Source of the DNA: a virus | Taxonomy: Duplodnaviria; Caudoviricetes | DNA length: 64,000 bases | IMG/VR virus record: IMGVR_UViG_3300044954_000337 | Coordinates: 1,179-65,178 of that record | Direction: 5' to 3' (one strand) | Part shown: one piece after another, positions 1 to 64,000 of the stretch | How the letters are laid out: each line of letters starts with the position of its first letter | Numbering within the stretch: the stretch's first letter is position 1 | Notes under the pieces: model-generated | Databases searched by the model: none | Told to the model about the DNA's origin: nothing | Seen by the model: only the letters and a program-made list of their open reading frames with translations | Translations under genes and position numbers: made by a program

Positions 1-210
1 CGCTATTTGAATAATTGTGCCAAGGGTTCCTGACGGAATAAAATAAACATATTTGCTAGGCGAATAAACACTAACGTCAATAAAGTCAATCCAATTTTCT
101 ACGTGACATGGAATTGCCCAAGATTCACCTATGCAGTCTATCAACACGTCGCTGGTGTCATATTTAACTACTTTTACAAGTTTGGCTAGGTCCTTGTGAG
201 ATACTCTCAT
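1..210 (-). CDS. hypothetical protein (truncated by window edge)
   Basis: Open frame read manually from ATG at 210 (MRVSHKDLAKLVKVV...), ATGA overlap with the stop of the upstream ORF. Confidence 0.55.
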   Translation of the reverse strand, partial: MRVSHKDLAKLVKVVKYDTSDVLIDCIGESWAIPCHVENWIDFIDVSVYSPSKYVYFIPSGTLGTIIQIA

Positions 211-494
211 CGAAAACGCTTGTGGCTTGGAACTTTTTCTAATAGATGCCCAAGCTGATGTCCGACAAAAATGAGGTCACCCGCTTTGCTTCCTGTGACA
301 ATTTCCATTTGATAAAACCAGGAATTAGGTCCTACTTCTTTTAGGCCAAGACAGTGAAGCAAAATACCATCCTTAAGCTCAAGGGCGTCATCTCCTCTCC
401 TTGCGGGGATACAAGGGAGAAAATCAAAACCTTTGATTTTTGCACTTACAAGACAAACGTCACCGAGATCAAACTTGTGTAGTGGTTCAGACAT
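207..494 (-). CDS. hypothetical protein
   Basis: 95-aa ORF with extended -10 (TGcTATACT, 514-522) upstream; coupled to the next ORF. Confidence 0.65.
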   Translation of the reverse strand: MSEPLHKFDLGDVCLVSAKIKGFDFLPCIPARRGDDALELKDGILLHCLGLKEVGPNSWFYQMEIVTGSKAGDLIFVGHQLGHLLEKVPSHKRFR

Positions 495-548
495 GATGTG
501 CGGTATCTACTGTAGTATAGCACACCCCAAGGGCAAGTGTGTAGAATA

Positions 549-1130
549 TTAGACCCCCCCGGGGGTAGCTGGTGCTGGCGGTGGGGAAACGGCGCTCGGA
601 GAAATTGGAGCTTGTGCAGGACCGCCAGGCGTAGCAGGCGGAGGCGGAGCAGCATTTCCTGGGGGCTGGGCACTTATCTGTTCTGCCTCTGGCTCCACTC
701 CTGTACGAACGTTTACCATAATCCTAGAAATATCCTGAAGATATTGGTCAATAATTTGATTCTGTTCGGGGGTTATTTTTTTGAAGTAGGTAACAAGTTG
801 TCCGTAGACCTCTGGATCCGTAAAGGACTTACCCCCACGAATGACGTTTAGCCTTTCGATCATTGAATCAATGGTCATTTGTTGCGCCTGAGCTTGTGCA
901 GGAGCGTCCTGGCCTTGCTGGGGAGGCTGGGCCTGGTCGGCTGGTGGCGTAGGCGCAGGAGGAGGCACAGGGCTTCCTGTGGGTGCTGCGGGCTGTGCAG
1001 GAGGAGGTGCAGGGGCAGGCTGCTGCTCATACAGGGCGAGGGTAACTGCCTCCCTTATGAGGTTTTCAAGTCCAAAAATACGAACTTGGGAGTTATTTTT
1101 GTCAGAGTTTTCTTTTTTGGTGGCGGACAT
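549..1130 (-). CDS. Pro/Gln-rich putative virion (internal) protein with acidic leader motif
   Basis: LENLIREAVTLALYEQ near N-terminus, Pro-rich flanks, TAATTA 5 nt upstream of ATG. Confidence 0.7.
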   Translation of the reverse strand: MSATKKENSDKNNSQVRIFGLENLIREAVTLALYEQQPAPAPPPAQPAAPTGSPVPPPAPTPPADQAQPPQQGQDAPAQAQAQQMTIDSMIERLNVIRGGKSFTDPEVYGQLVTYFKKITPEQNQIIDQYLQDISRIMVNVRTGVEPEAEQISAQPPGNAAPPPPATPGGPAQAPISPSAVSPPPAPATPGGV

Positions 1131-1145
1131 AGCATTAATTATGCC

Positions 1146-1406
1146 CTAGGAAACAAGAATCACTTTTATAGTTTTTTGCCCTGTTTTCTTGTTTTCTTGT
1201 ACCGAATATATCTTTATTTTCCCGCTATACTCTTCCCCGTTTACGCTGAGAACATCCTTCTTTGGAGGAGAAACAGCGTCGGCATCGGGCGAGGGATATA
1301 TTTCTGACTTTGGTGGAAGCATTGAGGAAATATCAAGGCTAGTCTCATCAAAGTTCTCGTCCACGATTATCAACCCGTGTGGTGTCTGTATAATTTTACT
1401 TCCCAT
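1146..1406 (-). CDS. hypothetical protein
   Basis: 86-aa ORF filling the gap in a co-directional run. Confidence 0.65.
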   Translation of the reverse strand: MGSKIIQTPHGLIIVDENFDETSLDISSMLPPKSEIYPSPDADAVSPPKKDVLSVNGEEYSGKIKIYSVQENKKTGQKTIKVILVS

Positions 1407-1416
1407 GTTATATGTT

Positions 1417-2247
1417 TTAAATTATAGAACCGGCGTCTTTCATTACCTTGGTGGCAATTTTCCTGTAAATGCGCCTAGAGACCATCAACTGAGCAATGTT
1501 AAAAATGTTTATCTGCTTTTTGAGGTCAGCAGTAAATACGTCCTCAAGCTCTGACTGAGTAGCAGGATTTTCCTCGTCCCTAACCCAGGAAATAAGCTCG
1601 CTGATACTATCCAGTTCGATAGAGTCTGCGATGGCAAAATCTTTTTCTGTAAGGAATCCCGTTTTACACAGGTTCTTTAGAACATCCTGCGGGGTAGCAG
1701 AAACCTGAATGGCGTCCGCAAAAGCCTCGGCTGTGTCCAAAATGGCATTTTCGATTTTCTTGTCTACTTCCATGGCAAGTTTCTTGTTGTCAGAATAAAG
1801 GGCAGTAACCATGGCAGAAAGCTTTAGTGCAGCCCCGTCAGAAATTTTATTTACCATGGTGGTTGTTACGTCACCAATAGCCTTAGAAATTTCTGCAAGA
1901 GTTTTTTCTCCCCTGATGTACACAGGGGATTTTTCAGAAAACTCATCCAAGACCACAGATTTCAAACCTTCCCTGAGGGAGGGTAGGGTTTCCCAAATCT
2001 TTACAACGGAGTATGGCGTCTGAGGGAAATTATTCTTGGACTGAGAAATAAATTCTAGAACATTGTCCTTGGTAACCGATTTCTTAAAATAATTTAAGGA
2101 ATTGTGCTTTGTTGGGTCAAAGTAGACCCGCATAAGCCAATCCCTAAGTTCCGACTCATTTCGGATACCTTCAAATAGTGGGCTAAGTTCCTCGTTGCTG
2201 TTGTTACTGTTGTTACTGTTGTTGGTGTTGATAGTGGTTGTCATCAT
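1417..2247 (-). CDS. hypothetical protein, possible HTH (sigma region-4-like segment)
   Basis: KTLAEISKAIGDVTTTMVNKI resembles an HTH; start placed at ATG 2247 just downstream of a sigma70-like promoter (ORF track start 2274). Confidence 0.6.
   Translation of the reverse strand: MMTTTINTNNSNNSNNSNEELSPLFEGIRNESELRDWLMRVYFDPTKHNSLNYFKKSVTKDNVLEFISQSKNNFPQTPYSVVKIWETLPSLREGLKSVVLDEFSEKSPVYIRGEKTLAEISKAIGDVTTTMVNKISDGAALKLSAMVTALYSDNKKLAMEVDKKIENAILDTAEAFADAIQVSATPQDVLKNLCKTGFLTEKDFAIADSIELDSISELISWVRDEENPATQSELEDVFTADLKKQINIFNIAQLMVSRRIYRKIATKVMKDAGSII
2194..2230. repeat. imperfect 9-bp coding microsatellite (AACAACAGT)n encoding NNSNNSNNS
   Basis: gttgctgttgttactgttgttactgttgttggtgttg on the + strand. 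Confidence 0.7.
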
Positions 2248-2256
2248 CCAGGAAAG

Positions 2257-2284
2257 AATGTAGCATCGTGCCAAAGCGTGTCAA
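2257..2284 (-). promoter_or_regulatory. sigma70-like promoter
   Basis: TTGACA-16 nt-(TGc)TACATT, 9 nt before ATG 2247. Confidence 0.65.
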
Positions 2285-2304
2285 GTCTGACGTTGCCTTC
2301 GGTG

Positions 2305-2553
2305 TTATTTCTCGCCAGTGTCACTACTACCCGATTTAGCCTGGGTCCATCTCCGCCCAAAATATAAAGTTGCGATCGGAGCAAACCACAAGGAAGCACC
2401 TGAGGCGTCGAACTCTCTTATCTCCAGGTTCAAAATCTTGTTGAACATAGAAAGACTAAGCCAAAGCGTCAAGACAAAGAAAGTAATAAGAACCATGGTG
2501 TAGGACACACTTTTCTTTCCGTCACTGTCTTTTAGAAGATACCATTGAGCCAT
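2305..2553 (-). CDS. putative holin-like two-TM membrane protein
   Basis: Two hydrophobic segments and a basic YFGRRW tail; GAGGT SD before ATG 2553; adjacent to spanin-like genes. Confidence 0.5.
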   Translation of the reverse strand: MAQWYLLKDSDGKKSVSYTMVLITFFVLTLWLSLSMFNKILNLEIREFDASGASLWFAPIATLYFGRRWTQAKSGSSDTGEK

Positions 2554-2569
2554 ATTAACCTCTATTGGA

Positions 2570-3193
2570 TTAATTAGCCCCAACAAAACCAATTATAATG
2601 CCAATAGCTGCCCCAACAACAAGGGCACCACCCACAAACAAGGCTTGTTCCCACCATTCCCCGGAGTTATTTCTTAGATTTTCGTTCATTTCTGTAAGGG
2701 AAGCCACCCTTTCGTCTCTCGCACGAAGTTCTATGGCATGGACTTCAATCATGGTATTTATTCTAAGGGTGAGCCTGTCTGTTTCTGCCAGGAGTCTTGC
2801 CTCAAGCTCTCCTACTCTTCTATCCAAGAATAACTGACACCTCTCACGGGCAGCATCCGGCTCGGCCTCAAGCCAGGCAGCGGCGGATTCATTTAAAAGA
2901 ACCCCCGTAAATGGCGCAGGACTTCCAGTAGAAATGCCAACAATTCTCTCATCTCCAGAAGGGGGAGACATTATTACGGGAACTACATCTTCTGGATTTC
3001 TTTCTTCTTCCCCACCGGCTGTAGCTGTTTCCTCTGTATTATTTAATGGAGGAGAAGTTGAAACAGAAGATGATTCTGGAATTGTCTCGCTGGCCCCGGA
3101 AGTCTGCGTAACTGCACCGGAACAACCTGCCGACAAAATAGAATAAATAGAAAAAATTGCTAGATATTTTTTTGTCATCATGGTTCGCTCCAT
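2570..3193 (-). CDS. lipoprotein with coiled coil and C-terminal TM helix (spanin-like)
   Basis: Lipobox ILSAGC after a basic/hydrophobic N-terminus; coiled coil; C-terminal ALFVGGALVVGAAIGIIIGFV. Confidence 0.55.
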   Translation of the reverse strand: MERTMMTKKYLAIFSIYSILSAGCSGAVTQTSGASETIPESSSVSTSPPLNNTEETATAGGEEERNPEDVVPVIMSPPSGDERIVGISTGSPAPFTGVLLNESAAAWLEAEPDAARERCQLFLDRRVGELEARLLAETDRLTLRINTMIEVHAIELRARDERVASLTEMNENLRNNSGEWWEQALFVGGALVVGAAIGIIIGFVGAN

Positions 3194-3579
3194 CCAAGCC
3201 TTTCCCTAAGTCTATTGGCCATTTCATCAGGTCTTCCCGACGTTTCTCTAATGAATCTTTGTCTCCTGGTTGTTATTCTTGCTTCCAGGTCTGCAAGTCT
3301 TTCATTGTAGTCAGCCCTTAGGCGCTCAATTTCTTCGGTGTACCTGACATTTATTTGTTCTTGTTCCTGGCGTTCTGCCTCAAAGGAGGTTCTCATTTCT
3401 TCTAGACTGGCAGTGTGCCTTGCAAACTCTTCTTCATTTTCCCTCGCCATGTCATTTAATAAATTTTTGGCCATCTGTTGGGTGTAAAACAAAAACACAC
3501 CAAGACCAACAATAATAAACAACATCCAGTTGTCCTTTAGCCAGGACAACACCTTTACTATTACTTCATTTGTTTGCAT
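3178..3579 (-). CDS. N-terminal TM plus coiled-coil protein (i-spanin-like)
   Basis: WMLFIIVGLGVFLFY followed by a long E/R/Q coiled coil; start placed at 3579 next to the upstream stop. Confidence 0.55.
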   Translation of the reverse strand: MQTNEVIVKVLSWLKDNWMLFIIVGLGVFLFYTQQMAKNLLNDMARENEEEFARHTASLEEMRTSFEAERQEQEQINVRYTEEIERLRADYNERLADLEARITTRRQRFIRETSGRPDEMANRLRERLGWSEP

Positions 3580-3580
3580 G

Positions 3581-3985
3581 TCAGTTTGAGTTTTGTTTTC
3601 TCTTGCCTGGAATGTCTGGAAAGGAAAAAGGATTCTCGTCCTGTTGCTGTTTTGAAGCCTTGTCACCTGGCCCGCCGGTAGAAAAAGGCTGGTGCTGTTT
3701 TACAAACATAATTTTACCTTGGTCAAGCTGATTTAATAGTTCCTCCTGAAGGGTGGCTATTTGAACCAAGAATTCTTGCTGTTGCTTCTGAGCGAGAATA
3801 AGATTGTTGATATTAACAGCAAGAATATAGACTTTTTCTGACAGTTCTTTTAACTGTTGATTTTCAACTGCCTTTATTATTTCTTCTGCTTCTTCGGAGA
3901 TGGTAACGATAGGTTTTTCTACTTCTTTTGGTGATTCCTCTATTTTTGGGAAGAAAAGTTCGGTTAGTTTAGCAAAAAAATTCAT
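3581..3985 (-). CDS. hypothetical coiled-coil protein
   Basis: 134-aa ORF with GAGGT SD. Confidence 0.7.
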   Translation of the reverse strand: MNFFAKLTELFFPKIEESPKEVEKPIVTISEEAEEIIKAVENQQLKELSEKVYILAVNINNLILAQKQQQEFLVQIATLQEELLNQLDQGKIMFVKQHQPFSTGGPGDKASKQQQDENPFSFPDIPGKRKQNSN

Positions 3986-4000
3986 AAGGTTACCTCTTTC

Positions 4001-4294
4001 TTATTTTTCTTTCTCTTGTCTCTCAAAAAAGGAATAAAGATTATTTGGATTTATTTTCAATAAATCCTCTTTTCCTTCTTTGGAAACAATGAGACTTTCT
4101 TCATGGAACTTCACAGCCTTTGTCAACAAATCCTTAGCGGACTCGTCTTCCATAGTAAGCTTGTGCATCACAAAAGTAATATACTGCTGCAAAGTCATGT
4201 TGTTTGCAAACAAAACTTTTCTAGCGTCCAGCAACAAGTCGTCGTCAAAGGAGAATAAAACGTTTTTCTTCTTTCCCTCTGAATTTGTTGTCAT
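4001..4294 (-). CDS. hypothetical protein, possible ribbon-helix-helix regulator
   Basis: KKNVLFSFDDDLLLDARKV...MTLQQYIT strand-helix-helix pattern. Confidence 0.5.
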   Translation of the reverse strand: MTTNSEGKKKNVLFSFDDDLLLDARKVLFANNMTLQQYITFVMHKLTMEDESAKDLLTKAVKFHEESLIVSKEGKEDLLKINPNNLYSFFERQEKEK

Positions 4295-4300
4295 GGGATA

Positions 4301-5299
4301 TTATCCTGCAGCCCCGCCTCCAGCACCGTAGATAGCATTTGCTGCCGGTGGAGCCATTCTTTTGTCTCTTTCTGGTGGCTGAGGGTTTACTCCGAGACGT
4401 TCTGTCATTATTTCTTCAAACATCTTAGCAGTTGCCTCGTCATAGTTCACTCTGATATATTCCTTGGCTCTGTTGAAGATGGTGGTTTTTGGGTCAAGTA
4501 GGGCCTCATAATTTTCAATGAGTCTGGCAACTGCCCTACAGTAAGAATTTAGATTCATTTTAGGAGTGTCAATCACAGGTGGGGATTTTGGACCTGCGGC
4601 TCCCGCCATAGGATCGCCTCCTGCTGTTGGATCGGCCCCTAAGCCTCCTGCTGCTGTTGGATCTGTCGCAGTGGGATCGGCTGCTCCTGCTGCTGCCGTT
4701 GGGTCTTCTCCTGGCTCTTGTTCGAATAACAAGGATTCCAGAAGCCCCTTGTTGTTTATCTTTTTTGACTCATATGGAGGAAGTGGAGCAGCGGGTCCCC
4801 CTGAAGTTGTCCCGCCTGTAGCCATTCCAGGTCCCTGATTTGCTGCATTTATTTCTGCTTGTCCAGCCATCATATCCACGTCATACACAGACGAAGTAGG
4901 AATTGCCTCTCTCTCATATCTTACCAGATATTTATCTACCTTTTGATCGAGAGAAACATCTGGAATTTCTACAGGGTCCGTCTCAGACGGTTCAATGGCG
5001 CTCTCAGCTTCCTTGAAAAGAAGCGTCTCCAGAATTCCTTTTTGTTTAGTTGTTTTTGTCATTTTTGACTCACCTATTTCGCTTTTAACAAACTGACCAG
5101 ACTGTGCAAGGTGTTGTGCTGCCAAACCATCTACATTTGATTGTGCTTTTGGGGTTATTAAAAGAAATTTGTTTTGTGCCGTCTTGTAGAGCGCAAATAA
5201 GGTATTTGCCGGAATAACCACAGGAGGATTTCCAACTGGTATTTCTCCGTCGGCCCTGTAGTAGTTGACATTACCTAGTGCTGGAAGATTTATATTCAT
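4301..5299 (-). CDS. putative virion protein with two acidic leader-like motifs and DPTA repeats
   Basis: KGILETLLFKE and KGLLESLLFEQ; repeated DPTA motifs in a low-complexity linker. Confidence 0.7.
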   Translation of the reverse strand: MNINLPALGNVNYYRADGEIPVGNPPVVIPANTLFALYKTAQNKFLLITPKAQSNVDGLAAQHLAQSGQFVKSEIGESKMTKTTKQKGILETLLFKEAESAIEPSETDPVEIPDVSLDQKVDKYLVRYEREAIPTSSVYDVDMMAGQAEINAANQGPGMATGGTTSGGPAAPLPPYESKKINNKGLLESLLFEQEPGEDPTAAAGAADPTATDPTAAGGLGADPTAGGDPMAGAAGPKSPPVIDTPKMNLNSYCRAVARLIENYEALLDPKTTIFNRAKEYIRVNYDEATAKMFEEIMTERLGVNPQPPERDKRMAPPAANAIYGAGGGAAG

Positions 5300-6249
5300 G
5301 CGCCTCTTGGCTTTCCTTGGTCCCCAATTTGCGGAGCAGGTTGATTTCCAGTTACCTCAGAGGACTGAATCTGGTCTTTTTGTATTGGAGCCATATTGTC
5401 CGCATTTACAGCTTGTAGTATTCTGTCCGGTACAGAGTTGGTGATAGGCTGGATTTTAAACACAGCGTCCACGTTTGCTCTTTCGGCAATCATCATTCTT
5501 GCCTCAATGACGTTCCAGTTAAGCTCACGCATCATGGCGTTTACATAACTCTTTTTGTCATCTAGATAATCCCGGTAATAAGAGTGTGCCCACATGTCGA
5601 GGACAACTACCGGAATACCGCCAAGGGGAATTCCAACGTTGTGGCTGTCAACCACACAAGTCATGTAGCAATTTCTGTAAGGTTCGTAATAGGTTACTAC
5701 CCAACCTTCCCTGGCCGACATAGCACAAGCCCTAAAACAAAACTGCCATCTGTCAAACGTGCCAAAGTCCCTGGCAAGTCTCATAAACGGAATGGAGTCA
5801 ACGGCTATATGCGAGGAAGCATCAGAAATGTTGGTGAAATAAAGCTCGTGAAGCTTTACCGCATTCAAGTTGTACTGCTCATCTATTTTTAACGACCTAT
5901 ATGGAGAGTGGGCGCTACCGGCTTCCTCTGGATTTGCTGCATCCAAAAGGGAAGAACACTTGTTAAATGCATCCACATATTCCTTATAAAGCGACTCATG
6001 TGCCTGCTTTGCCTTGGAAGACAGAAATTCCGTCTTCATAAGGAAAGTTTTTGGCACCAAAACAATTGCCTCCTTGAGTAAAGTAGCTGTTTTTATTACA
6101 GTTTCCTTTATGGAGGAAGATGTTTTTTGAGGACTTACACCCTTTGCCGACACCTCAGGAAGGTTTTTAGATTTTATTCCTGCGGCATCAAAGGTGCTCT
6201 TTACAGAGGACAGAATGATATTTTGTAAGTCAACTACAGGTTTAGCCAT
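5296..6249 (-). CDS. Fe/Mn superoxide dismutase-like protein with N- and C-terminal extensions
   Basis: AHESLYKEYV, LHELYFTNI, RDFGTFD, GWVV, DMWAHSYYRDY (cf. DxWEHAYY), LNW. Confidence 0.8.
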   Translation of the reverse strand: MAKPVVDLQNIILSSVKSTFDAAGIKSKNLPEVSAKGVSPQKTSSSIKETVIKTATLLKEAIVLVPKTFLMKTEFLSSKAKQAHESLYKEYVDAFNKCSSLLDAANPEEAGSAHSPYRSLKIDEQYNLNAVKLHELYFTNISDASSHIAVDSIPFMRLARDFGTFDRWQFCFRACAMSAREGWVVTYYEPYRNCYMTCVVDSHNVGIPLGGIPVVVLDMWAHSYYRDYLDDKKSYVNAMMRELNWNVIEARMMIAERANVDAVFKIQPITNSVPDRILQAVNADNMAPIQKDQIQSSEVTGNQPAPQIGDQGKPRGA

Positions 6250-6317
6250 GAAATATTACCCTTAAATTATCCAAATTTGTGGAATTCTAAGGGTAATTAG
6301 TTGGCCTAGGATGTTCT

Positions 6318-7547
6318 TTATTTTGGCTCTCTAGAAATAATCTCGGTAAGCCAGTAGTCGTGTGAGGGGTCCAAATCCGCTCCCTCCGGGACCATCGTAC
6401 CGTATTCTACGTACCTGGCCATTTCCAAGGCCCTATTTCGTTCTTTTTCAAGAAGGGACTGGACAGCGTTCTCGGAGGCTTGCTTGTTTATGGCAAATCC
6501 CTTTAGCATGGCATTTTCTCTAAACGTCTCAAACAGATTGAGACCGCTAATTTCCCCTAGGTCAGAAACTATCTTTAGCCCGGTTCCAAATTTTACAATC
6601 CTTTCAAAGGAGGAATAGTATTTATTGGCTTCAATCTCTTTTTTTAGATCAAAGTTTTTGATGTTTCTCTCAGCAGACTTGGAGTCATCCCAATTGCTGA
6701 CCCTGATCCACAGGTGATCACAATATTTTTCGAGCTGAATTTCAAGCCGTTTTGGCCTGGGGGGCTCAACAGAAAGATCCATTTTCCATCTGTTTATGTA
6801 GCTTGTAACATACCAGGAGGAATGGGATTGGTTTTTACAGCTATTCCAGTGCTTCCAACGTGTGAAATCTGTGTCCTCTTCATCGAGGACTGCCCTGAGT
6901 CCTGATGCCTTCCCGGCATAGAGCCAGACGTTTCCATTCTTTTCCTGATAAAAGTGCCACGGAACGAGATGTTTTGTGTGGATATTTTTTTTCTCTTGCC
7001 TGTCCGTCACGACAATAAGAGCCTTGTGAAGGTCGGACCCTACCCGTACCAACTTCATCTCGCTGCCAATTTTTGCCCAAATATATTTCCCGTTTAGATA
7101 GCCGCCTGGGGAGACGCCAACTGTCCGCATAAGGTCAAGAAGAATATCCTCTCGAAGGTCAAAATACCTACCAGACTCATCTGCACACTTCCAAGCCATG
7201 CCGCCATTTCCTCGGAAGTCCATGCCATACACACGAAGATTGCTGATAGGGTCATTTGCTCGGGTTACTTCCGTAACGGGTTCGGTTGGGTCAATCCATT
7301 TTTTCTGCTGATAGTCATAATACCGTCCAGCAGACTTTGCCCACTGTCGGCCAGTAGCCAGTGTTTTTTCATTTGTGGAGTCGCTAACAAAGGTCGGGTA
7401 AACCTTTTCCTGTTTGACGACATATTCCTCGGCTGCCTCTTCCTCTTCCGACGGGACCAGGGCATCCTCCCAGGTTATTGTGACCGTCTTAGGAGAGGCA
7501 ACGATATAAGTAAGTTCCTTGGGAATGTTACCGGATTTAATTCTCAT
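6318..7547 (-). CDS. hypothetical protein
   Basis: 409-aa ORF, ATGA overlap with the upstream gene. Confidence 0.75.
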   Translation of the reverse strand: MRIKSGNIPKELTYIVASPKTVTITWEDALVPSEEEEAAEEYVVKQEKVYPTFVSDSTNEKTLATGRQWAKSAGRYYDYQQKKWIDPTEPVTEVTRANDPISNLRVYGMDFRGNGGMAWKCADESGRYFDLREDILLDLMRTVGVSPGGYLNGKYIWAKIGSEMKLVRVGSDLHKALIVVTDRQEKKNIHTKHLVPWHFYQEKNGNVWLYAGKASGLRAVLDEEDTDFTRWKHWNSCKNQSHSSWYVTSYINRWKMDLSVEPPRPKRLEIQLEKYCDHLWIRVSNWDDSKSAERNIKNFDLKKEIEANKYYSSFERIVKFGTGLKIVSDLGEISGLNLFETFRENAMLKGFAINKQASENAVQSLLEKERNRALEMARYVEYGTMVPEGADLDPSHDYWLTEIISREPK

Positions 7548-8104
7548 TGTTGTGGGATTTCTTGTATTTGCCCCATCAGGTCGATGGGTGTTGTGTACCT
7601 CCCTACAGTACCAGACTCCTCATCAGTTTGCAAGCTCTTTGCTATCAGGTCGTTCGACACGACAGGCTTCCCTCCGGCAGCCCTATTCACAGCCACGGTA
7701 ATGTGCGGGTGTTTGTTTTTAACAAACGGACGAATTTCCGGGGGAACAATTGCTTCTATGGCAGCAACCTTGTCATTGACATAAAAACCTGATGCCTTTA
7801 GGGTGACAGGCAATCCAATGCTAGGTTTTAGCTCGGGAGGAAGTTCTCCCATTTTTATTGTTACGTGATGGGCGACAACATCCCAGCCTTCTGGAATTCT
7901 GTCCGCAAGCTTGGATAGTAACTTATTTCTGGATTCATCGGTAAGAACAATGGCAGAATAGGAAATTTTATTTTCTGAAAGCATATAGGATTCTCCTCTT
8001 TTTTTGATTTTTAACTCAAACAGTCCGCCAAGTCTTTCGTCTGGTATTCCACAGTCGCAATTCTTGCACCGTTTGGCGTGTTTTTGTTTTATGTTGGTAG
8101 TCAT
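7544..8104 (-). CDS. 2H phosphoesterase (cyclic phosphodiesterase-like)
   Basis: Two HxT motifs, HHVTI and PHITV, then GGKPVVSNDL as in tRNA-ligase CPDase domains; alternative start at 7984 with GAGGAG SD. Confidence 0.75.
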   Translation of the reverse strand: MTTNIKQKHAKRCKNCDCGIPDERLGGLFELKIKKRGESYMLSENKISYSAIVLTDESRNKLLSKLADRIPEGWDVVAHHVTIKMGELPPELKPSIGLPVTLKASGFYVNDKVAAIEAIVPPEIRPFVKNKHPHITVAVNRAAGGKPVVSNDLIAKSLQTDEESGTVGRYTTPIDLMGQIQEIPQQ

Positions 8105-8437
8105 TTACGAAAGGTGTGGTTCTTTTTTCTTAGGTTCTGGTTTATTTTTTGGGTTAATAAATGCAAGGACTTGCGTACCGTAGGCAATATAGTCACACCC
8201 GTAAGTTATTTTTCGAATGTTGTTTTCTACAAAGTAGATTGCTTCATTTTCTGAGGGGAGTTCGTCTACTAAAAGCGTATTCGTATACTCACATTCTACA
8301 TAGACAGAATATTTTTTTTCATTTCCGGTATGATGTCTCCGTTCCCAAATTGAAATAGTAACTCCTTCTTTTGGATGCAAGCTTTTTACTCTAGTGTGAT
8401 ACCACTCATCTCCCGGTTGCCAGTCATTTGTTACCAT
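8105..8437 (-). CDS. hypothetical protein
   Basis: 110-aa ORF in an operon-like run. Confidence 0.65.
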   Translation of the reverse strand: MVTNDWQPGDEWYHTRVKSLHPKEGVTISIWERRHHTGNEKKYSVYVECEYTNTLLVDELPSENEAIYFVENNIRKITYGCDYIAYGTQVLAFINPKNKPEPKKKEPHLS

Positions 8438-8750
8438 CTTTACTTTCCCCCGTCAAATAAGACGTTATTTTGTTAATTATCTTTTTAACAGGGACATATA
8501 GTAAAAAAACATGCAAAAGAGCAGCGCCAAGAACAAAATTGACTGGAGTTATGCTCGGAAACCACAAGTATACAAAAACCATAAGAATGTATGTCGCCAT
8601 CATACAAACAGACGGATCAAGATAACCTTTTGAAGTCAAGAAAAATCCAATATTTTTGGAATTAAAGGTCTCAAAAAGTCTAGACCCAAGACTTCTTCCT
8701 CTGTCGATAAATTCCTGTTTTTGCTGCTCTTTATCCTCGGCCGTAGACAT
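8424..8750 (-). CDS. membrane protein (2 TM)
   Basis: Two hydrophobic stretches in the C-terminal half. Confidence 0.65.
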   Translation of the reverse strand: MSTAEDKEQQKQEFIDRGRSLGSRLFETFNSKNIGFFLTSKGYLDPSVCMMATYILMVFVYLWFPSITPVNFVLGAALLHVFLLYVPVKKIINKITSYLTGESKDGNK

Positions 8751-8753
8751 TTT

Positions 8754-11700
8754 TCAATCCTCTCTGACCTTGTATATTTTTCTGATGTTGGTGCTTAGGC
8801 CATACTCGTTCTTTTGGAAAACAGAGGTGATGACGGTGTTCTTTTGAAGCTTTTCATTTTCTTCTGCAGAGCCACCATAACTCCATATGCTACACATATG
8901 CGTGGAACCATTAGAACCCATGAGAGCTACTTTCATGTATTTTCTTCCTGTGCGGGCGGTAGCAAGAGTACAATTTTGTACTATGGCCCAATAGGCAGAA
9001 TTCTCACTCTCCCATAGCTCAATCGGAGAAATGTCGTTATCGTTTAGGAATTGTTCAATCCCCGGGGTCATAATAAGGCTTAGATCCACAGAGCCGCCAA
9101 GTTCTAGTTGAAATCTCAGCTTCTCCTCCGGGGTCCAGTCTGGAAGGGTTTGAACTTCCTCAATAAACTGCTTTAGAAGTTCCTCGTGATTTCTATTTTT
9201 CTTCCTGGCGAGAGCCTTCTTTATTTGATCGCCCTTCTCCACCATAACCTCATACATCTGCCTGTAGTTTTGAAAGGTTTTTCCTGGTCCTACAAGGCCC
9301 ATGGAGTCAAAAGCTTCCATCTTGACGAGGGTAGCCAGAGCACGCTTGTTAAACTTGCTGTGACGCCATATGGTGTGCAGGGAGTTTTTTGTCCACAGAA
9401 GATCCTCAAGGGACTTATATGGCCTGTAGTCATTTATTTCTCTAACAACCGTTGTACCAACGTGCTTAAGAGAGGCAAAGCTTGGAATCAAGAGATTTCC
9501 CTGGATGGTGTACTCGTGCTCTGACAAGTTAATGTCCGGTTTTCCAAACCGGAATCCAAGAGCCTTAGCTTCCTTTATGGCAACTGCCTTTGGATCCTCC
9601 TGTCCAGAAACCTTTCCCTTGTCTGTGGAGCAGTAGTCAATATAGGTGGTGATCCACTCATCCGGGTAATAGGTAAACAGCCACGCACAACAATAGCTGT
9701 TTATGCTATAGGAAATAGCGTGAGCCTTGTTGAACAAGTAAGCGGCACACATGTCAATGTCATCAAAGATTCTAGCAGAAACATGTTCCTCGATGCCATT
9801 TACCGACTTGCACCTCTTGGTAAAGTCATCCCTTAGTCTCTTTTGTTCTGCCTTGGCCTTTTCTTTGTTAGAAATTTCTTTTTTGGTGAAGGCTTTTCTA
9901 ATGGAGTCAGTCTCCGCCAGGGGCACACCAGCAAGTTTGTGATAAATAAGCTGGAGATCCTCTTGATAAATAATGGTGTCTCTGTTAGGACCAAAGACTT
10001 CCTTAAGAAGGGGATGAAGATATGTTGTTTTGCCTTCTGTGCGGGTTTCAAGATATCTATTATGGGAGCCGACTCCCATAGGACCCGGCCTAAATAGGCT
10101 GGTAATGTCGGCTAGGTCAAACACCGAAGTTGGCTTAACAAGAGCGGCATAGTTTTGAACCTTGGGGTCGATGAACTGGAAAATGCCAGCAAACCTATTG
10201 CTCCAGAAAACATTTTTGTAGACGTTAATGTCATCGTAAGCATTGTTGTCAGGATGAAGGTTGGCATCAAACCACTCCTTTATTTGAGAGAAGGTTGGGT
10301 GTTTGTTTCCTTGCTTCTTTAGGATTTTTCTGACACAGTTTTCAAACATCCTCAAGGTACCAAGACCAAGAATGTCAAACTTGAGAAAACCAAATTCCTC
10401 AAGGTGTCGGGCATTCACGCCCTCCGGCCACGGTGTTTGCAAACCGCCTTTTGCCTTGATGAGCGGCATATTACCAGGGGCATTTTCTGTAATGAGAACA
10501 CCGCCAGCATGTCGGGAGACATTTCTAACTTGCTTAAACAAGATTTTGAGGGCAACCTCAAAATCTGGGTACTTCTTCATCTTTTCCATAAACTCACGGA
10601 AAGATGGGCTATCTTTTTCTGCGTCCTCTACCGTAAACTGCCAGACGCCTGCATCAAAGCCTGGCCTGGCCTTTGCCACCGCAAGGGCTTCGCTTCTCAT
10701 TTTTGCGGTATATTTGTTGACCTCCTCGAAAGGCACACCAAATATTTTGGCAAGGTCCTTGATAAGGGACGCCACCTGTAGTTGAGAAAAATTGGAAACG
10801 GGGATGACGTTTTCATCGCCGAAATATTCAGCGATAAGCTTTACAGCCTTATCTCTGTCTGACCAGTCATTGTCAATATCGGCCACGCCTTTTTTAAACT
10901 TTGAACCGAATCGCTCCCAAAGCGTTCCCCACCTTATGGGATCAACCTGGGAAATACCAAGAAGGTAAGCAATAAGAGAGCCACCTACGCTTCCCCTGCC
11001 ACTTCCAACAAACAACTCGGAAGTAGTAAGTTCCATGATTTTGGCATAGGTGAGGAAATATTTCGCCCACCCAATTACTTTTATGTCATCCAATTCCGTG
11101 TGGAGACGGGCGATGTAGTCTTTTTTCTCATGCAAGTTCCTTGCAATCAGCTTTTGTTTACAAAGTCTGAGGAGTTCCTTGTAGGCAATATCGTCCTCAG
11201 AAAGCTCAACATTTCCTGACTTAGACTTATGGGCATCAATATTCTCTGTTGGAATAAGCTTTGTGATGGCAGGAAGTTTTACCTTCCTGTCGATTTCTGG
11301 ATTTTCAATTTGCTCGTGGGCAATTGTCCAAGTTCTTTCGATGGCATCGCAAATGAGATCATCGTCATAGAAATCATATCCCTTGGAGTATTTCTTGTAG
11401 GACTCCCAAACTTGCTCTACGTTTTTGGGATAGAGTTCACACTTAAGGTCATCCATGGACTTTGGAATTTTTTCCAAACTGGCGTCTTCTTTGGTTTTAG
11501 ACATCCAGGCCATCATTTTGTAGAGTTCGCGCTCTTTCCAATGCGATGGATCCGAGTAGTGGGCATCTACCGTTACAATTAGAGGAGTATTTGTTCTTTT
11601 GGAAGCCTCAATAAAGTGATAGTTGGCGAGATGCTGTGCTCCAAGGTTGTTCCACTGAAGTTCTAGATAGAAATTCTCGTCTCCGAGAGCCCACTTGAAT

Positions 11701-12500
11701 TTTTCAATGGCTTCCTTTATCTCTGCTTGAATTTTTTCAAAGTTTTCCTGCGAGGGAGCAAACTTTTTCCAATCTGGCTCCGTTTGATGCTTAAAAACAA
11801 TATCTGCAAGCATTCCGGCTACACATGCTTGGGAGGCAATAATATTACCCTTGGCCTCCTGTTTTAAAATGTTGAAGTCAATTCTCGGAAACCTGTAGAA
11901 GCCCTCGATAAACGACCTAGAGGTAATTTTAAACAGAGACTTCAAACCCTCAGAGTTTTTCGCCAGAAGGACAAGATGATGGCGTCTTTTTAGCGGATCT
12001 CTAACTGGTCCACCCTTGGATTCTTCTTCGTTTTCTACGATGGTGCCGCCCTCGTTGTCAGAGGAGTCATCCGACACGACTTTATGACCATTGTCAGAAA
12101 GAGTTTCTACAAGGTCTTTTGTGGTGTTTGCAAACTCGTCCCCAAGTGCCGATGGCATTTCTGCGGTTCTATATGCACTTTCCTGGTTCTGCTGCTCTTT
12201 TTCCTTAGCAGCCGCTTTTTCATCTGCTAGTTTTTGCTTATAGTCCGACCACTCGGAAAGATTAGGATGAAAATATGCCTCAATGCCAGGAATATATTTA
12301 ATACCACCTCCGAGATTTTTGGAGGCATGGTAGGCAAAGCTGTAGGAGTTCATGTTGCCATGGTCGGTAATGGCATGAGCACTCAGGCCATTTTTCATGG
12401 CAAAAGAAAGGTGGTCAAACGGTGTACCAATAGCATCACCAGGGGAACCCTGGGTGGTATGGTTATGGAGTCCTACAAATTTTTTAGGAATTTTTGTCAT
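8754..12500 (-). CDS. dnaE: DNA polymerase III alpha subunit (family C)
   Basis: PHP motifs LHNHT, AITDHG, GIEAY, HLVLLAKN, DAHY; GSGRGS; DIDND; RHAGGV; KFDILGL; GIFQF; RPGP; YQE; FNKAHA. Confidence 0.95.
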   Translation of the reverse strand: MTKIPKKFVGLHNHTTQGSPGDAIGTPFDHLSFAMKNGLSAHAITDHGNMNSYSFAYHASKNLGGGIKYIPGIEAYFHPNLSEWSDYKQKLADEKAAAKEKEQQNQESAYRTAEMPSALGDEFANTTKDLVETLSDNGHKVVSDDSSDNEGGTIVENEEESKGGPVRDPLKRRHHLVLLAKNSEGLKSLFKITSRSFIEGFYRFPRIDFNILKQEAKGNIIASQACVAGMLADIVFKHQTEPDWKKFAPSQENFEKIQAEIKEAIEKFKWALGDENFYLELQWNNLGAQHLANYHFIEASKRTNTPLIVTVDAHYSDPSHWKERELYKMMAWMSKTKEDASLEKIPKSMDDLKCELYPKNVEQVWESYKKYSKGYDFYDDDLICDAIERTWTIAHEQIENPEIDRKVKLPAITKLIPTENIDAHKSKSGNVELSEDDIAYKELLRLCKQKLIARNLHEKKDYIARLHTELDDIKVIGWAKYFLTYAKIMELTTSELFVGSGRGSVGGSLIAYLLGISQVDPIRWGTLWERFGSKFKKGVADIDNDWSDRDKAVKLIAEYFGDENVIPVSNFSQLQVASLIKDLAKIFGVPFEEVNKYTAKMRSEALAVAKARPGFDAGVWQFTVEDAEKDSPSFREFMEKMKKYPDFEVALKILFKQVRNVSRHAGGVLITENAPGNMPLIKAKGGLQTPWPEGVNARHLEEFGFLKFDILGLGTLRMFENCVRKILKKQGNKHPTFSQIKEWFDANLHPDNNAYDDINVYKNVFWSNRFAGIFQFIDPKVQNYAALVKPTSVFDLADITSLFRPGPMGVGSHNRYLETRTEGKTTYLHPLLKEVFGPNRDTIIYQEDLQLIYHKLAGVPLAETDSIRKAFTKKEISNKEKAKAEQKRLRDDFTKRCKSVNGIEEHVSARIFDDIDMCAAYLFNKAHAISYSINSYCCAWLFTYYPDEWITTYIDYCSTDKGKVSGQEDPKAVAIKEAKALGFRFGKPDINLSEHEYTIQGNLLIPSFASLKHVGTTVVREINDYRPYKSLEDLLWTKNSLHTIWRHSKFNKRALATLVKMEAFDSMGLVGPGKTFQNYRQMYEVMVEKGDQIKKALARKKNRNHEELLKQFIEEVQTLPDWTPEEKLRFQLELGGSVDLSLIMTPGIEQFLNDNDISPIELWESENSAYWAIVQNCTLATARTGRKYMKVALMGSNGSTHMCSIWSYGGSAEENEKLQKNTVITSVFQKNEYGLSTNIRKIYKVRED

Positions 12501-12505
12501 AGTAA

Positions 12506-13345
12506 TCAGAAAAAGGAGAGCAGATGTTTGGGTTGCTTAATTTTTTCTGCCCTGCCAGTACGGATGTCAAAAATTTTCTTGAATCCTATGCCGAGAGGAA
12601 AAAATAGAATAAGGTCTTCCATAGGAGTATTCTCATCCAAGAGAATTTTTTCTATCTGCGGGGAACAGTAACTAGTTTTTGTTTGTAAGAAATCCCAGGC
12701 AAGCTGCTGTAGAAATTCAGTCCTAGAATCGTCGTCCCAAAAACCAGCCGGAAATTTTGATAAGTATTTTCCGAGTCTTTGGATATTGTTCTTTGCAAGT
12801 TTCTTTTTTTCTACTTGAGTAGAATTTTCTGCAATATATAGGTTTCGTTTGTAGGACAACTTTTTTGTACCAATCAAATGCGGAACAAGTTCGCTATAGG
12901 CCATTTCATAGGTACCATATTTATCCCGGTAAATTGCAACCTTGCAGTTGTCAAAGTCAAATTGACCAAGAATTTCCTCCACGGTTCCGAACTTCGTTTT
13001 GATTAACTGCCAGATTTGGTTGTGTCCGCCGACAGTATATGCCCTGACGGACTCTCCAAAGTAGAATTGCTCACCCAGATCGCGCTGCGAGAGGTCCAAG
13101 TCCTTCTTAAAGAAAATGTTAGCAAAATCAATAGCCTTCTTGTATTCTTCCTCGGAAGAAAAAAAGAAATCAATGTCACCCTGGCGACTTGTTAAATCCG
13201 TTTCCATTTTTACATGCAACGGAAAACCGCCTGCAATACAACAGTCAAAATTCCGAAGCATGGACTCTACAAACTCCCATGCCTTTAGATTAAAATGCAT
13301 CTGTAATGTCTTCGTGCTAACGAATTGATGTAGAAATTCTGTCAT
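12506..13345 (-). CDS. Pol-beta-superfamily nucleotidyltransferase-like protein
   Basis: CIAGGF...GDIDFFF, WQLI, QFDFDNCKVA, R..KY. Confidence 0.7.
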   Translation of the reverse strand: MTEFLHQFVSTKTLQMHFNLKAWEFVESMLRNFDCCIAGGFPLHVKMETDLTSRQGDIDFFFSSEEEYKKAIDFANIFFKKDLDLSQRDLGEQFYFGESVRAYTVGGHNQIWQLIKTKFGTVEEILGQFDFDNCKVAIYRDKYGTYEMAYSELVPHLIGTKKLSYKRNLYIAENSTQVEKKKLAKNNIQRLGKYLSKFPAGFWDDDSRTEFLQQLAWDFLQTKTSYCSPQIEKILLDENTPMEDLILFFPLGIGFKKIFDIRTGRAEKIKQPKHLLSFF

Positions 13346-13351
13346 GGCTTC

Positions 13352-13380
13352 AGTCTAGCAGAGGACGGGTCAGTCTGCAA
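13352..13380 (-). promoter_or_regulatory. sigma70-like promoter, leaderless configuration
   Basis: TTGCAG-17 nt-(TGc)TAGACT-6 nt-ATG. Confidence 0.6.
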
Positions 13381-13870
13381 CCCTCATCAAAAGCATCGGT
13401 GCAACTACCCTTGCATATTCCCTAGCTCCTCTTCTTGACATATGAATCCCGTCTGAGGCTAGGTGAATTCTTGGTCTATAGTATCTTGGAACCGTCATGT
13501 GGAAAACGTGAGTGCCAGAAGGAAGAGATTCCACTAGGGTACTTACATTTTCTTTTATCGACCTCCACGTCCGCCCATGGACTCTATCATTTCCTCCAAG
13601 AGACACAAGTACAATGTCTGCTCCCTCGCACACTTCTGCAAAATCACCAGACCTAATCCACCGTCTGGAAGTCCATCCTCTTCTTCCCTCTGCCCTTATT
13701 TCGTATTCTTCTCCAAGTTCCTCTTGAAGTACCCGTAGAAAATACGACCCAGGCACAACATGAGAATCACCAACGGCACATACAATATGACTAGGTTGGC
13801 TTCTCGCCGTCGCCGGTAACAAAAAAAGATTTACTGAGAAAAAGAGCGTAAACCAAAAATATTTTGTCAT
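13370..13870 (-). CDS. secreted SGNH/GDSL hydrolase
   Basis: Signal peptide; VGDSH, G, LGGND, DGIH blocks. Confidence 0.85.
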   Translation of the reverse strand: MTKYFWFTLFFSVNLFLLPATARSQPSHIVCAVGDSHVVPGSYFLRVLQEELGEEYEIRAEGRRGWTSRRWIRSGDFAEVCEGADIVLVSLGGNDRVHGRTWRSIKENVSTLVESLPSGTHVFHMTVPRYYRPRIHLASDGIHMSRRGAREYARVVAPMLLMRVAD

Positions 13871-13891
13871 GCCTTAATTAGGCACGACTAA

Positions 13892-14785
13892 TCAAAGGTT
13901 GACCGGGGCTACGGAAGTAAAAAGACTCTCTTCAAATAATCCAGATTCCTTAGCATATTTTCTGGTTCTAGAATATCTTTCTTTCCAGTTGGCATAGGAA
14001 TTTGTGCCCAAGTTTTTAACAAGCAACTTAGAAAAATCAAGAGGTCCGTGTCCCTGCCCTAGAAGGGCCTCAAGAACCGACCTGGCCTTACTTGGAGCAT
14101 TTACAGAAAAGCTGTGATAGATGCACATAGCAAGATCAAGTTCATTGCTAATGTTTGTTCCAACGAGGGCAGCAGAGGCATTTTCAATCTTGCAATACCT
14201 TGAGTAGACAGTATTTTCAAGAATTTTATGCGACTCAAGCAAACCATTTTTTGTCTGTCTAATCTGGCAGGCAAATGTGGCAGGGTCCTCAAAAAGCTTA
14301 TTAAAGGTTTCTGCCCACCTTACAGCCTTTTCAAAATCTGGCCCTGATTCTGGCACGACGCCAGCAACCGGGGAAAGTTCGTTTCTTATTTCTTGACCGG
14401 TAACAGCCGCTCCGGTATCCTTTTTCCTAAGGACGCCCTTTGTATCGAGGTACCATCCCACATTTCCTAGAGCATTTTTCATTCTGATCCAGGTTGGACT
14501 TGTGTCAGGGAGAGCTTCGTCTATTTTAGACAAGAGACCCCACAGGCTTCCTGGTTCCATGCTACGAGGTAGTAGGCCGATACAGTGCTCTAGTCCAGCC
14601 GACATACCACAACCATCGTAGGACTGTACTGAGCCAAATACTCCACCACCTTCCACACAGGCGGTAAGCCATGCTGCTTTTTCTAGGTGATTTTCCCGCT
14701 TAACCGAAGTGGCTTCCCACTTGGTAGAGCCTTTTATAACAATACCTGCCCACTGTTTATAAGTCACACGACGCGCTTGAGACAT
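13892..14785 (-). CDS. putative lysozyme-like peptidoglycan hydrolase
   Basis: VEGGG..GSVQSYDGCGMSAG resembles the E...YD...S.G catalytic signature of lysozyme-fold muramidases. Confidence 0.4.
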   Translation of the reverse strand: MSQARRVTYKQWAGIVIKGSTKWEATSVKRENHLEKAAWLTACVEGGGVFGSVQSYDGCGMSAGLEHCIGLLPRSMEPGSLWGLLSKIDEALPDTSPTWIRMKNALGNVGWYLDTKGVLRKKDTGAAVTGQEIRNELSPVAGVVPESGPDFEKAVRWAETFNKLFEDPATFACQIRQTKNGLLESHKILENTVYSRYCKIENASAALVGTNISNELDLAMCIYHSFSVNAPSKARSVLEALLGQGHGPLDFSKLLVKNLGTNSYANWKERYSRTRKYAKESGLFEESLFTSVAPVNL

Positions 14786-15291
14786 TCTTTATTCTCCCTA
14801 TATCTTGCCCACCGTTTAAGTTGAGCAACGCTCAATTTACGACGAGTTTCACTTGTCATTGGTGGTCTTGTTTTCCAAGCTTTTCTTAAAGCTTCTTTGT
14901 GCTCTTTTGAAAGTTTTACACCCCTGTTTGCATTTGACAATTTTTGTTTATGTTCAAATGTTAATTTTCGTCCTCTTGATGGTGCTTCTGCCAGATTGGA
15001 CAAATTATAACACATTTTTTGATTGTCATAATACTGGTCCAGATATTTCTGTTCAACCTTTAAAAGATTTTCTGGCAAACATATTTCAAGAATAGAAAAT
15101 TCAAAAGAGGCTTCACCACATTTATGAAAATCATTTTCTAAAAATTTATTAGTGTGAAGTCTACGTCTCATTTTTGAAAAATGAGAATCACGTCTTTGAA
15201 AGACGGACAGAGAACTGCCGATGTAAAGTCGATTGTTGATTTTATTTAACAATCGATATACACCACTAACTCGTCTTGGTGCTTGTGTCAT
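14764..15291 (-). mobile_element. free-standing GIY-YIG homing endonuclease with NUMOD3-like repeats
   Basis: SGVYRLLNKINNRLYIGSS, R..H, E, YN; EHKQKLS / EHKEALR / SETRRKLS repeats; AT-rich. Confidence 0.9.
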
Positions 15292-15905
15292 GTTACATAT
15301 GGTAGGAGACGAAGTTCAAATTGGATGTTGGATCTGGCCTTAGACTCATATTTGTTTCGAAAGTGTTCCGTAGAATAAATGTTTCGCCTAGCAAGGAACT
15401 TCTCAAGAATTTTCTTGCGATTTTCCACGTAGACAGATTTTTCTACAAAGGAATATTCCTTGCGGATATTTTCCGCGTATTCCTGATATGTTTTTTCGTC
15501 TGCGCCAAGAATGGAAAGGTCAATGTCCAGAAAATACTGGGTAGCAAGGTCGAGCTTATCATAAACAAGATGACCGCTGGTAGCCTCAATCATTTTTACG
15601 ATTGAGGAAACAATAGACTTGCCGACTGTTAGTTCTTGGTACTTATACAGAGAATCCCACGCAAGTTGTGCGCTGTCTATTTCGTTCTGACCCCAAGGTG
15701 CTTTCGGGTCATAAACGCTATCATGGAACCAAATAGCGTATTCTATCGCTAGCCGTTCGCTGACATCCGGTTTTGAAATACTTTCAACGTCCATCAGTTC
15801 CTTGAGTTCCCTGAGGCAGTGCTGAACATGGGAAAGGTTGTGATAGTGCCTGTGGGGTTCTCCATAAAGAACAGTGAGCTTGGAACGAAGGTCTAGACTA
15901 ATCAT
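15288..15905 (-). CDS. HD-superfamily metal-dependent phosphohydrolase
   Basis: RHYHNLSHV, WFHDSVYDP, NE..SA, DIDLSILG, IRKEY. Confidence 0.85.
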   Translation of the reverse strand: MISLDLRSKLTVLYGEPHRHYHNLSHVQHCLRELKELMDVESISKPDVSERLAIEYAIWFHDSVYDPKAPWGQNEIDSAQLAWDSLYKYQELTVGKSIVSSIVKMIEATSGHLVYDKLDLATQYFLDIDLSILGADEKTYQEYAENIRKEYSFVEKSVYVENRKKILEKFLARRNIYSTEHFRNKYESKARSNIQFELRLLPYVT

Positions 15906-15911
15906 TTGCGC

Positions 15912-16196
15912 TTACCTGTAAACGGTTTTTGCTTCCGGTCTCTCTACTAGGGTAACATCATCTAGAATCGGTTGCAAGGTGAAAGAGCTTACACCGGTTG
16001 GTACTATTTCTACTTTTACATCCCACACATGATTTTTTTCCATTTTCTTGTGTGAAAGCCTAATTCTCTCTAACTCATCCTTCATTCTTTGAAGGGTTGC
16101 AGGAGTCAAAGGCTTGTATAAAAATAACTTTGAAAGCTGGTCCTGGTAAAGCAACAGAACCTTCTGAAGTTCTTGTGAGATGACCACTATTGTCAT
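15912..16196 (-). CDS. hypothetical protein
   Basis: 94-aa ORF, ATGA-coupled. Confidence 0.65.
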   Translation of the reverse strand: MTIVVISQELQKVLLLYQDQLSKLFLYKPLTPATLQRMKDELERIRLSHKKMEKNHVWDVKVEIVPTGVSSFTLQPILDDVTLVERPEAKTVYR

Positions 16197-16882
16197 TTAA
16201 AGTTTACCTTGGTGGATATTTGTATATTAAATTCTGGTATCCTGACGTGGTTTACTAAATTGTGTTTTACAGCTTCCTTCGGACCTATATACCAGTCAGT
16301 GTTTTTCTTTTTAGACATTAACTTGTGAAAATAAGTTTTGGAGTGTCCACAATTTAAGCTTAGAACTTCCAGTATTTTTTGATTGAGGCGTATTAATTCC
16401 TCTGCGTCCACTTTAACTTCGTCTGCATTTCCAGAGATGCCGGTCTGCCAGGCCGAGTGGATCATTATGGTTGAACTTGGGGAAGCAAATCTCATTCCTT
16501 CATTTCCGCAAGATAAAAGAACGGAGCCTGCGCTCATCGCCTTGCCCATGACAACAGTCGCCACCGGAACTGAGCTAGCTTCAATTATGTCAATCATTGA
16601 TAGCAAGGCATATATGTCACCACCATAGGAGTCAATGACAATAGGGACAACGCTTTGTCCGCTACTTTCTGCGATGTGAAAAGAATTTGCAAAGTCCCCT
16701 GCAGTTTCCTCTGTGATTTCGCCTCTCACTTGAACTATGTGCGGCAGCTTTACAAGGTCACCAGGGTTTATTAATTTGATATCTGAGTCCAAAGACACTT
16801 TGCACTTAATGGGAAATCTGGGAACATCCATGGGAAATGAAAAGTGATCATGTGTCATTTCTTGACCTTTTATATTTTTCAT
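16193..16882 (-). CDS. clpP: ClpP-like serine protease
   Basis: IDSYGGD, GKAMSAGS (catalytic Ser), IMIH (catalytic His), DWYI...EAV. Confidence 0.85.
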   Translation of the reverse strand: MKNIKGQEMTHDHFSFPMDVPRFPIKCKVSLDSDIKLINPGDLVKLPHIVQVRGEITEETAGDFANSFHIAESSGQSVVPIVIDSYGGDIYALLSMIDIIEASSVPVATVVMGKAMSAGSVLLSCGNEGMRFASPSSTIMIHSAWQTGISGNADEVKVDAEELIRLNQKILEVLSLNCGHSKTYFHKLMSKKKNTDWYIGPKEAVKHNLVNHVRIPEFNIQISTKVNFK

Positions 16883-16889
16883 ATTTTGA

Positions 16890-17447
16890 TTAAGTCTTCA
16901 ATTCTGCCATCATTTTCTTTAGGACGGCTATGGTTAAAAATACGTCAGCTTTTGACTGATGTGCATTAGTGGCGTCGATGCCATACAACTCGGCCAGATT
17001 TACCAAGGAAATATTAAAATTCTTTGGTAGCTTCCCGAGAGACTTCAAAACCAAGGCAGTTGAGGCTGTATCAAGATTGTGTCTATGAAAATAAAACTCA
17101 GAGGGCTCTAGGAGGAGGTGTTTCTTGAGAAGTTCGTTGTCAAAGTAAACATTATGCCCACAAAAACAGAGTTTTTTGTTTCTGAAATTGGTATGCTTTA
17201 AAAGAAAGTCCTTAAGTATCTGGGCACACTCGGACACTGGCCTTGCAATACGATTATGCTCTAGGATATTAATCTTGTTTATCTCTAGAGCCCGCGCCTC
17301 CACGACATAAATTCCATTTTCTGGTTTAATGGAAAATTCAATTTCATCTATAATTGAAAATTTTTCATCAAGAACTGCCCCGTAAAACGTTAAAATGCTT
17401 GCATTTTCACACAAGCCTCCGGTTTCAAAATCGTGGACAAAGTACAT
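16890..17447 (-). CDS. DEDDh 3'-5' exonuclease (DnaQ-like)
   Basis: HDFETGG, GHNVYFD, LDT, AHQSKADV. Confidence 0.9.
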   Translation of the reverse strand: MYFVHDFETGGLCENASILTFYGAVLDEKFSIIDEIEFSIKPENGIYVVEARALEINKINILEHNRIARPVSECAQILKDFLLKHTNFRNKKLCFCGHNVYFDNELLKKHLLLEPSEFYFHRHNLDTASTALVLKSLGKLPKNFNISLVNLAELYGIDATNAHQSKADVFLTIAVLKKMMAELKT

Positions 17448-17536
17448 GAGAAGTATCCTACAAGGAGGTCAAATGAAATAAACCGAAGATAAAGCCAAGT
17501 TGCCATAGGACACAGGAGAATAATTAAGATAATCCC

Positions 17537-18718
17537 GTGTCCAATAACAACAAAAAAATAAAAGAAAACATAGGTGACTTTTCTGGGTCTCCTACGTTCC
17601 AGGGAAGTCCTTTTGGGTATGGAGGACCCAAGCAGCTTGCTGCCCCTACAAAGCCCCCTGAGGACTTTGAACGGATTATAGATGACCTAGTAGCCCAGGA
17701 ACTTGAAGACATTTCTGGAGGTCAGCCAGACATTTTTACAGAGAGAAATCAAGCAGACCAGTTCTACAGGGACCTTCCAGGATTTCCTGCAACCAATACG
17801 CTGGTTGCCAAACGGATGTTCGTACCAGATGACCCGGCAGAAAAAGACAATGTTGATCTTCTTGGTCCAACCGTGGGCGGAATCGCCATTAAGGATATCC
17901 CCGGAAATACTTCCAACAACTGGAAAGCAACCACCCCAGAAAAAAGAGGAAGACAAATAATCGACATAAATGCACTTGTCAAGGACTATGAACTTCCAGA
18001 AAGTATTAGCGTTCTTGGAAGGGGTGAGTGGGGCTCTCCCTGGAATCCTGCTCAGCTTGTTGCCAAAAGAGACTGGCAAGCAGAAATAGAGCAAAATAAG
18101 GACGGCGACATAAAAGCCAAAAATCCCGTGGGAGGAATGGGTATCACGGTGAGACCAATGGTTTTTGTTCCGAAGTCAGCCGAAAATCAAATAAATATTC
18201 AAAGGGAATCTTCTGCCTCTAAGGAAGTACTTAAACCAAGGAAAAATATACAAATGTCTACCAAAAATCTTGTTGAAACAATCAAAAAAATAATATTTGA
18301 GGAACTTTCTGAGGCAGAGGAACTTGGAACCATGCAAACCTCTCAAAATATTATAAAAGCAATGGAAGACCTGGCTATAAAGTATGGAGGAAAAGGTCTT
18401 GAGGACTATGACCGGTTAGTGCCGCAGGCAGAAAAGGACAAACTAATTCGTTTTGGCAATGCCTCAATGAAACTTTCTAGGTCTATCCACGGGTCCCCAG
18501 TTGTTAAACCGCAACCCGGTGGACCAAAACCCAGTGGACCAAATATTCAACAGTTGACTGCGAGAACTCAGGATCTTGCACGTAAGTACCAGTTACAGAA
18601 ACAACAGATGCAAAATTCTGGCGTGGTCGTCCTAGGAACCCTCGTGGAAAATATCTTGGCAGAAGTCTTGCAAGAAATAATAGACGAAAGAGCAAAAGAG
18701 AATGGCAAAAATAAATAA
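17537..18718 (+). CDS. putative virion/internal head protein with several acidic amphipathic motifs
   Basis: FERIIDDLVAQELE, LVETIKKIIFEELSE, LVENILAEVLQE; TAATTA 10 nt upstream. Confidence 0.65.
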   Translation: MSNNNKKIKENIGDFSGSPTFQGSPFGYGGPKQLAAPTKPPEDFERIIDDLVAQELEDISGGQPDIFTERNQADQFYRDLPGFPATNTLVAKRMFVPDDPAEKDNVDLLGPTVGGIAIKDIPGNTSNNWKATTPEKRGRQIIDINALVKDYELPESISVLGRGEWGSPWNPAQLVAKRDWQAEIEQNKDGDIKAKNPVGGMGITVRPMVFVPKSAENQINIQRESSASKEVLKPRKNIQMSTKNLVETIKKIIFEELSEAEELGTMQTSQNIIKAMEDLAIKYGGKGLEDYDRLVPQAEKDKLIRFGNASMKLSRSIHGSPVVKPQPGGPKPSGPNIQQLTARTQDLARKYQLQKQQMQNSGVVVLGTLVENILAEVLQEIIDERAKENGKNK

Positions 18719-19112
18719 CAAATCTGTAACTCTTGAGAATTTCCTTAGAGAAAAAATAAGAGAAGCAATTATCGAACAAATGATTTCCTTGTACGAGTGG
18801 GACCCAGATGAGTGGGATGAAAGAGGACAACATGGTCCTTCTCACGGGGACATAAGAAATGATCCTGACACTGGCAGCCTAGAAATTTATGATGAAAATG
18901 AAAATGAGTGGATAAGCGAGAATGAGTGGGAAGTACGCTATCCCGAACCCGATTTATCGGAGCATAAAAAATCTGATGTACCAGAAAAAAATATTGATTC
19001 CTTATTAAGTCTTGAATTCGATGAAAACAAAAAAATACAAATGGAGTATCTTGATAAAATGATTAAAGAGAGTGTAAAAAGATACTTCAAGGTAAACAAT
19101 AATAAGGAATAA
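18702..19112 (+). CDS. putative virion protein with acidic leader motif
   Basis: LENFLREKIREAIIEQMISLYE and LDKMIKESVKRYF. Confidence 0.65.
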   Translation: MAKINNKSVTLENFLREKIREAIIEQMISLYEWDPDEWDERGQHGPSHGDIRNDPDTGSLEIYDENENEWISENEWEVRYPEPDLSEHKKSDVPEKNIDSLLSLEFDENKKIQMEYLDKMIKESVKRYFKVNNNKE

Positions 19113-19118
19113 CAAATT

Positions 19119-19661
19119 ATGACCAAAATTCCTGGATGGCATCAAAAATACCTTCAGCAAAGGCAGAAGGGAATGCCAGCAAACCCTGGCACAAGTTCAC
19201 CAGCACCCGATTTTTCCCGAAAATTAAATGGTCCAATGCCAACTCAGTCAGGAGAAGGAGACATTTCACATCTCCTAGCTACTAGGGTTCAGCAAAAAGC
19301 AGCAGAACTAGCCTCTGGCGGTGGAAGCAACGGATACACTGCAGACTTAGTAGAAGGATTTCCATATTATACAAAGCTTCAGGCAGAACCATTTGGACAT
19401 GTGGTTTCCTTGTTTAGAACAGCGGGAACAATAAGTGGACCAACTGCTAGGGGAGTCCAAGTAAAAGGGGAAATAAATGGCTATCTCATTGATGGCATCA
19501 ATGCCGTAGACATGTCAAAAATAAAAGATAGAAACGATCTTCAAGTTGCCTTGGTTGAGGTTTCTGTTCCATTCATGGGAACATTTTTAGTTCCAAAGGA
19601 GGCAGTGGTTAAAAAGGGTTCTGGGCCGACGGGAGACGGTCGAAAGCTTCTAAAGGGATGA
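19119..19661 (+). CDS. hypothetical protein
   Basis: 180-aa ORF with AAGGA SD. Confidence 0.7.
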   Translation: MTKIPGWHQKYLQQRQKGMPANPGTSSPAPDFSRKLNGPMPTQSGEGDISHLLATRVQQKAAELASGGGSNGYTADLVEGFPYYTKLQAEPFGHVVSLFRTAGTISGPTARGVQVKGEINGYLIDGINAVDMSKIKDRNDLQVALVEVSVPFMGTFLVPKEAVVKKGSGPTGDGRKLLKG

Positions 19662-19680
19662 TTTATCCCTACGGGGCAGT

Positions 19681-19725
19681 TTATTACAAAACCATTGGAG
19701 GAGGTATTTGTAATAATATTTTTTT
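19681..19725 (+). terminator. putative intrinsic terminator
   Basis: ttattacaaa...tttgtaataa inverted repeat followed by a T-run. Confidence 0.45.
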
Positions 19726-19744
19726 CTATGGCATGGTGTAATTC

Positions 19745-20218
19745 GTGGCAACAAGTTTCCCGACAGCCCTAGACTCATACATAAATCCTACTGGTACTAA
19801 CCACCTGGATGACGCCCCGGTTCTACACAGCGCCCAGCACTCCAATATAAATGACGCAGTAGAGGCAATAGAGGCCAAGGTAGGAATTGACTTTTCCAGC
19901 GTAACAAACACCCTGGACTTTATCACCAAGCTACTGCTAATGACCTGGCTTCAACACCAGGATGGGGGATACAGAGAAATAACTTATGTTTCTGGAAACC
20001 CGCCAATCGTCTCAACGGTCATTTGGTACACGACTTCTGCCAAAACAATAAAACTAGTAGAAAAAATCTATACTTACGGCTCAATAAAAATTCTTCCTAC
20101 GGTCGTTACCCTAAAACTTTACGATGGAACCATCGCCAACGTATTAAAAAGAACAATAACGGATACAATAATTTACGACAGGGTTTTTGAGACTTCCAGG
20201 TCAAGAATAATAACCTGA
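19745..20218 (+). CDS. putative virion structural protein
   Basis: MATSFPTALD...HSNINDAVEAIEAKVG N-terminus typical of phage fibre/decoration proteins. Confidence 0.6.
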   Translation: MATSFPTALDSYINPTGTNHLDDAPVLHSAQHSNINDAVEAIEAKVGIDFSSVTNTLDFITKLLLMTWLQHQDGGYREITYVSGNPPIVSTVIWYTTSAKTIKLVEKIYTYGSIKILPTVVTLKLYDGTIANVLKRTITDTIIYDRVFETSRSRIIT

Positions 20219-20275
20219 ACCGTATATTTATAGTTTGACGAAATCAAGCGTCACAAAACACAGGAATAAACAAAT

Positions 20276-20815
20276 ATGCCTTTAGAATCACCTATTTCAG
20301 TTCTTTATGACTCAAACGGAACAGAAATTGCTGTTTCGCAATCACAAATCGTTTCTGGCGCTTCTCAACCGGGATTAATGGTCGCCGGTTCCGGCTCTAA
20401 CGGCGGTGCTATATTCTTTAGAATGGCAAATGATGGCGCCCTGTTTGTGACGGGAACGCTCGCCACGGCTGCCGTAGCCACTCAGTCGGTTGCAGTGATA
20501 AGCTGGTCGGCTGCTGTTACAGCCTCCGTCAGAGAAATCGGAGCAAGGACGACCGTTGTGTCTTCCGCCAACGGCTCTGTCACAAACTTTACCGTTCTCG
20601 CCGCAAATGGCACTCGTAAAAAGGCTTCCTTCTACAAGGAAGGCGGTAGTACGTGCTATATTAAACTCGGAGCCACAGCTTCTACCACTTCATATACCGT
20701 GGCCATTGGTAATAATGGTTACTTTGAAACCCCAGATGGTTACACGGGCCAGGTAGATATTATTTTCAGTAATAATGCTGGCGTAGTTAGAGTAACCGAA
20801 ATTACTTACCCATAA
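20276..20815 (+). CDS. putative virion structural protein
   Basis: G/S/T/A/V-rich, beta-rich composition; TATTTA upstream (20225-20230). Confidence 0.6.
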   Translation: MPLESPISVLYDSNGTEIAVSQSQIVSGASQPGLMVAGSGSNGGAIFFRMANDGALFVTGTLATAAVATQSVAVISWSAAVTASVREIGARTTVVSSANGSVTNFTVLAANGTRKKASFYKEGGSTCYIKLGATASTTSYTVAIGNNGYFETPDGYTGQVDIIFSNNAGVVRVTEITYP

Positions 20816-20851
20816 TCTAGTTTAAACTACCTCTAGGTGGATTCTAAAAGG

Positions 20852-20885
20852 AAGGCGCTAATTACGGTTAGCGCCTTTCTTTTTT
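20852..20885 (+). terminator. intrinsic terminator with TAATTA overlapping its loop
   Basis: aaggcgctaa-ttacgg-ttagcgcctt followed by tctttttt. Confidence 0.8.
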
Positions 20886-20911
20886 AGCACTATTTTGGCG
20901 AAATAGGTAAA

Positions 20912-21922
20912 ATGCCTTTAACAATAGATGACCAGATTATTTCCTTGGTAGACGTATCCAGTTCTTACATGGACGTAAGAAGTGGAAGTCTTGTAAATAC
21001 GGTTTCCCAGTCTATGTTTCTTATTGGAGGTATTTCTGGCTCAAACCCTAACTTTATACAACTAGACAACCAAGGATCTTTGATTATCACGGGTTCTGCT
21101 ACTGTTAACCAAGGTAGGTCGGGATCTCTTGGAAGTCCATGGCCAATTTTATTGACTAGTGGCGGGATTCAAACCGGCATCTCCGGTTCCCCAATAACAG
21201 TAACCGGATCTATAGCTGTAACCAATACTCCTTTGACGGTACAATTTGGTTCGTCTGGCGGTGGTATCGGCCTTTCAAAATTAATTAATTTGTCATTCAA
21301 TGCTTCCGATGGAGCCATTGTGGCAAACAAATTTAAGCGTGTCGTAACTTACACTACTCCCACGGGATTTTATGGATACCTTATAAGTTTTTCTTCCTGG
21401 CAAAATGAGGTAGCAAATTCCAGGTTTGTGGCCGAAACAAACCTGGCCCAGTTGAACATTAACACCAACACGTTTACGGCCGGAGAATCTTATGTGAACC
21501 CTCAGTGGTCAGCAAACGTGGAAGCTGATGTAACTACGGCCTTAGCTGCGGGCTCAGGAAACGTGAAGATAACAGTAACATACACAAATGAAACTGGTGT
21601 AGGCAGCAGAACAGGTACTATTTCAATACCAAAGGGCTCGGCAGTAGGCTCAAGATGGGTTATGGTATTACAAGCTGGTGATATTGGCGTTAGGTCAATT
21701 CAAAATCTTAGTGCATCCCCTACACAAGTAGGCGTTATAAGAGTTCTTGGATTTATACTACTTGCCCAACACCAGGATGAAAATGTCGCAGGTTCGATTA
21801 TGACCGATTATGCCCCAGGAGCAATTTCGTTTCCGTCTGGTACAGTCGTTGGCATAGAGTATTCCGGCGGCACCGTGTCGAAACAAAGAATTTTTAATTC
21901 CATTTTACAAATATTAACCTAA
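20912..21922 (+). CDS. putative virion structural protein (SGS/TGS-rich)
   Basis: G/S/T-rich beta protein; ITVTYTNETGVGSRTGT motif. Confidence 0.65.
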   Translation: MPLTIDDQIISLVDVSSSYMDVRSGSLVNTVSQSMFLIGGISGSNPNFIQLDNQGSLIITGSATVNQGRSGSLGSPWPILLTSGGIQTGISGSPITVTGSIAVTNTPLTVQFGSSGGGIGLSKLINLSFNASDGAIVANKFKRVVTYTTPTGFYGYLISFSSWQNEVANSRFVAETNLAQLNINTNTFTAGESYVNPQWSANVEADVTTALAAGSGNVKITVTYTNETGVGSRTGTISIPKGSAVGSRWVMVLQAGDIGVRSIQNLSASPTQVGVIRVLGFILLAQHQDENVAGSIMTDYAPGAISFPSGTVVGIEYSGGTVSKQRIFNSILQILT

Positions 21923-21923
21923 C

Positions 21924-22874
21924 ATGACAAATCTAAAAATAATTTCTGGTGCTGTGGTGGATTTCGAAGCCGATTGGGCTTCCTTCAAGGAATGGATCAA
22001 TGGCGTAAATGCTTATTTGCCTTATACTTGGGCTGACGAAGGACCATCTTATTCTGTTATTGCAATAGATAACAACATTTATAGAACTGTTGGATTAAAT
22101 AAAGATGGTGGCGCGAACGTAGTAGATTTTGAAACGAACTGGAAACCATTCGGATCCGAACCGATTACACAAGGAAATTTCACAGATCCAAGAATAATTC
22201 ACAAATTCGGAAATCTTACAACAACTGCGACATCTGAGGTTCTTGTTTCTACCAGACCATACGTTGAACAATCTTCACAGGCCCAACGATCTGTAAAGTC
22301 AACAAGCGCAAACGATGCAAATCCAGCCGGAACTGGAGCCACAGAAGTAAGAATTACTTATTTGGATTCGAATTATGTTCTAAAAACAGAAGATGTTTTA
22401 CTCAATGGACTAACAGCAGTTGCCACTGTTGCCACAGACATAAGATTTATTGAAAGCTTCAAAGTTATTAAAGGTGCGCCAGCAGCGGGAGCTATCGAGC
22501 TTTGGACCAACAATAACGGAACCGGAACTGCCATTTGCGGTATCCCCGCCCTTGCTGAGGATGCTTTCTTGTGTCATCACTATGTTCCTGCAGGGAAAAG
22601 AGCCTATATTTTATTGTGGGGAAGTACTGTAAGTGATGACGGGTCCATGAAACTTAAGAGTCAAGTCAGATATGGAGCAAATCTTGTAGATGTAAACCTT
22701 GACTTAGATAATCTCACAGGTATAGCTGCCGGTTCAAGAAGTTCATTTGAAAGAAAATTTACTGGCGGGATGTATGTTGGAGAAAAAACCTATATCAGAA
22801 TAACCGTGGTTCCTGGTCAGGCGACATCAACAATTATTCGTGCCATACTTGACATTTGGGAAGATAAAGCGTAA
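21924..22874 (+). CDS. putative virion structural protein
   Basis: STSAND...GTGA..V.ITYLD.NY....EDV.LNG.T.V motif seen in phage structural proteins. Confidence 0.6.
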   Translation: MTNLKIISGAVVDFEADWASFKEWINGVNAYLPYTWADEGPSYSVIAIDNNIYRTVGLNKDGGANVVDFETNWKPFGSEPITQGNFTDPRIIHKFGNLTTTATSEVLVSTRPYVEQSSQAQRSVKSTSANDANPAGTGATEVRITYLDSNYVLKTEDVLLNGLTAVATVATDIRFIESFKVIKGAPAAGAIELWTNNNGTGTAICGIPALAEDAFLCHHYVPAGKRAYILLWGSTVSDDGSMKLKSQVRYGANLVDVNLDLDNLTGIAAGSRSSFERKFTGGMYVGEKTYIRITVVPGQATSTIIRAILDIWEDKA

Positions 22875-22925
22875 GAGCACAAATATTTATTGGGGCAAAC
22901 TGGAAGCGAGGAAGAGAAACGAGTT

Positions 22926-24008
22926 ATGTGCCAAACACCAGCCCAACTAAATACCGATCTTAAGGCCGCAACACAGGCCCAAGTTATCAGCCTTTCTGGA
23001 ATAAATCCAATAAATTGTCCAACGCTTGCAATGACGGGTTCATGGACAGGAGGAAAGTTGTTTTTCTCTGACTCCCCAGAGACTCCCACCTCAGCAGGAA
23101 AGCTTTATTTTGATACATCCGTCCCGGCTACAGTAGGAACAGATTATCACAGAATTTTTCTTTATCATGTAAATGGCAAAGCATCTGGAAAGATGAAGTT
23201 TTCTGCCATGATCAAAAATACCGGAACCGCTTCCGCTACACTCACTGTGCAGAAAATTGGTACATCAGGTCCAACCACTAGTTTTCTTTATGCGGGTAAG
23301 CTTGCCTATCAGAGATGGCTTGTGTCTACAGCGGGAACTCCAAGAACGGTAGCTCCCGGGGCTTGGATTAGAGTAGACACTTCATTTGATGCCCTTCAGG
23401 CAAGTCCCGGTAATCTCCTTCATGGAATTTGGGACTACAAAATGGACCAACCACACGAGGTTTTGATTGTTGCGCTAAACCAGAATGACGACCCAATTTC
23501 TGTCGGTCCTGGTCTTCCTCTCCTTGCTAGAGACACTCACGACAGAGGAACTTTTCCATTTTGTGACAAAGTTTATGACACCGATTCTGGCGTAACTTTT
23601 GACACAGCAGGAGATATTAAATCTTTCCCTATTGGCGGCGGAACAAGCCCAGATGACTTTGCCGTGGGTATGGATACTACCGACGGAACCCCAATGACTC
23701 TTGCTGGAAACTTTGGAGTGAATTACAAAATTCACGTAAATACGATTTCCACAGATGGTAAAAACATAGGAATTATGATAAACCCAAGAGGAGGACAGTG
23801 GGGTGGTGCTGTGTGGGCTATGGCCGGAGTGTTTCCAAGTGGAAAAATTCTTATTCCCCCAACCACAGCTTCTACCGGTGATAATACCAAGGGTGCAGTA
23901 GAAGGAAAATATGTTCCTGGCGCTGGACTTACTATTTGGGCGCAGTTTATGCCAACCGGCGGTTCTTCCTTTCCAGTCAGATGTGTTCTTGTCCCGTATA
24001 CTCCGTAG
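22926..24008 (+). CDS. beta-rich protein, putative virion/surface-binding
   Basis: LFFSDSPE...GKLY.D, RIFLYHVN, RGTF, GNFGV.Y, NPRGG; start placed at ATG 22926 (ORF track TTG 22890). Confidence 0.6.
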   Translation: MCQTPAQLNTDLKAATQAQVISLSGINPINCPTLAMTGSWTGGKLFFSDSPETPTSAGKLYFDTSVPATVGTDYHRIFLYHVNGKASGKMKFSAMIKNTGTASATLTVQKIGTSGPTTSFLYAGKLAYQRWLVSTAGTPRTVAPGAWIRVDTSFDALQASPGNLLHGIWDYKMDQPHEVLIVALNQNDDPISVGPGLPLLARDTHDRGTFPFCDKVYDTDSGVTFDTAGDIKSFPIGGGTSPDDFAVGMDTTDGTPMTLAGNFGVNYKIHVNTISTDGKNIGIMINPRGGQWGGAVWAMAGVFPSGKILIPPTTASTGDNTKGAVEGKYVPGAGLTIWAQFMPTGGSSFPVRCVLVPYTP

Positions 24009-24039
24009 TAGATAGCAACTATATAGAGAGGTACATAAC

Positions 24040-24951
24040 ATGATCAAAAGAGCCTTAGTTCTCTCAGGTGGTGGTGCAAAAGGATCTTACCAAGTTGGTG
24101 CCCTTAAAGCCCTTTGTGAAAGGGGTCGATATTGGACCTCTGTCCATGGAATTTCTGTGGGCGCTCTAAACGCTGCATGGTTCGCCATGCACAAGCCAGA
24201 GGAACAGGCAAAGTCATTTTCTGGTCTTCAGGCTATTTGGGATCAGGTAAAAACCTCTAATGACATTTACAAGCCATGGGCTCCCTATTTCTTAAAGTAC
24301 ATTTTCTCGCTTTGGAAAGGATCTCTAAATACAGGAGCCCCACTTAGAAAGTTGGTCACCAAATTTTGGGACTATGACAAAGTTAAAAACTCTGGAGTAA
24401 ATCTAACTGTAAGTTGCGTGTCTCTTACTACTGCCAGGTATCATGCCATAGGCCAAGAAAATGAAAATATTTTAGAGTATATTCTTGCATCCTCTCATTT
24501 ACCTGTGGTTTTTGAACCGCTATCAATTGACGGAGAACTTTGGGTGGATGGTGGTATTAGACACCAGATCCCAATCTTGGAGGCGGTAAAGGAAGACCCG
24601 GACGAAATTGACGTTATCATCACTCAGCCTATTACTAACTGGGAAGAGTATAAAGTAGATAATTCTAAACTCAAAAGCGCAATTGATGTCAGTCTCAGAG
24701 GAGCAGGTATTTTCTCTGATCAAATTTATTTCGAAGACTGCATGAACGTAGTAAAATTAATCAAAGACTCAGGAAAAAAACATAATATTAAGGTAAACTT
24801 CTTTGTTCCATCAAAAATGCCCCCTGTGGACAGTATGGATTTCAACGAAGCCAAGATTCAGGAAATAATTCAAATGGGATACGAGGAAACCAAGGCAAAG
24901 TTAGAAAAACTTGCAGAAACCTCAGAGAATGACTTTGTTGGTGAGTTTTAA
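24040..24951 (+). CDS. patatin-like phospholipase
   Basis: LVLSGGGAKG, GISVG (nucleophile elbow), ASS..P..F.P, DGG. Confidence 0.92.
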   Translation: MIKRALVLSGGGAKGSYQVGALKALCERGRYWTSVHGISVGALNAAWFAMHKPEEQAKSFSGLQAIWDQVKTSNDIYKPWAPYFLKYIFSLWKGSLNTGAPLRKLVTKFWDYDKVKNSGVNLTVSCVSLTTARYHAIGQENENILEYILASSHLPVVFEPLSIDGELWVDGGIRHQIPILEAVKEDPDEIDVIITQPITNWEEYKVDNSKLKSAIDVSLRGAGIFSDQIYFEDCMNVVKLIKDSGKKHNIKVNFFVPSKMPPVDSMDFNEAKIQEIIQMGYEETKAKLEKLAETSENDFVGEF

Positions 24952-24978
24952 CCAGCAAAAATAGTTAAATCTGAGTAA

Positions 24979-25572
24979 ATGACTCTCCCTACACCGCCCT
25001 ATTTTTATGATGACTCTCGTCTAGTCTACGATGAGCATTGCTTCTTTTATGATGGCGGGTATGATGACGTATGCCTTAGTGCCCCAACTGCGGTCATAGT
25101 TCGTCGTGGTGGCAGGAAAAAACAATCTAAACCGTACCTCAATGTCTTCGTTCGTTGTTGCGTGTGCAAGGTAAACGGCGAAGAAATCCCCTGCAGTGAC
25201 CTTGAGGGGTGGACCAGATTTGCCGGGGAAGATGAACCTCTTACGGTTTTCATAAATGGCGTTGCCATAAACATGAAAACCCCCTATGCCTCCGGGTATT
25301 TAAAAGACCTGATTAACTCCAAAAATCAAGTGGACGGTGTAAACCTAAGTCTACAATTCCTTCAAAAAATTGAGGACGAAGGACCGGAGTGCGTAATTGA
25401 GCCGGAGTCCGACACAAATAATAACATAGACGTTAAAATAGTAGAACCCTGGCAAGACACACTTGAGGTAAAATGCGACCTAATACCAATCAGCATAGTT
25501 ACCTCCTCACTTAAGGTTGAGAGCAAAATAATTAACCCAGAAGAGATAGATAAGAAAAAAGACCGAAAATGA
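24979..25572 (+). CDS. hypothetical protein
   Basis: 197-aa ORF; TAGTTA 11 nt upstream. Confidence 0.7.
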   Translation: MTLPTPPYFYDDSRLVYDEHCFFYDGGYDDVCLSAPTAVIVRRGGRKKQSKPYLNVFVRCCVCKVNGEEIPCSDLEGWTRFAGEDEPLTVFINGVAINMKTPYASGYLKDLINSKNQVDGVNLSLQFLQKIEDEGPECVIEPESDTNNNIDVKIVEPWQDTLEVKCDLIPISIVTSSLKVESKIINPEEIDKKKDRK

Positions 25573-26174
25573 GTAAAATAACTTTAAAACTTGACGAGGC
25601 AAATGACTTAAATTTCCAATTTAAGGTCCAAGGTACCAGTTCAGAGCCAGGGGCAACGGCTCCTCAATTTAGGTTTGTGGTATTTGAAAAAGATAACCAA
25701 AAAGGGGTGGGGTATATATTCCCGGTAACGTCCAAGGAAGAAAACGGGACAATAACAGTATCAATGCCTGTCCTCAAGGACATTTTCCAAGAGAAAACTA
25801 CCTATATTGGAAAAGTAGAGGTTATTATCGGCACCAGGCTTCTGGTGCCAACAACCTTGGAACTTGAGTTCGTAAAATCCCTGACAATCGAAGTTACCCC
25901 AATCCTTCCAGAAGGGGAGGCAGAAGCCAAAGTAGACGACAGAAAGACTCCAGAAGAACTTTTGCCGGAACTTGAAGCCCTGGAAATGAAAGAAGTCTTA
26001 CCAGCAACAGTTGAAAATACCGGTGGCAAAAAGAAAATAACCCTAACAAAGTCCCAGCTTAATCAAATGATCCTGGAAAGGAAAAAGCAAAAGACTTTAA
26101 AGAATCCTCTAAAGGATTTAATGAAGTCTGCCCTAAAGGACGATGACGACACTGGAGATAAGGGAAATACCTAA
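25569..26174 (+). CDS. hypothetical protein
   Basis: 201-aa ORF, ATGA-coupled. Confidence 0.7.
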   Translation: MSKITLKLDEANDLNFQFKVQGTSSEPGATAPQFRFVVFEKDNQKGVGYIFPVTSKEENGTITVSMPVLKDIFQEKTTYIGKVEVIIGTRLLVPTTLELEFVKSLTIEVTPILPEGEAEAKVDDRKTPEELLPELEALEMKEVLPATVENTGGKKKITLTKSQLNQMILERKKQKTLKNPLKDLMKSALKDDDDTGDKGNT

Positions 26175-26365
26175 TTTTTCAGGCGACGAAAATCGGCAGC
26201 TACGAACCACTTTTTGGAACCATCTGCAAATTCCACGAGATATTCTCTCATAAAATTAACCACGGTTGTTTGAACGATTTTTACCTTGAAGTCCTCTCCG
26301 TTGAACGAAAGCTCAACGGAGTCACCTAGCTTTAAAGTTTTTCTGGTTTCGTTATCTCCTGCCAC
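26171..26365 (-). CDS. small SH3/KOW-like hypothetical protein
   Basis: LKLGDSVELSF...YLVEFADGSKKWF; GTG start at 26365 immediately after the upstream stop. Confidence 0.5.
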   Translation of the reverse strand: MAGDNETRKTLKLGDSVELSFNGEDFKVKIVQTTVVNFMREYLVEFADGSKKWFVAADFRRLKN

Positions 26366-26366
26366 T

Positions 26367-26573
26367 TTATTTGTTATCCCTTCTTTGTTCGGATTCAACT
26401 CTGACTGCACTCTGTCGTGCTGCCGCTCTAGCCTCAAAATAAGTATCCCGGATTTCACATACGTCAAATGCGGGAATTGTGACACGCCAACGACCATCGC
26501 TTAGCTGTTCTTCTTCCATTGTAAAGAACTCGCCTGTGAGGTGACTACAATAACCTACTGTCACAAGGGTCAT
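26367..26573 (-). CDS. small HicB-like-fold protein
   Basis: DGRWRVTIPAFDVCEIRDTYFEARAAARQS resembles the HicB N-terminal pattern. Confidence 0.45.
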   Translation of the reverse strand: MTLVTVGYCSHLTGEFFTMEEEQLSDGRWRVTIPAFDVCEIRDTYFEARAAARQSAVRVESEQRRDNK

Positions 26574-26579
26574 AGTTGA

Positions 26580-27752
26580 TTACTCGTAATTACGCTCTGA
26601 AAGAAAACTCGGAAAGCGAGGAATCTTTGCATCGGTCAATTCCTGGTACCTAAAGGTAATCTTGGAACCGACCGCAGGAGGATTTTTCCGCTCTGCATCA
26701 GACAGTCCGGTGCCAACCTCAAATTCCACATTTTTCCACCTACACACCAGGGCTCCAATTCTTCCCTTGTGCTTGCCCTTGCCGTCCGTGTACCCAATTA
26801 CTTCTGCCTCATCATCGAAAAAGGTCTTGACCTTGAGACAGGTACTAGAACGACCTTCCTCATATGAGGACCCGGACTGGCGGAGCATCACGCCCTCGCC
26901 ACCAAATGACTCAATCTTTGCAAGATATTCCTTGAGATGGTCAGGACCCTTGCAACGATGCTGTTCCAGCGCAGCAACATGCCCAATTCCTTCACCGTGA
27001 TGAGACTCGTAAGCAGGAAAAAGCGTCTTGAGGTACTCAGTGCGTTCCTCAAACTTTCCCTCGAACTTCGGAGCGTCATACATGACATAGGTCACATCAA
27101 GCCATTCCTTGTCGTCAGGAATGAGTTTGCGGACCACCGAAACAGTTTGCTGAAACTTTCCACGACCGATGAAAAGCTCACCATCAAGAACAACCTTCGG
27201 AAGAAGGTTCTTGAACCAAACAGGTGCGTGGTAGGTATTTCCAAGACGGGAAATGAAGTTTTCCCCGTCCCACCAGGCCCTTACACCATCCAGCTTTTCA
27301 GACATCCACCACCCGGTCGGGTCTTCTCCTTCCCACTTGTGGGCAAGGAGACAAGGCGGGGCAGTATCCTTAACCACAACCTGTTTAACGGCAGTAGAAA
27401 TCTTCCCCGTCTTTGTAAGTCGGACACCATTACCAGCAGCAGCGTTTGCGGCATTAATGGCAACGGTCATGGGGACGCCAAGACCAGAATTGGGAAGATT
27501 TACAGGAGCACCTCCCTGGGGAATGGTTACGCCACCAATTCCCATGGCAAGCTGGGCCTGCGGCAGGAGGCACGTTGGGTCAATATTTGCCTTGATGTGC
27601 TTGCAAACCCTAACGTCAATAGGACCACCAAGATTGCGCCATGCGGGACACGAACAGTCCACAACCCCACCAATTTTTCGGACAATATAGGGCTTTTTAC
27701 CAGAGCCCTGAATTTCCACCTTGTCACCTTCGTTTAGGAATGTCTTGGTCAT
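26580..27752 (-). CDS. ATP-dependent DNA ligase with N-terminal SWIM zinc finger
   Basis: CSCPAW...CKH; SEKLDGVR (motif I), LDGEL, EGVMLR, LKVK, GTG, PRFP. Confidence 0.92.
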   Translation of the reverse strand: MTKTFLNEGDKVEIQGSGKKPYIVRKIGGVVDCSCPAWRNLGGPIDVRVCKHIKANIDPTCLLPQAQLAMGIGGVTIPQGGAPVNLPNSGLGVPMTVAINAANAAAGNGVRLTKTGKISTAVKQVVVKDTAPPCLLAHKWEGEDPTGWWMSEKLDGVRAWWDGENFISRLGNTYHAPVWFKNLLPKVVLDGELFIGRGKFQQTVSVVRKLIPDDKEWLDVTYVMYDAPKFEGKFEERTEYLKTLFPAYESHHGEGIGHVAALEQHRCKGPDHLKEYLAKIESFGGEGVMLRQSGSSYEEGRSSTCLKVKTFFDDEAEVIGYTDGKGKHKGRIGALVCRWKNVEFEVGTGLSDAERKNPPAVGSKITFRYQELTDAKIPRFPSFLSERNYE

Positions 27753-27758
27753 GTCCTG

Positions 27759-27786
27759 AGCATAGCACCAACCCTCCGTGCGTCAA
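27759..27786 (-). promoter_or_regulatory. sigma70-like promoter, leaderless configuration
   Basis: TTGACG-16 nt-(TGc)TATGCT-6 nt-ATG. Confidence 0.65.
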
Positions 27787-28091
27787 GGAGAAACGGAAGC
27801 AACAGACTCCTTGTCGTCATCGAACTCTTTTTTGAGGGACTCGTAGAGTTTCTTTCTCTTTAGTCTCGCCTCTTCCTTTTCCTTAAGGCGAAACTTTTCA
27901 AGGATTTCGTTGTAGGAGACCGTTTTCACTGGTTGGACAATGATCTTGCTAACCTCATAAGTGCATCCCGGGGAGGCAATCCTCTCCAGGTAATTATTTA
28001 CTTCTTCCTCCGAGGTTGCATTTATTTCCCAGGAATCCCAGGTATTAAACCAGCCATTTTTACGCTCGCAGACAATTTTATATGTTTCCAT
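27783..28091 (-). CDS. hypothetical protein
   Basis: 102-aa ORF, AAGGA SD, TTGACA-16-TACCGT upstream (28133-28160). Confidence 0.7.
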   Translation of the reverse strand: METYKIVCERKNGWFNTWDSWEINATSEEEVNNYLERIASPGCTYEVSKIIVQPVKTVSYNEILEKFRLKEKEEARLKRKKLYESLKKEFDDDKESVASVSP

Positions 28092-28222
28092 GATTATTTA
28101 TTCCTTTTTGAGCCATGTTGGGCTCAAGGAACACGGTAATCATGTCTTTTGGACTGTCAAGAGGTGAATAAAAGAAAAAATTACTTCTCTTTAATTTATT
28201 TCACCATGAGAGCCTAGCATCA

Positions 28223-28495
28223 TCACTCCTCAACGGCAACGGTCTTCTGCATCTCTTCCTGACGCTTGAGAGCAGCCTCATTGAGCTTCTGTACCATGTC
28301 GTTATATGCAGCAACATATTCTGGGGTAACCGTAAGAAACAGAGGCTTTCCCTCTACTTGTTCCATCTGCACAGCCCGGAAGTGATCCACTATATTTGTA
28401 CCAGTTAAAAAGCTCAACTGGACCAGTTCTCTCACCATGGCGATGAGGTCATCGGACATTTTAAATACCTGACGCTGTTGTTTTTCTTCTGACAT
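28223..28495 (-). CDS. hypothetical protein
   Basis: 90-aa ORF in a co-directional run. Confidence 0.7.
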   Translation of the reverse strand: MSEEKQQRQVFKMSDDLIAMVRELVQLSFLTGTNIVDHFRAVQMEQVEGKPLFLTVTPEYVAAYNDMVQKLNEAALKRQEEMQKTVAVEE

Positions 28496-28501
28496 TGTGT
28501 T

Positions 28502-28903
28502 TCAATCCTTTTTTTCGCTAGTTTTAATACCTGCAAGTTTTTGCCAGCGTTTTTTGCTGGCATTTGCTTCTGCTTGCGACTTCTTTTCCATCAAAAGAAT
28601 TTCGGCTAATTTCTTTCTATTTTCCTTGGACAGCAAAACTTCGTCATAGGAAGGGCTTTCCAAGCCAAGGAAATATTTTAAAGCAACCCAGGCTCTTTTA
28701 TACCAGGGAAGGTAGTGATTTAATCTAACTTCCACCGACACCTCGTCATCTATGGTGTCATACACCACAAAAAAATGATGATCTGGCAACCAGCAGTCGC
28801 AGGAAAAGGATATTTTCTGTAGACCAGAATCTACAGTTGCCGATTTTTGCAACTCGTGAGCCGAAATATTTTCTTTATTTTTGGATACAGCCATATTTGA
28901 CAT
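28502..28903 (-). CDS. hypothetical protein
   Basis: 133-aa ORF; CDC...HH; C-terminal RWQKLAGI. Confidence 0.65.
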   Translation of the reverse strand: MSNMAVSKNKENISAHELQKSATVDSGLQKISFSCDCWLPDHHFFVVYDTIDDEVSVEVRLNHYLPWYKRAWVALKYFLGLESPSYDEVLLSKENRKKLAEILLMEKKSQAEANASKKRWQKLAGIKTSEKKD

Positions 28904-28918
28904 TGATAAAGTATTAGA

Positions 28919-30034
28919 CTAAAGCTTTGTTTTGTTTAAGGCTTCCTCTACCATTATCTGGCACAGATTGTCAAGATAACGGTGATTTGGCTCCCGAGGC
29001 AAAGCCGTGGAAGTCTTATAAAGATCGTTTAATTCTTTTTCTTGCCGGTCAGACCACTCAATAAGTTGGTCATATGTCCAGATGCCGTTATTTTTGATGG
29101 CAAGAAGCTCCTCCCTGTCCTCAACGCGCTTTACAATAACCTTGCCGTCGGTCAGGATTTCCCGGCACATTTTCATTAGACGAACAAGGTGCGAGGCATG
29201 TTTTGTGTCATAGCCGAATTTTGCCTCAAGTTCAGCCCTCTTTGGGTTTCTTGTCTTGAGCCAGTTCTGGTACTGTTCCCACTCTGTCTGTTTTGCCTTG
29301 AAGGCGCGTTCCTTTTGAAGGAGAGCAAGGAAATTGTCATCCAATCCCAGGGAACGTCCTGTCCTAGTCCAAACATCATCCCCTGTTAGGTGCATTTCCT
29401 CAAAAAACTTAGAGATATTTCCCTGAAGGGAAATTCTGTCGGCCTCGTCCAACACAGACCAGTCGAAGTCGAAGGTTTCAATCTTTTTCTTAATTTCGGC
29501 CTCTACCGCCCCAAGTTGGTCCCTTGGAATGATGGTAAATTCAGGAAGGTCAAAGTCTTTCCTAAGCGGAGGAGTCTTTGGCGGATTAGAAAGCCACCTG
29601 TGGTGTGTCTGGATGCGCTTTAGCTCAGCGTGGGCATATCCAGAAAATGTATGCTTTGCCTTAAGCGACAGGAACTTGTCCTTGTTTTCGACAAGGAGTT
29701 TTCCGAGGGAAGAAACCCTAACCCACACACTTGGGTCGGTATGGAGAACTTCAATGATATTCGGGTTGCACTGTGCGGCTAGCTTGAAGAATTTTCTAAT
29801 TTCATAAACAACAAGGTCATAGGGAACTTTTCCTTCTGCCTGTTCAAAACCCTCAGAGTACCCAAGATACACATTTTTCGGGGCAATACAAACACCCTTT
29901 ACGTCAATGTCGGAAGTCTCGGTGTTGAGACCATACGCATGACTTCCATGCAACGTCGCAAAGATAGTTCTATCCGTAAGCCACTTTACGTTGCCATTGT
30001 ACATGATGTTGAAATCTAGAGTGGGGTGCGTCAT
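28919..30034 (-). CDS. RlaP/YcgL-like nucleotidyltransferase (Pol-beta superfamily)
   Basis: GSHAYGLNTETSDIDVKGV, NPNIIEVL, FSGYA, GYDTKHASHLVRL. Confidence 0.88.
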   Translation of the reverse strand: MTHPTLDFNIMYNGNVKWLTDRTIFATLHGSHAYGLNTETSDIDVKGVCIAPKNVYLGYSEGFEQAEGKVPYDLVVYEIRKFFKLAAQCNPNIIEVLHTDPSVWVRVSSLGKLLVENKDKFLSLKAKHTFSGYAHAELKRIQTHHRWLSNPPKTPPLRKDFDLPEFTIIPRDQLGAVEAEIKKKIETFDFDWSVLDEADRISLQGNISKFFEEMHLTGDDVWTRTGRSLGLDDNFLALLQKERAFKAKQTEWEQYQNWLKTRNPKRAELEAKFGYDTKHASHLVRLMKMCREILTDGKVIVKRVEDREELLAIKNNGIWTYDQLIEWSDRQEKELNDLYKTSTALPREPNHRYLDNLCQIMVEEALNKTKL

Positions 30035-30040
30035 TACAGC

Positions 30041-30445
30041 TTAGTCCTCAACCAGGTTACCATAGTATGAACTGTAGTCAATATTTTTCGGACATTCAAA
30101 TAAAGTTTCTTCAAGAACTTGCGATATTGTGGCTTTTCTTTGTGGGTGGTACTTTACTATAACCATGTCAAAAATATAAACCCAAAAAAGGTTCGCCCGA
30201 GAAGAAGGTTGAACTCTTAATCGAAAATCTATTTGATCATTTTCGCCCAAGAGATGAAGATATTTTTTTGCCTTCTTAAGATAAAAGTTTGGATGTAAAC
30301 CGTAATACCCGGCAGCATCTTGCATAAATGCACTGCCAATCTTTACCTTGCCATTAAAAAACGAATAGCCGTAGCTGTCCGCGATGTATGGAAACTCACA
30401 TTTGCGTAATAATGTCTCTGGTTCTTCTCTTGGTATCATTGGCAT
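30041..30445 (-). CDS. hypothetical protein
   Basis: 134-aa ORF, TGATG-coupled. Confidence 0.6.
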   Translation of the reverse strand: MPMIPREEPETLLRKCEFPYIADSYGYSFFNGKVKIGSAFMQDAAGYYGLHPNFYLKKAKKYLHLLGENDQIDFRLRVQPSSRANLFWVYIFDMVIVKYHPQRKATISQVLEETLFECPKNIDYSSYYGNLVED

Positions 30446-30792
30446 CAGTCCTTTAAGAACATTACATCCTTAGCAGAAGGAACAATGGCATCTTCAAAAT
30501 CCTTTTCTCTGTTTTCTTGCTCCTCGTCCTTCATTGTACCAAGGAGAGCATACCCGCAAATATCCCTATATGGAGATTCCCCTAGGGCGTTTTTATCAGT
30601 AGCAATTCTTTTGAGTTTGTCGAAAATTCGAACAATGCACAATGCATCAGTATAGGCACTTACCGGGATGCCATCCGGGTAAAGAATCTCAAGAAACTTA
30701 CCTACCTGTCCGAAGGAGTCTCCATAGGCTTTGTTTTTTTCATCCACGAGTTGGCCGATTTCTTGTCCAAGTTTTTCGTACTTTCCAGTCAT
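30445..30792 (-). CDS. DUF1599/Nmad1-like helical nucleotide-pyrophosphatase-related protein
   Basis: KNKAYGDSF, RIFDKLKRI, ESPYRDICGYALL. Confidence 0.65.
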   Translation of the reverse strand: MTGKYEKLGQEIGQLVDEKNKAYGDSFGQVGKFLEILYPDGIPVSAYTDALCIVRIFDKLKRIATDKNALGESPYRDICGYALLGTMKDEEQENREKDFEDAIVPSAKDVMFLKD

Positions 30793-30850
30793 AGTTCTTC
30801 TATCCTAACACGTAGACACTTTGTTATCTACAACAAAGTATAAGATATAA

Positions 30851-31861
30851 ATGGCCTCTCTTACTTTATTTGAGCTTAAAAAGAGAAACAACATAGAGAT
30901 ATTTCTTAATAAGATTTACACAGGTCAGCCATTTCAACTAACTCCAGAAAAACAAACTGAACTCGACAGAGAAAATGTTATCCTAAAGAAGACTCAGGAG
31001 CTTATAGACAGCTTAAATAAAATAACGAAATCTTCCTCTTTTTCTGAGGACAAGAACATTCTCACCAAAAAAGCCTGCATAAGTTTTCTATTGCTGGAAA
31101 CCGTAGACGGCTTACAGATTCCATCTGGTGCCCTACAGAAGACTTGGGAGTTTGGTAGCAAGACTTCTTCCATGGTCTATGCCAAGGAAACCAAACACAG
31201 AAAACAACTTGCATCAAGTCTCAGGTTGGCTACGGTATTTGGTCTCAAGCCAGTTTCTATATCTATTAAAACGGTTTCCGGTAAAACGTTTTCCTACGAG
31301 GGCGTTACTTCCGTGGTAAGTCCAGAGTCTATAGCAGGGCGACTTCCAAAGGCAGATTTTCATTTCCTCGGAAAGGATAATGCTGTTCTTTTTAAGGTAT
31401 CCCACAAGGATGGCAGAAAGCCAAAAGACTTTAGGCAATGGTCTGGGATAAAAGATTTTTGTGACCATGCAGAAATAAAAAGATTTGGCCAAGACCTCAA
31501 GTCTTTCCTAGAAACTCAACAAACTTGGGTGGATACAAAAATTTTTCCACCAACTTTTTCCGTTGCCAGAGAAATAGTTGACCCAAACCTAAAAAAACTT
31601 GCCATCTTCGGAAACGAAAGTGACTCGGCAGATTTTTTGTTTCAAGGAGAATGTTTTTTCACTAAGGTAGGAGACTTTCATTTTGAAGTTTCCTCTAACA
31701 TCATCCTTCACAAGGAAGACGACCTCGGTCTTTTACCAGAGGGCTACCAACCAGTTGTCCTAGCTAGAAGAGGGGATCTGAAGAGAGGTGCCTTTGGTAT
31801 AAAAGCTTGCAGAAGTTTCATATATCCGAAGGCTGGAAGAAAAATCCACAAGCTTATCTGA
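30851..31861 (+). CDS. putative PD-(D/E)xK restriction-endonuclease-like nuclease
   Basis: PKADF...VSHKDG...QWSG pattern. Confidence 0.5.
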   Translation: MASLTLFELKKRNNIEIFLNKIYTGQPFQLTPEKQTELDRENVILKKTQELIDSLNKITKSSSFSEDKNILTKKACISFLLLETVDGLQIPSGALQKTWEFGSKTSSMVYAKETKHRKQLASSLRLATVFGLKPVSISIKTVSGKTFSYEGVTSVVSPESIAGRLPKADFHFLGKDNAVLFKVSHKDGRKPKDFRQWSGIKDFCDHAEIKRFGQDLKSFLETQQTWVDTKIFPPTFSVAREIVDPNLKKLAIFGNESDSADFLFQGECFFTKVGDFHFEVSSNIILHKEDDLGLLPEGYQPVVLARRGDLKRGAFGIKACRSFIYPKAGRKIHKLI

Positions 31862-31879
31862 CCACTATTTATCTGTGTT

Positions 31880-32356
31880 ATGAAATATGTTCATTTTACA
31901 GATAACGAGGGCGCTAGGCAAATCCTAGACTCTGGAAACCTCCTAAAATCCTCTATAGTAGATGGCGTGTTCGCCGTGGCCGTGGGAGGCTCCTATGTGC
32001 CAGAAACGCAGCAGACCCGTCTAGGCCGCGCTAAAAATAGGAACGTGGCGGTGGTCTTTCAGACGCCAGAACTACCGGACGTTGCTTTCCCGGAAGAGGT
32101 TATTTGGCACCTAGAGAAAATACCCGTTTATAATGTAGAAATTATGCCGGCAGACCAGGCAAGAACTTTATTGGACGGCTCTATACCATCAAAATTTGGG
32201 GAAGGCGATGCCTTGGATATACCACTGCACCCTTCCATTGTGGACAAAAGAACCCTTGAAAGGGTAAGGCTTAAAAAAGAGTCTGTCTCTAGGTTTATTT
32301 CAGACCTACAGAATCAGGACAGGCTTAGAAAGCTCAAGACAAAAAATGTCAGGTAA
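31880..32356 (+). CDS. putative ADP-ribosyltransferase-fold protein
   Basis: YVHFTDNEGARQILDSGNL...GVFA...EEV resembles the HxT...I..SG.L strand/helix of ART-family toxins. Confidence 0.45.
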   Translation: MKYVHFTDNEGARQILDSGNLLKSSIVDGVFAVAVGGSYVPETQQTRLGRAKNRNVAVVFQTPELPDVAFPEEVIWHLEKIPVYNVEIMPADQARTLLDGSIPSKFGEGDALDIPLHPSIVDKRTLERVRLKKESVSRFISDLQNQDRLRKLKTKNVR

Positions 32357-33053
32357 ATGGCCCGGCCAGGGTACCATCTTCTATTTTTAGACCAAAGGCT
32401 CTAAGGGTCATTTCAAATTCCCCGGTTTGGTCTACCATTTCCAACATTTTTCTTGCAAGCTCCCTTATTTCTACCTGGGCGTGGGTAGAGTACCTGAGAG
32501 TCAGGAAATGATAAAAAGACCTGAAGTTGAACATTACGTCTGCCTGAAGTTGATTTCCATATGGCAAATATAATCTAGCAGATTCCTTTGCTCTTTTTTT
32601 ATCCATGCCCCTGGCAACTAAACGTTCTATGGTTGAATGATAAGAGCTTAGACTTTCTTCTAGGTGCTTAACATATAAAAGAACTTCTTCTTCTGGCCAA
32701 TCCTGCGGGACATAAAATTTGTTATCTTTCAACTCTTTATACCTGGCAGATTCTCCATTTACAGAGACGCCAATTCTATGTTTAATCAGGTGAATGTGGG
32801 AGGCGATGTCGGTAGTAACCAAAAAGTGAATGGCAGACTTCTCAAATGGAGTTCCATGTTGATTGCTTGCTAGCATCTTAAGAAGCTGTGGAATTCTTGC
32901 CGCTTTATCATCAGACAAATTTCTAGAGGTTGAGGTCCAGGCAGAACAAGCGTGAGTCTTATCCCCTCCGTAGGTACCTAAAAGCTCCACCTTGTTTTGA
33001 TGGAGTTCCTTATATATTTGTGCCATTTCCTTGTAATCAAATCCTTCACTCAT
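32349..33053 (-). CDS. thyX: FAD-dependent thymidylate synthase
   Basis: HGTPFE, KHR..VS.NGESARY, KESARLYLP, NFRS..HFLTLR, HAQVEIR. Confidence 0.93.
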   Translation of the reverse strand: MSEGFDYKEMAQIYKELHQNKVELLGTYGGDKTHACSAWTSTSRNLSDDKAARIPQLLKMLASNQHGTPFEKSAIHFLVTTDIASHIHLIKHRIGVSVNGESARYKELKDNKFYVPQDWPEEEVLLYVKHLEESLSSYHSTIERLVARGMDKKRAKESARLYLPYGNQLQADVMFNFRSFYHFLTLRYSTHAQVEIRELARKMLEMVDQTGEFEMTLRAFGLKIEDGTLAGPFT

Positions 33054-33421
33054 ATTTTTTGATCTCCTAAGAACTCAATCTTTTCTATTTCTTCCCCAAG
33101 AAAGACATAACTAACAAGCTTTGTTTGGTTTCCTCGTCTTTTAACGACGTTTACCTCAACAAGTTTCAGTACAGCCCCGGGGGCTGGTCTTCTGGTGTCG
33201 GCGCTTATGAAAAACCCGTCCACCTTTCTGGTCCTTATGTCTTCCTCGTCCAGTCTTTGATAGCTAAGACTATGGACTTCAGAAATGATACCTACTTCCT
33301 TGGGGTCTTTGAGAAAGACTCTAATGAAGTCCCCGGGTACCAAGTCAGAAACAGAAACCATTTTCTCGCTCTTGGTATCATTTGCACCAAGAAGCCATTT
33401 TTTAACAATAGACAGCACCAT
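33050..33421 (-). CDS. hypothetical protein
   Basis: 123-aa ORF, ATGA-coupled to thyX. Confidence 0.65.
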   Translation of the reverse strand: MVLSIVKKWLLGANDTKSEKMVSVSDLVPGDFIRVFLKDPKEVGIISEVHSLSYQRLDEEDIRTRKVDGFFISADTRRPAPGAVLKLVEVNVVKRRGNQTKLVSYVFLGEEIEKIEFLGDQKI

Positions 33422-33448
33422 TCGTTTGGAAGGTACACCCTGCGGAAA

Positions 33449-33697
33449 TCAGAATGAACCGGAGATTGACCCGGACATAAGCTGCCAAATTTGGTTGGCA
33501 ACTCTTTGCTCTAATTTAAACACAACAGTTGGCTTACCGGACCCATCTGCGAGGTTTTGAAGCTGAACCTCTGGTACGAGTCTGATGCCTACATAAATAC
33601 GATCTACCCCATCCGTGTCTGTTATTCTGCGGACAGTCTGAGAACCTGTAAGGTAGGTGCTGGAGAAAGTAAGAAATGTATTGTCGGGTGTTGCCAT
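33449..33697 (-). CDS. small putative virion protein
   Basis: 82 aa ending SGSISGSF; TAATTA 5 nt upstream. Confidence 0.6.
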   Translation of the reverse strand: MATPDNTFLTFSSTYLTGSQTVRRITDTDGVDRIYVGIRLVPEVQLQNLADGSGKPTVVFKLEQRVANQIWQLMSGSISGSF

Positions 33698-33726
33698 AGG
33701 AGTAATTATATCTTATTTTTAGTAAT

Positions 33727-35388
33727 TCAAGACGCAACGCGATTTAAGGCAGCAGTTACAAAATCCCAGTTGTATTTATTGCCAATTCCAAAAAGTTTAT
33801 CTAAAAGTCTCTTTCGATTATAGATATCGTCTGGTTTCAGTCCGCTCATAAGAGTGTCAACTATATCTACCCAACTTCTACTACTGCTATTTTGAAATCC
33901 TTCTGGAATTCTACGTTCCAGCGAACGAATTAAATCTGGAATCTGCTGGAGATGCTCACGACCGCCGATTGGGTCGGCGGTATACCTCTCCAGAATTGCT
34001 TTCATTCTCTCTGGATAAAAAACAAGGGGTAATATATAATTGGGCCAGTAAATTTCTTCTTGGCGCGAGATGATAATTGTTGCCAAAACCTTTAAGGCGG
34101 ATTCCGTAAGGGCAAATGTACCAGGATTGATTTTATGAATTCGAATAACTTTTTCTGCCCAACCATGGTTGAAAATCTCTCTTCCCCGGTCAACAATCAT
34201 TCCTAGACCAATTCTAATTCTGCTATTTGCAAGTCTTATGTCGTCATTCGACCATCCGTCCCTAGGGACAGTTGCAAGATATTCAATTATTTTAAGTCCT
34301 TTCTCGGGGTTTTCTTTTATGGCGTTGTTAAAATAATCCCAGTTGAGTGCTGGTCTTGGGTCACGCTTGAGGTCTTCCATAGAAAAAACATTAAATGGAG
34401 CGATACCAATTGCTGGTTGCAAGAAATTATTTAATATGTCAAGAATTGGCTTTGGGTACTTTTCTTCTATGTAAATTTTTTTCTTTTCGTTATCTTGTGC
34501 GTCATATATCTCTATCTGCTCAATATCTCCAGCAAAGGCGATGGCATCTTTGTCTCCTGTTTTCTTGTTTATGACAAACAAGAATCTTGCACCTTTCTCG
34601 AAATATTCATCAAAATAGTTTTTAGATTGTGTAGCGGATATACACCACTGAGTTCCTTTTCCGTACACGCAAGAGGCTTCCTTGCTCCTTGGCTCTATTA
34701 TGAGATATTCTTGGTCCTCATAAATTTTTTCTGCAGTTTTTTCTGCCGCCTTTTGCTGTTGGGCTACCTCGGCTTCTGCCTCGGCTTTTTCTACCACGCG
34801 GAGAAGGCTATATAAATCTTTGTACTTTAAAATATCCTTGGAGTCTTGTGGGATTCTGTTGAGTTTTAACATCTTCTCAAATCTGTTGACAACCCCTAAT
34901 TCGCCTTCTGCTGTTTCGTTGGCATTATTACGAATGTAGTTAGCGTTTCTATAATCTTTATTATTGGGATAAGTTTTTGCCTTTATTTCCCAATCTACTG
35001 CCCATTCTTTTCCTCTTGCTGTAAGCCATGGCACATACTTTGGCAGTACATCTCCTTGTTTTAAAGTCTCCAAGAAAGCCGTAAGAAACACATCATCTTT
35101 CGCCGCCGCAATGGCTTGGTCTATCTTTCCCTCAAGAAGTCTAGTGGTTGACTCCCCAAGGCCCATTCTAGGCGGATCGTGGGAATATGGCTTTTTGTTA
35201 AGGTTCTTGGAAACCTTCTTCATCACAGACTTAGTTCTTTTCTTGTTGGGGTCATTCCTGTCCATGTACACGGCCCCACCACCAATCATGCCTCTTCTGA
35301 CAGACTTGGTAGCTTTTTTGTGACCCATGTCATCAAGAACATTTTCCACAAGGGCCTCAATAAGTTTTTTTATTGTCTCTGTCGCCAT
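33727..35388 (-). CDS. hypothetical protein with acidic leader and a central SC.YG.GT.WCI domain
   Basis: IKKLIEALVENVLDD leader; ASCVYGKGTQWCISA...NYFDEY. Confidence 0.75.
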   Translation of the reverse strand: MATETIKKLIEALVENVLDDMGHKKATKSVRRGMIGGGAVYMDRNDPNKKRTKSVMKKVSKNLNKKPYSHDPPRMGLGESTTRLLEGKIDQAIAAAKDDVFLTAFLETLKQGDVLPKYVPWLTARGKEWAVDWEIKAKTYPNNKDYRNANYIRNNANETAEGELGVVNRFEKMLKLNRIPQDSKDILKYKDLYSLLRVVEKAEAEAEVAQQQKAAEKTAEKIYEDQEYLIIEPRSKEASCVYGKGTQWCISATQSKNYFDEYFEKGARFLFVINKKTGDKDAIAFAGDIEQIEIYDAQDNEKKKIYIEEKYPKPILDILNNFLQPAIGIAPFNVFSMEDLKRDPRPALNWDYFNNAIKENPEKGLKIIEYLATVPRDGWSNDDIRLANSRIRIGLGMIVDRGREIFNHGWAEKVIRIHKINPGTFALTESALKVLATIIISRQEEIYWPNYILPLVFYPERMKAILERYTADPIGGREHLQQIPDLIRSLERRIPEGFQNSSSRSWVDIVDTLMSGLKPDDIYNRKRLLDKLFGIGNKYNWDFVTAALNRVAS

Positions 35389-35389
35389 A

Positions 35390-36220
35390 TTATACCCCTA
35401 TGTCAAGTGCCTTGATGTTTCCATTAGCATCCAAGCCCCAGTGATCTGCCCTATCTATGTCCATAACGTTGTGGTGAACCGCAAGAACAAAATATTTGTT
35501 CAGAAGTTCCTCCGCTTTTGGATTTGACTTGTAGATATTTAGAAGTTCCTCGGCTCTGGCGGCAGACCAAGCCACCTCGTCGCCCTTCATTTGCGAGATA
35601 GCAAGAAGAAACTCTCCGGCGACTTTATGGTTTTTTGCACCAAGCTCGCGTGTGTTTATCAGAGTATCAAATGTACCAAGGTTTCTCCTGGAAACGCCTG
35701 TTATATTTTTCATATTGGCATCTTGCCCCGGTCTATCAAATTGTTTTATTGGCTCTACCACAAACCACGAAGAATGATCTTTGTCATAATCATATATTGT
35801 TGGGACAAGTCCAGTTCCGGCTAAGTCTAGGGAACGATCTATTTCTTTCTTAAACTGACCGAATTCGTCAAATCCATACCTAGAAATTTTTAGAATCTTT
35901 CCAGAGGAAATAGCAAAAACATCTTTTGCGACTCCAAAACCAAGGTATGGGATGGCAAACTTGTTTACATAGTCCCACTGCTGTTCCACTGGAAGGGATT
36001 TAAACTTTCTCATGTTAAATCCTCTGAACATGGCTTCCGGCAAAACCTTCTTCTTCTTTCTAGGTTTATCCCCTGACCACATAACCCGGTGCTGTGGTGT
36101 CATATTAATTCCAAGAGGCTGACCTCCGGTTGCAGAAACCCCTCCGGCGCCTATGGCATTAAACTCGTCCAGTTCTTGCTGGACGAGTTCTTCAATCAAA
36201 TTTTTGAGATTAGTATTCAT
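35390..36220 (-). CDS. protein-kinase-like-fold protein with acidic leader
   Basis: LGFGVAKDVF (Gly loop), ILKIS (Lys), E, DIDRADHWG (catalytic loop), LDIG (DFG-like). Confidence 0.7.
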   Translation of the reverse strand: MNTNLKNLIEELVQQELDEFNAIGAGGVSATGGQPLGINMTPQHRVMWSGDKPRKKKKVLPEAMFRGFNMRKFKSLPVEQQWDYVNKFAIPYLGFGVAKDVFAISSGKILKISRYGFDEFGQFKKEIDRSLDLAGTGLVPTIYDYDKDHSSWFVVEPIKQFDRPGQDANMKNITGVSRRNLGTFDTLINTRELGAKNHKVAGEFLLAISQMKGDEVAWSAARAEELLNIYKSNPKAEELLNKYFVLAVHHNVMDIDRADHWGLDANGNIKALDIGV

Positions 36221-36842
36221 GGGTCATTCCTAAATCAACACAAACAAGTCTTCCACCAGCCGTTATTCCCCAGTGAGCCCAGTGGGTTACATCATCCATT
36301 CCACCCCTGGCAAGGTGAGCCATTTTTGCTATAAGTATCTTCCCTAGTTTTGTTGGTGAAACATCGGGAACCTCCCACGATTTTACTTTGTTGAATTCCC
36401 TGCTTAGGTTTTCTGGGGTGACTTCTGGGTGGGTCAAAAGAAAATGAAAGGCGCTTTCAAGCCAAGTTTCATTGAGTCCCGTGTCTGCCTCAAACTGCTC
36501 GGCAGACTGCCAGGTTGTGGCATGTTCGGAAATCATCCATGTAAAATACTCATCATGGTCATAAATGGCCGGGGCATACTTAGGTCCGAATTTCTTGAAA
36601 GCAGAAAACTCCTTGGAGTTCTGTTCTGCGTCCTTAGCTATTTTTATAACTTTCTCTGGGGAAAGAGCATAGGTGCATTTTGCCACACCACATCCCAGTC
36701 TAGGCAACCCAGTCTCCTTGGCGTAGGTCATTCTTTCTTTGTAACCGGGAAGTGCCCTGAAATGTTCCAGGTCAAAACCCGATAAAAATGCTTCCTCCAC
36801 AAGACGGTCAAGCATTTCCCTAAGGGAGACAGAGGCGTTCAT
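36210..36842 (-). CDS. protein-kinase-like-fold protein with acidic leader (paralog)
   Basis: LGCGVAKCTY, VIKIA, E, DDVTHWAHWG, VDLG. Confidence 0.7.
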   Translation of the reverse strand: MNASVSLREMLDRLVEEAFLSGFDLEHFRALPGYKERMTYAKETGLPRLGCGVAKCTYALSPEKVIKIAKDAEQNSKEFSAFKKFGPKYAPAIYDHDEYFTWMISEHATTWQSAEQFEADTGLNETWLESAFHFLLTHPEVTPENLSREFNKVKSWEVPDVSPTKLGKILIAKMAHLARGGMDDVTHWAHWGITAGGRLVCVDLGMTHEY

Positions 36843-36851
36843 GCCCTTTAA

Positions 36852-37529
36852 TTATACCGGCAAACCTCTGGCTTTCAGAATATTTTCAAGCTTTTGGATA
36901 GTGTCCTGTGGATTTTTGTGCAAAATGATGGTTCCGCCGTTTGCCTCAAACTTGGAGGTATACTTGGTGCGGTCATCAATCAAAATACTATTAGAGTTCG
37001 CGTAGTTATGCTTATCCTGGGTGCAAATAAAATCCGAAAACATCCCTTGGAAGTTTTTTTCTATCCACTGGCGTTTTTCTTCCTCGCACCTAGCAGGATC
37101 ATTGTCAATCGGGGCAGTAAGGACAACTGGCTTTTTACCCGTCATGGCTGCTATCCTCGAAACCATTTCCTGTGCTCCAGAAAGCACAGGGAGGCTCAGG
37201 AAAAATCCTTTTTGTCCTGCAACGGCAAATTTCTGCTCCCTGTATTTCTGCCAGGCTTTCTTCAGGGCTTTAAGTCCTGGGTCCGTCTGAGGGCCAGCAA
37301 GCCTTGCTTTGAGTTCATCATCCTGAAGGGTAGAAAACTCTGGAAACTTGCTAAGAAGCAAGTCGAAAGTCTGTTTAGTTTTATTGGAGCTTCCACCCGT
37401 TCTGTCTTGAACGCCTTGGTCGAATGCAGCAATCACACCGTCCATGTCTACGTAAACAGTCGGAGTATTTAAAACCCCAAGCTCAGCTTCTACTAGATTT
37501 TCTACAAATTCTCTTAAAATTTTAGTCAT
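36852..37529 (-). CDS. HAD-family 5'(3')-deoxyribonucleotidase (NT5C-like) with acidic leader
   Basis: VYVDMDGV, LTAP, EKRQW, K, LIDDR. Confidence 0.88.
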   Translation of the reverse strand: MTKILREFVENLVEAELGVLNTPTVYVDMDGVIAAFDQGVQDRTGGSSNKTKQTFDLLLSKFPEFSTLQDDELKARLAGPQTDPGLKALKKAWQKYREQKFAVAGQKGFFLSLPVLSGAQEMVSRIAAMTGKKPVVLTAPIDNDPARCEEEKRQWIEKNFQGMFSDFICTQDKHNYANSNSILIDDRTKYTSKFEANGGTIILHKNPQDTIQKLENILKARGLPV

Positions 37530-37556
37530 GTGCTACTTCTACTAGTAAGTAGCACA
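37529..37556 (-). promoter_or_regulatory. TACTTA motif within a 10-bp hairpin abutting the start codon
   Basis: tgtgctactt (37529-37538) / aagtagcaca (37547-37556); taagta at 37546-37551. Confidence 0.6.
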
Positions 37557-37591
37557 AAACTTTCGCATCTTCAACTTTCGCTACAATGCGA

Positions 37592-38488
37592 TCAAAAAAC
37601 AGACACCACAGGCGGCTCGGAAGCAAGAAGCCTTCTTATTACTTCCACGCTGCTATAAATGGTTATGTGAGAATGTGTAGCGTTTCTTCCGGCAAGAATA
37701 GCATTTGCAAGAGCAACTACTTCTCCTCTAGAATTTACTAGAGGTCCACCAGAACATCCAGGGGATGTGGCAACGTTTGTCTGAATAACACTTACCATGC
37801 CTGGGTCTGTTCTGTCATTTTGAATGAGCCCAGAAACTATGCCGCTTACGAAGTACCAAGGAACCCCAAGCGGGTGACCAACATGGAATACTTCGCTACC
37901 TATACTTGGGACTTCCTCTGCGAGTGGGACGTAAGCTACTGGGTTATAAAGATACCAGTTTTCTTCCCTTACCGTCAAAATAACCACGTCATTGTCCTCG
38001 TCCCACAAAATAACCTCTACCGGAACAGGGTTTCCGGTTACCTGCCCTTCGTGGGTGATACCACCACGATTAACAAACCATCCCCTGTTTCCAATTGGAT
38101 TTGGTCTGGTTGGAACCTGCAAGACAATCCCTGGTATAATTTCAACCAGCATTATCTCTTGAAAGCAGTGAGCGGCACTTATAATGTGAATCTCGTCCAC
38201 AAAAAACCCTGTGCAGTATGGACCTTGCCACTCTACCTCGGAAAGATTCTCAAGACCACTCTCTATGGTTTCTGTCGGCTCCACAAAGGCAACTGTGGCG
38301 TTTAAAAGTCTTTCTGTGTTTTCTTCTGACAGACTAATTCTGGAAACTGGTTCTTCCGGTCTTACAACCCTCTGTGCGCAGCTTACGCAACACATCAGAA
38401 TCATACCAGTTGCCATAAAAGTTCCTACGGCTGTCAAAAATTTAGATAAATTACTATTGTTTCCCCTTACAAAATTATGCGTTCCCAT
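37592..38488 (-). CDS. trypsin-like (S1) serine protease, probably exported or membrane-anchored
   Basis: CTGF, SAAHC, DV, GHPLG, GCSGGP; hydrophobic N-terminus ending VSC; GAGGAG SD before ATG 38488. Confidence 0.88.
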   Translation of the reverse strand: MGTHNFVRGNNSNLSKFLTAVGTFMATGMILMCCVSCAQRVVRPEEPVSRISLSEENTERLLNATVAFVEPTETIESGLENLSEVEWQGPYCTGFFVDEIHIISAAHCFQEIMLVEIIPGIVLQVPTRPNPIGNRGWFVNRGGITHEGQVTGNPVPVEVILWDEDNDVVILTVREENWYLYNPVAYVPLAEEVPSIGSEVFHVGHPLGVPWYFVSGIVSGLIQNDRTDPGMVSVIQTNVATSPGCSGGPLVNSRGEVVALANAILAGRNATHSHITIYSSVEVIRRLLASEPPVVSVF

Positions 38489-38544
38489 TCTCTCCTCGTG
38501 TCTCCCATGTGTCATAAATATGACATAACACGAAAATAAAAGAA

Positions 38545-39747
38545 TCAGGAAGTCATTCTTCTGAAAAGTTCTGTTTCCCGACGTTCCATTTCTGCTCCAA
38601 GTTCTTTACCTTGGAATCCCTGATTCTGAAGTTCCAATCCAGTTATGGATGGCTCATATCTCAAGAAGACTTTAACCAGGTGCTCTGGAGGATTACCTAC
38701 CAGTCTAGAAAATTCCTCTAAATCTTGAGAACTCAGCCGGGAGTTCTTAAAAAGCTTCTTCATTTTGTAAGCATTGGGTACATTTAATCCTAAAAATGCC
38801 GCTAAGAATGAAACTTGAGATACTTCATCTGCAGAATATTTTAGGTTATTGAGTTTCCCCATAATAACCTTGGGACTATTTTCTCTTAATAGGACAGCCA
38901 GGGCAACAGGGATATTTTTGGTATCCTTGAAATCCCTAGAAACAACCATTCCCGGGAAAATCTGTGGCCATAGGTCAAATTCTGATATCAAATTAAGGAA
39001 TTGCGGTACACTTTTGGCACTTTTAATACCCTTTAAGAATTCATCCCTAATTCTTTCCCCAGACACTCCATCCAGAGAGTTATTGGATTTAATGGCCTGA
39101 GCAGTCTCAGGATCCAGCCCAGAACCGATTCTAGCCGCGAACCGAATGGCACGTAAGATTCTCAGCCTGTCCTCGTCAAAGCGTTCCTGGGGGCTTCCAA
39201 CGGTCCTAATGACACCTTTTTCAATGTCTTCTATCCCGCCAACGTAGTCTATGATTTCTTGGGTCTCTATGTCATAAAAAAGGGCATTTATTCTGAGGTC
39301 TCTTCTTTGTTGGTCCTGCTCTATGGAACTAACAAAATTAACGGCATCTGGCCTACGTCCCTTTCCTACGTCAGTCCGAAGGGTGGCAATCTCAAATTCC
39401 CCTCCTTCTGGGGTAATAACCTTAACAACTCCAAAGGATTTACCAATTTCAAGGATTTTTAGGCTTGGGTCTTGTTTTAAAATATCAATCGTGTCATCTG
39501 GCTGAGCATCCGTGGCAACATCCAGGTCCTTGGGCTGCTTGCCCATGAGGGCGTCCCTTACAGAACCACCCACAAGCCAGAATCCTTTGTTATTTGCCTT
39601 GAACATCTTGGAGAGACGAAGAAGGTCGGGTGGCAAAGAAATTGGAAACTTTTTTCTGATAGGTGAGGTAGAATTTTCTATTTCTAGCAGAATATTCTCT
39701 ACCAAATATTCTACGTAACGTCGCAGATATTGATTTTTCATAGCCAT
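38545..39747 (-). CDS. cca: class II CCA-adding/poly(A) polymerase-family tRNA nucleotidyltransferase with acidic leader
   Basis: VGGSVRD, DLDVATD, EIATLR, RRDLRINA, EDRLRILRAIRF, SGERIRDE. Confidence 0.9.
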   Translation of the reverse strand: MAMKNQYLRRYVEYLVENILLEIENSTSPIRKKFPISLPPDLLRLSKMFKANNKGFWLVGGSVRDALMGKQPKDLDVATDAQPDDTIDILKQDPSLKILEIGKSFGVVKVITPEGGEFEIATLRTDVGKGRRPDAVNFVSSIEQDQQRRDLRINALFYDIETQEIIDYVGGIEDIEKGVIRTVGSPQERFDEDRLRILRAIRFAARIGSGLDPETAQAIKSNNSLDGVSGERIRDEFLKGIKSAKSVPQFLNLISEFDLWPQIFPGMVVSRDFKDTKNIPVALAVLLRENSPKVIMGKLNNLKYSADEVSQVSFLAAFLGLNVPNAYKMKKLFKNSRLSSQDLEEFSRLVGNPPEHLVKVFLRYEPSITGLELQNQGFQGKELGAEMERRETELFRRMTS

Positions 39748-39748
39748 A

Positions 39749-40660
39749 TCACGACATATTTTTTATCTGATTAAGTTTTTGTTGAAGTTCTTGTGGCGTT
39801 TTTGATTGATAAAGATCAAGGGCTTTTCTGTGCGCAGCGTACAAAATTTTCTTTGCCCTTGGATCTTGTGGATTATCATTTAAAGAAAAATTAGAAAAAC
39901 CTAATCCTTTTTCATGCGCAAAATCTGAAAGTATGCGATTTATAGCAAAGCGGTCTTCTTGGCTTCTTTTTTCTATTGGCTGACCGCTAGGTCCAAGTAT
40001 GATCGCAAAACGATAAGCTAATGATTTTTCTTTGTTATCGAAATTTTGAGCCCTTTGCCAAGCTGCCTGCAAAGCCTGGTGCGTGTCAATTCCCTTGAAA
40101 TTAATTTGCGACAAGGTACCAACCATAGACGTAATCAAGTTATTAACCAAAGTTTTCATTTGGTTTAATTTTGTAGCATCCATCTGTACCGAAAGTTGAT
40201 TAAGAATCAGCTGACTTATTTGTTCTGGGCTTACTTCAATGCCGGCAGTATTTGGGTTAAAGTCTTCCAAGCTTATCATAATGGCTATTCTCAAAATGGC
40301 TTCACCTATGTTGTATTTTTGAGCAATGCCAATATCCTTCATATTTAGAACGCCAGCCCTTTTTTCAAAATCTTGTACTTTGTCTCCAAGTGCCCTCCCT
40401 GCGGCAAAAAAAGAATTTAGCGCGTTTGAAAAAGTGGCGTAATCTTTTTCAGTAAATCCCAAAGCACTCATTTGTTTTTCGAAGTTTAAAATTAATGGGG
40501 TGACACGTTTCATTATTTCAGTTTTAAGCTGCTCGGTAGGCATCGCGTCCCAGTTTGGCTCTTTGCCTTTTCCAAAAAACATATCCAATAAGCCCTCATT
40601 TAAAGAATTTGGATATTTTTCCGGGTAAAGGAACGGTAATAATGATAAATTTCTAGACAT
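39749..40660 (-). CDS. hypothetical helical protein, putative virion
   Basis: N-terminal SLNEG; TACTTA 8 nt upstream. Confidence 0.7.
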   Translation of the reverse strand: MSRNLSLLPFLYPEKYPNSLNEGLLDMFFGKGKEPNWDAMPTEQLKTEIMKRVTPLILNFEKQMSALGFTEKDYATFSNALNSFFAAGRALGDKVQDFEKRAGVLNMKDIGIAQKYNIGEAILRIAIMISLEDFNPNTAGIEVSPEQISQLILNQLSVQMDATKLNQMKTLVNNLITSMVGTLSQINFKGIDTHQALQAAWQRAQNFDNKEKSLAYRFAIILGPSGQPIEKRSQEDRFAINRILSDFAHEKGLGFSNFSLNDNPQDPRAKKILYAAHRKALDLYQSKTPQELQQKLNQIKNMS

Positions 40661-40667
40661 ATCGTTA

Positions 40668-41447
40668 CTAAGTATGTTTTAAAATCCACTTAATTGCCGC
40701 GAGGTCAAAGCCTACCCTAGACCTCAGGGATTTTGTCTGAGGAGTTTCTAGAGTTGTGGTTTCCCCACACCCAAGCTCACAAGCAAAAGTCTCGGATGTC
40801 CCTTTGTACTCAGGATATTGCCACAACCCTTTTTTCCTTGGCACCCCTAGGGCAATCTGGAGAGATTTTACCAAGCCCTTTACCTTCTTGTTTCTAAAGA
40901 GATATGGTTCCTTATCCTTGATTGTAGAGTCCTCATGGATGTCTACAAAAATCTGGGGTTGAAAGTTCTCTAGTTCGTTTTTAAGTTCGTGGATGTACTT
41001 TGGAGCCCTCTCCTTGTTCCATACACAGTTAAGGTTCATCCTACCAGATTCAAATCTTCTTTTGTTGTTCCAAGCTTCATGTCCGATAATTGGACACACA
41101 AGAAGAGACACATTTTTTGGAATAAGATTTCTTCTTTTGGTAGACTCAAGCCACGCAAGGAGAGCCACAGGGCCGGAGCGTTCCTCCCCATGGATTCCAG
41201 AAATTATAGCTACCTTGGCTGGACCCTTGCCAAGATAATACACAACTCTGCCACTATCAAGAAGTCTTGCCCTAAATCCATGTCTTTTTGCTGCCTTATG
41301 GAATCTTTCCATGTATTTGTCAGCAGACAGGCTATTGATTTTATTCAGTTTTGCAGAGATTGGAACCAAGGAAGAAACTTCAGAAGAGATAATTCTCTTT
41401 GTCCAGGCCGACCTTTTCTTTTTTGTTAATGTCTTCTTCCCTGTCAT
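40668..41447 (-). CDS. M14-family zinc peptidase / succinylglutamate desuccinylase-like
   Basis: SGIHGEE (HxxE), NLN, VDIHED, TLETP. Confidence 0.8.
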   Translation of the reverse strand: MTGKKTLTKKKRSAWTKRIISSEVSSLVPISAKLNKINSLSADKYMERFHKAAKRHGFRARLLDSGRVVYYLGKGPAKVAIISGIHGEERSGPVALLAWLESTKRRNLIPKNVSLLVCPIIGHEAWNNKRRFESGRMNLNCVWNKERAPKYIHELKNELENFQPQIFVDIHEDSTIKDKEPYLFRNKKVKGLVKSLQIALGVPRKKGLWQYPEYKGTSETFACELGCGETTTLETPQTKSLRSRVGFDLAAIKWILKHT

Positions 41448-41494
41448 GCCCCTAAGTATGGCAGGAAAAATATTAACCGAATATCAAAATATTG

Positions 41495-41794
41495 CTACGG
41501 AATAGGAATTAACCGTAGGCATGGTTTTGAAAACCAACCGCCAACCCAAAATTTTATACCAGTTTTTGTATTTTGCAAGTGGAAACTAAAATTATTTTCC
41601 TCTAAAACATAATAAATTTCATCTAATCTGTATTCTGACTTAAAATTATTATTGTGGGCAAGCGAATAAAGCTTTAGTTCCCATGCTTTTTGGGTTATTT
41701 GAGCGATATCAATAAGTTCTTGTTTAGAATCTCCAAAAAAAATAGTGGAGCCTGTGAAATTATTGCAAATTCTATATTTTTGGAGGTTATCCAC
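41495..41794 (-). CDS. hypothetical protein
   Basis: AT-rich ORF; GTG start overlapping the RNR stop. Confidence 0.45.
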   Translation of the reverse strand: MDNLQKYRICNNFTGSTIFFGDSKQELIDIAQITQKAWELKLYSLAHNNNFKSEYRLDEIYYVLEENNFSFHLQNTKTGIKFWVGGWFSKPCLRLIPIP

Positions 41795-44309
41795 ATTTAC
41801 TGTGTCCGCAATTTTTGCACGAGACACATCCTTCTTGATAAATGAGATTGCCAGAGCCACAGGAGGGGCATTTCTTCTCTGATGCCTTTGTCCCATCCTG
41901 GATATACTCTTTCAGAACCCTGGACATGGCTCTTGAAAAAGAAAACAGGTCGTCATCCTTCTCGGAACCTTTTACAAGTTGTTCCACGACATACTGAACG
42001 GGCGTTCCATGCCTGAGGGCAAGAGAGATCGTTCTGGTAAAGGCTGCGTTTGTGGCGTTATCAAAAACTGCTGCAATGTCCTTTACAACCGTTTCATCCT
42101 CTGGAGACTTTTCGAAGTCATAGTGGAAGTCATATCTTGGAACAGGATTCTCCAAGCCGTTGTGCTTTACTATTTTTCCTACCTTGGCTCTTTTTGGAAT
42201 GGAGATGTATTTTGACAAGCCGCCCATTATTTCATAAGGTCTTTCCTCGTGGAGGCCAACGAAGAAAGTCCACTTCTCACCCTGAACGGTTGTATGAATA
42301 ACGTCACATCCAAGTTCTTTCGGTCTTTTGGGAGCATGATGGTCAAGAAATTTATTTTCTGCATCTTTTGTTCCCATTGTCTGAGAGTTTTCCGTAACCA
42401 GAACGCCAGTCCTGGAGCCGTCACGATAAATCGTGAATCCCTTGCAGCCAGATTCCCAGGCAGACATATAAATGTCACCAACAAGCTCCTTTGAGGCCGT
42501 ATTTGGTAGATTGCAAGTTTTGGAGATAGCATGACAAATATATTCCTGAGCGGCAGCTTGCAATTTTACCGAGGCTTTCCAGTCTACGTCATTTGCTCTT
42601 GACTTCCAGTAAGGAGATTCCTCTACCTTTGTTTTCCCGGTAATCTTCATCCATTTCTGGAACTGAGGATGATAAACCTCATACTCTTGCCACTTGTCTC
42701 CCAAGTCGTCCACAAAGTCCACACGGACATCTTTGTCACTTGACATTATCTTTCTACGACGCTTGTAGACAACCTCAAATGCTGGTTCAATGCCGGAGGT
42801 TGTTCTTGTCAGAATCGACACACTTCCTGCCGGTGCAGTTGTAGTAAGGGCGATATTTCTACGACCAAATTTCTTTAGTCTTTCCTTTAGAGCTTTATCG
42901 TGTTGAGCAATTTTGTTGATAAACGGGTGATCTTTTTCTTTCTCGTAGTCGTATGCCGGAAATGGTCCACGTTGCTCTGCCAGGCATGTAGTTTCCCAAT
43001 AGGCGTTATGCGCTAAAAGGCCATATATGCTATGAACAGTCTCTATGGACTCTGCCGAGCCATATCTTTGACCAAGTGCGGCAATGGTATCTCCAACAGC
43101 CGTTACGCCAAGTCCAGTTCTGCGACCTCTCTCACAAGAAACACGAATTCTCTTCCAGAGATCACTTTCTATTCGCTTTACGCTTTCTGGCTCTGGATCA
43201 TTTTTTATCTTCTCTATAATTTTGTCGATACACTCCAGTTCTAGGTCAATCATGTCGTCCATAAGACGCTGCGCCAATCTTACGGTGTTCCCATAACTTT
43301 TTCCATCAAATGTTGCCTTGTCTGTAAATGGATTTTCCACAAAGGACAACGTGTTGACGAGCATGAGTCGGCAACTATCATCCTTAGACAGAACTATTTC
43401 GGAACATGGATTTACACCAACGCTAGCAAACTCCTCATAGCAATCGCTAGGAGTATTTTTAAGAACAGTGTCCCAAAACAACAAACCTGGTTCAGCGCAA
43501 GCATGGGCACTATCAATTATTTGATCCCAAATCTGTTTAGCGGAAACCTTTTTGGATATTTCTGGTGTCTTGGAGTTTGTTGGCCACCTTAACTCAACCT
43601 GGTCATTTGCCTTGACCGCTTTCATAAATTCGTCCGTAAGACGAATAGAAATGTTGGCACCCGTTACTTTCTTAAGGTCTCTCTTGATGTTTATAAAGGT
43701 TTCAATTTCTGGATGATGAACAGAAATCGTCAACATTAGGGCGCCCCTTCTTCCAGAGCCTTGGGCGACCTCTCTGCACGAGTTCGAAAATCTTTCCATG
43801 AAGACGGCAATGCCATCCGTGGACTTGGCAGCATTTTTGGTAATTAAACCCTTCGGTCGAATATTAGAAATATCAAACCCAACACCAGCCCTTCTTTTCA
43901 TCAACTGAACTTGCTCTTGGTCGGTCTTGAGAATTCCTCCGTAGGAGTCATACGGGGGTTCAAGCGTGTAGCAATTGCTTAAGGTCATCACCTGATAAGG
44001 GTTTCCAATCCCTGCCATGGGGGAACCTTGTGGAACAATATACTTGAAGTCTTTCAGATAAGAATAAATCACCTCTTCAGAAACAGGGTTTGGATATTTT
44101 TTTTCTATCCTTGCAAATTCCTTTGCAAGCCTCTTGTGCATTTCATCGGGAGTAGGCTCCAAAACTTCACCCGTGGGTGTGGTAAGGGCATATTTGTCAA
44201 CATAAACTCCTGCCGCAAGAGCATCACCACCAAAGTATTCCGTTGATCTTTCTAGTGCTTCATTGTAATCTGTCATGTTTTTCTCTAAGTTGTTTTCGCG
44301 GTATATCAT
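41787..44309 (-). CDS. nrdJ: class II (adenosylcobalamin-dependent) ribonucleotide reductase
   Basis: LSNC, RRGA, NPCSE, SCRL, GLG, TTAPAGS, TSGIEP, ISKTCN, GCKG.TIYRDGSR, C-terminal TSCPD-like domain and Zn ribbon; no nrdB nearby. Confidence 0.9.
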   Translation of the reverse strand: MIYRENNLEKNMTDYNEALERSTEYFGGDALAAGVYVDKYALTTPTGEVLEPTPDEMHKRLAKEFARIEKKYPNPVSEEVIYSYLKDFKYIVPQGSPMAGIGNPYQVMTLSNCYTLEPPYDSYGGILKTDQEQVQLMKRRAGVGFDISNIRPKGLITKNAAKSTDGIAVFMERFSNSCREVAQGSGRRGALMLTISVHHPEIETFINIKRDLKKVTGANISIRLTDEFMKAVKANDQVELRWPTNSKTPEISKKVSAKQIWDQIIDSAHACAEPGLLFWDTVLKNTPSDCYEEFASVGVNPCSEIVLSKDDSCRLMLVNTLSFVENPFTDKATFDGKSYGNTVRLAQRLMDDMIDLELECIDKIIEKIKNDPEPESVKRIESDLWKRIRVSCERGRRTGLGVTAVGDTIAALGQRYGSAESIETVHSIYGLLAHNAYWETTCLAEQRGPFPAYDYEKEKDHPFINKIAQHDKALKERLKKFGRRNIALTTTAPAGSVSILTRTTSGIEPAFEVVYKRRRKIMSSDKDVRVDFVDDLGDKWQEYEVYHPQFQKWMKITGKTKVEESPYWKSRANDVDWKASVKLQAAAQEYICHAISKTCNLPNTASKELVGDIYMSAWESGCKGFTIYRDGSRTGVLVTENSQTMGTKDAENKFLDHHAPKRPKELGCDVIHTTVQGEKWTFFVGLHEERPYEIMGGLSKYISIPKRAKVGKIVKHNGLENPVPRYDFHYDFEKSPEDETVVKDIAAVFDNATNAAFTRTISLALRHGTPVQYVVEQLVKGSEKDDDLFSFSRAMSRVLKEYIQDGTKASEKKCPSCGSGNLIYQEGCVSCKNCGHSKCG

Positions 44310-45808
44310 GCTAAACTTTCAAGCTTCACAGGATTATTTTCGGATTTTTCTTTTTGTTGTTCTTTGTAAATTTTTCTAAGTGCAGAAATTGCACTTGAGC
44401 TTTGACTACTATTGTTGTTTCCGTGCGAGGATGAGAAATTATTGCCGCCGCCATTATTACCGCTTGTGGCATTCTCAGCAAGCTCTGGTTCCATTTCCGA
44501 AATAATTTTAAGCTTGGACTTGGAAGTATCCAGGTGTACGTAAAATTGAATTCCGTCCTTACCTGCTCTGTTTTTTGCAATAAACAGAGTTCCGTATCCG
44601 GTTGCCTTCATCTCGGGCTTTCTGTGAAAGCCGAAAATTACATCACAAGCATGACTCTGACCATAGGACTCTGCCATGTTCGTCATGTCAATAAAGTCTT
44701 GCTTGCTGCCTTCCTTGTTTGACTGTGTTGCTGTCCAAATTGGTACGTTGAGTTCCTGGGCAAGACCTCTGAGTTCCTCGAATATTCTCTGAAGTTCCAT
44801 TCTTGGAAGTTCATATTTTTCTGTGGAACGCATGATTCCAGAGTAGTCCACGATAACGAGATCTGGTCTAAATCCAGTTAGAGCAAGTCTGTCAAGGTGA
44901 TTTCTAAGAGTCTGAACGGTTGCCGTTCTCGTCGGGAACTCTTTGATAATTAACTTGCCATAGGTTTCTTCATTTTCCTTGTAGTGGTCCTTTATTTTTT
45001 GAATGTTCTCGGAGCACTCAAGAGAATTAATGTCGCAAAGATAGCTGTCGTACCTAACTCCCATAGCTCTTTCTCTAAGCTCAAAGGAATAGTGAACAAC
45101 ATTTTTACCTCTCTTTATTGCCTCTGCACCAAACTGGATTAGGATGTGTGATTTTCCTACGCCGGACAGAGCAACGACCGTGCCAATTTCTCCGGCACCA
45201 AGTCCGCCATTTAGAAGTTGCTTAGCGTCAAGCTCTGGGATTCCTGTCTTAATTGGATTTCTAGCCGTCTCAGAGTACCTTGCCTCAACGTCAGTACCGA
45301 GGGAAAGGCCAGGCGCAGTCGTCATACCGGCCGCTAGAGCCTCTTTGATGACGGTGGCTACCCTGTCATAGTCCTCGCTTACAATAAGCTCCACAGATTT
45401 TTCTAGAGCCATCTGGAGCCCTTGCTTGCGGCAGAACTCAAGGGCTCTGTCCTTCACAAATGGAAGGTCGCCAAGATTTTCATTCCTTGCAATCATAACA
45501 AGGAAGGAATAAATCTGCTGCCTTAAAATAGAATCCCTGTCGGACTTAAGTTCCTCTACCAGAATTGTTCTCAGAAGTTCGTTTGATGGAAACTCCTTGA
45601 ACTTTTTGTGGTATTCCACATACTTGCTTGCTACCAGCTTCAGGTAAGCATGTTCAAAATAACTAACATCCAATACTTCTGCAAATTGCGCAGCCCAGAT
45701 TTTATCTGAAATCATGGCCTGAACAATTTTTTCCTGAAACGTTTTATCAAAGGTGAAATGTTTCCCTTGATTTTGCGTTTTGTCCTGTAAACTCGTGGAC
45801 ATGCACAA
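44306..45808 (-). CDS. DnaB/gp41-like replicative helicase
   Basis: ALSGVGKS (Walker A), SFEL, VIVDY, WTATQSN, KNRAG. Confidence 0.92.
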   Translation of the reverse strand: MCMSTSLQDKTQNQGKHFTFDKTFQEKIVQAMISDKIWAAQFAEVLDVSYFEHAYLKLVASKYVEYHKKFKEFPSNELLRTILVEELKSDRDSILRQQIYSFLVMIARNENLGDLPFVKDRALEFCRKQGLQMALEKSVELIVSEDYDRVATVIKEALAAGMTTAPGLSLGTDVEARYSETARNPIKTGIPELDAKQLLNGGLGAGEIGTVVALSGVGKSHILIQFGAEAIKRGKNVVHYSFELRERAMGVRYDSYLCDINSLECSENIQKIKDHYKENEETYGKLIIKEFPTRTATVQTLRNHLDRLALTGFRPDLVIVDYSGIMRSTEKYELPRMELQRIFEELRGLAQELNVPIWTATQSNKEGSKQDFIDMTNMAESYGQSHACDVIFGFHRKPEMKATGYGTLFIAKNRAGKDGIQFYVHLDTSKSKLKIISEMEPELAENATSGNNGGGNNFSSSHGNNNSSQSSSAISALRKIYKEQQKEKSENNPVKLESLA

Positions 45809-45947
45809 TCTCCTTAAAATAACTCTATTGTTTTGGTGATACGATAGAGGATACTGTTGTTGTTGTCCGCTAGTCTAACATCGGCACTCATCAGATAAAC
45901 CATCGTCTGTTTAAAGATGTTCCTGCGAGAAAAAATTCCAAAAAATT

Positions 45948-46982
45948 CTACTCGACAAGTGTAGTTTTAAACAACACGGACAGCCTATCAAAATCAATGT
46001 CGGTTACGACGCCAGCGTCTATCATTGTACGAATCAAACCCAATTTATTTAAGTTTGGTTTGAAGTTATCTACAATAAAATCAATTTTTTCAATTTGAGA
46101 AGCAGACATGGAAGAGGAATCCAAATACATGAGTTCCCAATTTCTTTGAAGAATTTCCTTGGCTTCCCCAACGTCAGAATATGCTTTTATTTTTGACTTT
46201 TCTTTGAGCTTGGTCTCGCAATATTCTATAATGTCCTTTGGCTGATGGTCCTTGTCCACCTCTGCCAAAAAAGGAAATCTTTTTGCTGCGGTTTTGAGAC
46301 CAATACCCTCAACACCTGGAATATTGTCCGAGGTGTCACCCACCATAGTTCTTGCCAGGCAAAAGTTTCTTGGAGAAATATTATATTCCGTCAGAATTTT
46401 TTCTGCAGATACAAGAATTTTCTTCCCTGGATCATATATCTCAATGCTTGGATTTTCCAGCAATTGGTAAAAATCTTTGTCAGAAGAAACAAGAATTTTT
46501 CTTGCATTTTCTTTAGAAAATTTGTTCCGAAGCAAATAAGCGGCAATATCATCACACTCCGTTTCTGGAATGTAAATCTGACACACCGGCATCTGCTTTA
46601 GAACTTGTGTAAGCAAGTGAAGTTGCTTAAGTTTATTTTCTTGGTCGCCTAGAAGCCAGGATCTCTTAGAGGTATCATCCTTTATGTTTTTGAAGGATTC
46701 CTTGTCCTTGGCTCTGTTTGCCTTGTAGCCCTCAAAGATTTTCTTACGTCTCGGTGAGGCTCCGCCCTGTTCCCAGACCACTACCAACTTCCTTGGTACG
46801 AAGTTATACGTGAGATAATTCAGATATTTTATAAAACCAACCACGCCACCTACAGGATCTCCACTTGTGGTAACGCTTTCGTTTACCACGAACAGACGAA
46901 TAAAAAGATTCATACCATCGACCACAACAATTGGTCGCTCTGTCTTATGGTCTGGCTTGAATATTAAGTTCACAGGAGTCAT
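45948..46982 (-). CDS. 5'-3' exonuclease / flap endonuclease (PolA N-terminal / T4 RNase H-like)
   Basis: VDGMN, YKANR, ECDD, SSDKDFYQL, GDTSDNIPGVEGIG.KTA. Confidence 0.93.
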   Translation of the reverse strand: MTPVNLIFKPDHKTERPIVVVDGMNLFIRLFVVNESVTTSGDPVGGVVGFIKYLNYLTYNFVPRKLVVVWEQGGASPRRKKIFEGYKANRAKDKESFKNIKDDTSKRSWLLGDQENKLKQLHLLTQVLKQMPVCQIYIPETECDDIAAYLLRNKFSKENARKILVSSDKDFYQLLENPSIEIYDPGKKILVSAEKILTEYNISPRNFCLARTMVGDTSDNIPGVEGIGLKTAAKRFPFLAEVDKDHQPKDIIEYCETKLKEKSKIKAYSDVGEAKEILQRNWELMYLDSSSMSASQIEKIDFIVDNFKPNLNKLGLIRTMIDAGVVTDIDFDRLSVLFKTTLVE

Positions 46983-47127
46983 CGTGGTTGTTACATTCTT
47001 CTGCGGGGTTGGTTTGATGTATTAGGAAAGAAATCGCCGTATATCCAACACATATAGCTGCAACAAATATAAACAATGCCACAAGCCACATTTTTGTTTC
47101 TACGTGTATCTCTTTTCTTTTAATCAT
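46945..47127 (-). CDS. small membrane protein
   Basis: Single TM segment; ATGA-coupled. Confidence 0.5.
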   Translation of the reverse strand: MIKRKEIHVETKMWLVALFIFVAAICVGYTAISFLIHQTNPAEECNNHDDSCELNIQARP

Positions 47128-47393
47128 GTATTCTCATTCAAAAATTCTTTTTCCTCTGGAGTGATTTCTCCCTCTGAGATGATTCTTTTTACTATATGGA
47201 AGTCACTTAGGTCCTGGGGGCGGACATAAAGACTTTTGTCAGTTTTTGCGTGGTCAATCACCATAAGGACTTTGCCAATTTCGTCAACAACCTGCCTTGC
47301 AGAAGTGTAACGATTGCTATGACTGTAGGCATCATCTTTTTTGATGTATTCCCAGGTTACTTCATATTCTATTCTTGTAATCAGGTCTTTCAT
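47124..47393 (-). CDS. hypothetical protein
   Basis: 89-aa ORF with GAGGA SD. Confidence 0.65.
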   Translation of the reverse strand: MKDLITRIEYEVTWEYIKKDDAYSHSNRYTSARQVVDEIGKVLMVIDHAKTDKSLYVRPQDLSDFHIVKRIISEGEITPEEKEFLNENT

Positions 47394-47423
47394 TTTAATT
47401 CCTCTTTAAAGAAAGAAGCAGCA

Positions 47424-48041
47424 TCATAAACCGGAACTTCCGAATCCTGCCTTACCTCTGTTGGTTTCTGTAACGCTGTTTGTTTCTTCCATGGAAATTT
47501 CGCCCATAGTTGCGACCTTGTAGACAACAAGCTGAGCTACACGCTCACCTTTTTTAAAGATGCGCGAGGTTCCGGGTGTCGGAGGATAGTCGCGATAGTT
47601 GAAGTTCAAGCAGTTTAGAACAACTCCAATTTCGCCTCTGTAAGTTGGATCAATTATTCCGCCAGTTGGAAATATACCAGATGCAGACAGCCCTGAACGT
47701 CCTTCAATTTTCATAAAGATTCGATTCCTGTCGCTATCTGTGGTTGGCATGTCGGCAAGTTGAATGTTGGTTTTAATTTTTACGGTTTGTCCAGACTTAA
47801 TTGAAAAGTCTTCGTCGCAATATAAGTCAAAACCAATATCCCCGTCTCTCATAGCCGTGGGAATCTTGGCGGTCTCAGACATTTTCTTGAACTTAATTCT
47901 AATAATCTTGTCCACGGTTGGGATCTTTGGATTTATCCAAGCCGGATCCTGAGTTTTATAGTCGGTTTTGGCTACTGGCTCATTTTCATCAAGTCGAATA
48001 GCCTCATTTGGGTCATGGTGTTTCATTTTTGCATTCCTCAA
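47424..48041 (-). CDS. dut: trimeric dUTPase
   Basis: GFDL, GRSGL, GIIDPTYRGEI, RVAQL, RGKAGFGSSG. Confidence 0.95.
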   Translation of the reverse strand: MRNAKMKHHDPNEAIRLDENEPVAKTDYKTQDPAWINPKIPTVDKIIRIKFKKMSETAKIPTAMRDGDIGFDLYCDEDFSIKSGQTVKIKTNIQLADMPTTDSDRNRIFMKIEGRSGLSASGIFPTGGIIDPTYRGEIGVVLNCLNFNYRDYPPTPGTSRIFKKGERVAQLVVYKVATMGEISMEETNSVTETNRGKAGFGSSGL

Positions 48042-48046
48042 ATATT

Positions 48047-49288
48047 TCAGGGTGTCTCTGCTGCGAGGTCGCCCGCAGACTTATTCAAAGCCCCAGCAGC
48101 CTGAACCTCTTCAACAGAATCAGAATTAACTCCCTTGAGAGTGGCATGTTCCTCTTGCATCGGCTTCATAACATAAGCCGTATCCATAAGGCCATCAAGA
48201 TATTTCTTGTACTGTGGGTTTTCCAGAATTTCATCGAAGGTTGACTTCTGGAACTTCTTTTCTATTGGAGCCTTGCCCTTTTCCTTGATTCTGAGAGTCT
48301 TCCAGGCAGACGTTCCCTCGACTTCTACGGTGGAGCCATCCTCAAGTGTAGCAGCACCATTCTTTTCACAATGCTCTCTCAGGAAGTCAAAAATATTTTC
48401 ATGCTCTTTAATTCCAACTCCGAAGTGGATTTGGAATGTACACTCCCTGAAAGGTCTTGCAACTTTATTTTTGATGGTCTTCGCCGTAACCTCGATACCA
48501 ATAACGTTTCCATCTTTCTCCAACTGCTTACCACCAGTTAGCTTTATTCTGGTGCTTGCAGAGTATGGAATAGCCATACCGCCAGAGGTAGTTGTGGGAT
48601 CGCCATACATGACACCAATTTTTGTGCGCTGCTGAGAAACGAGCATCAGCAAGACTTTCTGGTTTGCAATTACGTTTGCAATTTTTCTCATGCCCTTGGA
48701 AAGAACTCTGGCCTGTAGACCAATTGTATTCTGGTCGTAGTCACCCTCTAGCTCGGCCTTAGGAGAAGACTGAGACACAGAATCCCAAATAACGATGACA
48801 GGGACATCTTTTGTCATTGACCTTGCCTTGGTAATCGTACTCTCGATAACAGACAAGATTTCCTCTGTGCAAGCAGTTTGCACGAAAACAAACTTCTTCG
48901 AAATGTCAATGCCAAGGTCAGAAAGATTATCTATGTTCGTGGCATTTTCGGTGTCAACATAAACGACAATGCCACCCATTTGCTGCACCGACCTAGCGGC
49001 TGCAAAACATAGATGAGATTTACCGAGGCCGGGCTGAGCCTGGATTTCTACAATTCTTCCTTCTGCCCAACCGCCACCTCTTCTGTTGCCGATAATATAG
49101 TCAAGCTGCCTAGAGCCGGTGGAAATCCATCTTTTTATTTCAGTGGGCGCATCATCAGATGCAAGATTAAATGCAATATTTGAACCGTGGTCCTTGTTTA
49201 GTTGCCGAATAAGTTCCTGGGAGAAATCCTCCGTGGAATTGTTGTTTGAAGGTTTATTGGTAGGTGCTGTGGTTGTAGCTTTTGCCAT
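48047..49288 (-). CDS. recA: RecA/UvsX recombinase
   Basis: ISTGS, GRIVEI, GLGKS, DTE, WDSV, IGLQAR, IGVMYGDP.TTSGG, KNKVA.PF. Confidence 0.95.
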   Translation of the reverse strand: MAKATTTAPTNKPSNNNSTEDFSQELIRQLNKDHGSNIAFNLASDDAPTEIKRWISTGSRQLDYIIGNRRGGGWAEGRIVEIQAQPGLGKSHLCFAAARSVQQMGGIVVYVDTENATNIDNLSDLGIDISKKFVFVQTACTEEILSVIESTITKARSMTKDVPVIVIWDSVSQSSPKAELEGDYDQNTIGLQARVLSKGMRKIANVIANQKVLLMLVSQQRTKIGVMYGDPTTTSGGMAIPYSASTRIKLTGGKQLEKDGNVIGIEVTAKTIKNKVARPFRECTFQIHFGVGIKEHENIFDFLREHCEKNGAATLEDGSTVEVEGTSAWKTLRIKEKGKAPIEKKFQKSTFDEILENPQYKKYLDGLMDTAYVMKPMQEEHATLKGVNSDSVEEVQAAGALNKSAGDLAAETP

Positions 49289-49344
49289 AATTTTTTTCCT
49301 ATTTATAATTCTCAGGTTTTACAGAATAAGGGACTTCATATGAA

Positions 49345-49370
49345 TTTGGCTCCCTTTTACAGGAGCCAAA
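49345..49370. other. stem-loop between ssb and recA
   Basis: tttggctcc-cttttaca-ggagccaaa. Confidence 0.6.
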
Positions 49371-49439
49371 CTCAATACTTAGACTTCAATTTGTTGTTTT
49401 CAAAAGACGTGACTATAGCCTTTACTCAAAGTCTAAGTG

Positions 49440-50273
49440 TCACTCAAGATCCTTGAAAGCAGCGTCTACATCGGCTACTGCCTTTGCAGACTCATCGGAG
49501 GAACCAGCTTTTACAGAACCCTCTGAGGTTTCCGTAGAGGTAGCTTCGCCAGACTGAACAGCGAGGAAATTATCACGAATCTCAATCATTTCCTCTTCCG
49601 ACTTTATCTGAGCCTTGAAATAAGCCTCAAAATTTGGAACCTGCTTAAGCAGAGCCTCAACCTGTTCCTTCTTTGGAAGGAGCTTGGAGGATTTCCTGCG
49701 GGGCTGAAGCTTAATGTCCTTTACAGGGAAGTTGTTGAACATTTTATCGGTGGCAGATACCGTGACCGTGAAGTCATACCCGGAATCTATCGAAAACATA
49801 TCTTCCTCTGCGTAATCTGGATGTACAAGAATTCCATAGATATCCTTGCAGAGCTTTGGAGAAATCTCCCAAACCTGGAGACCTTTCTCTTCCTCGCCTC
49901 TTACAACGATTCCAGCGTAGTATCTCTCTCTTGGAGTAAGCTTTTTGCGGACGAGCCAAGCTTCCCTGGACTTGTCTTTTGCCAGTTCCATTGCAGCTTC
50001 CTTGAGCGGGTCTGCGGAACCAAACTGGCTCGGGGCTACAAATCTTTTGTCTCCGAGGTCTTTGTTGTCGTAGTAGGCAACCTCAAAGAAAGGCTGAGCA
50101 AGAGGATTTCCATTTCCATCGGTGAGCGGAACGAACCTTATGTCATAGGTTCCAATTCCGAACTTTGCCCAGTTTATTTTTGCCTTTGCGTCTGTTGACT
50201 TCTGATTTCCTGCAAGCGATGTTATTTTCTGTTTAATTGAATCAAGATTATATGCCATGTTACTATTTCTCAC
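49440..50273 (-). CDS. gp32-like single-stranded DNA-binding protein
   Basis: IRFVP, PF.E..Y, DP..E, RYY..IVVRGEE..G.QVW, GYDFTV, acidic tail DVDAAFKDLE; next to recA. Confidence 0.8.
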   Translation of the reverse strand: MRNSNMAYNLDSIKQKITSLAGNQKSTDAKAKINWAKFGIGTYDIRFVPLTDGNGNPLAQPFFEVAYYDNKDLGDKRFVAPSQFGSADPLKEAAMELAKDKSREAWLVRKKLTPRERYYAGIVVRGEEEKGLQVWEISPKLCKDIYGILVHPDYAEEDMFSIDSGYDFTVTVSATDKMFNNFPVKDIKLQPRRKSSKLLPKKEQVEALLKQVPNFEAYFKAQIKSEEEMIEIRDNFLAVQSGEATSTETSEGSVKAGSSDESAKAVADVDAAFKDLE

Positions 50274-50343
50274 TTTCTAAAAAAACCGGTATAAATTGTT
50301 TGACCGGACTATCATAAGTATGGAATACAAGACTATTCTTGTA

Positions 50344-50676
50344 TCACTTCTTTAAAGAATCTTTCTCGTCTAACATAATGAAATCATTAGGTTTTTTGTT
50401 GTCGAATTCCGGGGTTTTTGGGTGCAAATTGTAGTGTGTTTTCAACACGTTAATAGCACCTTCCATTCCATACAAAATTTTTGGAAGGTCTTCTCTGAGA
50501 AGAGTGCCAGCGTGAATCTGGTCTTGCAATCCCTGAAGACTAATGACAATGAGTCTGTCAAAGTCCTCGTCTGAATTTCTGTACTCCCAGACAGCAACTC
50601 CGGCTTTCTTATCATTGTCCGTTTGCTCTTTTTCTTTTTCTTTTACTTCTTCGGGTATATCAAATAGGTCAATCAT
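50344..50676 (-). CDS. hypothetical protein
   Basis: 110-aa ORF, ATGA-coupled. Confidence 0.65.
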   Translation of the reverse strand: MIDLFDIPEEVKEKEKEQTDNDKKAGVAVWEYRNSDEDFDRLIVISLQGLQDQIHAGTLLREDLPKILYGMEGAINVLKTHYNLHPKTPEFDNKKPNDFIMLDEKDSLKK

Positions 50677-51827
50677 AATTTCTTTCCTGTCATCCAGAAT
50701 GTTTGTTCTTGGATTTCCTTAACCCCCACAGAATTCAGGATACACAACTTAGGGATTAGATGTTCAACGTCTTTGTGAACGTCTAAAATAAGTGCATCAT
50801 GTAGAATAAAAATTGGAACTATGATATCAAAGGCTTTCTTGGTCTCAGAAAGTTTCTCAAGAATCTTTGCGAAGCCAAGGAGAGCAATATCCACAGCCGT
50901 TGACTGAACGTAATAGTTCAGAAGGGCGTGAGGCTTTCCATCCTCTGGTGTGAGGTGTCTGCCATAGAAGGTCCTTAGAAAAGTTCCTGAGGTTTTCTGG
51001 TAGCCTTGTAAAATGAACTGGCGGAGAGTGTCGATACCGAAGAAGTCATTGACCATCTCCACAACCTCATCCGGGTCTCTCACGTTATATTTTTCCAATG
51101 TTTCGATTATTGTGGACTTGGATTGTCCATAAAGTTGAGACAATACAATTTGTTTTATGGTTTCCCTTGATATCTCATTTGATAGTTTGAGGGTTTTTAA
51201 AGCCAGGGCATATATGTCCATTGGAAGAGGAGTTTTTTCCGAGGCCATTAGAATTTGCTTAATGGCCAGAGCTACTCTTGGCTCCAGAGAAACGTAGTCA
51301 AGGTACCAAATGTTTCCATTTTTTCCAAACCTGCTAGTAACAATATCTCTAAGTTTTTTTGGAAGCAGCAAAATATTTGGACCAGACTTTATTTTCATCC
51401 TTCCGGTAACGCTCTCACATAGGGAATACTCGGGGACAGGAAGAAAGCCGTATTTATCTGGTCGCCACTGACTCAGATGAACTTTATTTTCCTCGTTAAG
51501 GGAATATAGCTTTAGTTTTACCGCATCAACCTTCGCAGGTTTTAGATACTTGAAAACGGAACTAGTTTTTGTGTATATTTCCTCGTAATATTTTATGTCG
51601 GGTCCAATTTCATCTATGATTTTTTGTACTTTGTGCTCGTAATTGTCCTTAGCTTGCACAAAAGAGTGCTCAGGTAAAATGTTGTGCCATGGCACACTTG
51701 ACATGGGCATACCTGGCACAACCTGGCACATCATTTTTTGAAATGACTCCGGGGCTATGTTTGGAAGCTGTTTTCCAAACACTTTGCATATTTCTTCGAT
51801 GTTTTCTGGGATAGAGATAGTAGACAC
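50673..51827 (-). CDS. stand-alone family A DNA polymerase domain (short, divergent)
   Basis: VTGRM, LDYVSLEPRV (motif A), RETIKQIVLSQLYG (motif B), TFYGR, LNYYVQSTAVD, LHDALILD (motif C). Confidence 0.82.
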   Translation of the reverse strand: MSTISIPENIEEICKVFGKQLPNIAPESFQKMMCQVVPGMPMSSVPWHNILPEHSFVQAKDNYEHKVQKIIDEIGPDIKYYEEIYTKTSSVFKYLKPAKVDAVKLKLYSLNEENKVHLSQWRPDKYGFLPVPEYSLCESVTGRMKIKSGPNILLLPKKLRDIVTSRFGKNGNIWYLDYVSLEPRVALAIKQILMASEKTPLPMDIYALALKTLKLSNEISRETIKQIVLSQLYGQSKSTIIETLEKYNVRDPDEVVEMVNDFFGIDTLRQFILQGYQKTSGTFLRTFYGRHLTPEDGKPHALLNYYVQSTAVDIALLGFAKILEKLSETKKAFDIIVPIFILHDALILDVHKDVEHLIPKLCILNSVGVKEIQEQTFWMTGKKL

Positions 51828-51860
51828 TACTCTTCCAGCTTACACGATCAGAAAATCTTT

Positions 51861-54800
51861 TTATCCTGGAGGTGTGGCTCCTCCGGTGGCGGTAACAGTG
51901 GAGGTGGTTCCTCTGTTTTCCTCTCTGAGAGCAAGACCAGCATTACCTATACGCTCGATGAGGGCACGGTACGTACCATAGGCGTCAAGAGGAGCAAGTC
52001 TCACCTCAGTAGAGAAGTCCCCAGAAGAAATTCTGTGGGAAATTCCAACCACGCCATAAAGGTTGTCTACAGAAGTTCCAGTCTGGAAGTCAATAAAGAA
52101 CTGCTGAGCAAAGTCAATGAGCGGACAGCCAAAGGTGGTAAGATTTAACTCACATGGAATAATTTGAAGGGGTAAACCACCCGGTTGTTCCCCGTTTGGC
52201 TCAAGTTGTGTCGTCTGATAAGACCGGAGCATGTTTACGGTAGAAAGGGCTGCATCTTGGATGGATGTAAGATTTGCTTGTTTTATAGTTGTGCCTTGCG
52301 CCCCGTAAATAACATACGGCATTGTTCTTCTAAGGAATTCCTTTAGAACCGGAGTACCACCCCTAATTCTGTACATTTCCGAATCTGGTATTCTTTCAAG
52401 AAAGCCTGCACTTGAGGCAGCATCCAAAATTCTGTTGTATTCCTCTGTTTGTGACTCGGTTACTCCCTCGTCTCCACCTTCAATATGAGGATTGCCAGAA
52501 ATATTTCTTATTTCTTCCTCTCTGGCGGCTGCCATGAGAGCGCCTTGGGTTTCATAGGAGGTTGCTTGTCTGTCAAAAATATGTATTTTCAGAATGGTCT
52601 TCAGGTCCCCAGCATCAGCGGAGTCTCCTTCTCTGTTAATTCTCTGTGGGGAGGTCTCCAGATAAAAGTCAACCTGCGGCATTCTAAATGTGGCGTCTGG
52701 GGTAACATCCCGAAGAAGTCTTTCCAGGCTGCTTTGAAGTTCCACGGCATCCACAGTGGCTTCTGTGGTCACACCTCCGCCATCTACAGAAACTCTTCTA
52801 AAAAGAGGAGAGGCGCCTCTCGCGCTAGAAAATAACCCATAGGAGGGAGCAGCATTGTCATCTATAACGGTGGTGGCAATAAACTGCAAGAAATCCTGAA
52901 GATTCATGGTGGAAGACCGACTCAGGCTCTCAAGACGATTTCTAAGGAAATTCTCATAGAAATATCTCGTGTCAACAGAAAAGCTTCCGATATTTAGGGT
53001 TCTTGCAAATCCTGCTCCGTTATTAAACGGGTAAAAGACAAGCTGAATGTCGTCAAATCTTCCTGTCATCGCAAGAGGTTCGCCGACAAACAAAGCAATA
53101 AGTTTGGCTAGAGAAACTTCTTCTGGAACGTCTCTAAGTTCAGTTTCTATTCTTCTCTCTGTGGACGTATCTCTTGCACCTCTAGAATTTCTTCTTGCAG
53201 CCAATCTCGTACCATTTCTATCTGACGTTCTAGCAAATGGATCTTCCCCGGAAGCGAGTCTTCTCATTTTTCTTTGCACAGCATCCTGCACAGAACGCCT
53301 CAGGGCTCCTACAAGTCCACCACTGCCAGAAGTAGACCTAGAGCCGCTACCATCCTCATTGGCGCTCTCATAAAGCCTTGTGAGGGCATCAGACAACTCT
53401 CTTGCTGCCCCGCTTCCATCACTTCCAGAAGACCTTCTACGGAGCACATTTTGAAAATTCCTAAGATTGTCCTGCATGGATCTATCAAGAATTAGGTTAT
53501 TTCTTGCGTCCTCGGCGGCGTCCAAAATTTGTATGCCTCTGATTTCAGTAGAAGAAGCTCCGGCCTCAGTTCCAAAAATTCTTCTTCTGTACTCGCCAAT
53601 AGCTTCTGACAACTCTCTGATCTGCGAAAGAATTCTATTTATGTTTCCTGACTCATCCGTCGAAATAACTTCGGAAGATACGTCGGACCCTCCTCTCATG
53701 GCAAGGTCAAGAGTCACCTCCACAAGTCCTCCATCCTGAAATGTAAGGGAAGAGTTTATAATTCCATACTTTTCCCTACACCTCATAGCATTTATGAGTT
53801 CGGCGTAGTGGTTGGTTATGCCCTCTGAGGATATATTTGCTTCTGGGTGGTTCCACCCGTACTCAATAAGAAATTCGGTTCTGGCGTAAAGGTCTGGGCG
53901 GATAAATCCAGCAAGTTCTGAAAGTCTAGACCGATCGTGTACAGTAAAACTAAGTCTGGCTGTCTTAAACGACATAAGGCCGGTACTTGGAGCAACGTCC
54001 ACCTGAAGCTCCTTCAGAGTCATCAGAGGTTGAAACTTGTCTAAAATTGGATTTACTCTATCGGGATTGTTGAAAGTTTCATTGCCATTCACAAGAGTCT
54101 GTGGGGAGGTGAAAATTTCCATACCCGTGGAGGTATAAGTAGAATTTTGTTCGTTTGGTTCCTCCCCTTCTAAAAAGTCTGTATTAATAACCTTGTTAGC
54201 AAGGGCAAGAACTGACCTGGTACTTCTGGAATCTGGGTCTACTTGAACGTTTCCCTCTAGGAACCTGAACAAAGAAATGTTCTGGAGTCTGCCATTTTGA
54301 GAAATTGGACTTCCAGGAGTAAGAAGTTGAATATTAAGATAAGGCACTGCCCTAGCAAGTTCAAACGTTGGAATCCCATTTAGAAAGACGACAATCGCAT
54401 TTATATTTCTTGAACTTGGAGTAATTCTTATATTGTTTACCTTGATGACAGAAAGGTGTGGAGATATAGTTTTGTCAGGGTTGTTGGGATTACTGTTTAT
54501 GATGCTGTTTTCTAAAACCTGCGTCATGTCAATCGTAGTTGTAGCCCCGTCGAGAGTGGCTCCCTCTGGACCTACAATTTCCACAAAACGATTTACTCTA
54601 TCCCTAAGGGAACCACCTTCAGTTATTCCACCGGTTCCTGTTGCAGAGTCGCTACTTTCTGGAGAGGAAGTGGCAGTTGACATGATGTTGTTCATGTGCT
54701 CAACAAGGTCTCTTACCAAGTAACTTCCCTCCGAAGTGTCCACAAGGGCAGCAACGAGTTCTGTAATTTCTTGTGGAGGCGGGGGAAGGTCAAAATTTGC

Positions 54801-54938
54801 CACGGTGGAGTTGGCACCCGCTATACCTTGAATCTGCTCAAGAGCAATACGTCCAGCTAGGTCTCTTGCGGTATAAAGACCAAAAAACCTGGCTAGCCTG
54901 TTAGTGCTCGTGTAAAGTTTTTGTTGTTCGTTAGGCAC
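51861..54938 (-). CDS. putative baseplate hub-like tail protein
   Basis: IEYGW; C-terminal FGCPLI...FFIDF.TGT..DNLYGV.GISH.IS.GDFSTEV; position after TMP and LysM-like genes. Confidence 0.6.
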   Translation of the reverse strand: MPNEQQKLYTSTNRLARFFGLYTARDLAGRIALEQIQGIAGANSTVANFDLPPPPQEITELVAALVDTSEGSYLVRDLVEHMNNIMSTATSSPESSDSATGTGGITEGGSLRDRVNRFVEIVGPEGATLDGATTTIDMTQVLENSIINSNPNNPDKTISPHLSVIKVNNIRITPSSRNINAIVVFLNGIPTFELARAVPYLNIQLLTPGSPISQNGRLQNISLFRFLEGNVQVDPDSRSTRSVLALANKVINTDFLEGEEPNEQNSTYTSTGMEIFTSPQTLVNGNETFNNPDRVNPILDKFQPLMTLKELQVDVAPSTGLMSFKTARLSFTVHDRSRLSELAGFIRPDLYARTEFLIEYGWNHPEANISSEGITNHYAELINAMRCREKYGIINSSLTFQDGGLVEVTLDLAMRGGSDVSSEVISTDESGNINRILSQIRELSEAIGEYRRRIFGTEAGASSTEIRGIQILDAAEDARNNLILDRSMQDNLRNFQNVLRRRSSGSDGSGAARELSDALTRLYESANEDGSGSRSTSGSGGLVGALRRSVQDAVQRKMRRLASGEDPFARTSDRNGTRLAARRNSRGARDTSTERRIETELRDVPEEVSLAKLIALFVGEPLAMTGRFDDIQLVFYPFNNGAGFARTLNIGSFSVDTRYFYENFLRNRLESLSRSSTMNLQDFLQFIATTVIDDNAAPSYGLFSSARGASPLFRRVSVDGGGVTTEATVDAVELQSSLERLLRDVTPDATFRMPQVDFYLETSPQRINREGDSADAGDLKTILKIHIFDRQATSYETQGALMAAAREEEIRNISGNPHIEGGDEGVTESQTEEYNRILDAASSAGFLERIPDSEMYRIRGGTPVLKEFLRRTMPYVIYGAQGTTIKQANLTSIQDAALSTVNMLRSYQTTQLEPNGEQPGGLPLQIIPCELNLTTFGCPLIDFAQQFFIDFQTGTSVDNLYGVVGISHRISSGDFSTEVRLAPLDAYGTYRALIERIGNAGLALREENRGTTSTVTATGGATPPG

Positions 54939-54941
54939 AAA

Positions 54942-55232
54942 TTACCCTAGAAATTTAATTACGTCCTGAAGTTTTGGGATTTTTATTCTTGTCCCGGGAG
55001 GAGCCTGCAAGGCCCAGCCAATGTCTGAGGCAGCGGAGATAATCCAGAAAAGGCTAGAGTCACCATAAACCTGCCCTGCAAGAATATCGAGTCTTTCTGC
55101 CTCATCCAAGGTGGTTTCATCGAAGCGTATATTACCCACTGCAATATTATTGCGGATAATTGGAATTGCATAACTCGTTCCATAGCTAAAACCCATTCCG
55201 AGAACAGGTGTTCTGGCGTATCTACGTGTCAT
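54942..55232 (-). CDS. LysM/tail-X-like baseplate protein
   Basis: ERLDILAGQVYGDSSLFWIISAAS...PGTRIKIP. Confidence 0.8.
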   Translation of the reverse strand: MTRRYARTPVLGMGFSYGTSYAIPIIRNNIAVGNIRFDETTLDEAERLDILAGQVYGDSSLFWIISAASDIGWALQAPPGTRIKIPKLQDVIKFLG

Positions 55233-58200
55233 TATGCACGCTCCCTTCTAGAAGTTCTATTTGTTGTTATTTGCGTATTTGTCTTATAGTCCGTTTCTCT
55301 AGAATTGACTTCTGCTTGTGAATTTCTTGTGATCTGCTTCATGGTGCCACCAACATTGTAAATTGGTGCCGTGTTAAATCCATTGTGATCAAGACCTGGC
55401 TGTATATCGTGGATTGGATCAAATTGCATGGAAACTTTAATAAGTTTTGGTGCCCTGTTATTTATGCCAGAAGTCTCCCACGTAAAAGACTGATCTACTT
55501 CCATGTTCAGGGAACGAATAAACCCTGCAAGACCTCTACCTCTAACAGACTCGAAAGACTTGAAAATAGGATTTGCATCCTCGCCATCTGGCTTAAAGAA
55601 ATCCTGAATTGCCTGCCTTTCTCCATCTCTGTCGGCAGCCTCGTTAAGAGTTGGTTCTTCACCGGCTCTATTTTCCGCTTGTCTTACAATTTCTTCCGGT
55701 GGCATAGTAAGCCATGCTGCATTTGCTTTGAATGTACCAGAAGGATCTCCTGAAATAACAGAAGCCACAGATGGTTCTTCAATCCTGAAGTCAAAAAGAG
55801 ATGGAGGTTCTTCTTGGTTTGCGCTCGGTCCAAGAATAATAACATTTGCTTCGGTGGCAACCCTAAGACCATCGTCTTCGCTGGTAGATAGAACAGAATA
55901 ATATGGAAGAATATCTTCTCCATTAGGACTTAATTTTAATTTGTCTCCTTCTTCCCACCGTGCGGCTCTTGCTCTTTCGGAAATTTCGGTGGTAGCCTCT
56001 AGAAATCTCTCTCTTCTTTCGGCCGTTTGTGTTGCGAGTTCTCTGTCAGCCTCAGTCTCCAAAGAAAACTCTGGACTTGCTAGCCCAAACAATCTAGCAA
56101 GATCGAATCTGTTGTAGTTTGACTTAAAAATATCACCCAGTCTGAGACGAATAAGTGGTGAGGCTGCAGGAAGTTGAGAGAATGGCTGGGTAAAAGAGTC
56201 ATTTCCAAAAATAAGCGACCTACCCTGCGTATACTGCGGATAAAGAAGAGTTATGAGTTTGTTTATCTTTACCCACATGTCATCAAAGTCATCCGGGCCT
56301 GTTGCCACCACAGAAAATCCAAGACTAATACTTCTGTTGGTATTTTTATAGGTGAGAACTTTTCCTACTCTTCCATAACCTTCATTTTCGGTGTAGTCCA
56401 CCGTGTAGTTGTCAGAAATGTTATCCAGGAAAGCATGGAAAGAAATAATTTCATTTGTTCTGAGGTCGTGAAAATAAAATGGCAGGTAATCAGCCTCAAG
56501 GTAGTTCTCCATGCTTTGAACTTCCTCGGAGGAAAGACGACCAGTATCAGAATTTCTAAATCCTCTATTTGGCGTAAGGGTGCTGTATCTTCCAGTATCC
56601 CCATCGAATCTTTCACCAGCAAGCTTTATAACGCTTGGTAAAAGATACATGGATTTAACTGTGTTGCTTGCCCAGGCAAGCTTGTTGCCAAATTGGTCGC
56701 TTAGTCTATTTTTGGCATGTAGTACACCAAGTCGAGGAGAAACTTCTCCAAATGGTCCCTCGCCAACATCATTAATGTCGTCAATTCTAGAAGTAGCATT
56801 TTTTTCTGACAAAAATGCCGATTCTCCCATGAGGGCCATAATATTCATAAATTTCAAAATGACAGAACCGTTTATAGATTTGATATAATTTACTGCCGAC
56901 GGATTGCTATCAAACCCTAAACCGCTTGTCCCTCCGGCAAGATTTGGATCAACGTCATAAGCCCCTCGAACAACAGGAGGCGTTCCTGGCAAAAGATCAA
57001 TCAAAAGGTCGTTTGTATTTTTGACAAGATTTCTAAAAACCGTATTATACCATCCCGAGGACAATTGTAAATTTTCGTCATTTACAGAAGAAATTTGTGG
57101 TAGAGTTCTTGCACCAAAAAAAACTGCAATGCCTTTGTTCACGCATTCAAAATATGGATATTTCGTAACAACTAAATCAATGGCACTTGAATTTTTATAT
57201 GGTCTATAAATTGCAGTTTCATCTCTTTTGCCAAGATAATTTCCAAGTCTTAGTCTTCTTCCAGAAGAAATAGAACCACCGCTGCCAGGGTTTGTGGCAA
57301 CTCCATTTACCAAACTTCTTTCTTCGGTGATGGCATTTAAGGTTGTATATAATGCCCTTAGCATTCCCGTCACGGTAAGGGCTAATACTTGAGCACTCGC
57401 AACCGAGGAAATGGCAATTAGTCCAGAAAATGGTACGAGAGGGTTGTTTGCGTTTCCATGAGTTAAAATAGGATTTCCCTTAAGCTGCGAGTCCCTAAGC
57501 GGCTTTGCAAGAGTTGGCTCAAGATCATTTAGAATTTTTACGCCATCAAATCTTGTAACAGGAAATCTTTGTCCGAGTCTTGCCAAACCGGGATTGCCGG
57601 CCAATACGCTGGCACCCATAGCAAGAACCGGGTCATCGAGATCCGTAGGGACATTTATTTCTCCAGAGGCTTGCAAGAGCGTTGTAAGGCCAAAGTTTTT
57701 GAGTTTGTCGATAGGAATCGAAACGTAGTCCCCACCGTCCCCATCTGCTTTTTTCGGGAACTTCCCTGGCATGTGCTGTCCAAGTTTGGGCTGGACGATT
57801 AGGGAGCCGATGGAATTTCCTCTGCCCTCTTCCTGACCAGGAACAAAGGCAGGATTTGCTTCAGAGAATCTATTGTTCTGAAACATGATTGTCTGGATTC
57901 TCTGTGGGATTTCTGCCTCTCCCTTATTTTGGTCAATATCCCTGAAATATTCGTTTCCAGTTTTTTTATCGTCGTCGGACTTACCTTTTTTGATTTCAAA
58001 CTTAGTGTCTGTGTCAAGAAGCCCGGAGTCGCTCAGGGTTTCAAAAATAGACCTAGCTACCTGCCCTGAGTCTGTTTGGGCAACGTCATTCATGTAGGTA
58101 TTTACAGCATTTCTGTCCTGGTCATTTATTGGTGCAGGATTTCCCGTTTCTGTCTTTAGTTTAAAAAGCTCAGAACCTTCTTTTATAGGATATTCGTTTT

Positions 58201-58363
58201 TGAAAACCTGCTGGGTTTGATAGGCAATATAATCTCCCAGACGCTTACGTTCCTTCGGAACAAGGTCATCCACGCCCCACTCCGGCAATCCGTTGTTTGA
58301 CTTGGTGGTATCTGGTAAAGGTCTCGGTGGAACCTTTGGGTCGGAATCTGACAGGTCTGCCAT
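55232..58363 (-). CDS. putative baseplate/tube-initiator protein
   Basis: PFYFHDLRTNEIISFHAFL..ISD.Y...GYGR...Y.NT.RSISLGF...KINKL..L.YPQY...PLIRLRLGD; follows the TMP. Confidence 0.65.
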   Translation of the reverse strand: MADLSDSDPKVPPRPLPDTTKSNNGLPEWGVDDLVPKERKRLGDYIAYQTQQVFKNEYPIKEGSELFKLKTETGNPAPINDQDRNAVNTYMNDVAQTDSGQVARSIFETLSDSGLLDTDTKFEIKKGKSDDDKKTGNEYFRDIDQNKGEAEIPQRIQTIMFQNNRFSEANPAFVPGQEEGRGNSIGSLIVQPKLGQHMPGKFPKKADGDGGDYVSIPIDKLKNFGLTTLLQASGEINVPTDLDDPVLAMGASVLAGNPGLARLGQRFPVTRFDGVKILNDLEPTLAKPLRDSQLKGNPILTHGNANNPLVPFSGLIAISSVASAQVLALTVTGMLRALYTTLNAITEERSLVNGVATNPGSGGSISSGRRLRLGNYLGKRDETAIYRPYKNSSAIDLVVTKYPYFECVNKGIAVFFGARTLPQISSVNDENLQLSSGWYNTVFRNLVKNTNDLLIDLLPGTPPVVRGAYDVDPNLAGGTSGLGFDSNPSAVNYIKSINGSVILKFMNIMALMGESAFLSEKNATSRIDDINDVGEGPFGEVSPRLGVLHAKNRLSDQFGNKLAWASNTVKSMYLLPSVIKLAGERFDGDTGRYSTLTPNRGFRNSDTGRLSSEEVQSMENYLEADYLPFYFHDLRTNEIISFHAFLDNISDNYTVDYTENEGYGRVGKVLTYKNTNRSISLGFSVVATGPDDFDDMWVKINKLITLLYPQYTQGRSLIFGNDSFTQPFSQLPAASPLIRLRLGDIFKSNYNRFDLARLFGLASPEFSLETEADRELATQTAERRERFLEATTEISERARAARWEEGDKLKLSPNGEDILPYYSVLSTSEDDGLRVATEANVIILGPSANQEEPPSLFDFRIEEPSVASVISGDPSGTFKANAAWLTMPPEEIVRQAENRAGEEPTLNEAADRDGERQAIQDFFKPDGEDANPIFKSFESVRGRGLAGFIRSLNMEVDQSFTWETSGINNRAPKLIKVSMQFDPIHDIQPGLDHNGFNTAPIYNVGGTMKQITRNSQAEVNSRETDYKTNTQITTNRTSRRERA

Positions 58364-58372
58364 AAGCTATAA

Positions 58373-58540
58373 CTATTTCTTTAGGCTATTCCTGAGAGGA
58401 ACAAGAATATTTTCCTCAAAATGCCTCAGAAGTTCCTCAGAGGCTTTTTCCGCGAGTCTTCTTTCCTCGTCTGACATTTTTTCGAGTGTTTTTTTGAACT
58501 CCGGGGTTTCCTTAAGTTCTTCAAAAAGTTTTGTTGTCAT
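58373..58540 (-). CDS. small hypothetical protein (55 aa, below ORF-track cutoff)
   Basis: MTTKLFEELKETPEFKKTLEKMSDEERRLAEK...; GAGGAGG upstream; fills the gap after the TMP. Confidence 0.6.
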   Translation of the reverse strand: MTTKLFEELKETPEFKKTLEKMSDEERRLAEKASEELLRHFEENILVPLRNSLKK

Positions 58541-58546
58541 AGGCGG

Positions 58547-61500
58547 TTATGTTCCTCCTCTTCCACCGGTTGCCATTATTCTAGAGTTGGGTCTTTCTAC
58601 AAGAACTCTTTCAAGTTCCTGGGCATCTATGTGAACTTCTACGTTTACTTCAATATTGAAATCTCTATTTCTAATAGTTAATTCCTCACTGTCTCCAAGA
58701 CCCAACCTTCCAGCAAGAGCTTTTAGACTAGTGTTTAGATTAATCGGCTCGATGGATCCAAGATCGGTGGCAATAGAATTAACTCTTTCAACCATAGCTC
58801 TTATATTGTCGCCGACATGTAAAAATGCTCCACTTTCGAGAGCCTTAAGATTTTCACTTATTTGGGCTTCAATGTCAGTAAATGACACTGAGGAAATTTC
58901 ATTCAAAGAACCCAGGCTTTTGGAAAGTTCTTCTAGTTTCTCTGCCGGGTTTCCGGTTATCTCAGGAATACCATTAAATGCCGTAGCCATTCGCCTGAAC
59001 AACTCAGGCAGACCAGGATTGCCAGGCTCATCTGTTTCATAAAACAGACTTATCATTGTTCCAAGTCTTTGTCGAATTCTGGTATAGTCACCACCCGTGT
59101 CCTCGCTAACCAGGGAATAAAGACTCTGAAGGGCACCTGGAAGAGTAGAGATAGCCTCGATCATGCTCTTAAATGTCTCAACTCCCGTTTTCAAAGAGGA
59201 TGCCTCTGCTCTTGTCATTCCACCAAAAACTTCCCTGATGCTTCCAAGAAGACTTGCGGAAAGGTCTGCAATCCCAGTCAGCATATTTTCTATGATGGCA
59301 TTTATTGTGCCAAGTGCTGTGCCTCTAGCCTCTGCCGGAAGACTTGAGGCGAGAGAGGAAACTTCTCCTATGGTTATTCCGATTCCCGAGATTGCCTCAA
59401 AGGCTTTTGTAAGAACAGGCGCTACGGTAGTAAGTCTATTAGCGTCCGTCTCGGAAATATCTCCTAGAGAGTTTATAAGTTCGGTCATTAAGCCGCTTAT
59501 CGAACCAATAAGTCCTCCACCTCCGCCCTCAAAAATACCGGCGATCATTGTGCCGATGGCATCGGATACCTCGGCAATACGTGCCGTGAAATCTCCGCCA
59601 GTCAGGTGAGAGAAATTACTGGTAATAACAGTAATCATGTTTCTGCCAAGAGTTCCAAGAGTTCCGAGAGTCTCTGTGATTACCCCAAGACCCTTAAATG
59701 ACTCCTCGGAACCATCTAAGCTAGAAAGAGGACCAGTTAATACCCCGGCTACATCCCTAAGAAGATTTCCAAGAGAAATACCCATGTTCTCTATGAAGAT
59801 GCTGTAGTTGGATAGATTTTCAGCGACGTTAGAACCAATGATGGAGGACAGGATACCTCCGCCGGCAGACAAAACCTCAGATGGACCTTGAAGGGCGGTC
59901 ATAAGGTTGCCGAGAGTTTCCATTATAGTTCCAAAAATTTCTGCTCTCTGGATCGCTTCTGGCGTGGCCTCAAGACTAGTAACTTGTTCAAGAATATTTC
60001 TCACAAGAACAATCATGTGGGTTCCCATGTTCTGGATGAAATTATTAAGTTCCCTGAGAACAGAAATCTGATCTTCTGCATTTCCCCCGGTTATCCACCC
60101 AGCCAAGGATCCAAAAGAGGTAGACTCAGAAATTCTGGCTACGATGTCTCCAAAGGAAGTAATGGCTGTTAGGGCCTCAGAGAAAATATCAAACTTTCTG
60201 TCAAAGTCCCCTGGAATAATAAGAGAGGAAACTTCATTTATGATTTCTCTAACGTTTTCAACCATTCCCTTGGTTGTCTCATTTATAGCGGCAAGACCAG
60301 CTACAACACCAACCAGGCCAACTCCTGTGAGCAAAAATGCTCCCACGCCTGCGGCAGCCAACAGAACTCCGGCAGCAAGGGCAAAGAATGCCCCACCAGC
60401 AGCCATGGCTATGGATGCCTTGACAAGTTGCTCTGGGGAGAATTCGCTAAGGGCCCCAATGATCATAGGAAGACCGATTCCCATTGCTCCGGCAATTAAT
60501 CCAAGACCTACCATGCCAGCAATAAAGCCGGGTCCAGTAGCGGCGATGGTGGCACCGGCAGCAGATATAATTCCAACAGCCGCAGCCAGTTCAATCATTA
60601 CCAAGCCTGCAACACCCATCACACCAGCAGCAACTAGCATTTGCTCGGTAGAAATATTGTTTTCCTTCATGGCTGTCGCAATAGCCCAAATTCCAAGAAC
60701 TATTGCTACCATACCAATAGCCATCACGCCGGCAACCATTGCCATTCTTGCGTTCGATGCCGGGTTTACTGGAGCCGCATTTGCAGCAGCAGCAGCAGCC
60801 CCAGTTTCGGTTATGGCGGCGGCAGAAGCGCCGCCAGCCCCTTTAGAAAACACAGAGCTTATTCCTTTTGACAAAGCACCTCTTATAGAGTCGTTAGAGG
60901 CGAACTCCGATATACCAGTAGTTGCTCCCTGGGTTAATCCTTTTGTAAGAGCCCCAGCAAAGGCACCACCGATACCTCCTGCAATTGACCTTAGGAGCGT
61001 TGGGCCAAACAAAACTCCCGCAATAACGAGAGCATTATCATAAAGGAAGTCCCTTATTCTTGGCCAAACTTCTTCTGTCCAAAGATTCTTAAGAGCTTCA
61101 AAAAGTGGAGGCCAGGCTTCCTTTATTGCTTCCACAATTGGTTCAAACAATTCCATTATGAAGGCAAAGGCACCGCCCGCAGCGGCTCCGCCACCGAGTT
61201 CTCTTCTTCCAGAAATAACATCGGTTATGAATCTTATGCCCTGTGTTAATCCATTACCTATTTCTCGTATCAAGCCGGCGGCTATAACTGCTGCAGCCTT
61301 GGAGAATTTTCTTACCCCGTCCAATATATTTCTTCCTGCTGGACTGGAGGCGTTGAAGTAATTCCAGAACATTGTCTTCAGGCGTTCCATCAGGTTTTTG
61401 AAGGAATCTCTGCCGGAGGTGCTTGTGAGAGATGTAAAGAATTCCCTAAAGATATTTCTTAGGTTTCTTGTCATTTCCCTGAATCTTGATCTGTCGAACA

Positions 61501-63127
61501 ATCCAGAAAGACCCTTGAACAATTGCCTTATGCCCGGGAACAAGTCAACAAACATTTGACCCACCCGTATGCCAGCGAGATAGGTTTCTCGTAAGGCTTG
61601 TCGGATATTTACCATTATTTCTCGGAATTCCCTACTTCGTAGTATTCCTCGTTCAAATCCCTGGAAGAATCGTTCAAAGAACCCACCTCCACCAAGGCTT
61701 CCAGACTTCACCAGGCGCTCAATTGCTCCTGCGACCTTCTGCAAGGCTTCTGCCTGAGTAAGTTGCGATTTCCTTGCAGCCTCAGATTTCTTTTTAACGG
61801 TATCATAACTCAAGCCTTGGTTTTTGGCAGAAAACACCAAGTCAAGCGCACTATCCTCAAGTCCGGTTTGCTGTGCAAGTAAAGCACGTTCCTGACGGGT
61901 CATATTTTCGATAGACCTACCAGCCGTAAAGAATGCCTTTCGTATCATTTCTGTTCGTTCTGCCGGGTCCTCTGCCTTAAGAAGCTGAAGGGCGTCAAGC
62001 TGAAGTCCAAATGCCTGAGTAAGTTGTGCAGAGCTTCTTGCGGCATCTTCAAAGTTGTCGAACTGATCAATAACTCCAAGGAGACCTTTTACGTCCACTC
62101 CAAGCCTTCTAGCATAAACAGAAATATTTGCAAGAATTTCAGGAGCAAGGGTTCCGAAATTTCGGAAATCCGCCATCATGTCACCCATGTCCTGAGATAT
62201 TTGTGCCGCCGATATTCCAAATTCATCTCCAAGCTGTACGGAGTAATTGGCTATTTCCCTCGTAAGCTCTCGCATACTTGTACCGGTCGCATAAGCTCGT
62301 GTGGCTACCGCCTTCTGTCCTTCCTCTGTGAGGTGCAAGCCTTTTATGAAGGCGGCAAGAACCTCTCCGTGGGCAGCAAATTCTCGCATTACTCCCTGGA
62401 AGACGTTGCCCATGTTTTTGGCGTACTCAGCTATTGTTTTAAGTCGATCTGCGAGATTTCCAAAGGTTCTCCACACACTTAATCCCGTGTTTGCAAGTTC
62501 GCCTTTCATGCTCCTGGAAATGTCAATAATTGCCTTTGCCGAAGTTTTTCTTAGGTCGCCAAATTCCTTACGAATGTCCTCAAGGGCTTGCCTTAGTCCG
62601 CTGTCACCTCCTCCCTGGGATGCAAAATCTGTCAAAATATTCAAAATTCTAAACGGAAAAGTAAAGACGGCTACGGCTAGTTGCCCAAGTCCCTCTAGGG
62701 CATCCAAAATACTACTAGAAAATAATCTCAAGGAATTTACGGTACCGGTTATACCTGCGGTGAACCCAGACCAGATTCCAGCAAAGGCGGTAAATCCTGG
62801 CATGGTTTTGACTGCCTTTTTGAGAGAGGTAGTAAGACCTTCTCCTTCTTTATGAGCTTTTTTAAGAGATTCTGCGAACCTAGCCGCAGTCCCCTTAGAG
62901 CCTATTTTTTCCGCATTCTCCGCAGCTTCCCCTAGGGCTTCCTGCATTTTTTGTGCATTTTCGGTAGTTCCGGCGGAGTTTGTTATAATTTGGCCTAGGG
63001 CATCTGCAAGCTGCTTTGTAAGGTCCAATTGAGACTTAAGTGACTTAGTTTGTACGTCAACTAGGTCATTAAGTTCCTCTTGGAGCTTTTTTAGCTGTTT
63101 TGCTATTTCAAGATTATCTATAGCCAC
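58547..63127 (-). CDS. tail tape measure protein
   Basis: 1526 aa, helical A/G/L-rich, central hydrophobic TM-like cluster, upstream of baseplate genes. Confidence 0.8.
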   Translation of the reverse strand: MAIDNLEIAKQLKKLQEELNDLVDVQTKSLKSQLDLTKQLADALGQIITNSAGTTENAQKMQEALGEAAENAEKIGSKGTAARFAESLKKAHKEGEGLTTSLKKAVKTMPGFTAFAGIWSGFTAGITGTVNSLRLFSSSILDALEGLGQLAVAVFTFPFRILNILTDFASQGGGDSGLRQALEDIRKEFGDLRKTSAKAIIDISRSMKGELANTGLSVWRTFGNLADRLKTIAEYAKNMGNVFQGVMREFAAHGEVLAAFIKGLHLTEEGQKAVATRAYATGTSMRELTREIANYSVQLGDEFGISAAQISQDMGDMMADFRNFGTLAPEILANISVYARRLGVDVKGLLGVIDQFDNFEDAARSSAQLTQAFGLQLDALQLLKAEDPAERTEMIRKAFFTAGRSIENMTRQERALLAQQTGLEDSALDLVFSAKNQGLSYDTVKKKSEAARKSQLTQAEALQKVAGAIERLVKSGSLGGGGFFERFFQGFERGILRSREFREIMVNIRQALRETYLAGIRVGQMFVDLFPGIRQLFKGLSGLFDRSRFREMTRNLRNIFREFFTSLTSTSGRDSFKNLMERLKTMFWNYFNASSPAGRNILDGVRKFSKAAAVIAAGLIREIGNGLTQGIRFITDVISGRRELGGGAAAGGAFAFIMELFEPIVEAIKEAWPPLFEALKNLWTEEVWPRIRDFLYDNALVIAGVLFGPTLLRSIAGGIGGAFAGALTKGLTQGATTGISEFASNDSIRGALSKGISSVFSKGAGGASAAAITETGAAAAAANAAPVNPASNARMAMVAGVMAIGMVAIVLGIWAIATAMKENNISTEQMLVAAGVMGVAGLVMIELAAAVGIISAAGATIAATGPGFIAGMVGLGLIAGAMGIGLPMIIGALSEFSPEQLVKASIAMAAGGAFFALAAGVLLAAAGVGAFLLTGVGLVGVVAGLAAINETTKGMVENVREIINEVSSLIIPGDFDRKFDIFSEALTAITSFGDIVARISESTSFGSLAGWITGGNAEDQISVLRELNNFIQNMGTHMIVLVRNILEQVTSLEATPEAIQRAEIFGTIMETLGNLMTALQGPSEVLSAGGGILSSIIGSNVAENLSNYSIFIENMGISLGNLLRDVAGVLTGPLSSLDGSEESFKGLGVITETLGTLGTLGRNMITVITSNFSHLTGGDFTARIAEVSDAIGTMIAGIFEGGGGGLIGSISGLMTELINSLGDISETDANRLTTVAPVLTKAFEAISGIGITIGEVSSLASSLPAEARGTALGTINAIIENMLTGIADLSASLLGSIREVFGGMTRAEASSLKTGVETFKSMIEAISTLPGALQSLYSLVSEDTGGDYTRIRQRLGTMISLFYETDEPGNPGLPELFRRMATAFNGIPEITGNPAEKLEELSKSLGSLNEISSVSFTDIEAQISENLKALESGAFLHVGDNIRAMVERVNSIATDLGSIEPINLNTSLKALAGRLGLGDSEELTIRNRDFNIEVNVEVHIDAQELERVLVERPNSRIMATGGRGGT

Positions 63128-63159
63128 GGAATGCTCTGTCTTTAATCTTTACCACGTCA

Positions 63160-63169
63160 TAATTACTTA
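63160..63169. promoter_or_regulatory. overlapping divergent TAnTTA motifs
   Basis: TAATTA (63160-63165) and TACTTA (63164-63169) between the divergent TMP and 63189 genes. Confidence 0.55.
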
Positions 63170-63188
63170 GCAGTCGGAGTTTAGATAC

Positions 63189-63551
63189 ATGTCTGATAAA
63201 AATCTACAAAATCGTCCAAAGGCAGTTGACCCAAAAATAATAAAACTTAGAGAAGCCTACGACAAAAAGTTAAATGAGGGCTATTATAATCTTTCTACCA
63301 CCGGAAAGATATTTTTTGCTGCAGTGGCAGCCTACCTTACCGGGAAGATAGCCTCTGGAGCATTTTTAAAGCTCCGTGGTAAGCCTGAGGAGCTTCGGGC
63401 AGTGGCAGATGCCATCGTAGCCTCCAAGGCATTCCAGGACGAGCTTAGGAAGCCTGGTGCTACGATTGACAGCGTAATAGAAAAAATGAACCTAAAAAAT
63501 ATGACAACTGCTAGGTTCGAAAGAATTTCGGGCCAAAAATGGCCATTATGA
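63189..63551 (+). CDS. hypothetical protein
   Basis: 120-aa ORF with KLREAYDKKLNEG. Confidence 0.7.
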   Translation: MSDKNLQNRPKAVDPKIIKLREAYDKKLNEGYYNLSTTGKIFFAAVAAYLTGKIASGAFLKLRGKPEELRAVADAIVASKAFQDELRKPGATIDSVIEKMNLKNMTTARFERISGQKWPL

Positions 63552-63581
63552 CAGAAACATACGAAAATTCCATAGATAAAA

Positions 63582-64000
63582 ATGCCAATAACTCATCAAA
63601 TAGTTACGCAATCCTCTGATACTGGTTACTACACTGGAAATCCATATCATTTCTATATGGACATAGGCCAGGAACCCGGTGGTACAGGTGCCACTGTCCA
63701 CCAACAAGCTCAGGGAGCGATGTGGTTTGCAAAGTCGATACTAAAAACAGCAGGCTGGCAAGTTGCTGCCTGGGGTTCTGGGTCTAGTACCGGAACTTAT
63801 TCTGATCCATTTTCAAGCTCTCTCAGCATGACCTCGGATCATGGGTGGTTTATTCTAAAACATCCTATTTCTAGCAGAAGCTTTGCTATTCAAAAAGCTG
63901 GACCTCCCTCGCAGTCAAATGAAGGCACTGTAACAAACTACCACAACAGATTTGCCAGAATAAAATACAGTCCAGCAGGATTTTCCCTAACCGGAACTCT
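63582..64000 (+). CDS. putative virion protein (truncated by window edge)
   Basis: Open frame read manually: MPITHQIVTQSSDTGYYTGNP...LKTAGWQV...GWFILKHP. Confidence 0.6.
   Translation, partial: MPITHQIVTQSSDTGYYTGNPYHFYMDIGQEPGGTGATVHQQAQGAMWFAKSILKTAGWQVAAWGSGSSTGTYSDPFSSSLSMTSDHGWFILKHPISSRSFAIQKAGPPSQSNEGTVTNYHNRFARIKYSPAGFSLTGT

Follow-up and report, generated by a model that had tools for sequence, protein, structure and literature searches.

What might be the role of a short N-terminal peptide shared by largely unrelated proteins that are encoded side by side in the genome of a giant phage? The question is raised by a 64,000-nucleotide stretch of DNA (hereafter, the window) that accounts for ~17% of the genome of an uncultured jumbo myophage of roughly 400 kb. 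Five adjoining minus-strand ORFs of the window carry this leader. Two of them encode protein-kinase-like paralogs, and the others a 553-aa protein, a CCA-adding enzyme and an NT5C/HAD nucleotidase. These ORFs, their neighbors and one further candidate are listed below, with bit scores from an HMM trained on 55 leaders from other contigs and none from the window.

33727..35388, minus strand: 553-aa protein with no assigned function; leader at residues 5-21 (nt 35326-35376), 9.9 bits
35390..36220, minus strand: kinase-like protein 1 (276 aa); leader at residues 4-19 (nt 36164-36211), 11.1 bits
36210..36842, minus strand: kinase-like protein 2 (210 aa, phrog_4301); leader at residues 6-19 (nt 36786-36827), 10.3 bits
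36852..37529, minus strand: NT5C/HAD 5'(3')-deoxyribonucleotidase (225 aa, Pfam PF06941); leader at residues 4-18 (nt 37476-37520), 10.7 bits
37592..38515, minus strand: trypsin-like serine protease with an N-terminal hydrophobic segment (Pfam Trypsin_2, 3.2e-20)
38545..39747, minus strand: CCA-adding enzyme/tRNA nucleotidyltransferase (400 aa); leader at residues 7-22 (nt 39682-39729) with a terminal L-L-E, 5.8 bits
39749..40660, minus strand: 303-aa protein with no assigned function, co-oriented with the cluster, without the leader
17537..18718, plus strand: 393-aa low-complexity protein; leader-like segments lie internally, at approximately residues 45-61 and 366-382

The leader follows the pattern h-[KR]-x-h-h-[ED]-x-L-V-[EQ], located 4-8 residues past the Met, and is a genuine, specific feature of the five window proteins. 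A sequence-only reading had quoted these peptides as one short helix, and all of them are indeed found at the respective ORF starts. When the non-window HMM was run over all positions of the window's 74 ORFs, the five leaders came out on top, separated from everything else, with the runner-up position at 1.8 bits. A regular expression for the pattern matches 5 of the 74 ORFs and none of 500 residue shuffles, but this test is circular because the expression was fitted to the same five leaders. At the DNA level, the five leaders are encoded by differing codons, and thus selection acts on the peptide; a DNA-level repeat or a common 5' RNA element as the source of the leaders is ruled out. The leader is absent from DnaE, helicase, RecA, SSB, RNR, ThyX and dUTPase according to the same HMM, as the sequence-only reading had stated for all of these except SSB. 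The similar motifs that it had listed at 549-1130, 4301-5299, the SOD extension, 17537-18718, 18702-19112 and 63189-63551 are not supported by this HMM, scoring at most 1.8 bits. Among these, the two segments of the 393-aa protein reach 10.8 and 10.2 bits only with a model that includes the window leaders, compared with -0.9 and -2.0 bits with the independent one, so that this protein is a weak candidate only.

The five proteins had been assigned to four unrelated folds. What stands is three identified folds (kinase-like, HAD and Pol-beta nucleotidyltransferase) plus that of the 553-aa protein, given that kinase-like proteins 1 and 2 form one family, with invariant G52, K67, E78, H190 and D203 in their alignment. 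In kinase-like protein 1, the leader is followed by an inserted GAGGV..G.PLG..KKKK module (approximately residues 20-60) and then by the kinase-like domain. The AF2 model of kinase-like protein 2 (pLDDT 93) includes a helix at residues 3-20 (pLDDT 73-76) and yields 63 PDB matches at E<=1e-3 in a Foldseek search; those listed are all kinase-like (APH(2''), PRPK, OSR1, MEK1 and CK2; TM 0.3-0.43). With a modeled bilobal fold, a Gly-rich loop, the Lys, the helix-C Glu and a catalytic/DFG-like Asp, both proteins can be placed in the protein-kinase-like superfamily, with kinase activity predicted. In the nucleotidase, a short linker separates the leader from the DxDGV motif that begins at residue 28, and the model shows a helix at residues 3-17 followed by coil at 18-23. 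In both models, the leader is a separate helix (pLDDT 67-83, below the >91 of the domain). The Pfam PF01743 domain of the CCA-adding enzyme begins at residue 57. The 553-aa protein consists of the leader, a Gly-rich/basic stretch and a domain matching phrog_28193/phrog_17056. Neither this protein nor an 80-aa family could be assigned to a named family in Atlas, PHROG or Pfam, and a search for related loci with the 553-aa protein as the query produced no relative; the weak Atlas pointer to PcfJ (26% of a cluster, score 0.86) can be taken as a lead only.

Comparison with homologs, those of the CCA-adding enzyme and the nucleotidase coming from contigs of up to 471 kb, supports the leader as an N-terminal module that is portable among unrelated domains, as the sequence-only reading had proposed. 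The nucleotidase retains it in 26 of 29 homologs, and across 27 HAD orthologs, the hydrophobic positions 5, 8, 9, 12 and 13 are class-conserved at 96-100%, with an overall class conservation of 0.73 in the leader, 0.53 in the linker and 0.77 in the domain. In an iterated search with pooled 35-residue segments, matches were found in 45 of 2244 N-termini compared with 22 of 13566 internal segments, a 12-17-fold enrichment across iterations, and 33 of the 45 N-terminal matches begin at residue 3-5. The kinase-like family is very large (2847 representative clusters at E<=1e-3); among the 149 listed representatives, scored with a model whose training set excluded kinase leaders, 81 reach at least 3 bits and 55 at least 6 bits. 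In relatives, an ADP-ribosyltransferase (Arr-ms) and a kinase (Zeta_toxin/AAA_33) also bear the leader. The description of the leader as acidic does not generalize, inasmuch as relatives have leaders of the LREYIRELL type with Arg at the positions of the window's Glu. Cellular homologs were expected to lack the leader, and for the CCA-adding enzyme this is borne out: solved CCA/PAP chains align to the window enzyme only from residue 41-59, leaving the leader uncovered, and some close phage orthologs are leaderless as well.

Among 106 unique N-termini of CCA orthologs, the short extension is present in 75, no leader in 10 and a further N-domain in 21. At the leader/core boundary of the 75, [LIVM]xE with the Glu at the boundary is present in 74 and [LI]xE in 71, against a background of 9.9% and 6.6%, respectively, in 2860 windows; P3 is L59/I11/V4, at P2, 14 different residues occur, and P1 is invariably E. 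The ten leaderless orthologs begin 0-10 residues past the position of the junction Glu. In the kinase family, the junction motif is found in 90 of 113 sequences against a 23% background. The same motif, L/I-X-E, is the cleavage motif of T4 gp21 in the available part of PMC9026906. The conservation of the junction could also be structural because the helix itself repeats h-x-E, and [LIV]xE falls within this pattern.

The reading favored here, to which we assign a probability of about 0.5, is that the leader is a capsid-targeting propeptide analogous to the capsid-targeting sequence (CTS) of T4, which would load enzymes into the head and then be cleaved, the enzymes being co-injected. The leader helix would dock the tagged proteins on the scaffolding core while the prohead of this jumbo myophage, presumably one with a T4-type head, is being assembled; a gp21-family (S77) prohead protease would cut the leader off behind the Glu of its terminal [LI]-x-E; and the mature enzymes would stay inside the head and enter the host along with the DNA. 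The docking, cleavage, packaging and injection of the tagged proteins are all inferred from sequence. In the window, the candidate cargo comprises the two small protein-kinase-like enzymes, the NT5C nucleotidase, the CCA-adding enzyme and the 553-aa protein, to which relatives would add the Arr-type ADP-ribosyltransferase and the zeta-toxin-like kinase. SOD, which the sequence-only reading had counted in the payload, finds no support as cargo. The CCA-adding enzyme and the nucleotidase would also serve free in the cytoplasm, which counts against packaging. A single co-folding run of the 792-aa scaffold candidate of a 320-kb relative (G006) with a 60-residue leader module, made without alignments or controls, gave a score of 0.00, which speaks neither for nor against binding.

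The argument from head and protease rests on G006 and not on the window's own genes: neither the window nor its 65-kb contig (a fragment, 17% complete) encodes a head gene or an S77 protease. Collinearity with the window extends over 39.5-100 kb of G006 (45-85% protein identity), and directly past the point that matches the window's end, G006 encodes an S77 prohead protease (93 bits), together with a portal, a major capsid protein and two sheath proteins. The head module of the lineage is T4-like (portal phrog_213, MCP phrog_138), and T4-like contigs with related leaders also encode the S77 protease and a T4-type head. The virion-gene block of G006 holds two leader-bearing kinase paralogs, the ADP-ribosyltransferase and a 345-aa protein adjoining the portal. 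At the threshold of at least 3 bits, leaders are found in 6 of 38 ORFs of this block against 9 of 478 elsewhere (Fisher p = 3e-4), where the block limits were set post hoc, after the data had been seen, and the enrichment weakens to p = 0.03-0.14 at stricter cut-offs. The T4-like contig G001 has ~8 leader genes, none of them in the head module. The genes around the window cluster, on the same strand, serve nucleotide metabolism and replication; the T4-type late promoter TATAAATA has two matches in the window and none at the cluster, and inspection of the intergenic gaps of the cluster revealed no common motif and no late-promoter signal.

The CTS of T4, present on IPI, IPII, IPIII and the Alt propeptide and removed by gp21, belongs to an internal-protein system that, together with this prohead protease, is described in the available parts of PMC9026906 and PMC3012670. 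As far as sequence analysis can tell, the leader resembles the CTS in being a short peptide at the extreme N-terminus of proteins with unrelated mature parts and in ending with L/I-X-Glu at the boundary, and differs from it in sequence. To judge by G006, the two lineages would further share the T4-type head with a gp21-family protease. Other common points are the location of leader genes outside the head module, as with ipI-III, and host-modifying enzymes as cargo or candidate cargo, T4 Alt being an ADP-ribosyltransferase and G006 encoding a leader-tagged Arr-type one. The leader is longer, at 14-17 residues compared with the 10 of the T4 CTS (bioRxiv 10.1101/2021.01.19.427310, in its available part), and unlike the CTS, it is found, as known here from sequence, on full-size metabolic enzymes (the CCA-adding enzyme and NT5C) and a very large kinase-like family. 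None of the leader profiles recognizes the CTS: IPI, IPII and IPIII rank 53-154 among the 251 T4 ORF N-termini of the first 150 kb, and the top core proteins, gp24 and Alt, score only 2.7-2.8 bits. Model it3 places gp24, Alt, gp68 and gp22 in the top 28 of the 251, at no more than 2.8 bits, a post hoc observation given no weight. No homology between the leader and the T4 CTS was thus detected, and the link to T4 is an analogy. Of the T4-like basis proposed in the sequence-only reading, the sequence evidence supports the protease and head type, shown in G006, and the [LI]-x-Glu junction. An alignment of MCP N-termini with T4 gp23 was dropped as evidence: L-R-E after ENQ is kept in three capsid proteins but lies off L-T-E65 of T4, which we take to be the gp23 cleavage site. 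The gp23 cleavage position was not found in PMC9958956.

Two other kinds of system invite comparison. Phages phiKZ, 201phi2-1 and SPN3US are jumbo phages in which, according to the available part of PMC9026906, propeptides of head and ejection proteins are cut after Glu by gp21-related proteases (gp175/gp245). They thus resemble this lineage in having such a Glu-cutting protease, and they have many processed internal proteins. The cleavage motif in these phages is S/A-X-E, unlike the [LI]-x-E of the leader, the same part of that source describes no single common leader, and the head module here is T4-like rather than phiKZ-like. Encapsulation peptides of bacterial microcompartments (BMC) and cargo-loading peptides of encapsulins are short, terminal amphipathic helices that, together with a flexible linker, target unrelated enzymes to a protein shell. 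The leader resembles these in form, being a helix with a linker on unrelated enzymes. Unlike what is proposed for the leader, such peptides are not known to be proteolytically removed, and the BMC shell gene (PF00936) is absent from the three records searched (G000, G006 and G001), with the E. coli and Synechococcus controls positive.

The most serious competing explanation, although an unlikely one, is that the leader is an uncleaved docking helix for a non-capsid partner, either a nucleotide-metabolism, replication or RNA-repair hub or a compartment or condensate made by the phage in the infected cell. The gene neighborhoods fit such a hub, given that RNR, helicase and ThyX genes adjoin both the window cluster and, in T4-like contigs, the genes of small proteins with the leader; the same direction is suggested by the head module of G001, devoid of leader genes, by the lack of signs of late expression in the promoters and gaps of the window cluster, and by the analogy with microcompartment peptides. 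Yet DnaE, helicase, RecA, SSB, RNR, ThyX and dUTPase lack the leader, the BMC shell gene is missing from the three records, and no candidate hub was identified. A docking helix would also leave unexplained both the [LI]xE at the junction and the leaderless orthologs that start right after it, and would not account for the leader genes in the virion block of G006.

Still less probable is a role for the helix on each protein separately, as an oligomerization or solubility helix, an autoinhibitory segment or a signal for regulated proteolysis, spread by recombination. A potential ClpXP pathway could be at hand, with a ClpP homolog encoded at 16193-16882 of the window and also in G006; the helix is so widespread in the kinase-like family as to look like a part of it, and its moderate model confidence does not indicate disorder. 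Against such a role stand the unrelated folds, on which one pattern of 14-17 residues recurs at a constant offset from the Met, and the close CCA and HAD orthologs that, judging by their sequences, function without the leader; moreover, a ClpX tag is not known to need 14 or more conserved residues. A compositional or chance similarity, whereby AT-rich, Lys/Glu/Leu-rich 5' coding ends would favor translation initiation, is disfavored and highly improbable. K, E, L, I and N abound in the leaders, and no Shine-Dalgarno sequence is evident upstream, but the shuffles fail to reproduce the pattern, the profile from other contigs cleanly parts the five from every other ORF start of the window, and the hydrophobic positions are kept at fixed spacing in orthologs down to 42% identity.

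The capsid-loading reading can be extended, with less than even confidence, to a broad uncultured clade of marine jumbo and T4-like phages in which one modular N-terminal tag would load a large, enzyme-rich arsenal into the capsid for co-injection. This arsenal would include thousands of small protein kinases as well as ADP-ribosyltransferases and zeta-like kinases, together with a nucleotidase and a CCA enzyme for tRNA repair. Were the leader indeed a tag for capsid loading, it would provide a sequence key for listing the proteins that travel with the DNA of uncultured giant phages, and under the broad extension, injected effectors could be read straight from metagenomes by the tag alone. The T4 'internal protein' idea, so far covering a few small anti-restriction proteins, would be widened to include full enzymes; kinases, ADP-ribosyltransferases and enzymes of tRNA repair and nucleotide hydrolysis could act in the first seconds of infection; and a longer natural targeting peptide would become available for engineered cargo delivery by phage capsids. 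Should the tag instead dock enzymes to another hub, it would represent a new organizing principle of jumbo-phage infection.

Among cultured phages, the cluster region has no match by blastn, and tblastn gave none for kinase-like protein 1, the 80-aa family, a G001 cargo or a 161-aa leader protein; the searches found homologs only in XacN1, Xoo-sp13 and RaK2-like phages, and these homologs are distant and leaderless. Within the cluster, the trypsin-like protease (37592..38515) lacks the leader; it is present in L002, and no homolog was found in G006. This protease is probably exported and is given no part in the leader system.

Five adjacent minus-strand ORFs of the window indeed have, as the sequence-only reading stated, a common start, h-[KR]-x-h-h-[ED]-x-L-V-[EQ], located 4-8 residues past the Met:

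33727-35388, minus strand, 553-aa protein
35390-36220, minus strand, kinase 1
36210-36842, minus strand, kinase 2
36852-37529, minus strand, NT5C/HAD nucleotidase
38545-39747, minus strand, CCA-adding enzyme

A regular expression fitted to these leaders matches exactly these 5 of the 74 ORFs and 0 of 500 shuffles, which is a circular test. In the profile check that had been proposed, an independent HMM, trained on 55 leaders that all come from contigs other than the window's, assigns the five leaders 11.1, 10.7, 10.3, 9.9 and 5.8 bits, and the runner-up at any position in all 74 ORFs scores 1.8 bits. The further sightings that had been listed (549-1130, 4301-5299, the SOD extension, 17537-18718, 18702-19112 and 63189-63551) are all missed by this profile; two segments of 17537-18718 reach 10-11 bits only with a model that includes the window's own leaders. 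Codon usage differs among the five leaders, which rules out a DNA repeat or an RNA element.

The leader-bearing proteins (candidate cargo) had been described as spanning four unrelated folds. The two kinases are paralogues, and therefore the set comprises three identified folds plus the 553-aa protein, for which no family was found, PcfJ being only a weak Atlas lead. The AlphaFold2 model of kinase 2 (pLDDT 93) has 63 Foldseek matches at E<=1e-3, with low TM-scores (0.3-0.43), and those listed are all protein-kinase-like (APH(2''), PRPK, OSR1, MEK1, CK2). With 2847 representative clusters at E<=1e-3, the kinase-like family is very large; some of its members in the representative library, P0153 (923 aa), P0156, P0160 and P0164, are long and contain 3-5 tandem kinase-profile matches. 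The trypsin-like protease encoded inside the cluster (37592-38515) starts with a hydrophobic segment and lacks the leader. A perfect 9-bp inverted repeat (37530-37556, minus strand; GTGCTACTT, 8 nt, AAGTAGCAC) lies directly upstream of the HAD start codon, ending at the ATG, in the 62-nt gap, the sole one within the cluster of leader genes, and may act as a terminator or as a translational hairpin.

The leader most plausibly represents a capsid-loading propeptide similar to the capsid targeting sequence (CTS) of T4 internal proteins, the best-supported mechanism, with a probability of about 0.5. That the leader is an effect of composition is highly improbable, and an intrinsic or regulatory helix is unlikely as well. 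An iterated profile over pooled N-terminal and internal 35-residue segments of 2,327 ORFs from the window and related contigs matches 45 of 2244 N-termini vs 22 of 13566 internal segments, with 12-17-fold N-terminal enrichment in every iteration, and the leader starts at residue 3-5 in 33 of the 45. Column conservation in the HAD leader (0.73) is close to that of the enzyme (0.77), both exceeding the linker (0.53), and hydrophobic positions 5, 8, 9, 12 and 13 show 96-100% class conservation; the leader is kept in 26 of 29 HAD homologues, with identities as low as 42%, and the linker after it varies in length; in three distant, shorter homologues the leader is shortened or absent. Among 106 unique CCA N-termini (from the best 120 of 4523 homologue matches), 75 carry the short extension, 10 lack a leader, and the other 21 possess an additional domain at the N-terminus. 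In the suggested comparison with cellular homologues, made with 16 solved chains of cellular CCA/poly(A) polymerases, the alignments do not begin before residue 41-59 of the query. In the kinase-like family, 81 of the 149 N-termini listed score at least 3 bits and 55 at least 6 bits with a model trained without kinase leaders. In marine T4-like contigs, related leaders of the LREYIRELL type, with Arg replacing the window's Glu, head clusters of unrelated genes; the leaders of relatives are also found on an Arr-type ADP-ribosyltransferase and a zeta-toxin-like kinase.

The main rival to the capsid-loading propeptide, a docking helix for another partner, is clearly less probable, if more likely than an intrinsic helix; the leader/core junction and the genomic setting bear on this choice. 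With CCA orthologues aligned on the catalytic GGxVRD motif, and bearing in mind that orthologues are non-independent samples and that h-x-E is also the repeat of the helix itself, [LIVM]-x-E with Glu at the boundary is present in 74 of 75 leader-bearing orthologues and [LI]-x-E in 71 (backgrounds 9.9% and 6.6%, 2860 windows), and in the kinase family the motif directly precedes the domain in 90 of 113 vs 23% background. At the CCA junction, P3 is L (59), I (11) or V (4), P2 varies among 14 different residues, and Glu occupies P1 in all; the leaderless orthologues (n=10) start 0-10 residues past this Glu. The motif is the L/I-X-E specificity reported for the T4 prohead protease gp21 (PMC9026906).

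Judging from the gene content of a relative, the head of the window's lineage is probably of the T4 type. This relative, G006, is a 320,479-bp contig (estimated 81% complete) identified in a search that used the tape-measure protein as anchor; its 39.5-100 kb stretch is collinear with the window, most proteins showing 45-85% identity. Just beyond the position that corresponds to the window's end, G006 has genes for two sheath proteins, a major capsid protein (phrog_138), scaffold-like acidic proteins, a prohead protease of the S77/gp21 family (93 bits) and a portal. No S77 gene was found in the window's own contig, a fragment; of five marine T4-like contigs that have the RNR in common with it, four also carry S77. 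Leader-bearing ORFs of G006 include two kinase paralogues (between neck and sheath genes), the ADP-ribosyltransferase and a 345-aa protein adjoining the portal. Leaders of at least 3 bits occur in 6 of 38 ORFs of its virion block vs 9 of 478 elsewhere (p = 3e-4, with block limits set post hoc; p = 0.03-0.14 at stricter cut-offs). In G001, a T4-like contig with related leaders, 0 of about 8 leader genes are inside the head module; the T4 ip genes are likewise located outside it.

The CTS of the T4 internal proteins is 10 residues long; it binds the scaffolding core, gp21 cleaves it, and on its own it is enough for packaging foreign proteins (PMC3012670, PMC9026906 and bioRxiv 10.1101/2021.01.19.427310). 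The leader resembles it in being N-terminal and amphipathic, in closing with [LI]-x-E and in being attached to unrelated proteins; it occurs in a phage whose collinear relative G006 encodes a gp21-type protease. Among N-termini of ORFs translated from the first 150 kb of NC_000866, three leader profiles placed IPI-III at ranks 53-154 of 251, with a T4 maximum of 2.8 bits; therefore, the resemblance is one of kind, and homology is not demonstrable. Visual comparison of the marine leader M-K-L-L-R-E-Y-I-R-E with the CTS shows Glu6, an aromatic residue at 7, Ile8 and Glu10 in both, a likeness at noise level in the profile test. Literature searches, covering listings and passages of the three sources cited above, found no leader of this sort described for uncultured phages.

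A family of ~80-aa proteins in marine T4-like contigs (related loci L035:5191-5439, L047:2294-2545, L062:2880-3173, L023:4099-4341 and ~20 further RNR-linked ones), with no name in Pfam, PHROG or Atlas, consists of the leader, an acidic spacer with L-[GTVI]-E-P-D, GGVxGxxxPLGxG and a Lys-rich tail. The same GG..PLG..KKKK module lies between leader and kinase domain in kinase 1 (window 36040-36165, residues ~20-60) and terminates larger proteins (L037, 604 aa; L014, 495 aa; L027, 444 aa). Two relatives, at L111:13587-14237 (G006 73587-74237) and L002:9370-10167, combine the leader module of kinase 1 with the 553-aa protein's leader in a single short ORF, from which the kinase domain and the bulk of the 553-aa protein are missing; the leaders are retained and their cargo is gone. 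A small head-module protein (L114:6424-6903, G006 126424-126903; also G003 206407-206880), whose gene lies directly downstream of that for the prohead protease, on the side of the scaffold-like gene, has in both contigs a leader-like N-terminus, ..ECL.E[IL].[NS]EG, below the leader-profile threshold; the G006 version ends in ..AAFGGKKR, like some members of the 80-aa family.

The window covers 64 kb of one virus record of 65,178 bp, with an estimated completeness of 17%, and encodes phage replication and nucleotide-metabolism genes among others:

8754-12500, DnaE
32349-33053, ThyX
41787-44309, class II-type RNR
window, ATP-dependent DNA ligase, DnaB-like helicase, FEN, dUTPase, RecA/UvsX and SSB
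28919-30034, 7544-8104 and 38545-39747, RNA-repair set: RlaP-family nucleotidyltransferase, tRNA-ligase CPD-like phosphodiesterase and CCA-adding enzyme
16193-16882, ClpP homologue
5296-6249, Fe/Mn SOD with an N-terminal extension of ~70 residues
window, patatin
window, tail genes including a 1526-aa tape-measure-like protein

A search for tRNA genes in the window found none. The phage-encoded ClpP and SOD are both kept in G006. A plus-strand gene block (19745-24008 and 24979-26174), one member of which has a tail-fibre-like N-terminus, lacks a counterpart in G006, where the flanking patatin gene and those at 17537-19661 are conserved; the block is probably a variable host-recognition cassette. 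The best G006 match of a GIY-YIG/NUMOD3 homing-endonuclease-like gene (14764-15291) lies elsewhere, within the head region (120765-121439), as expected of a mobile gene.
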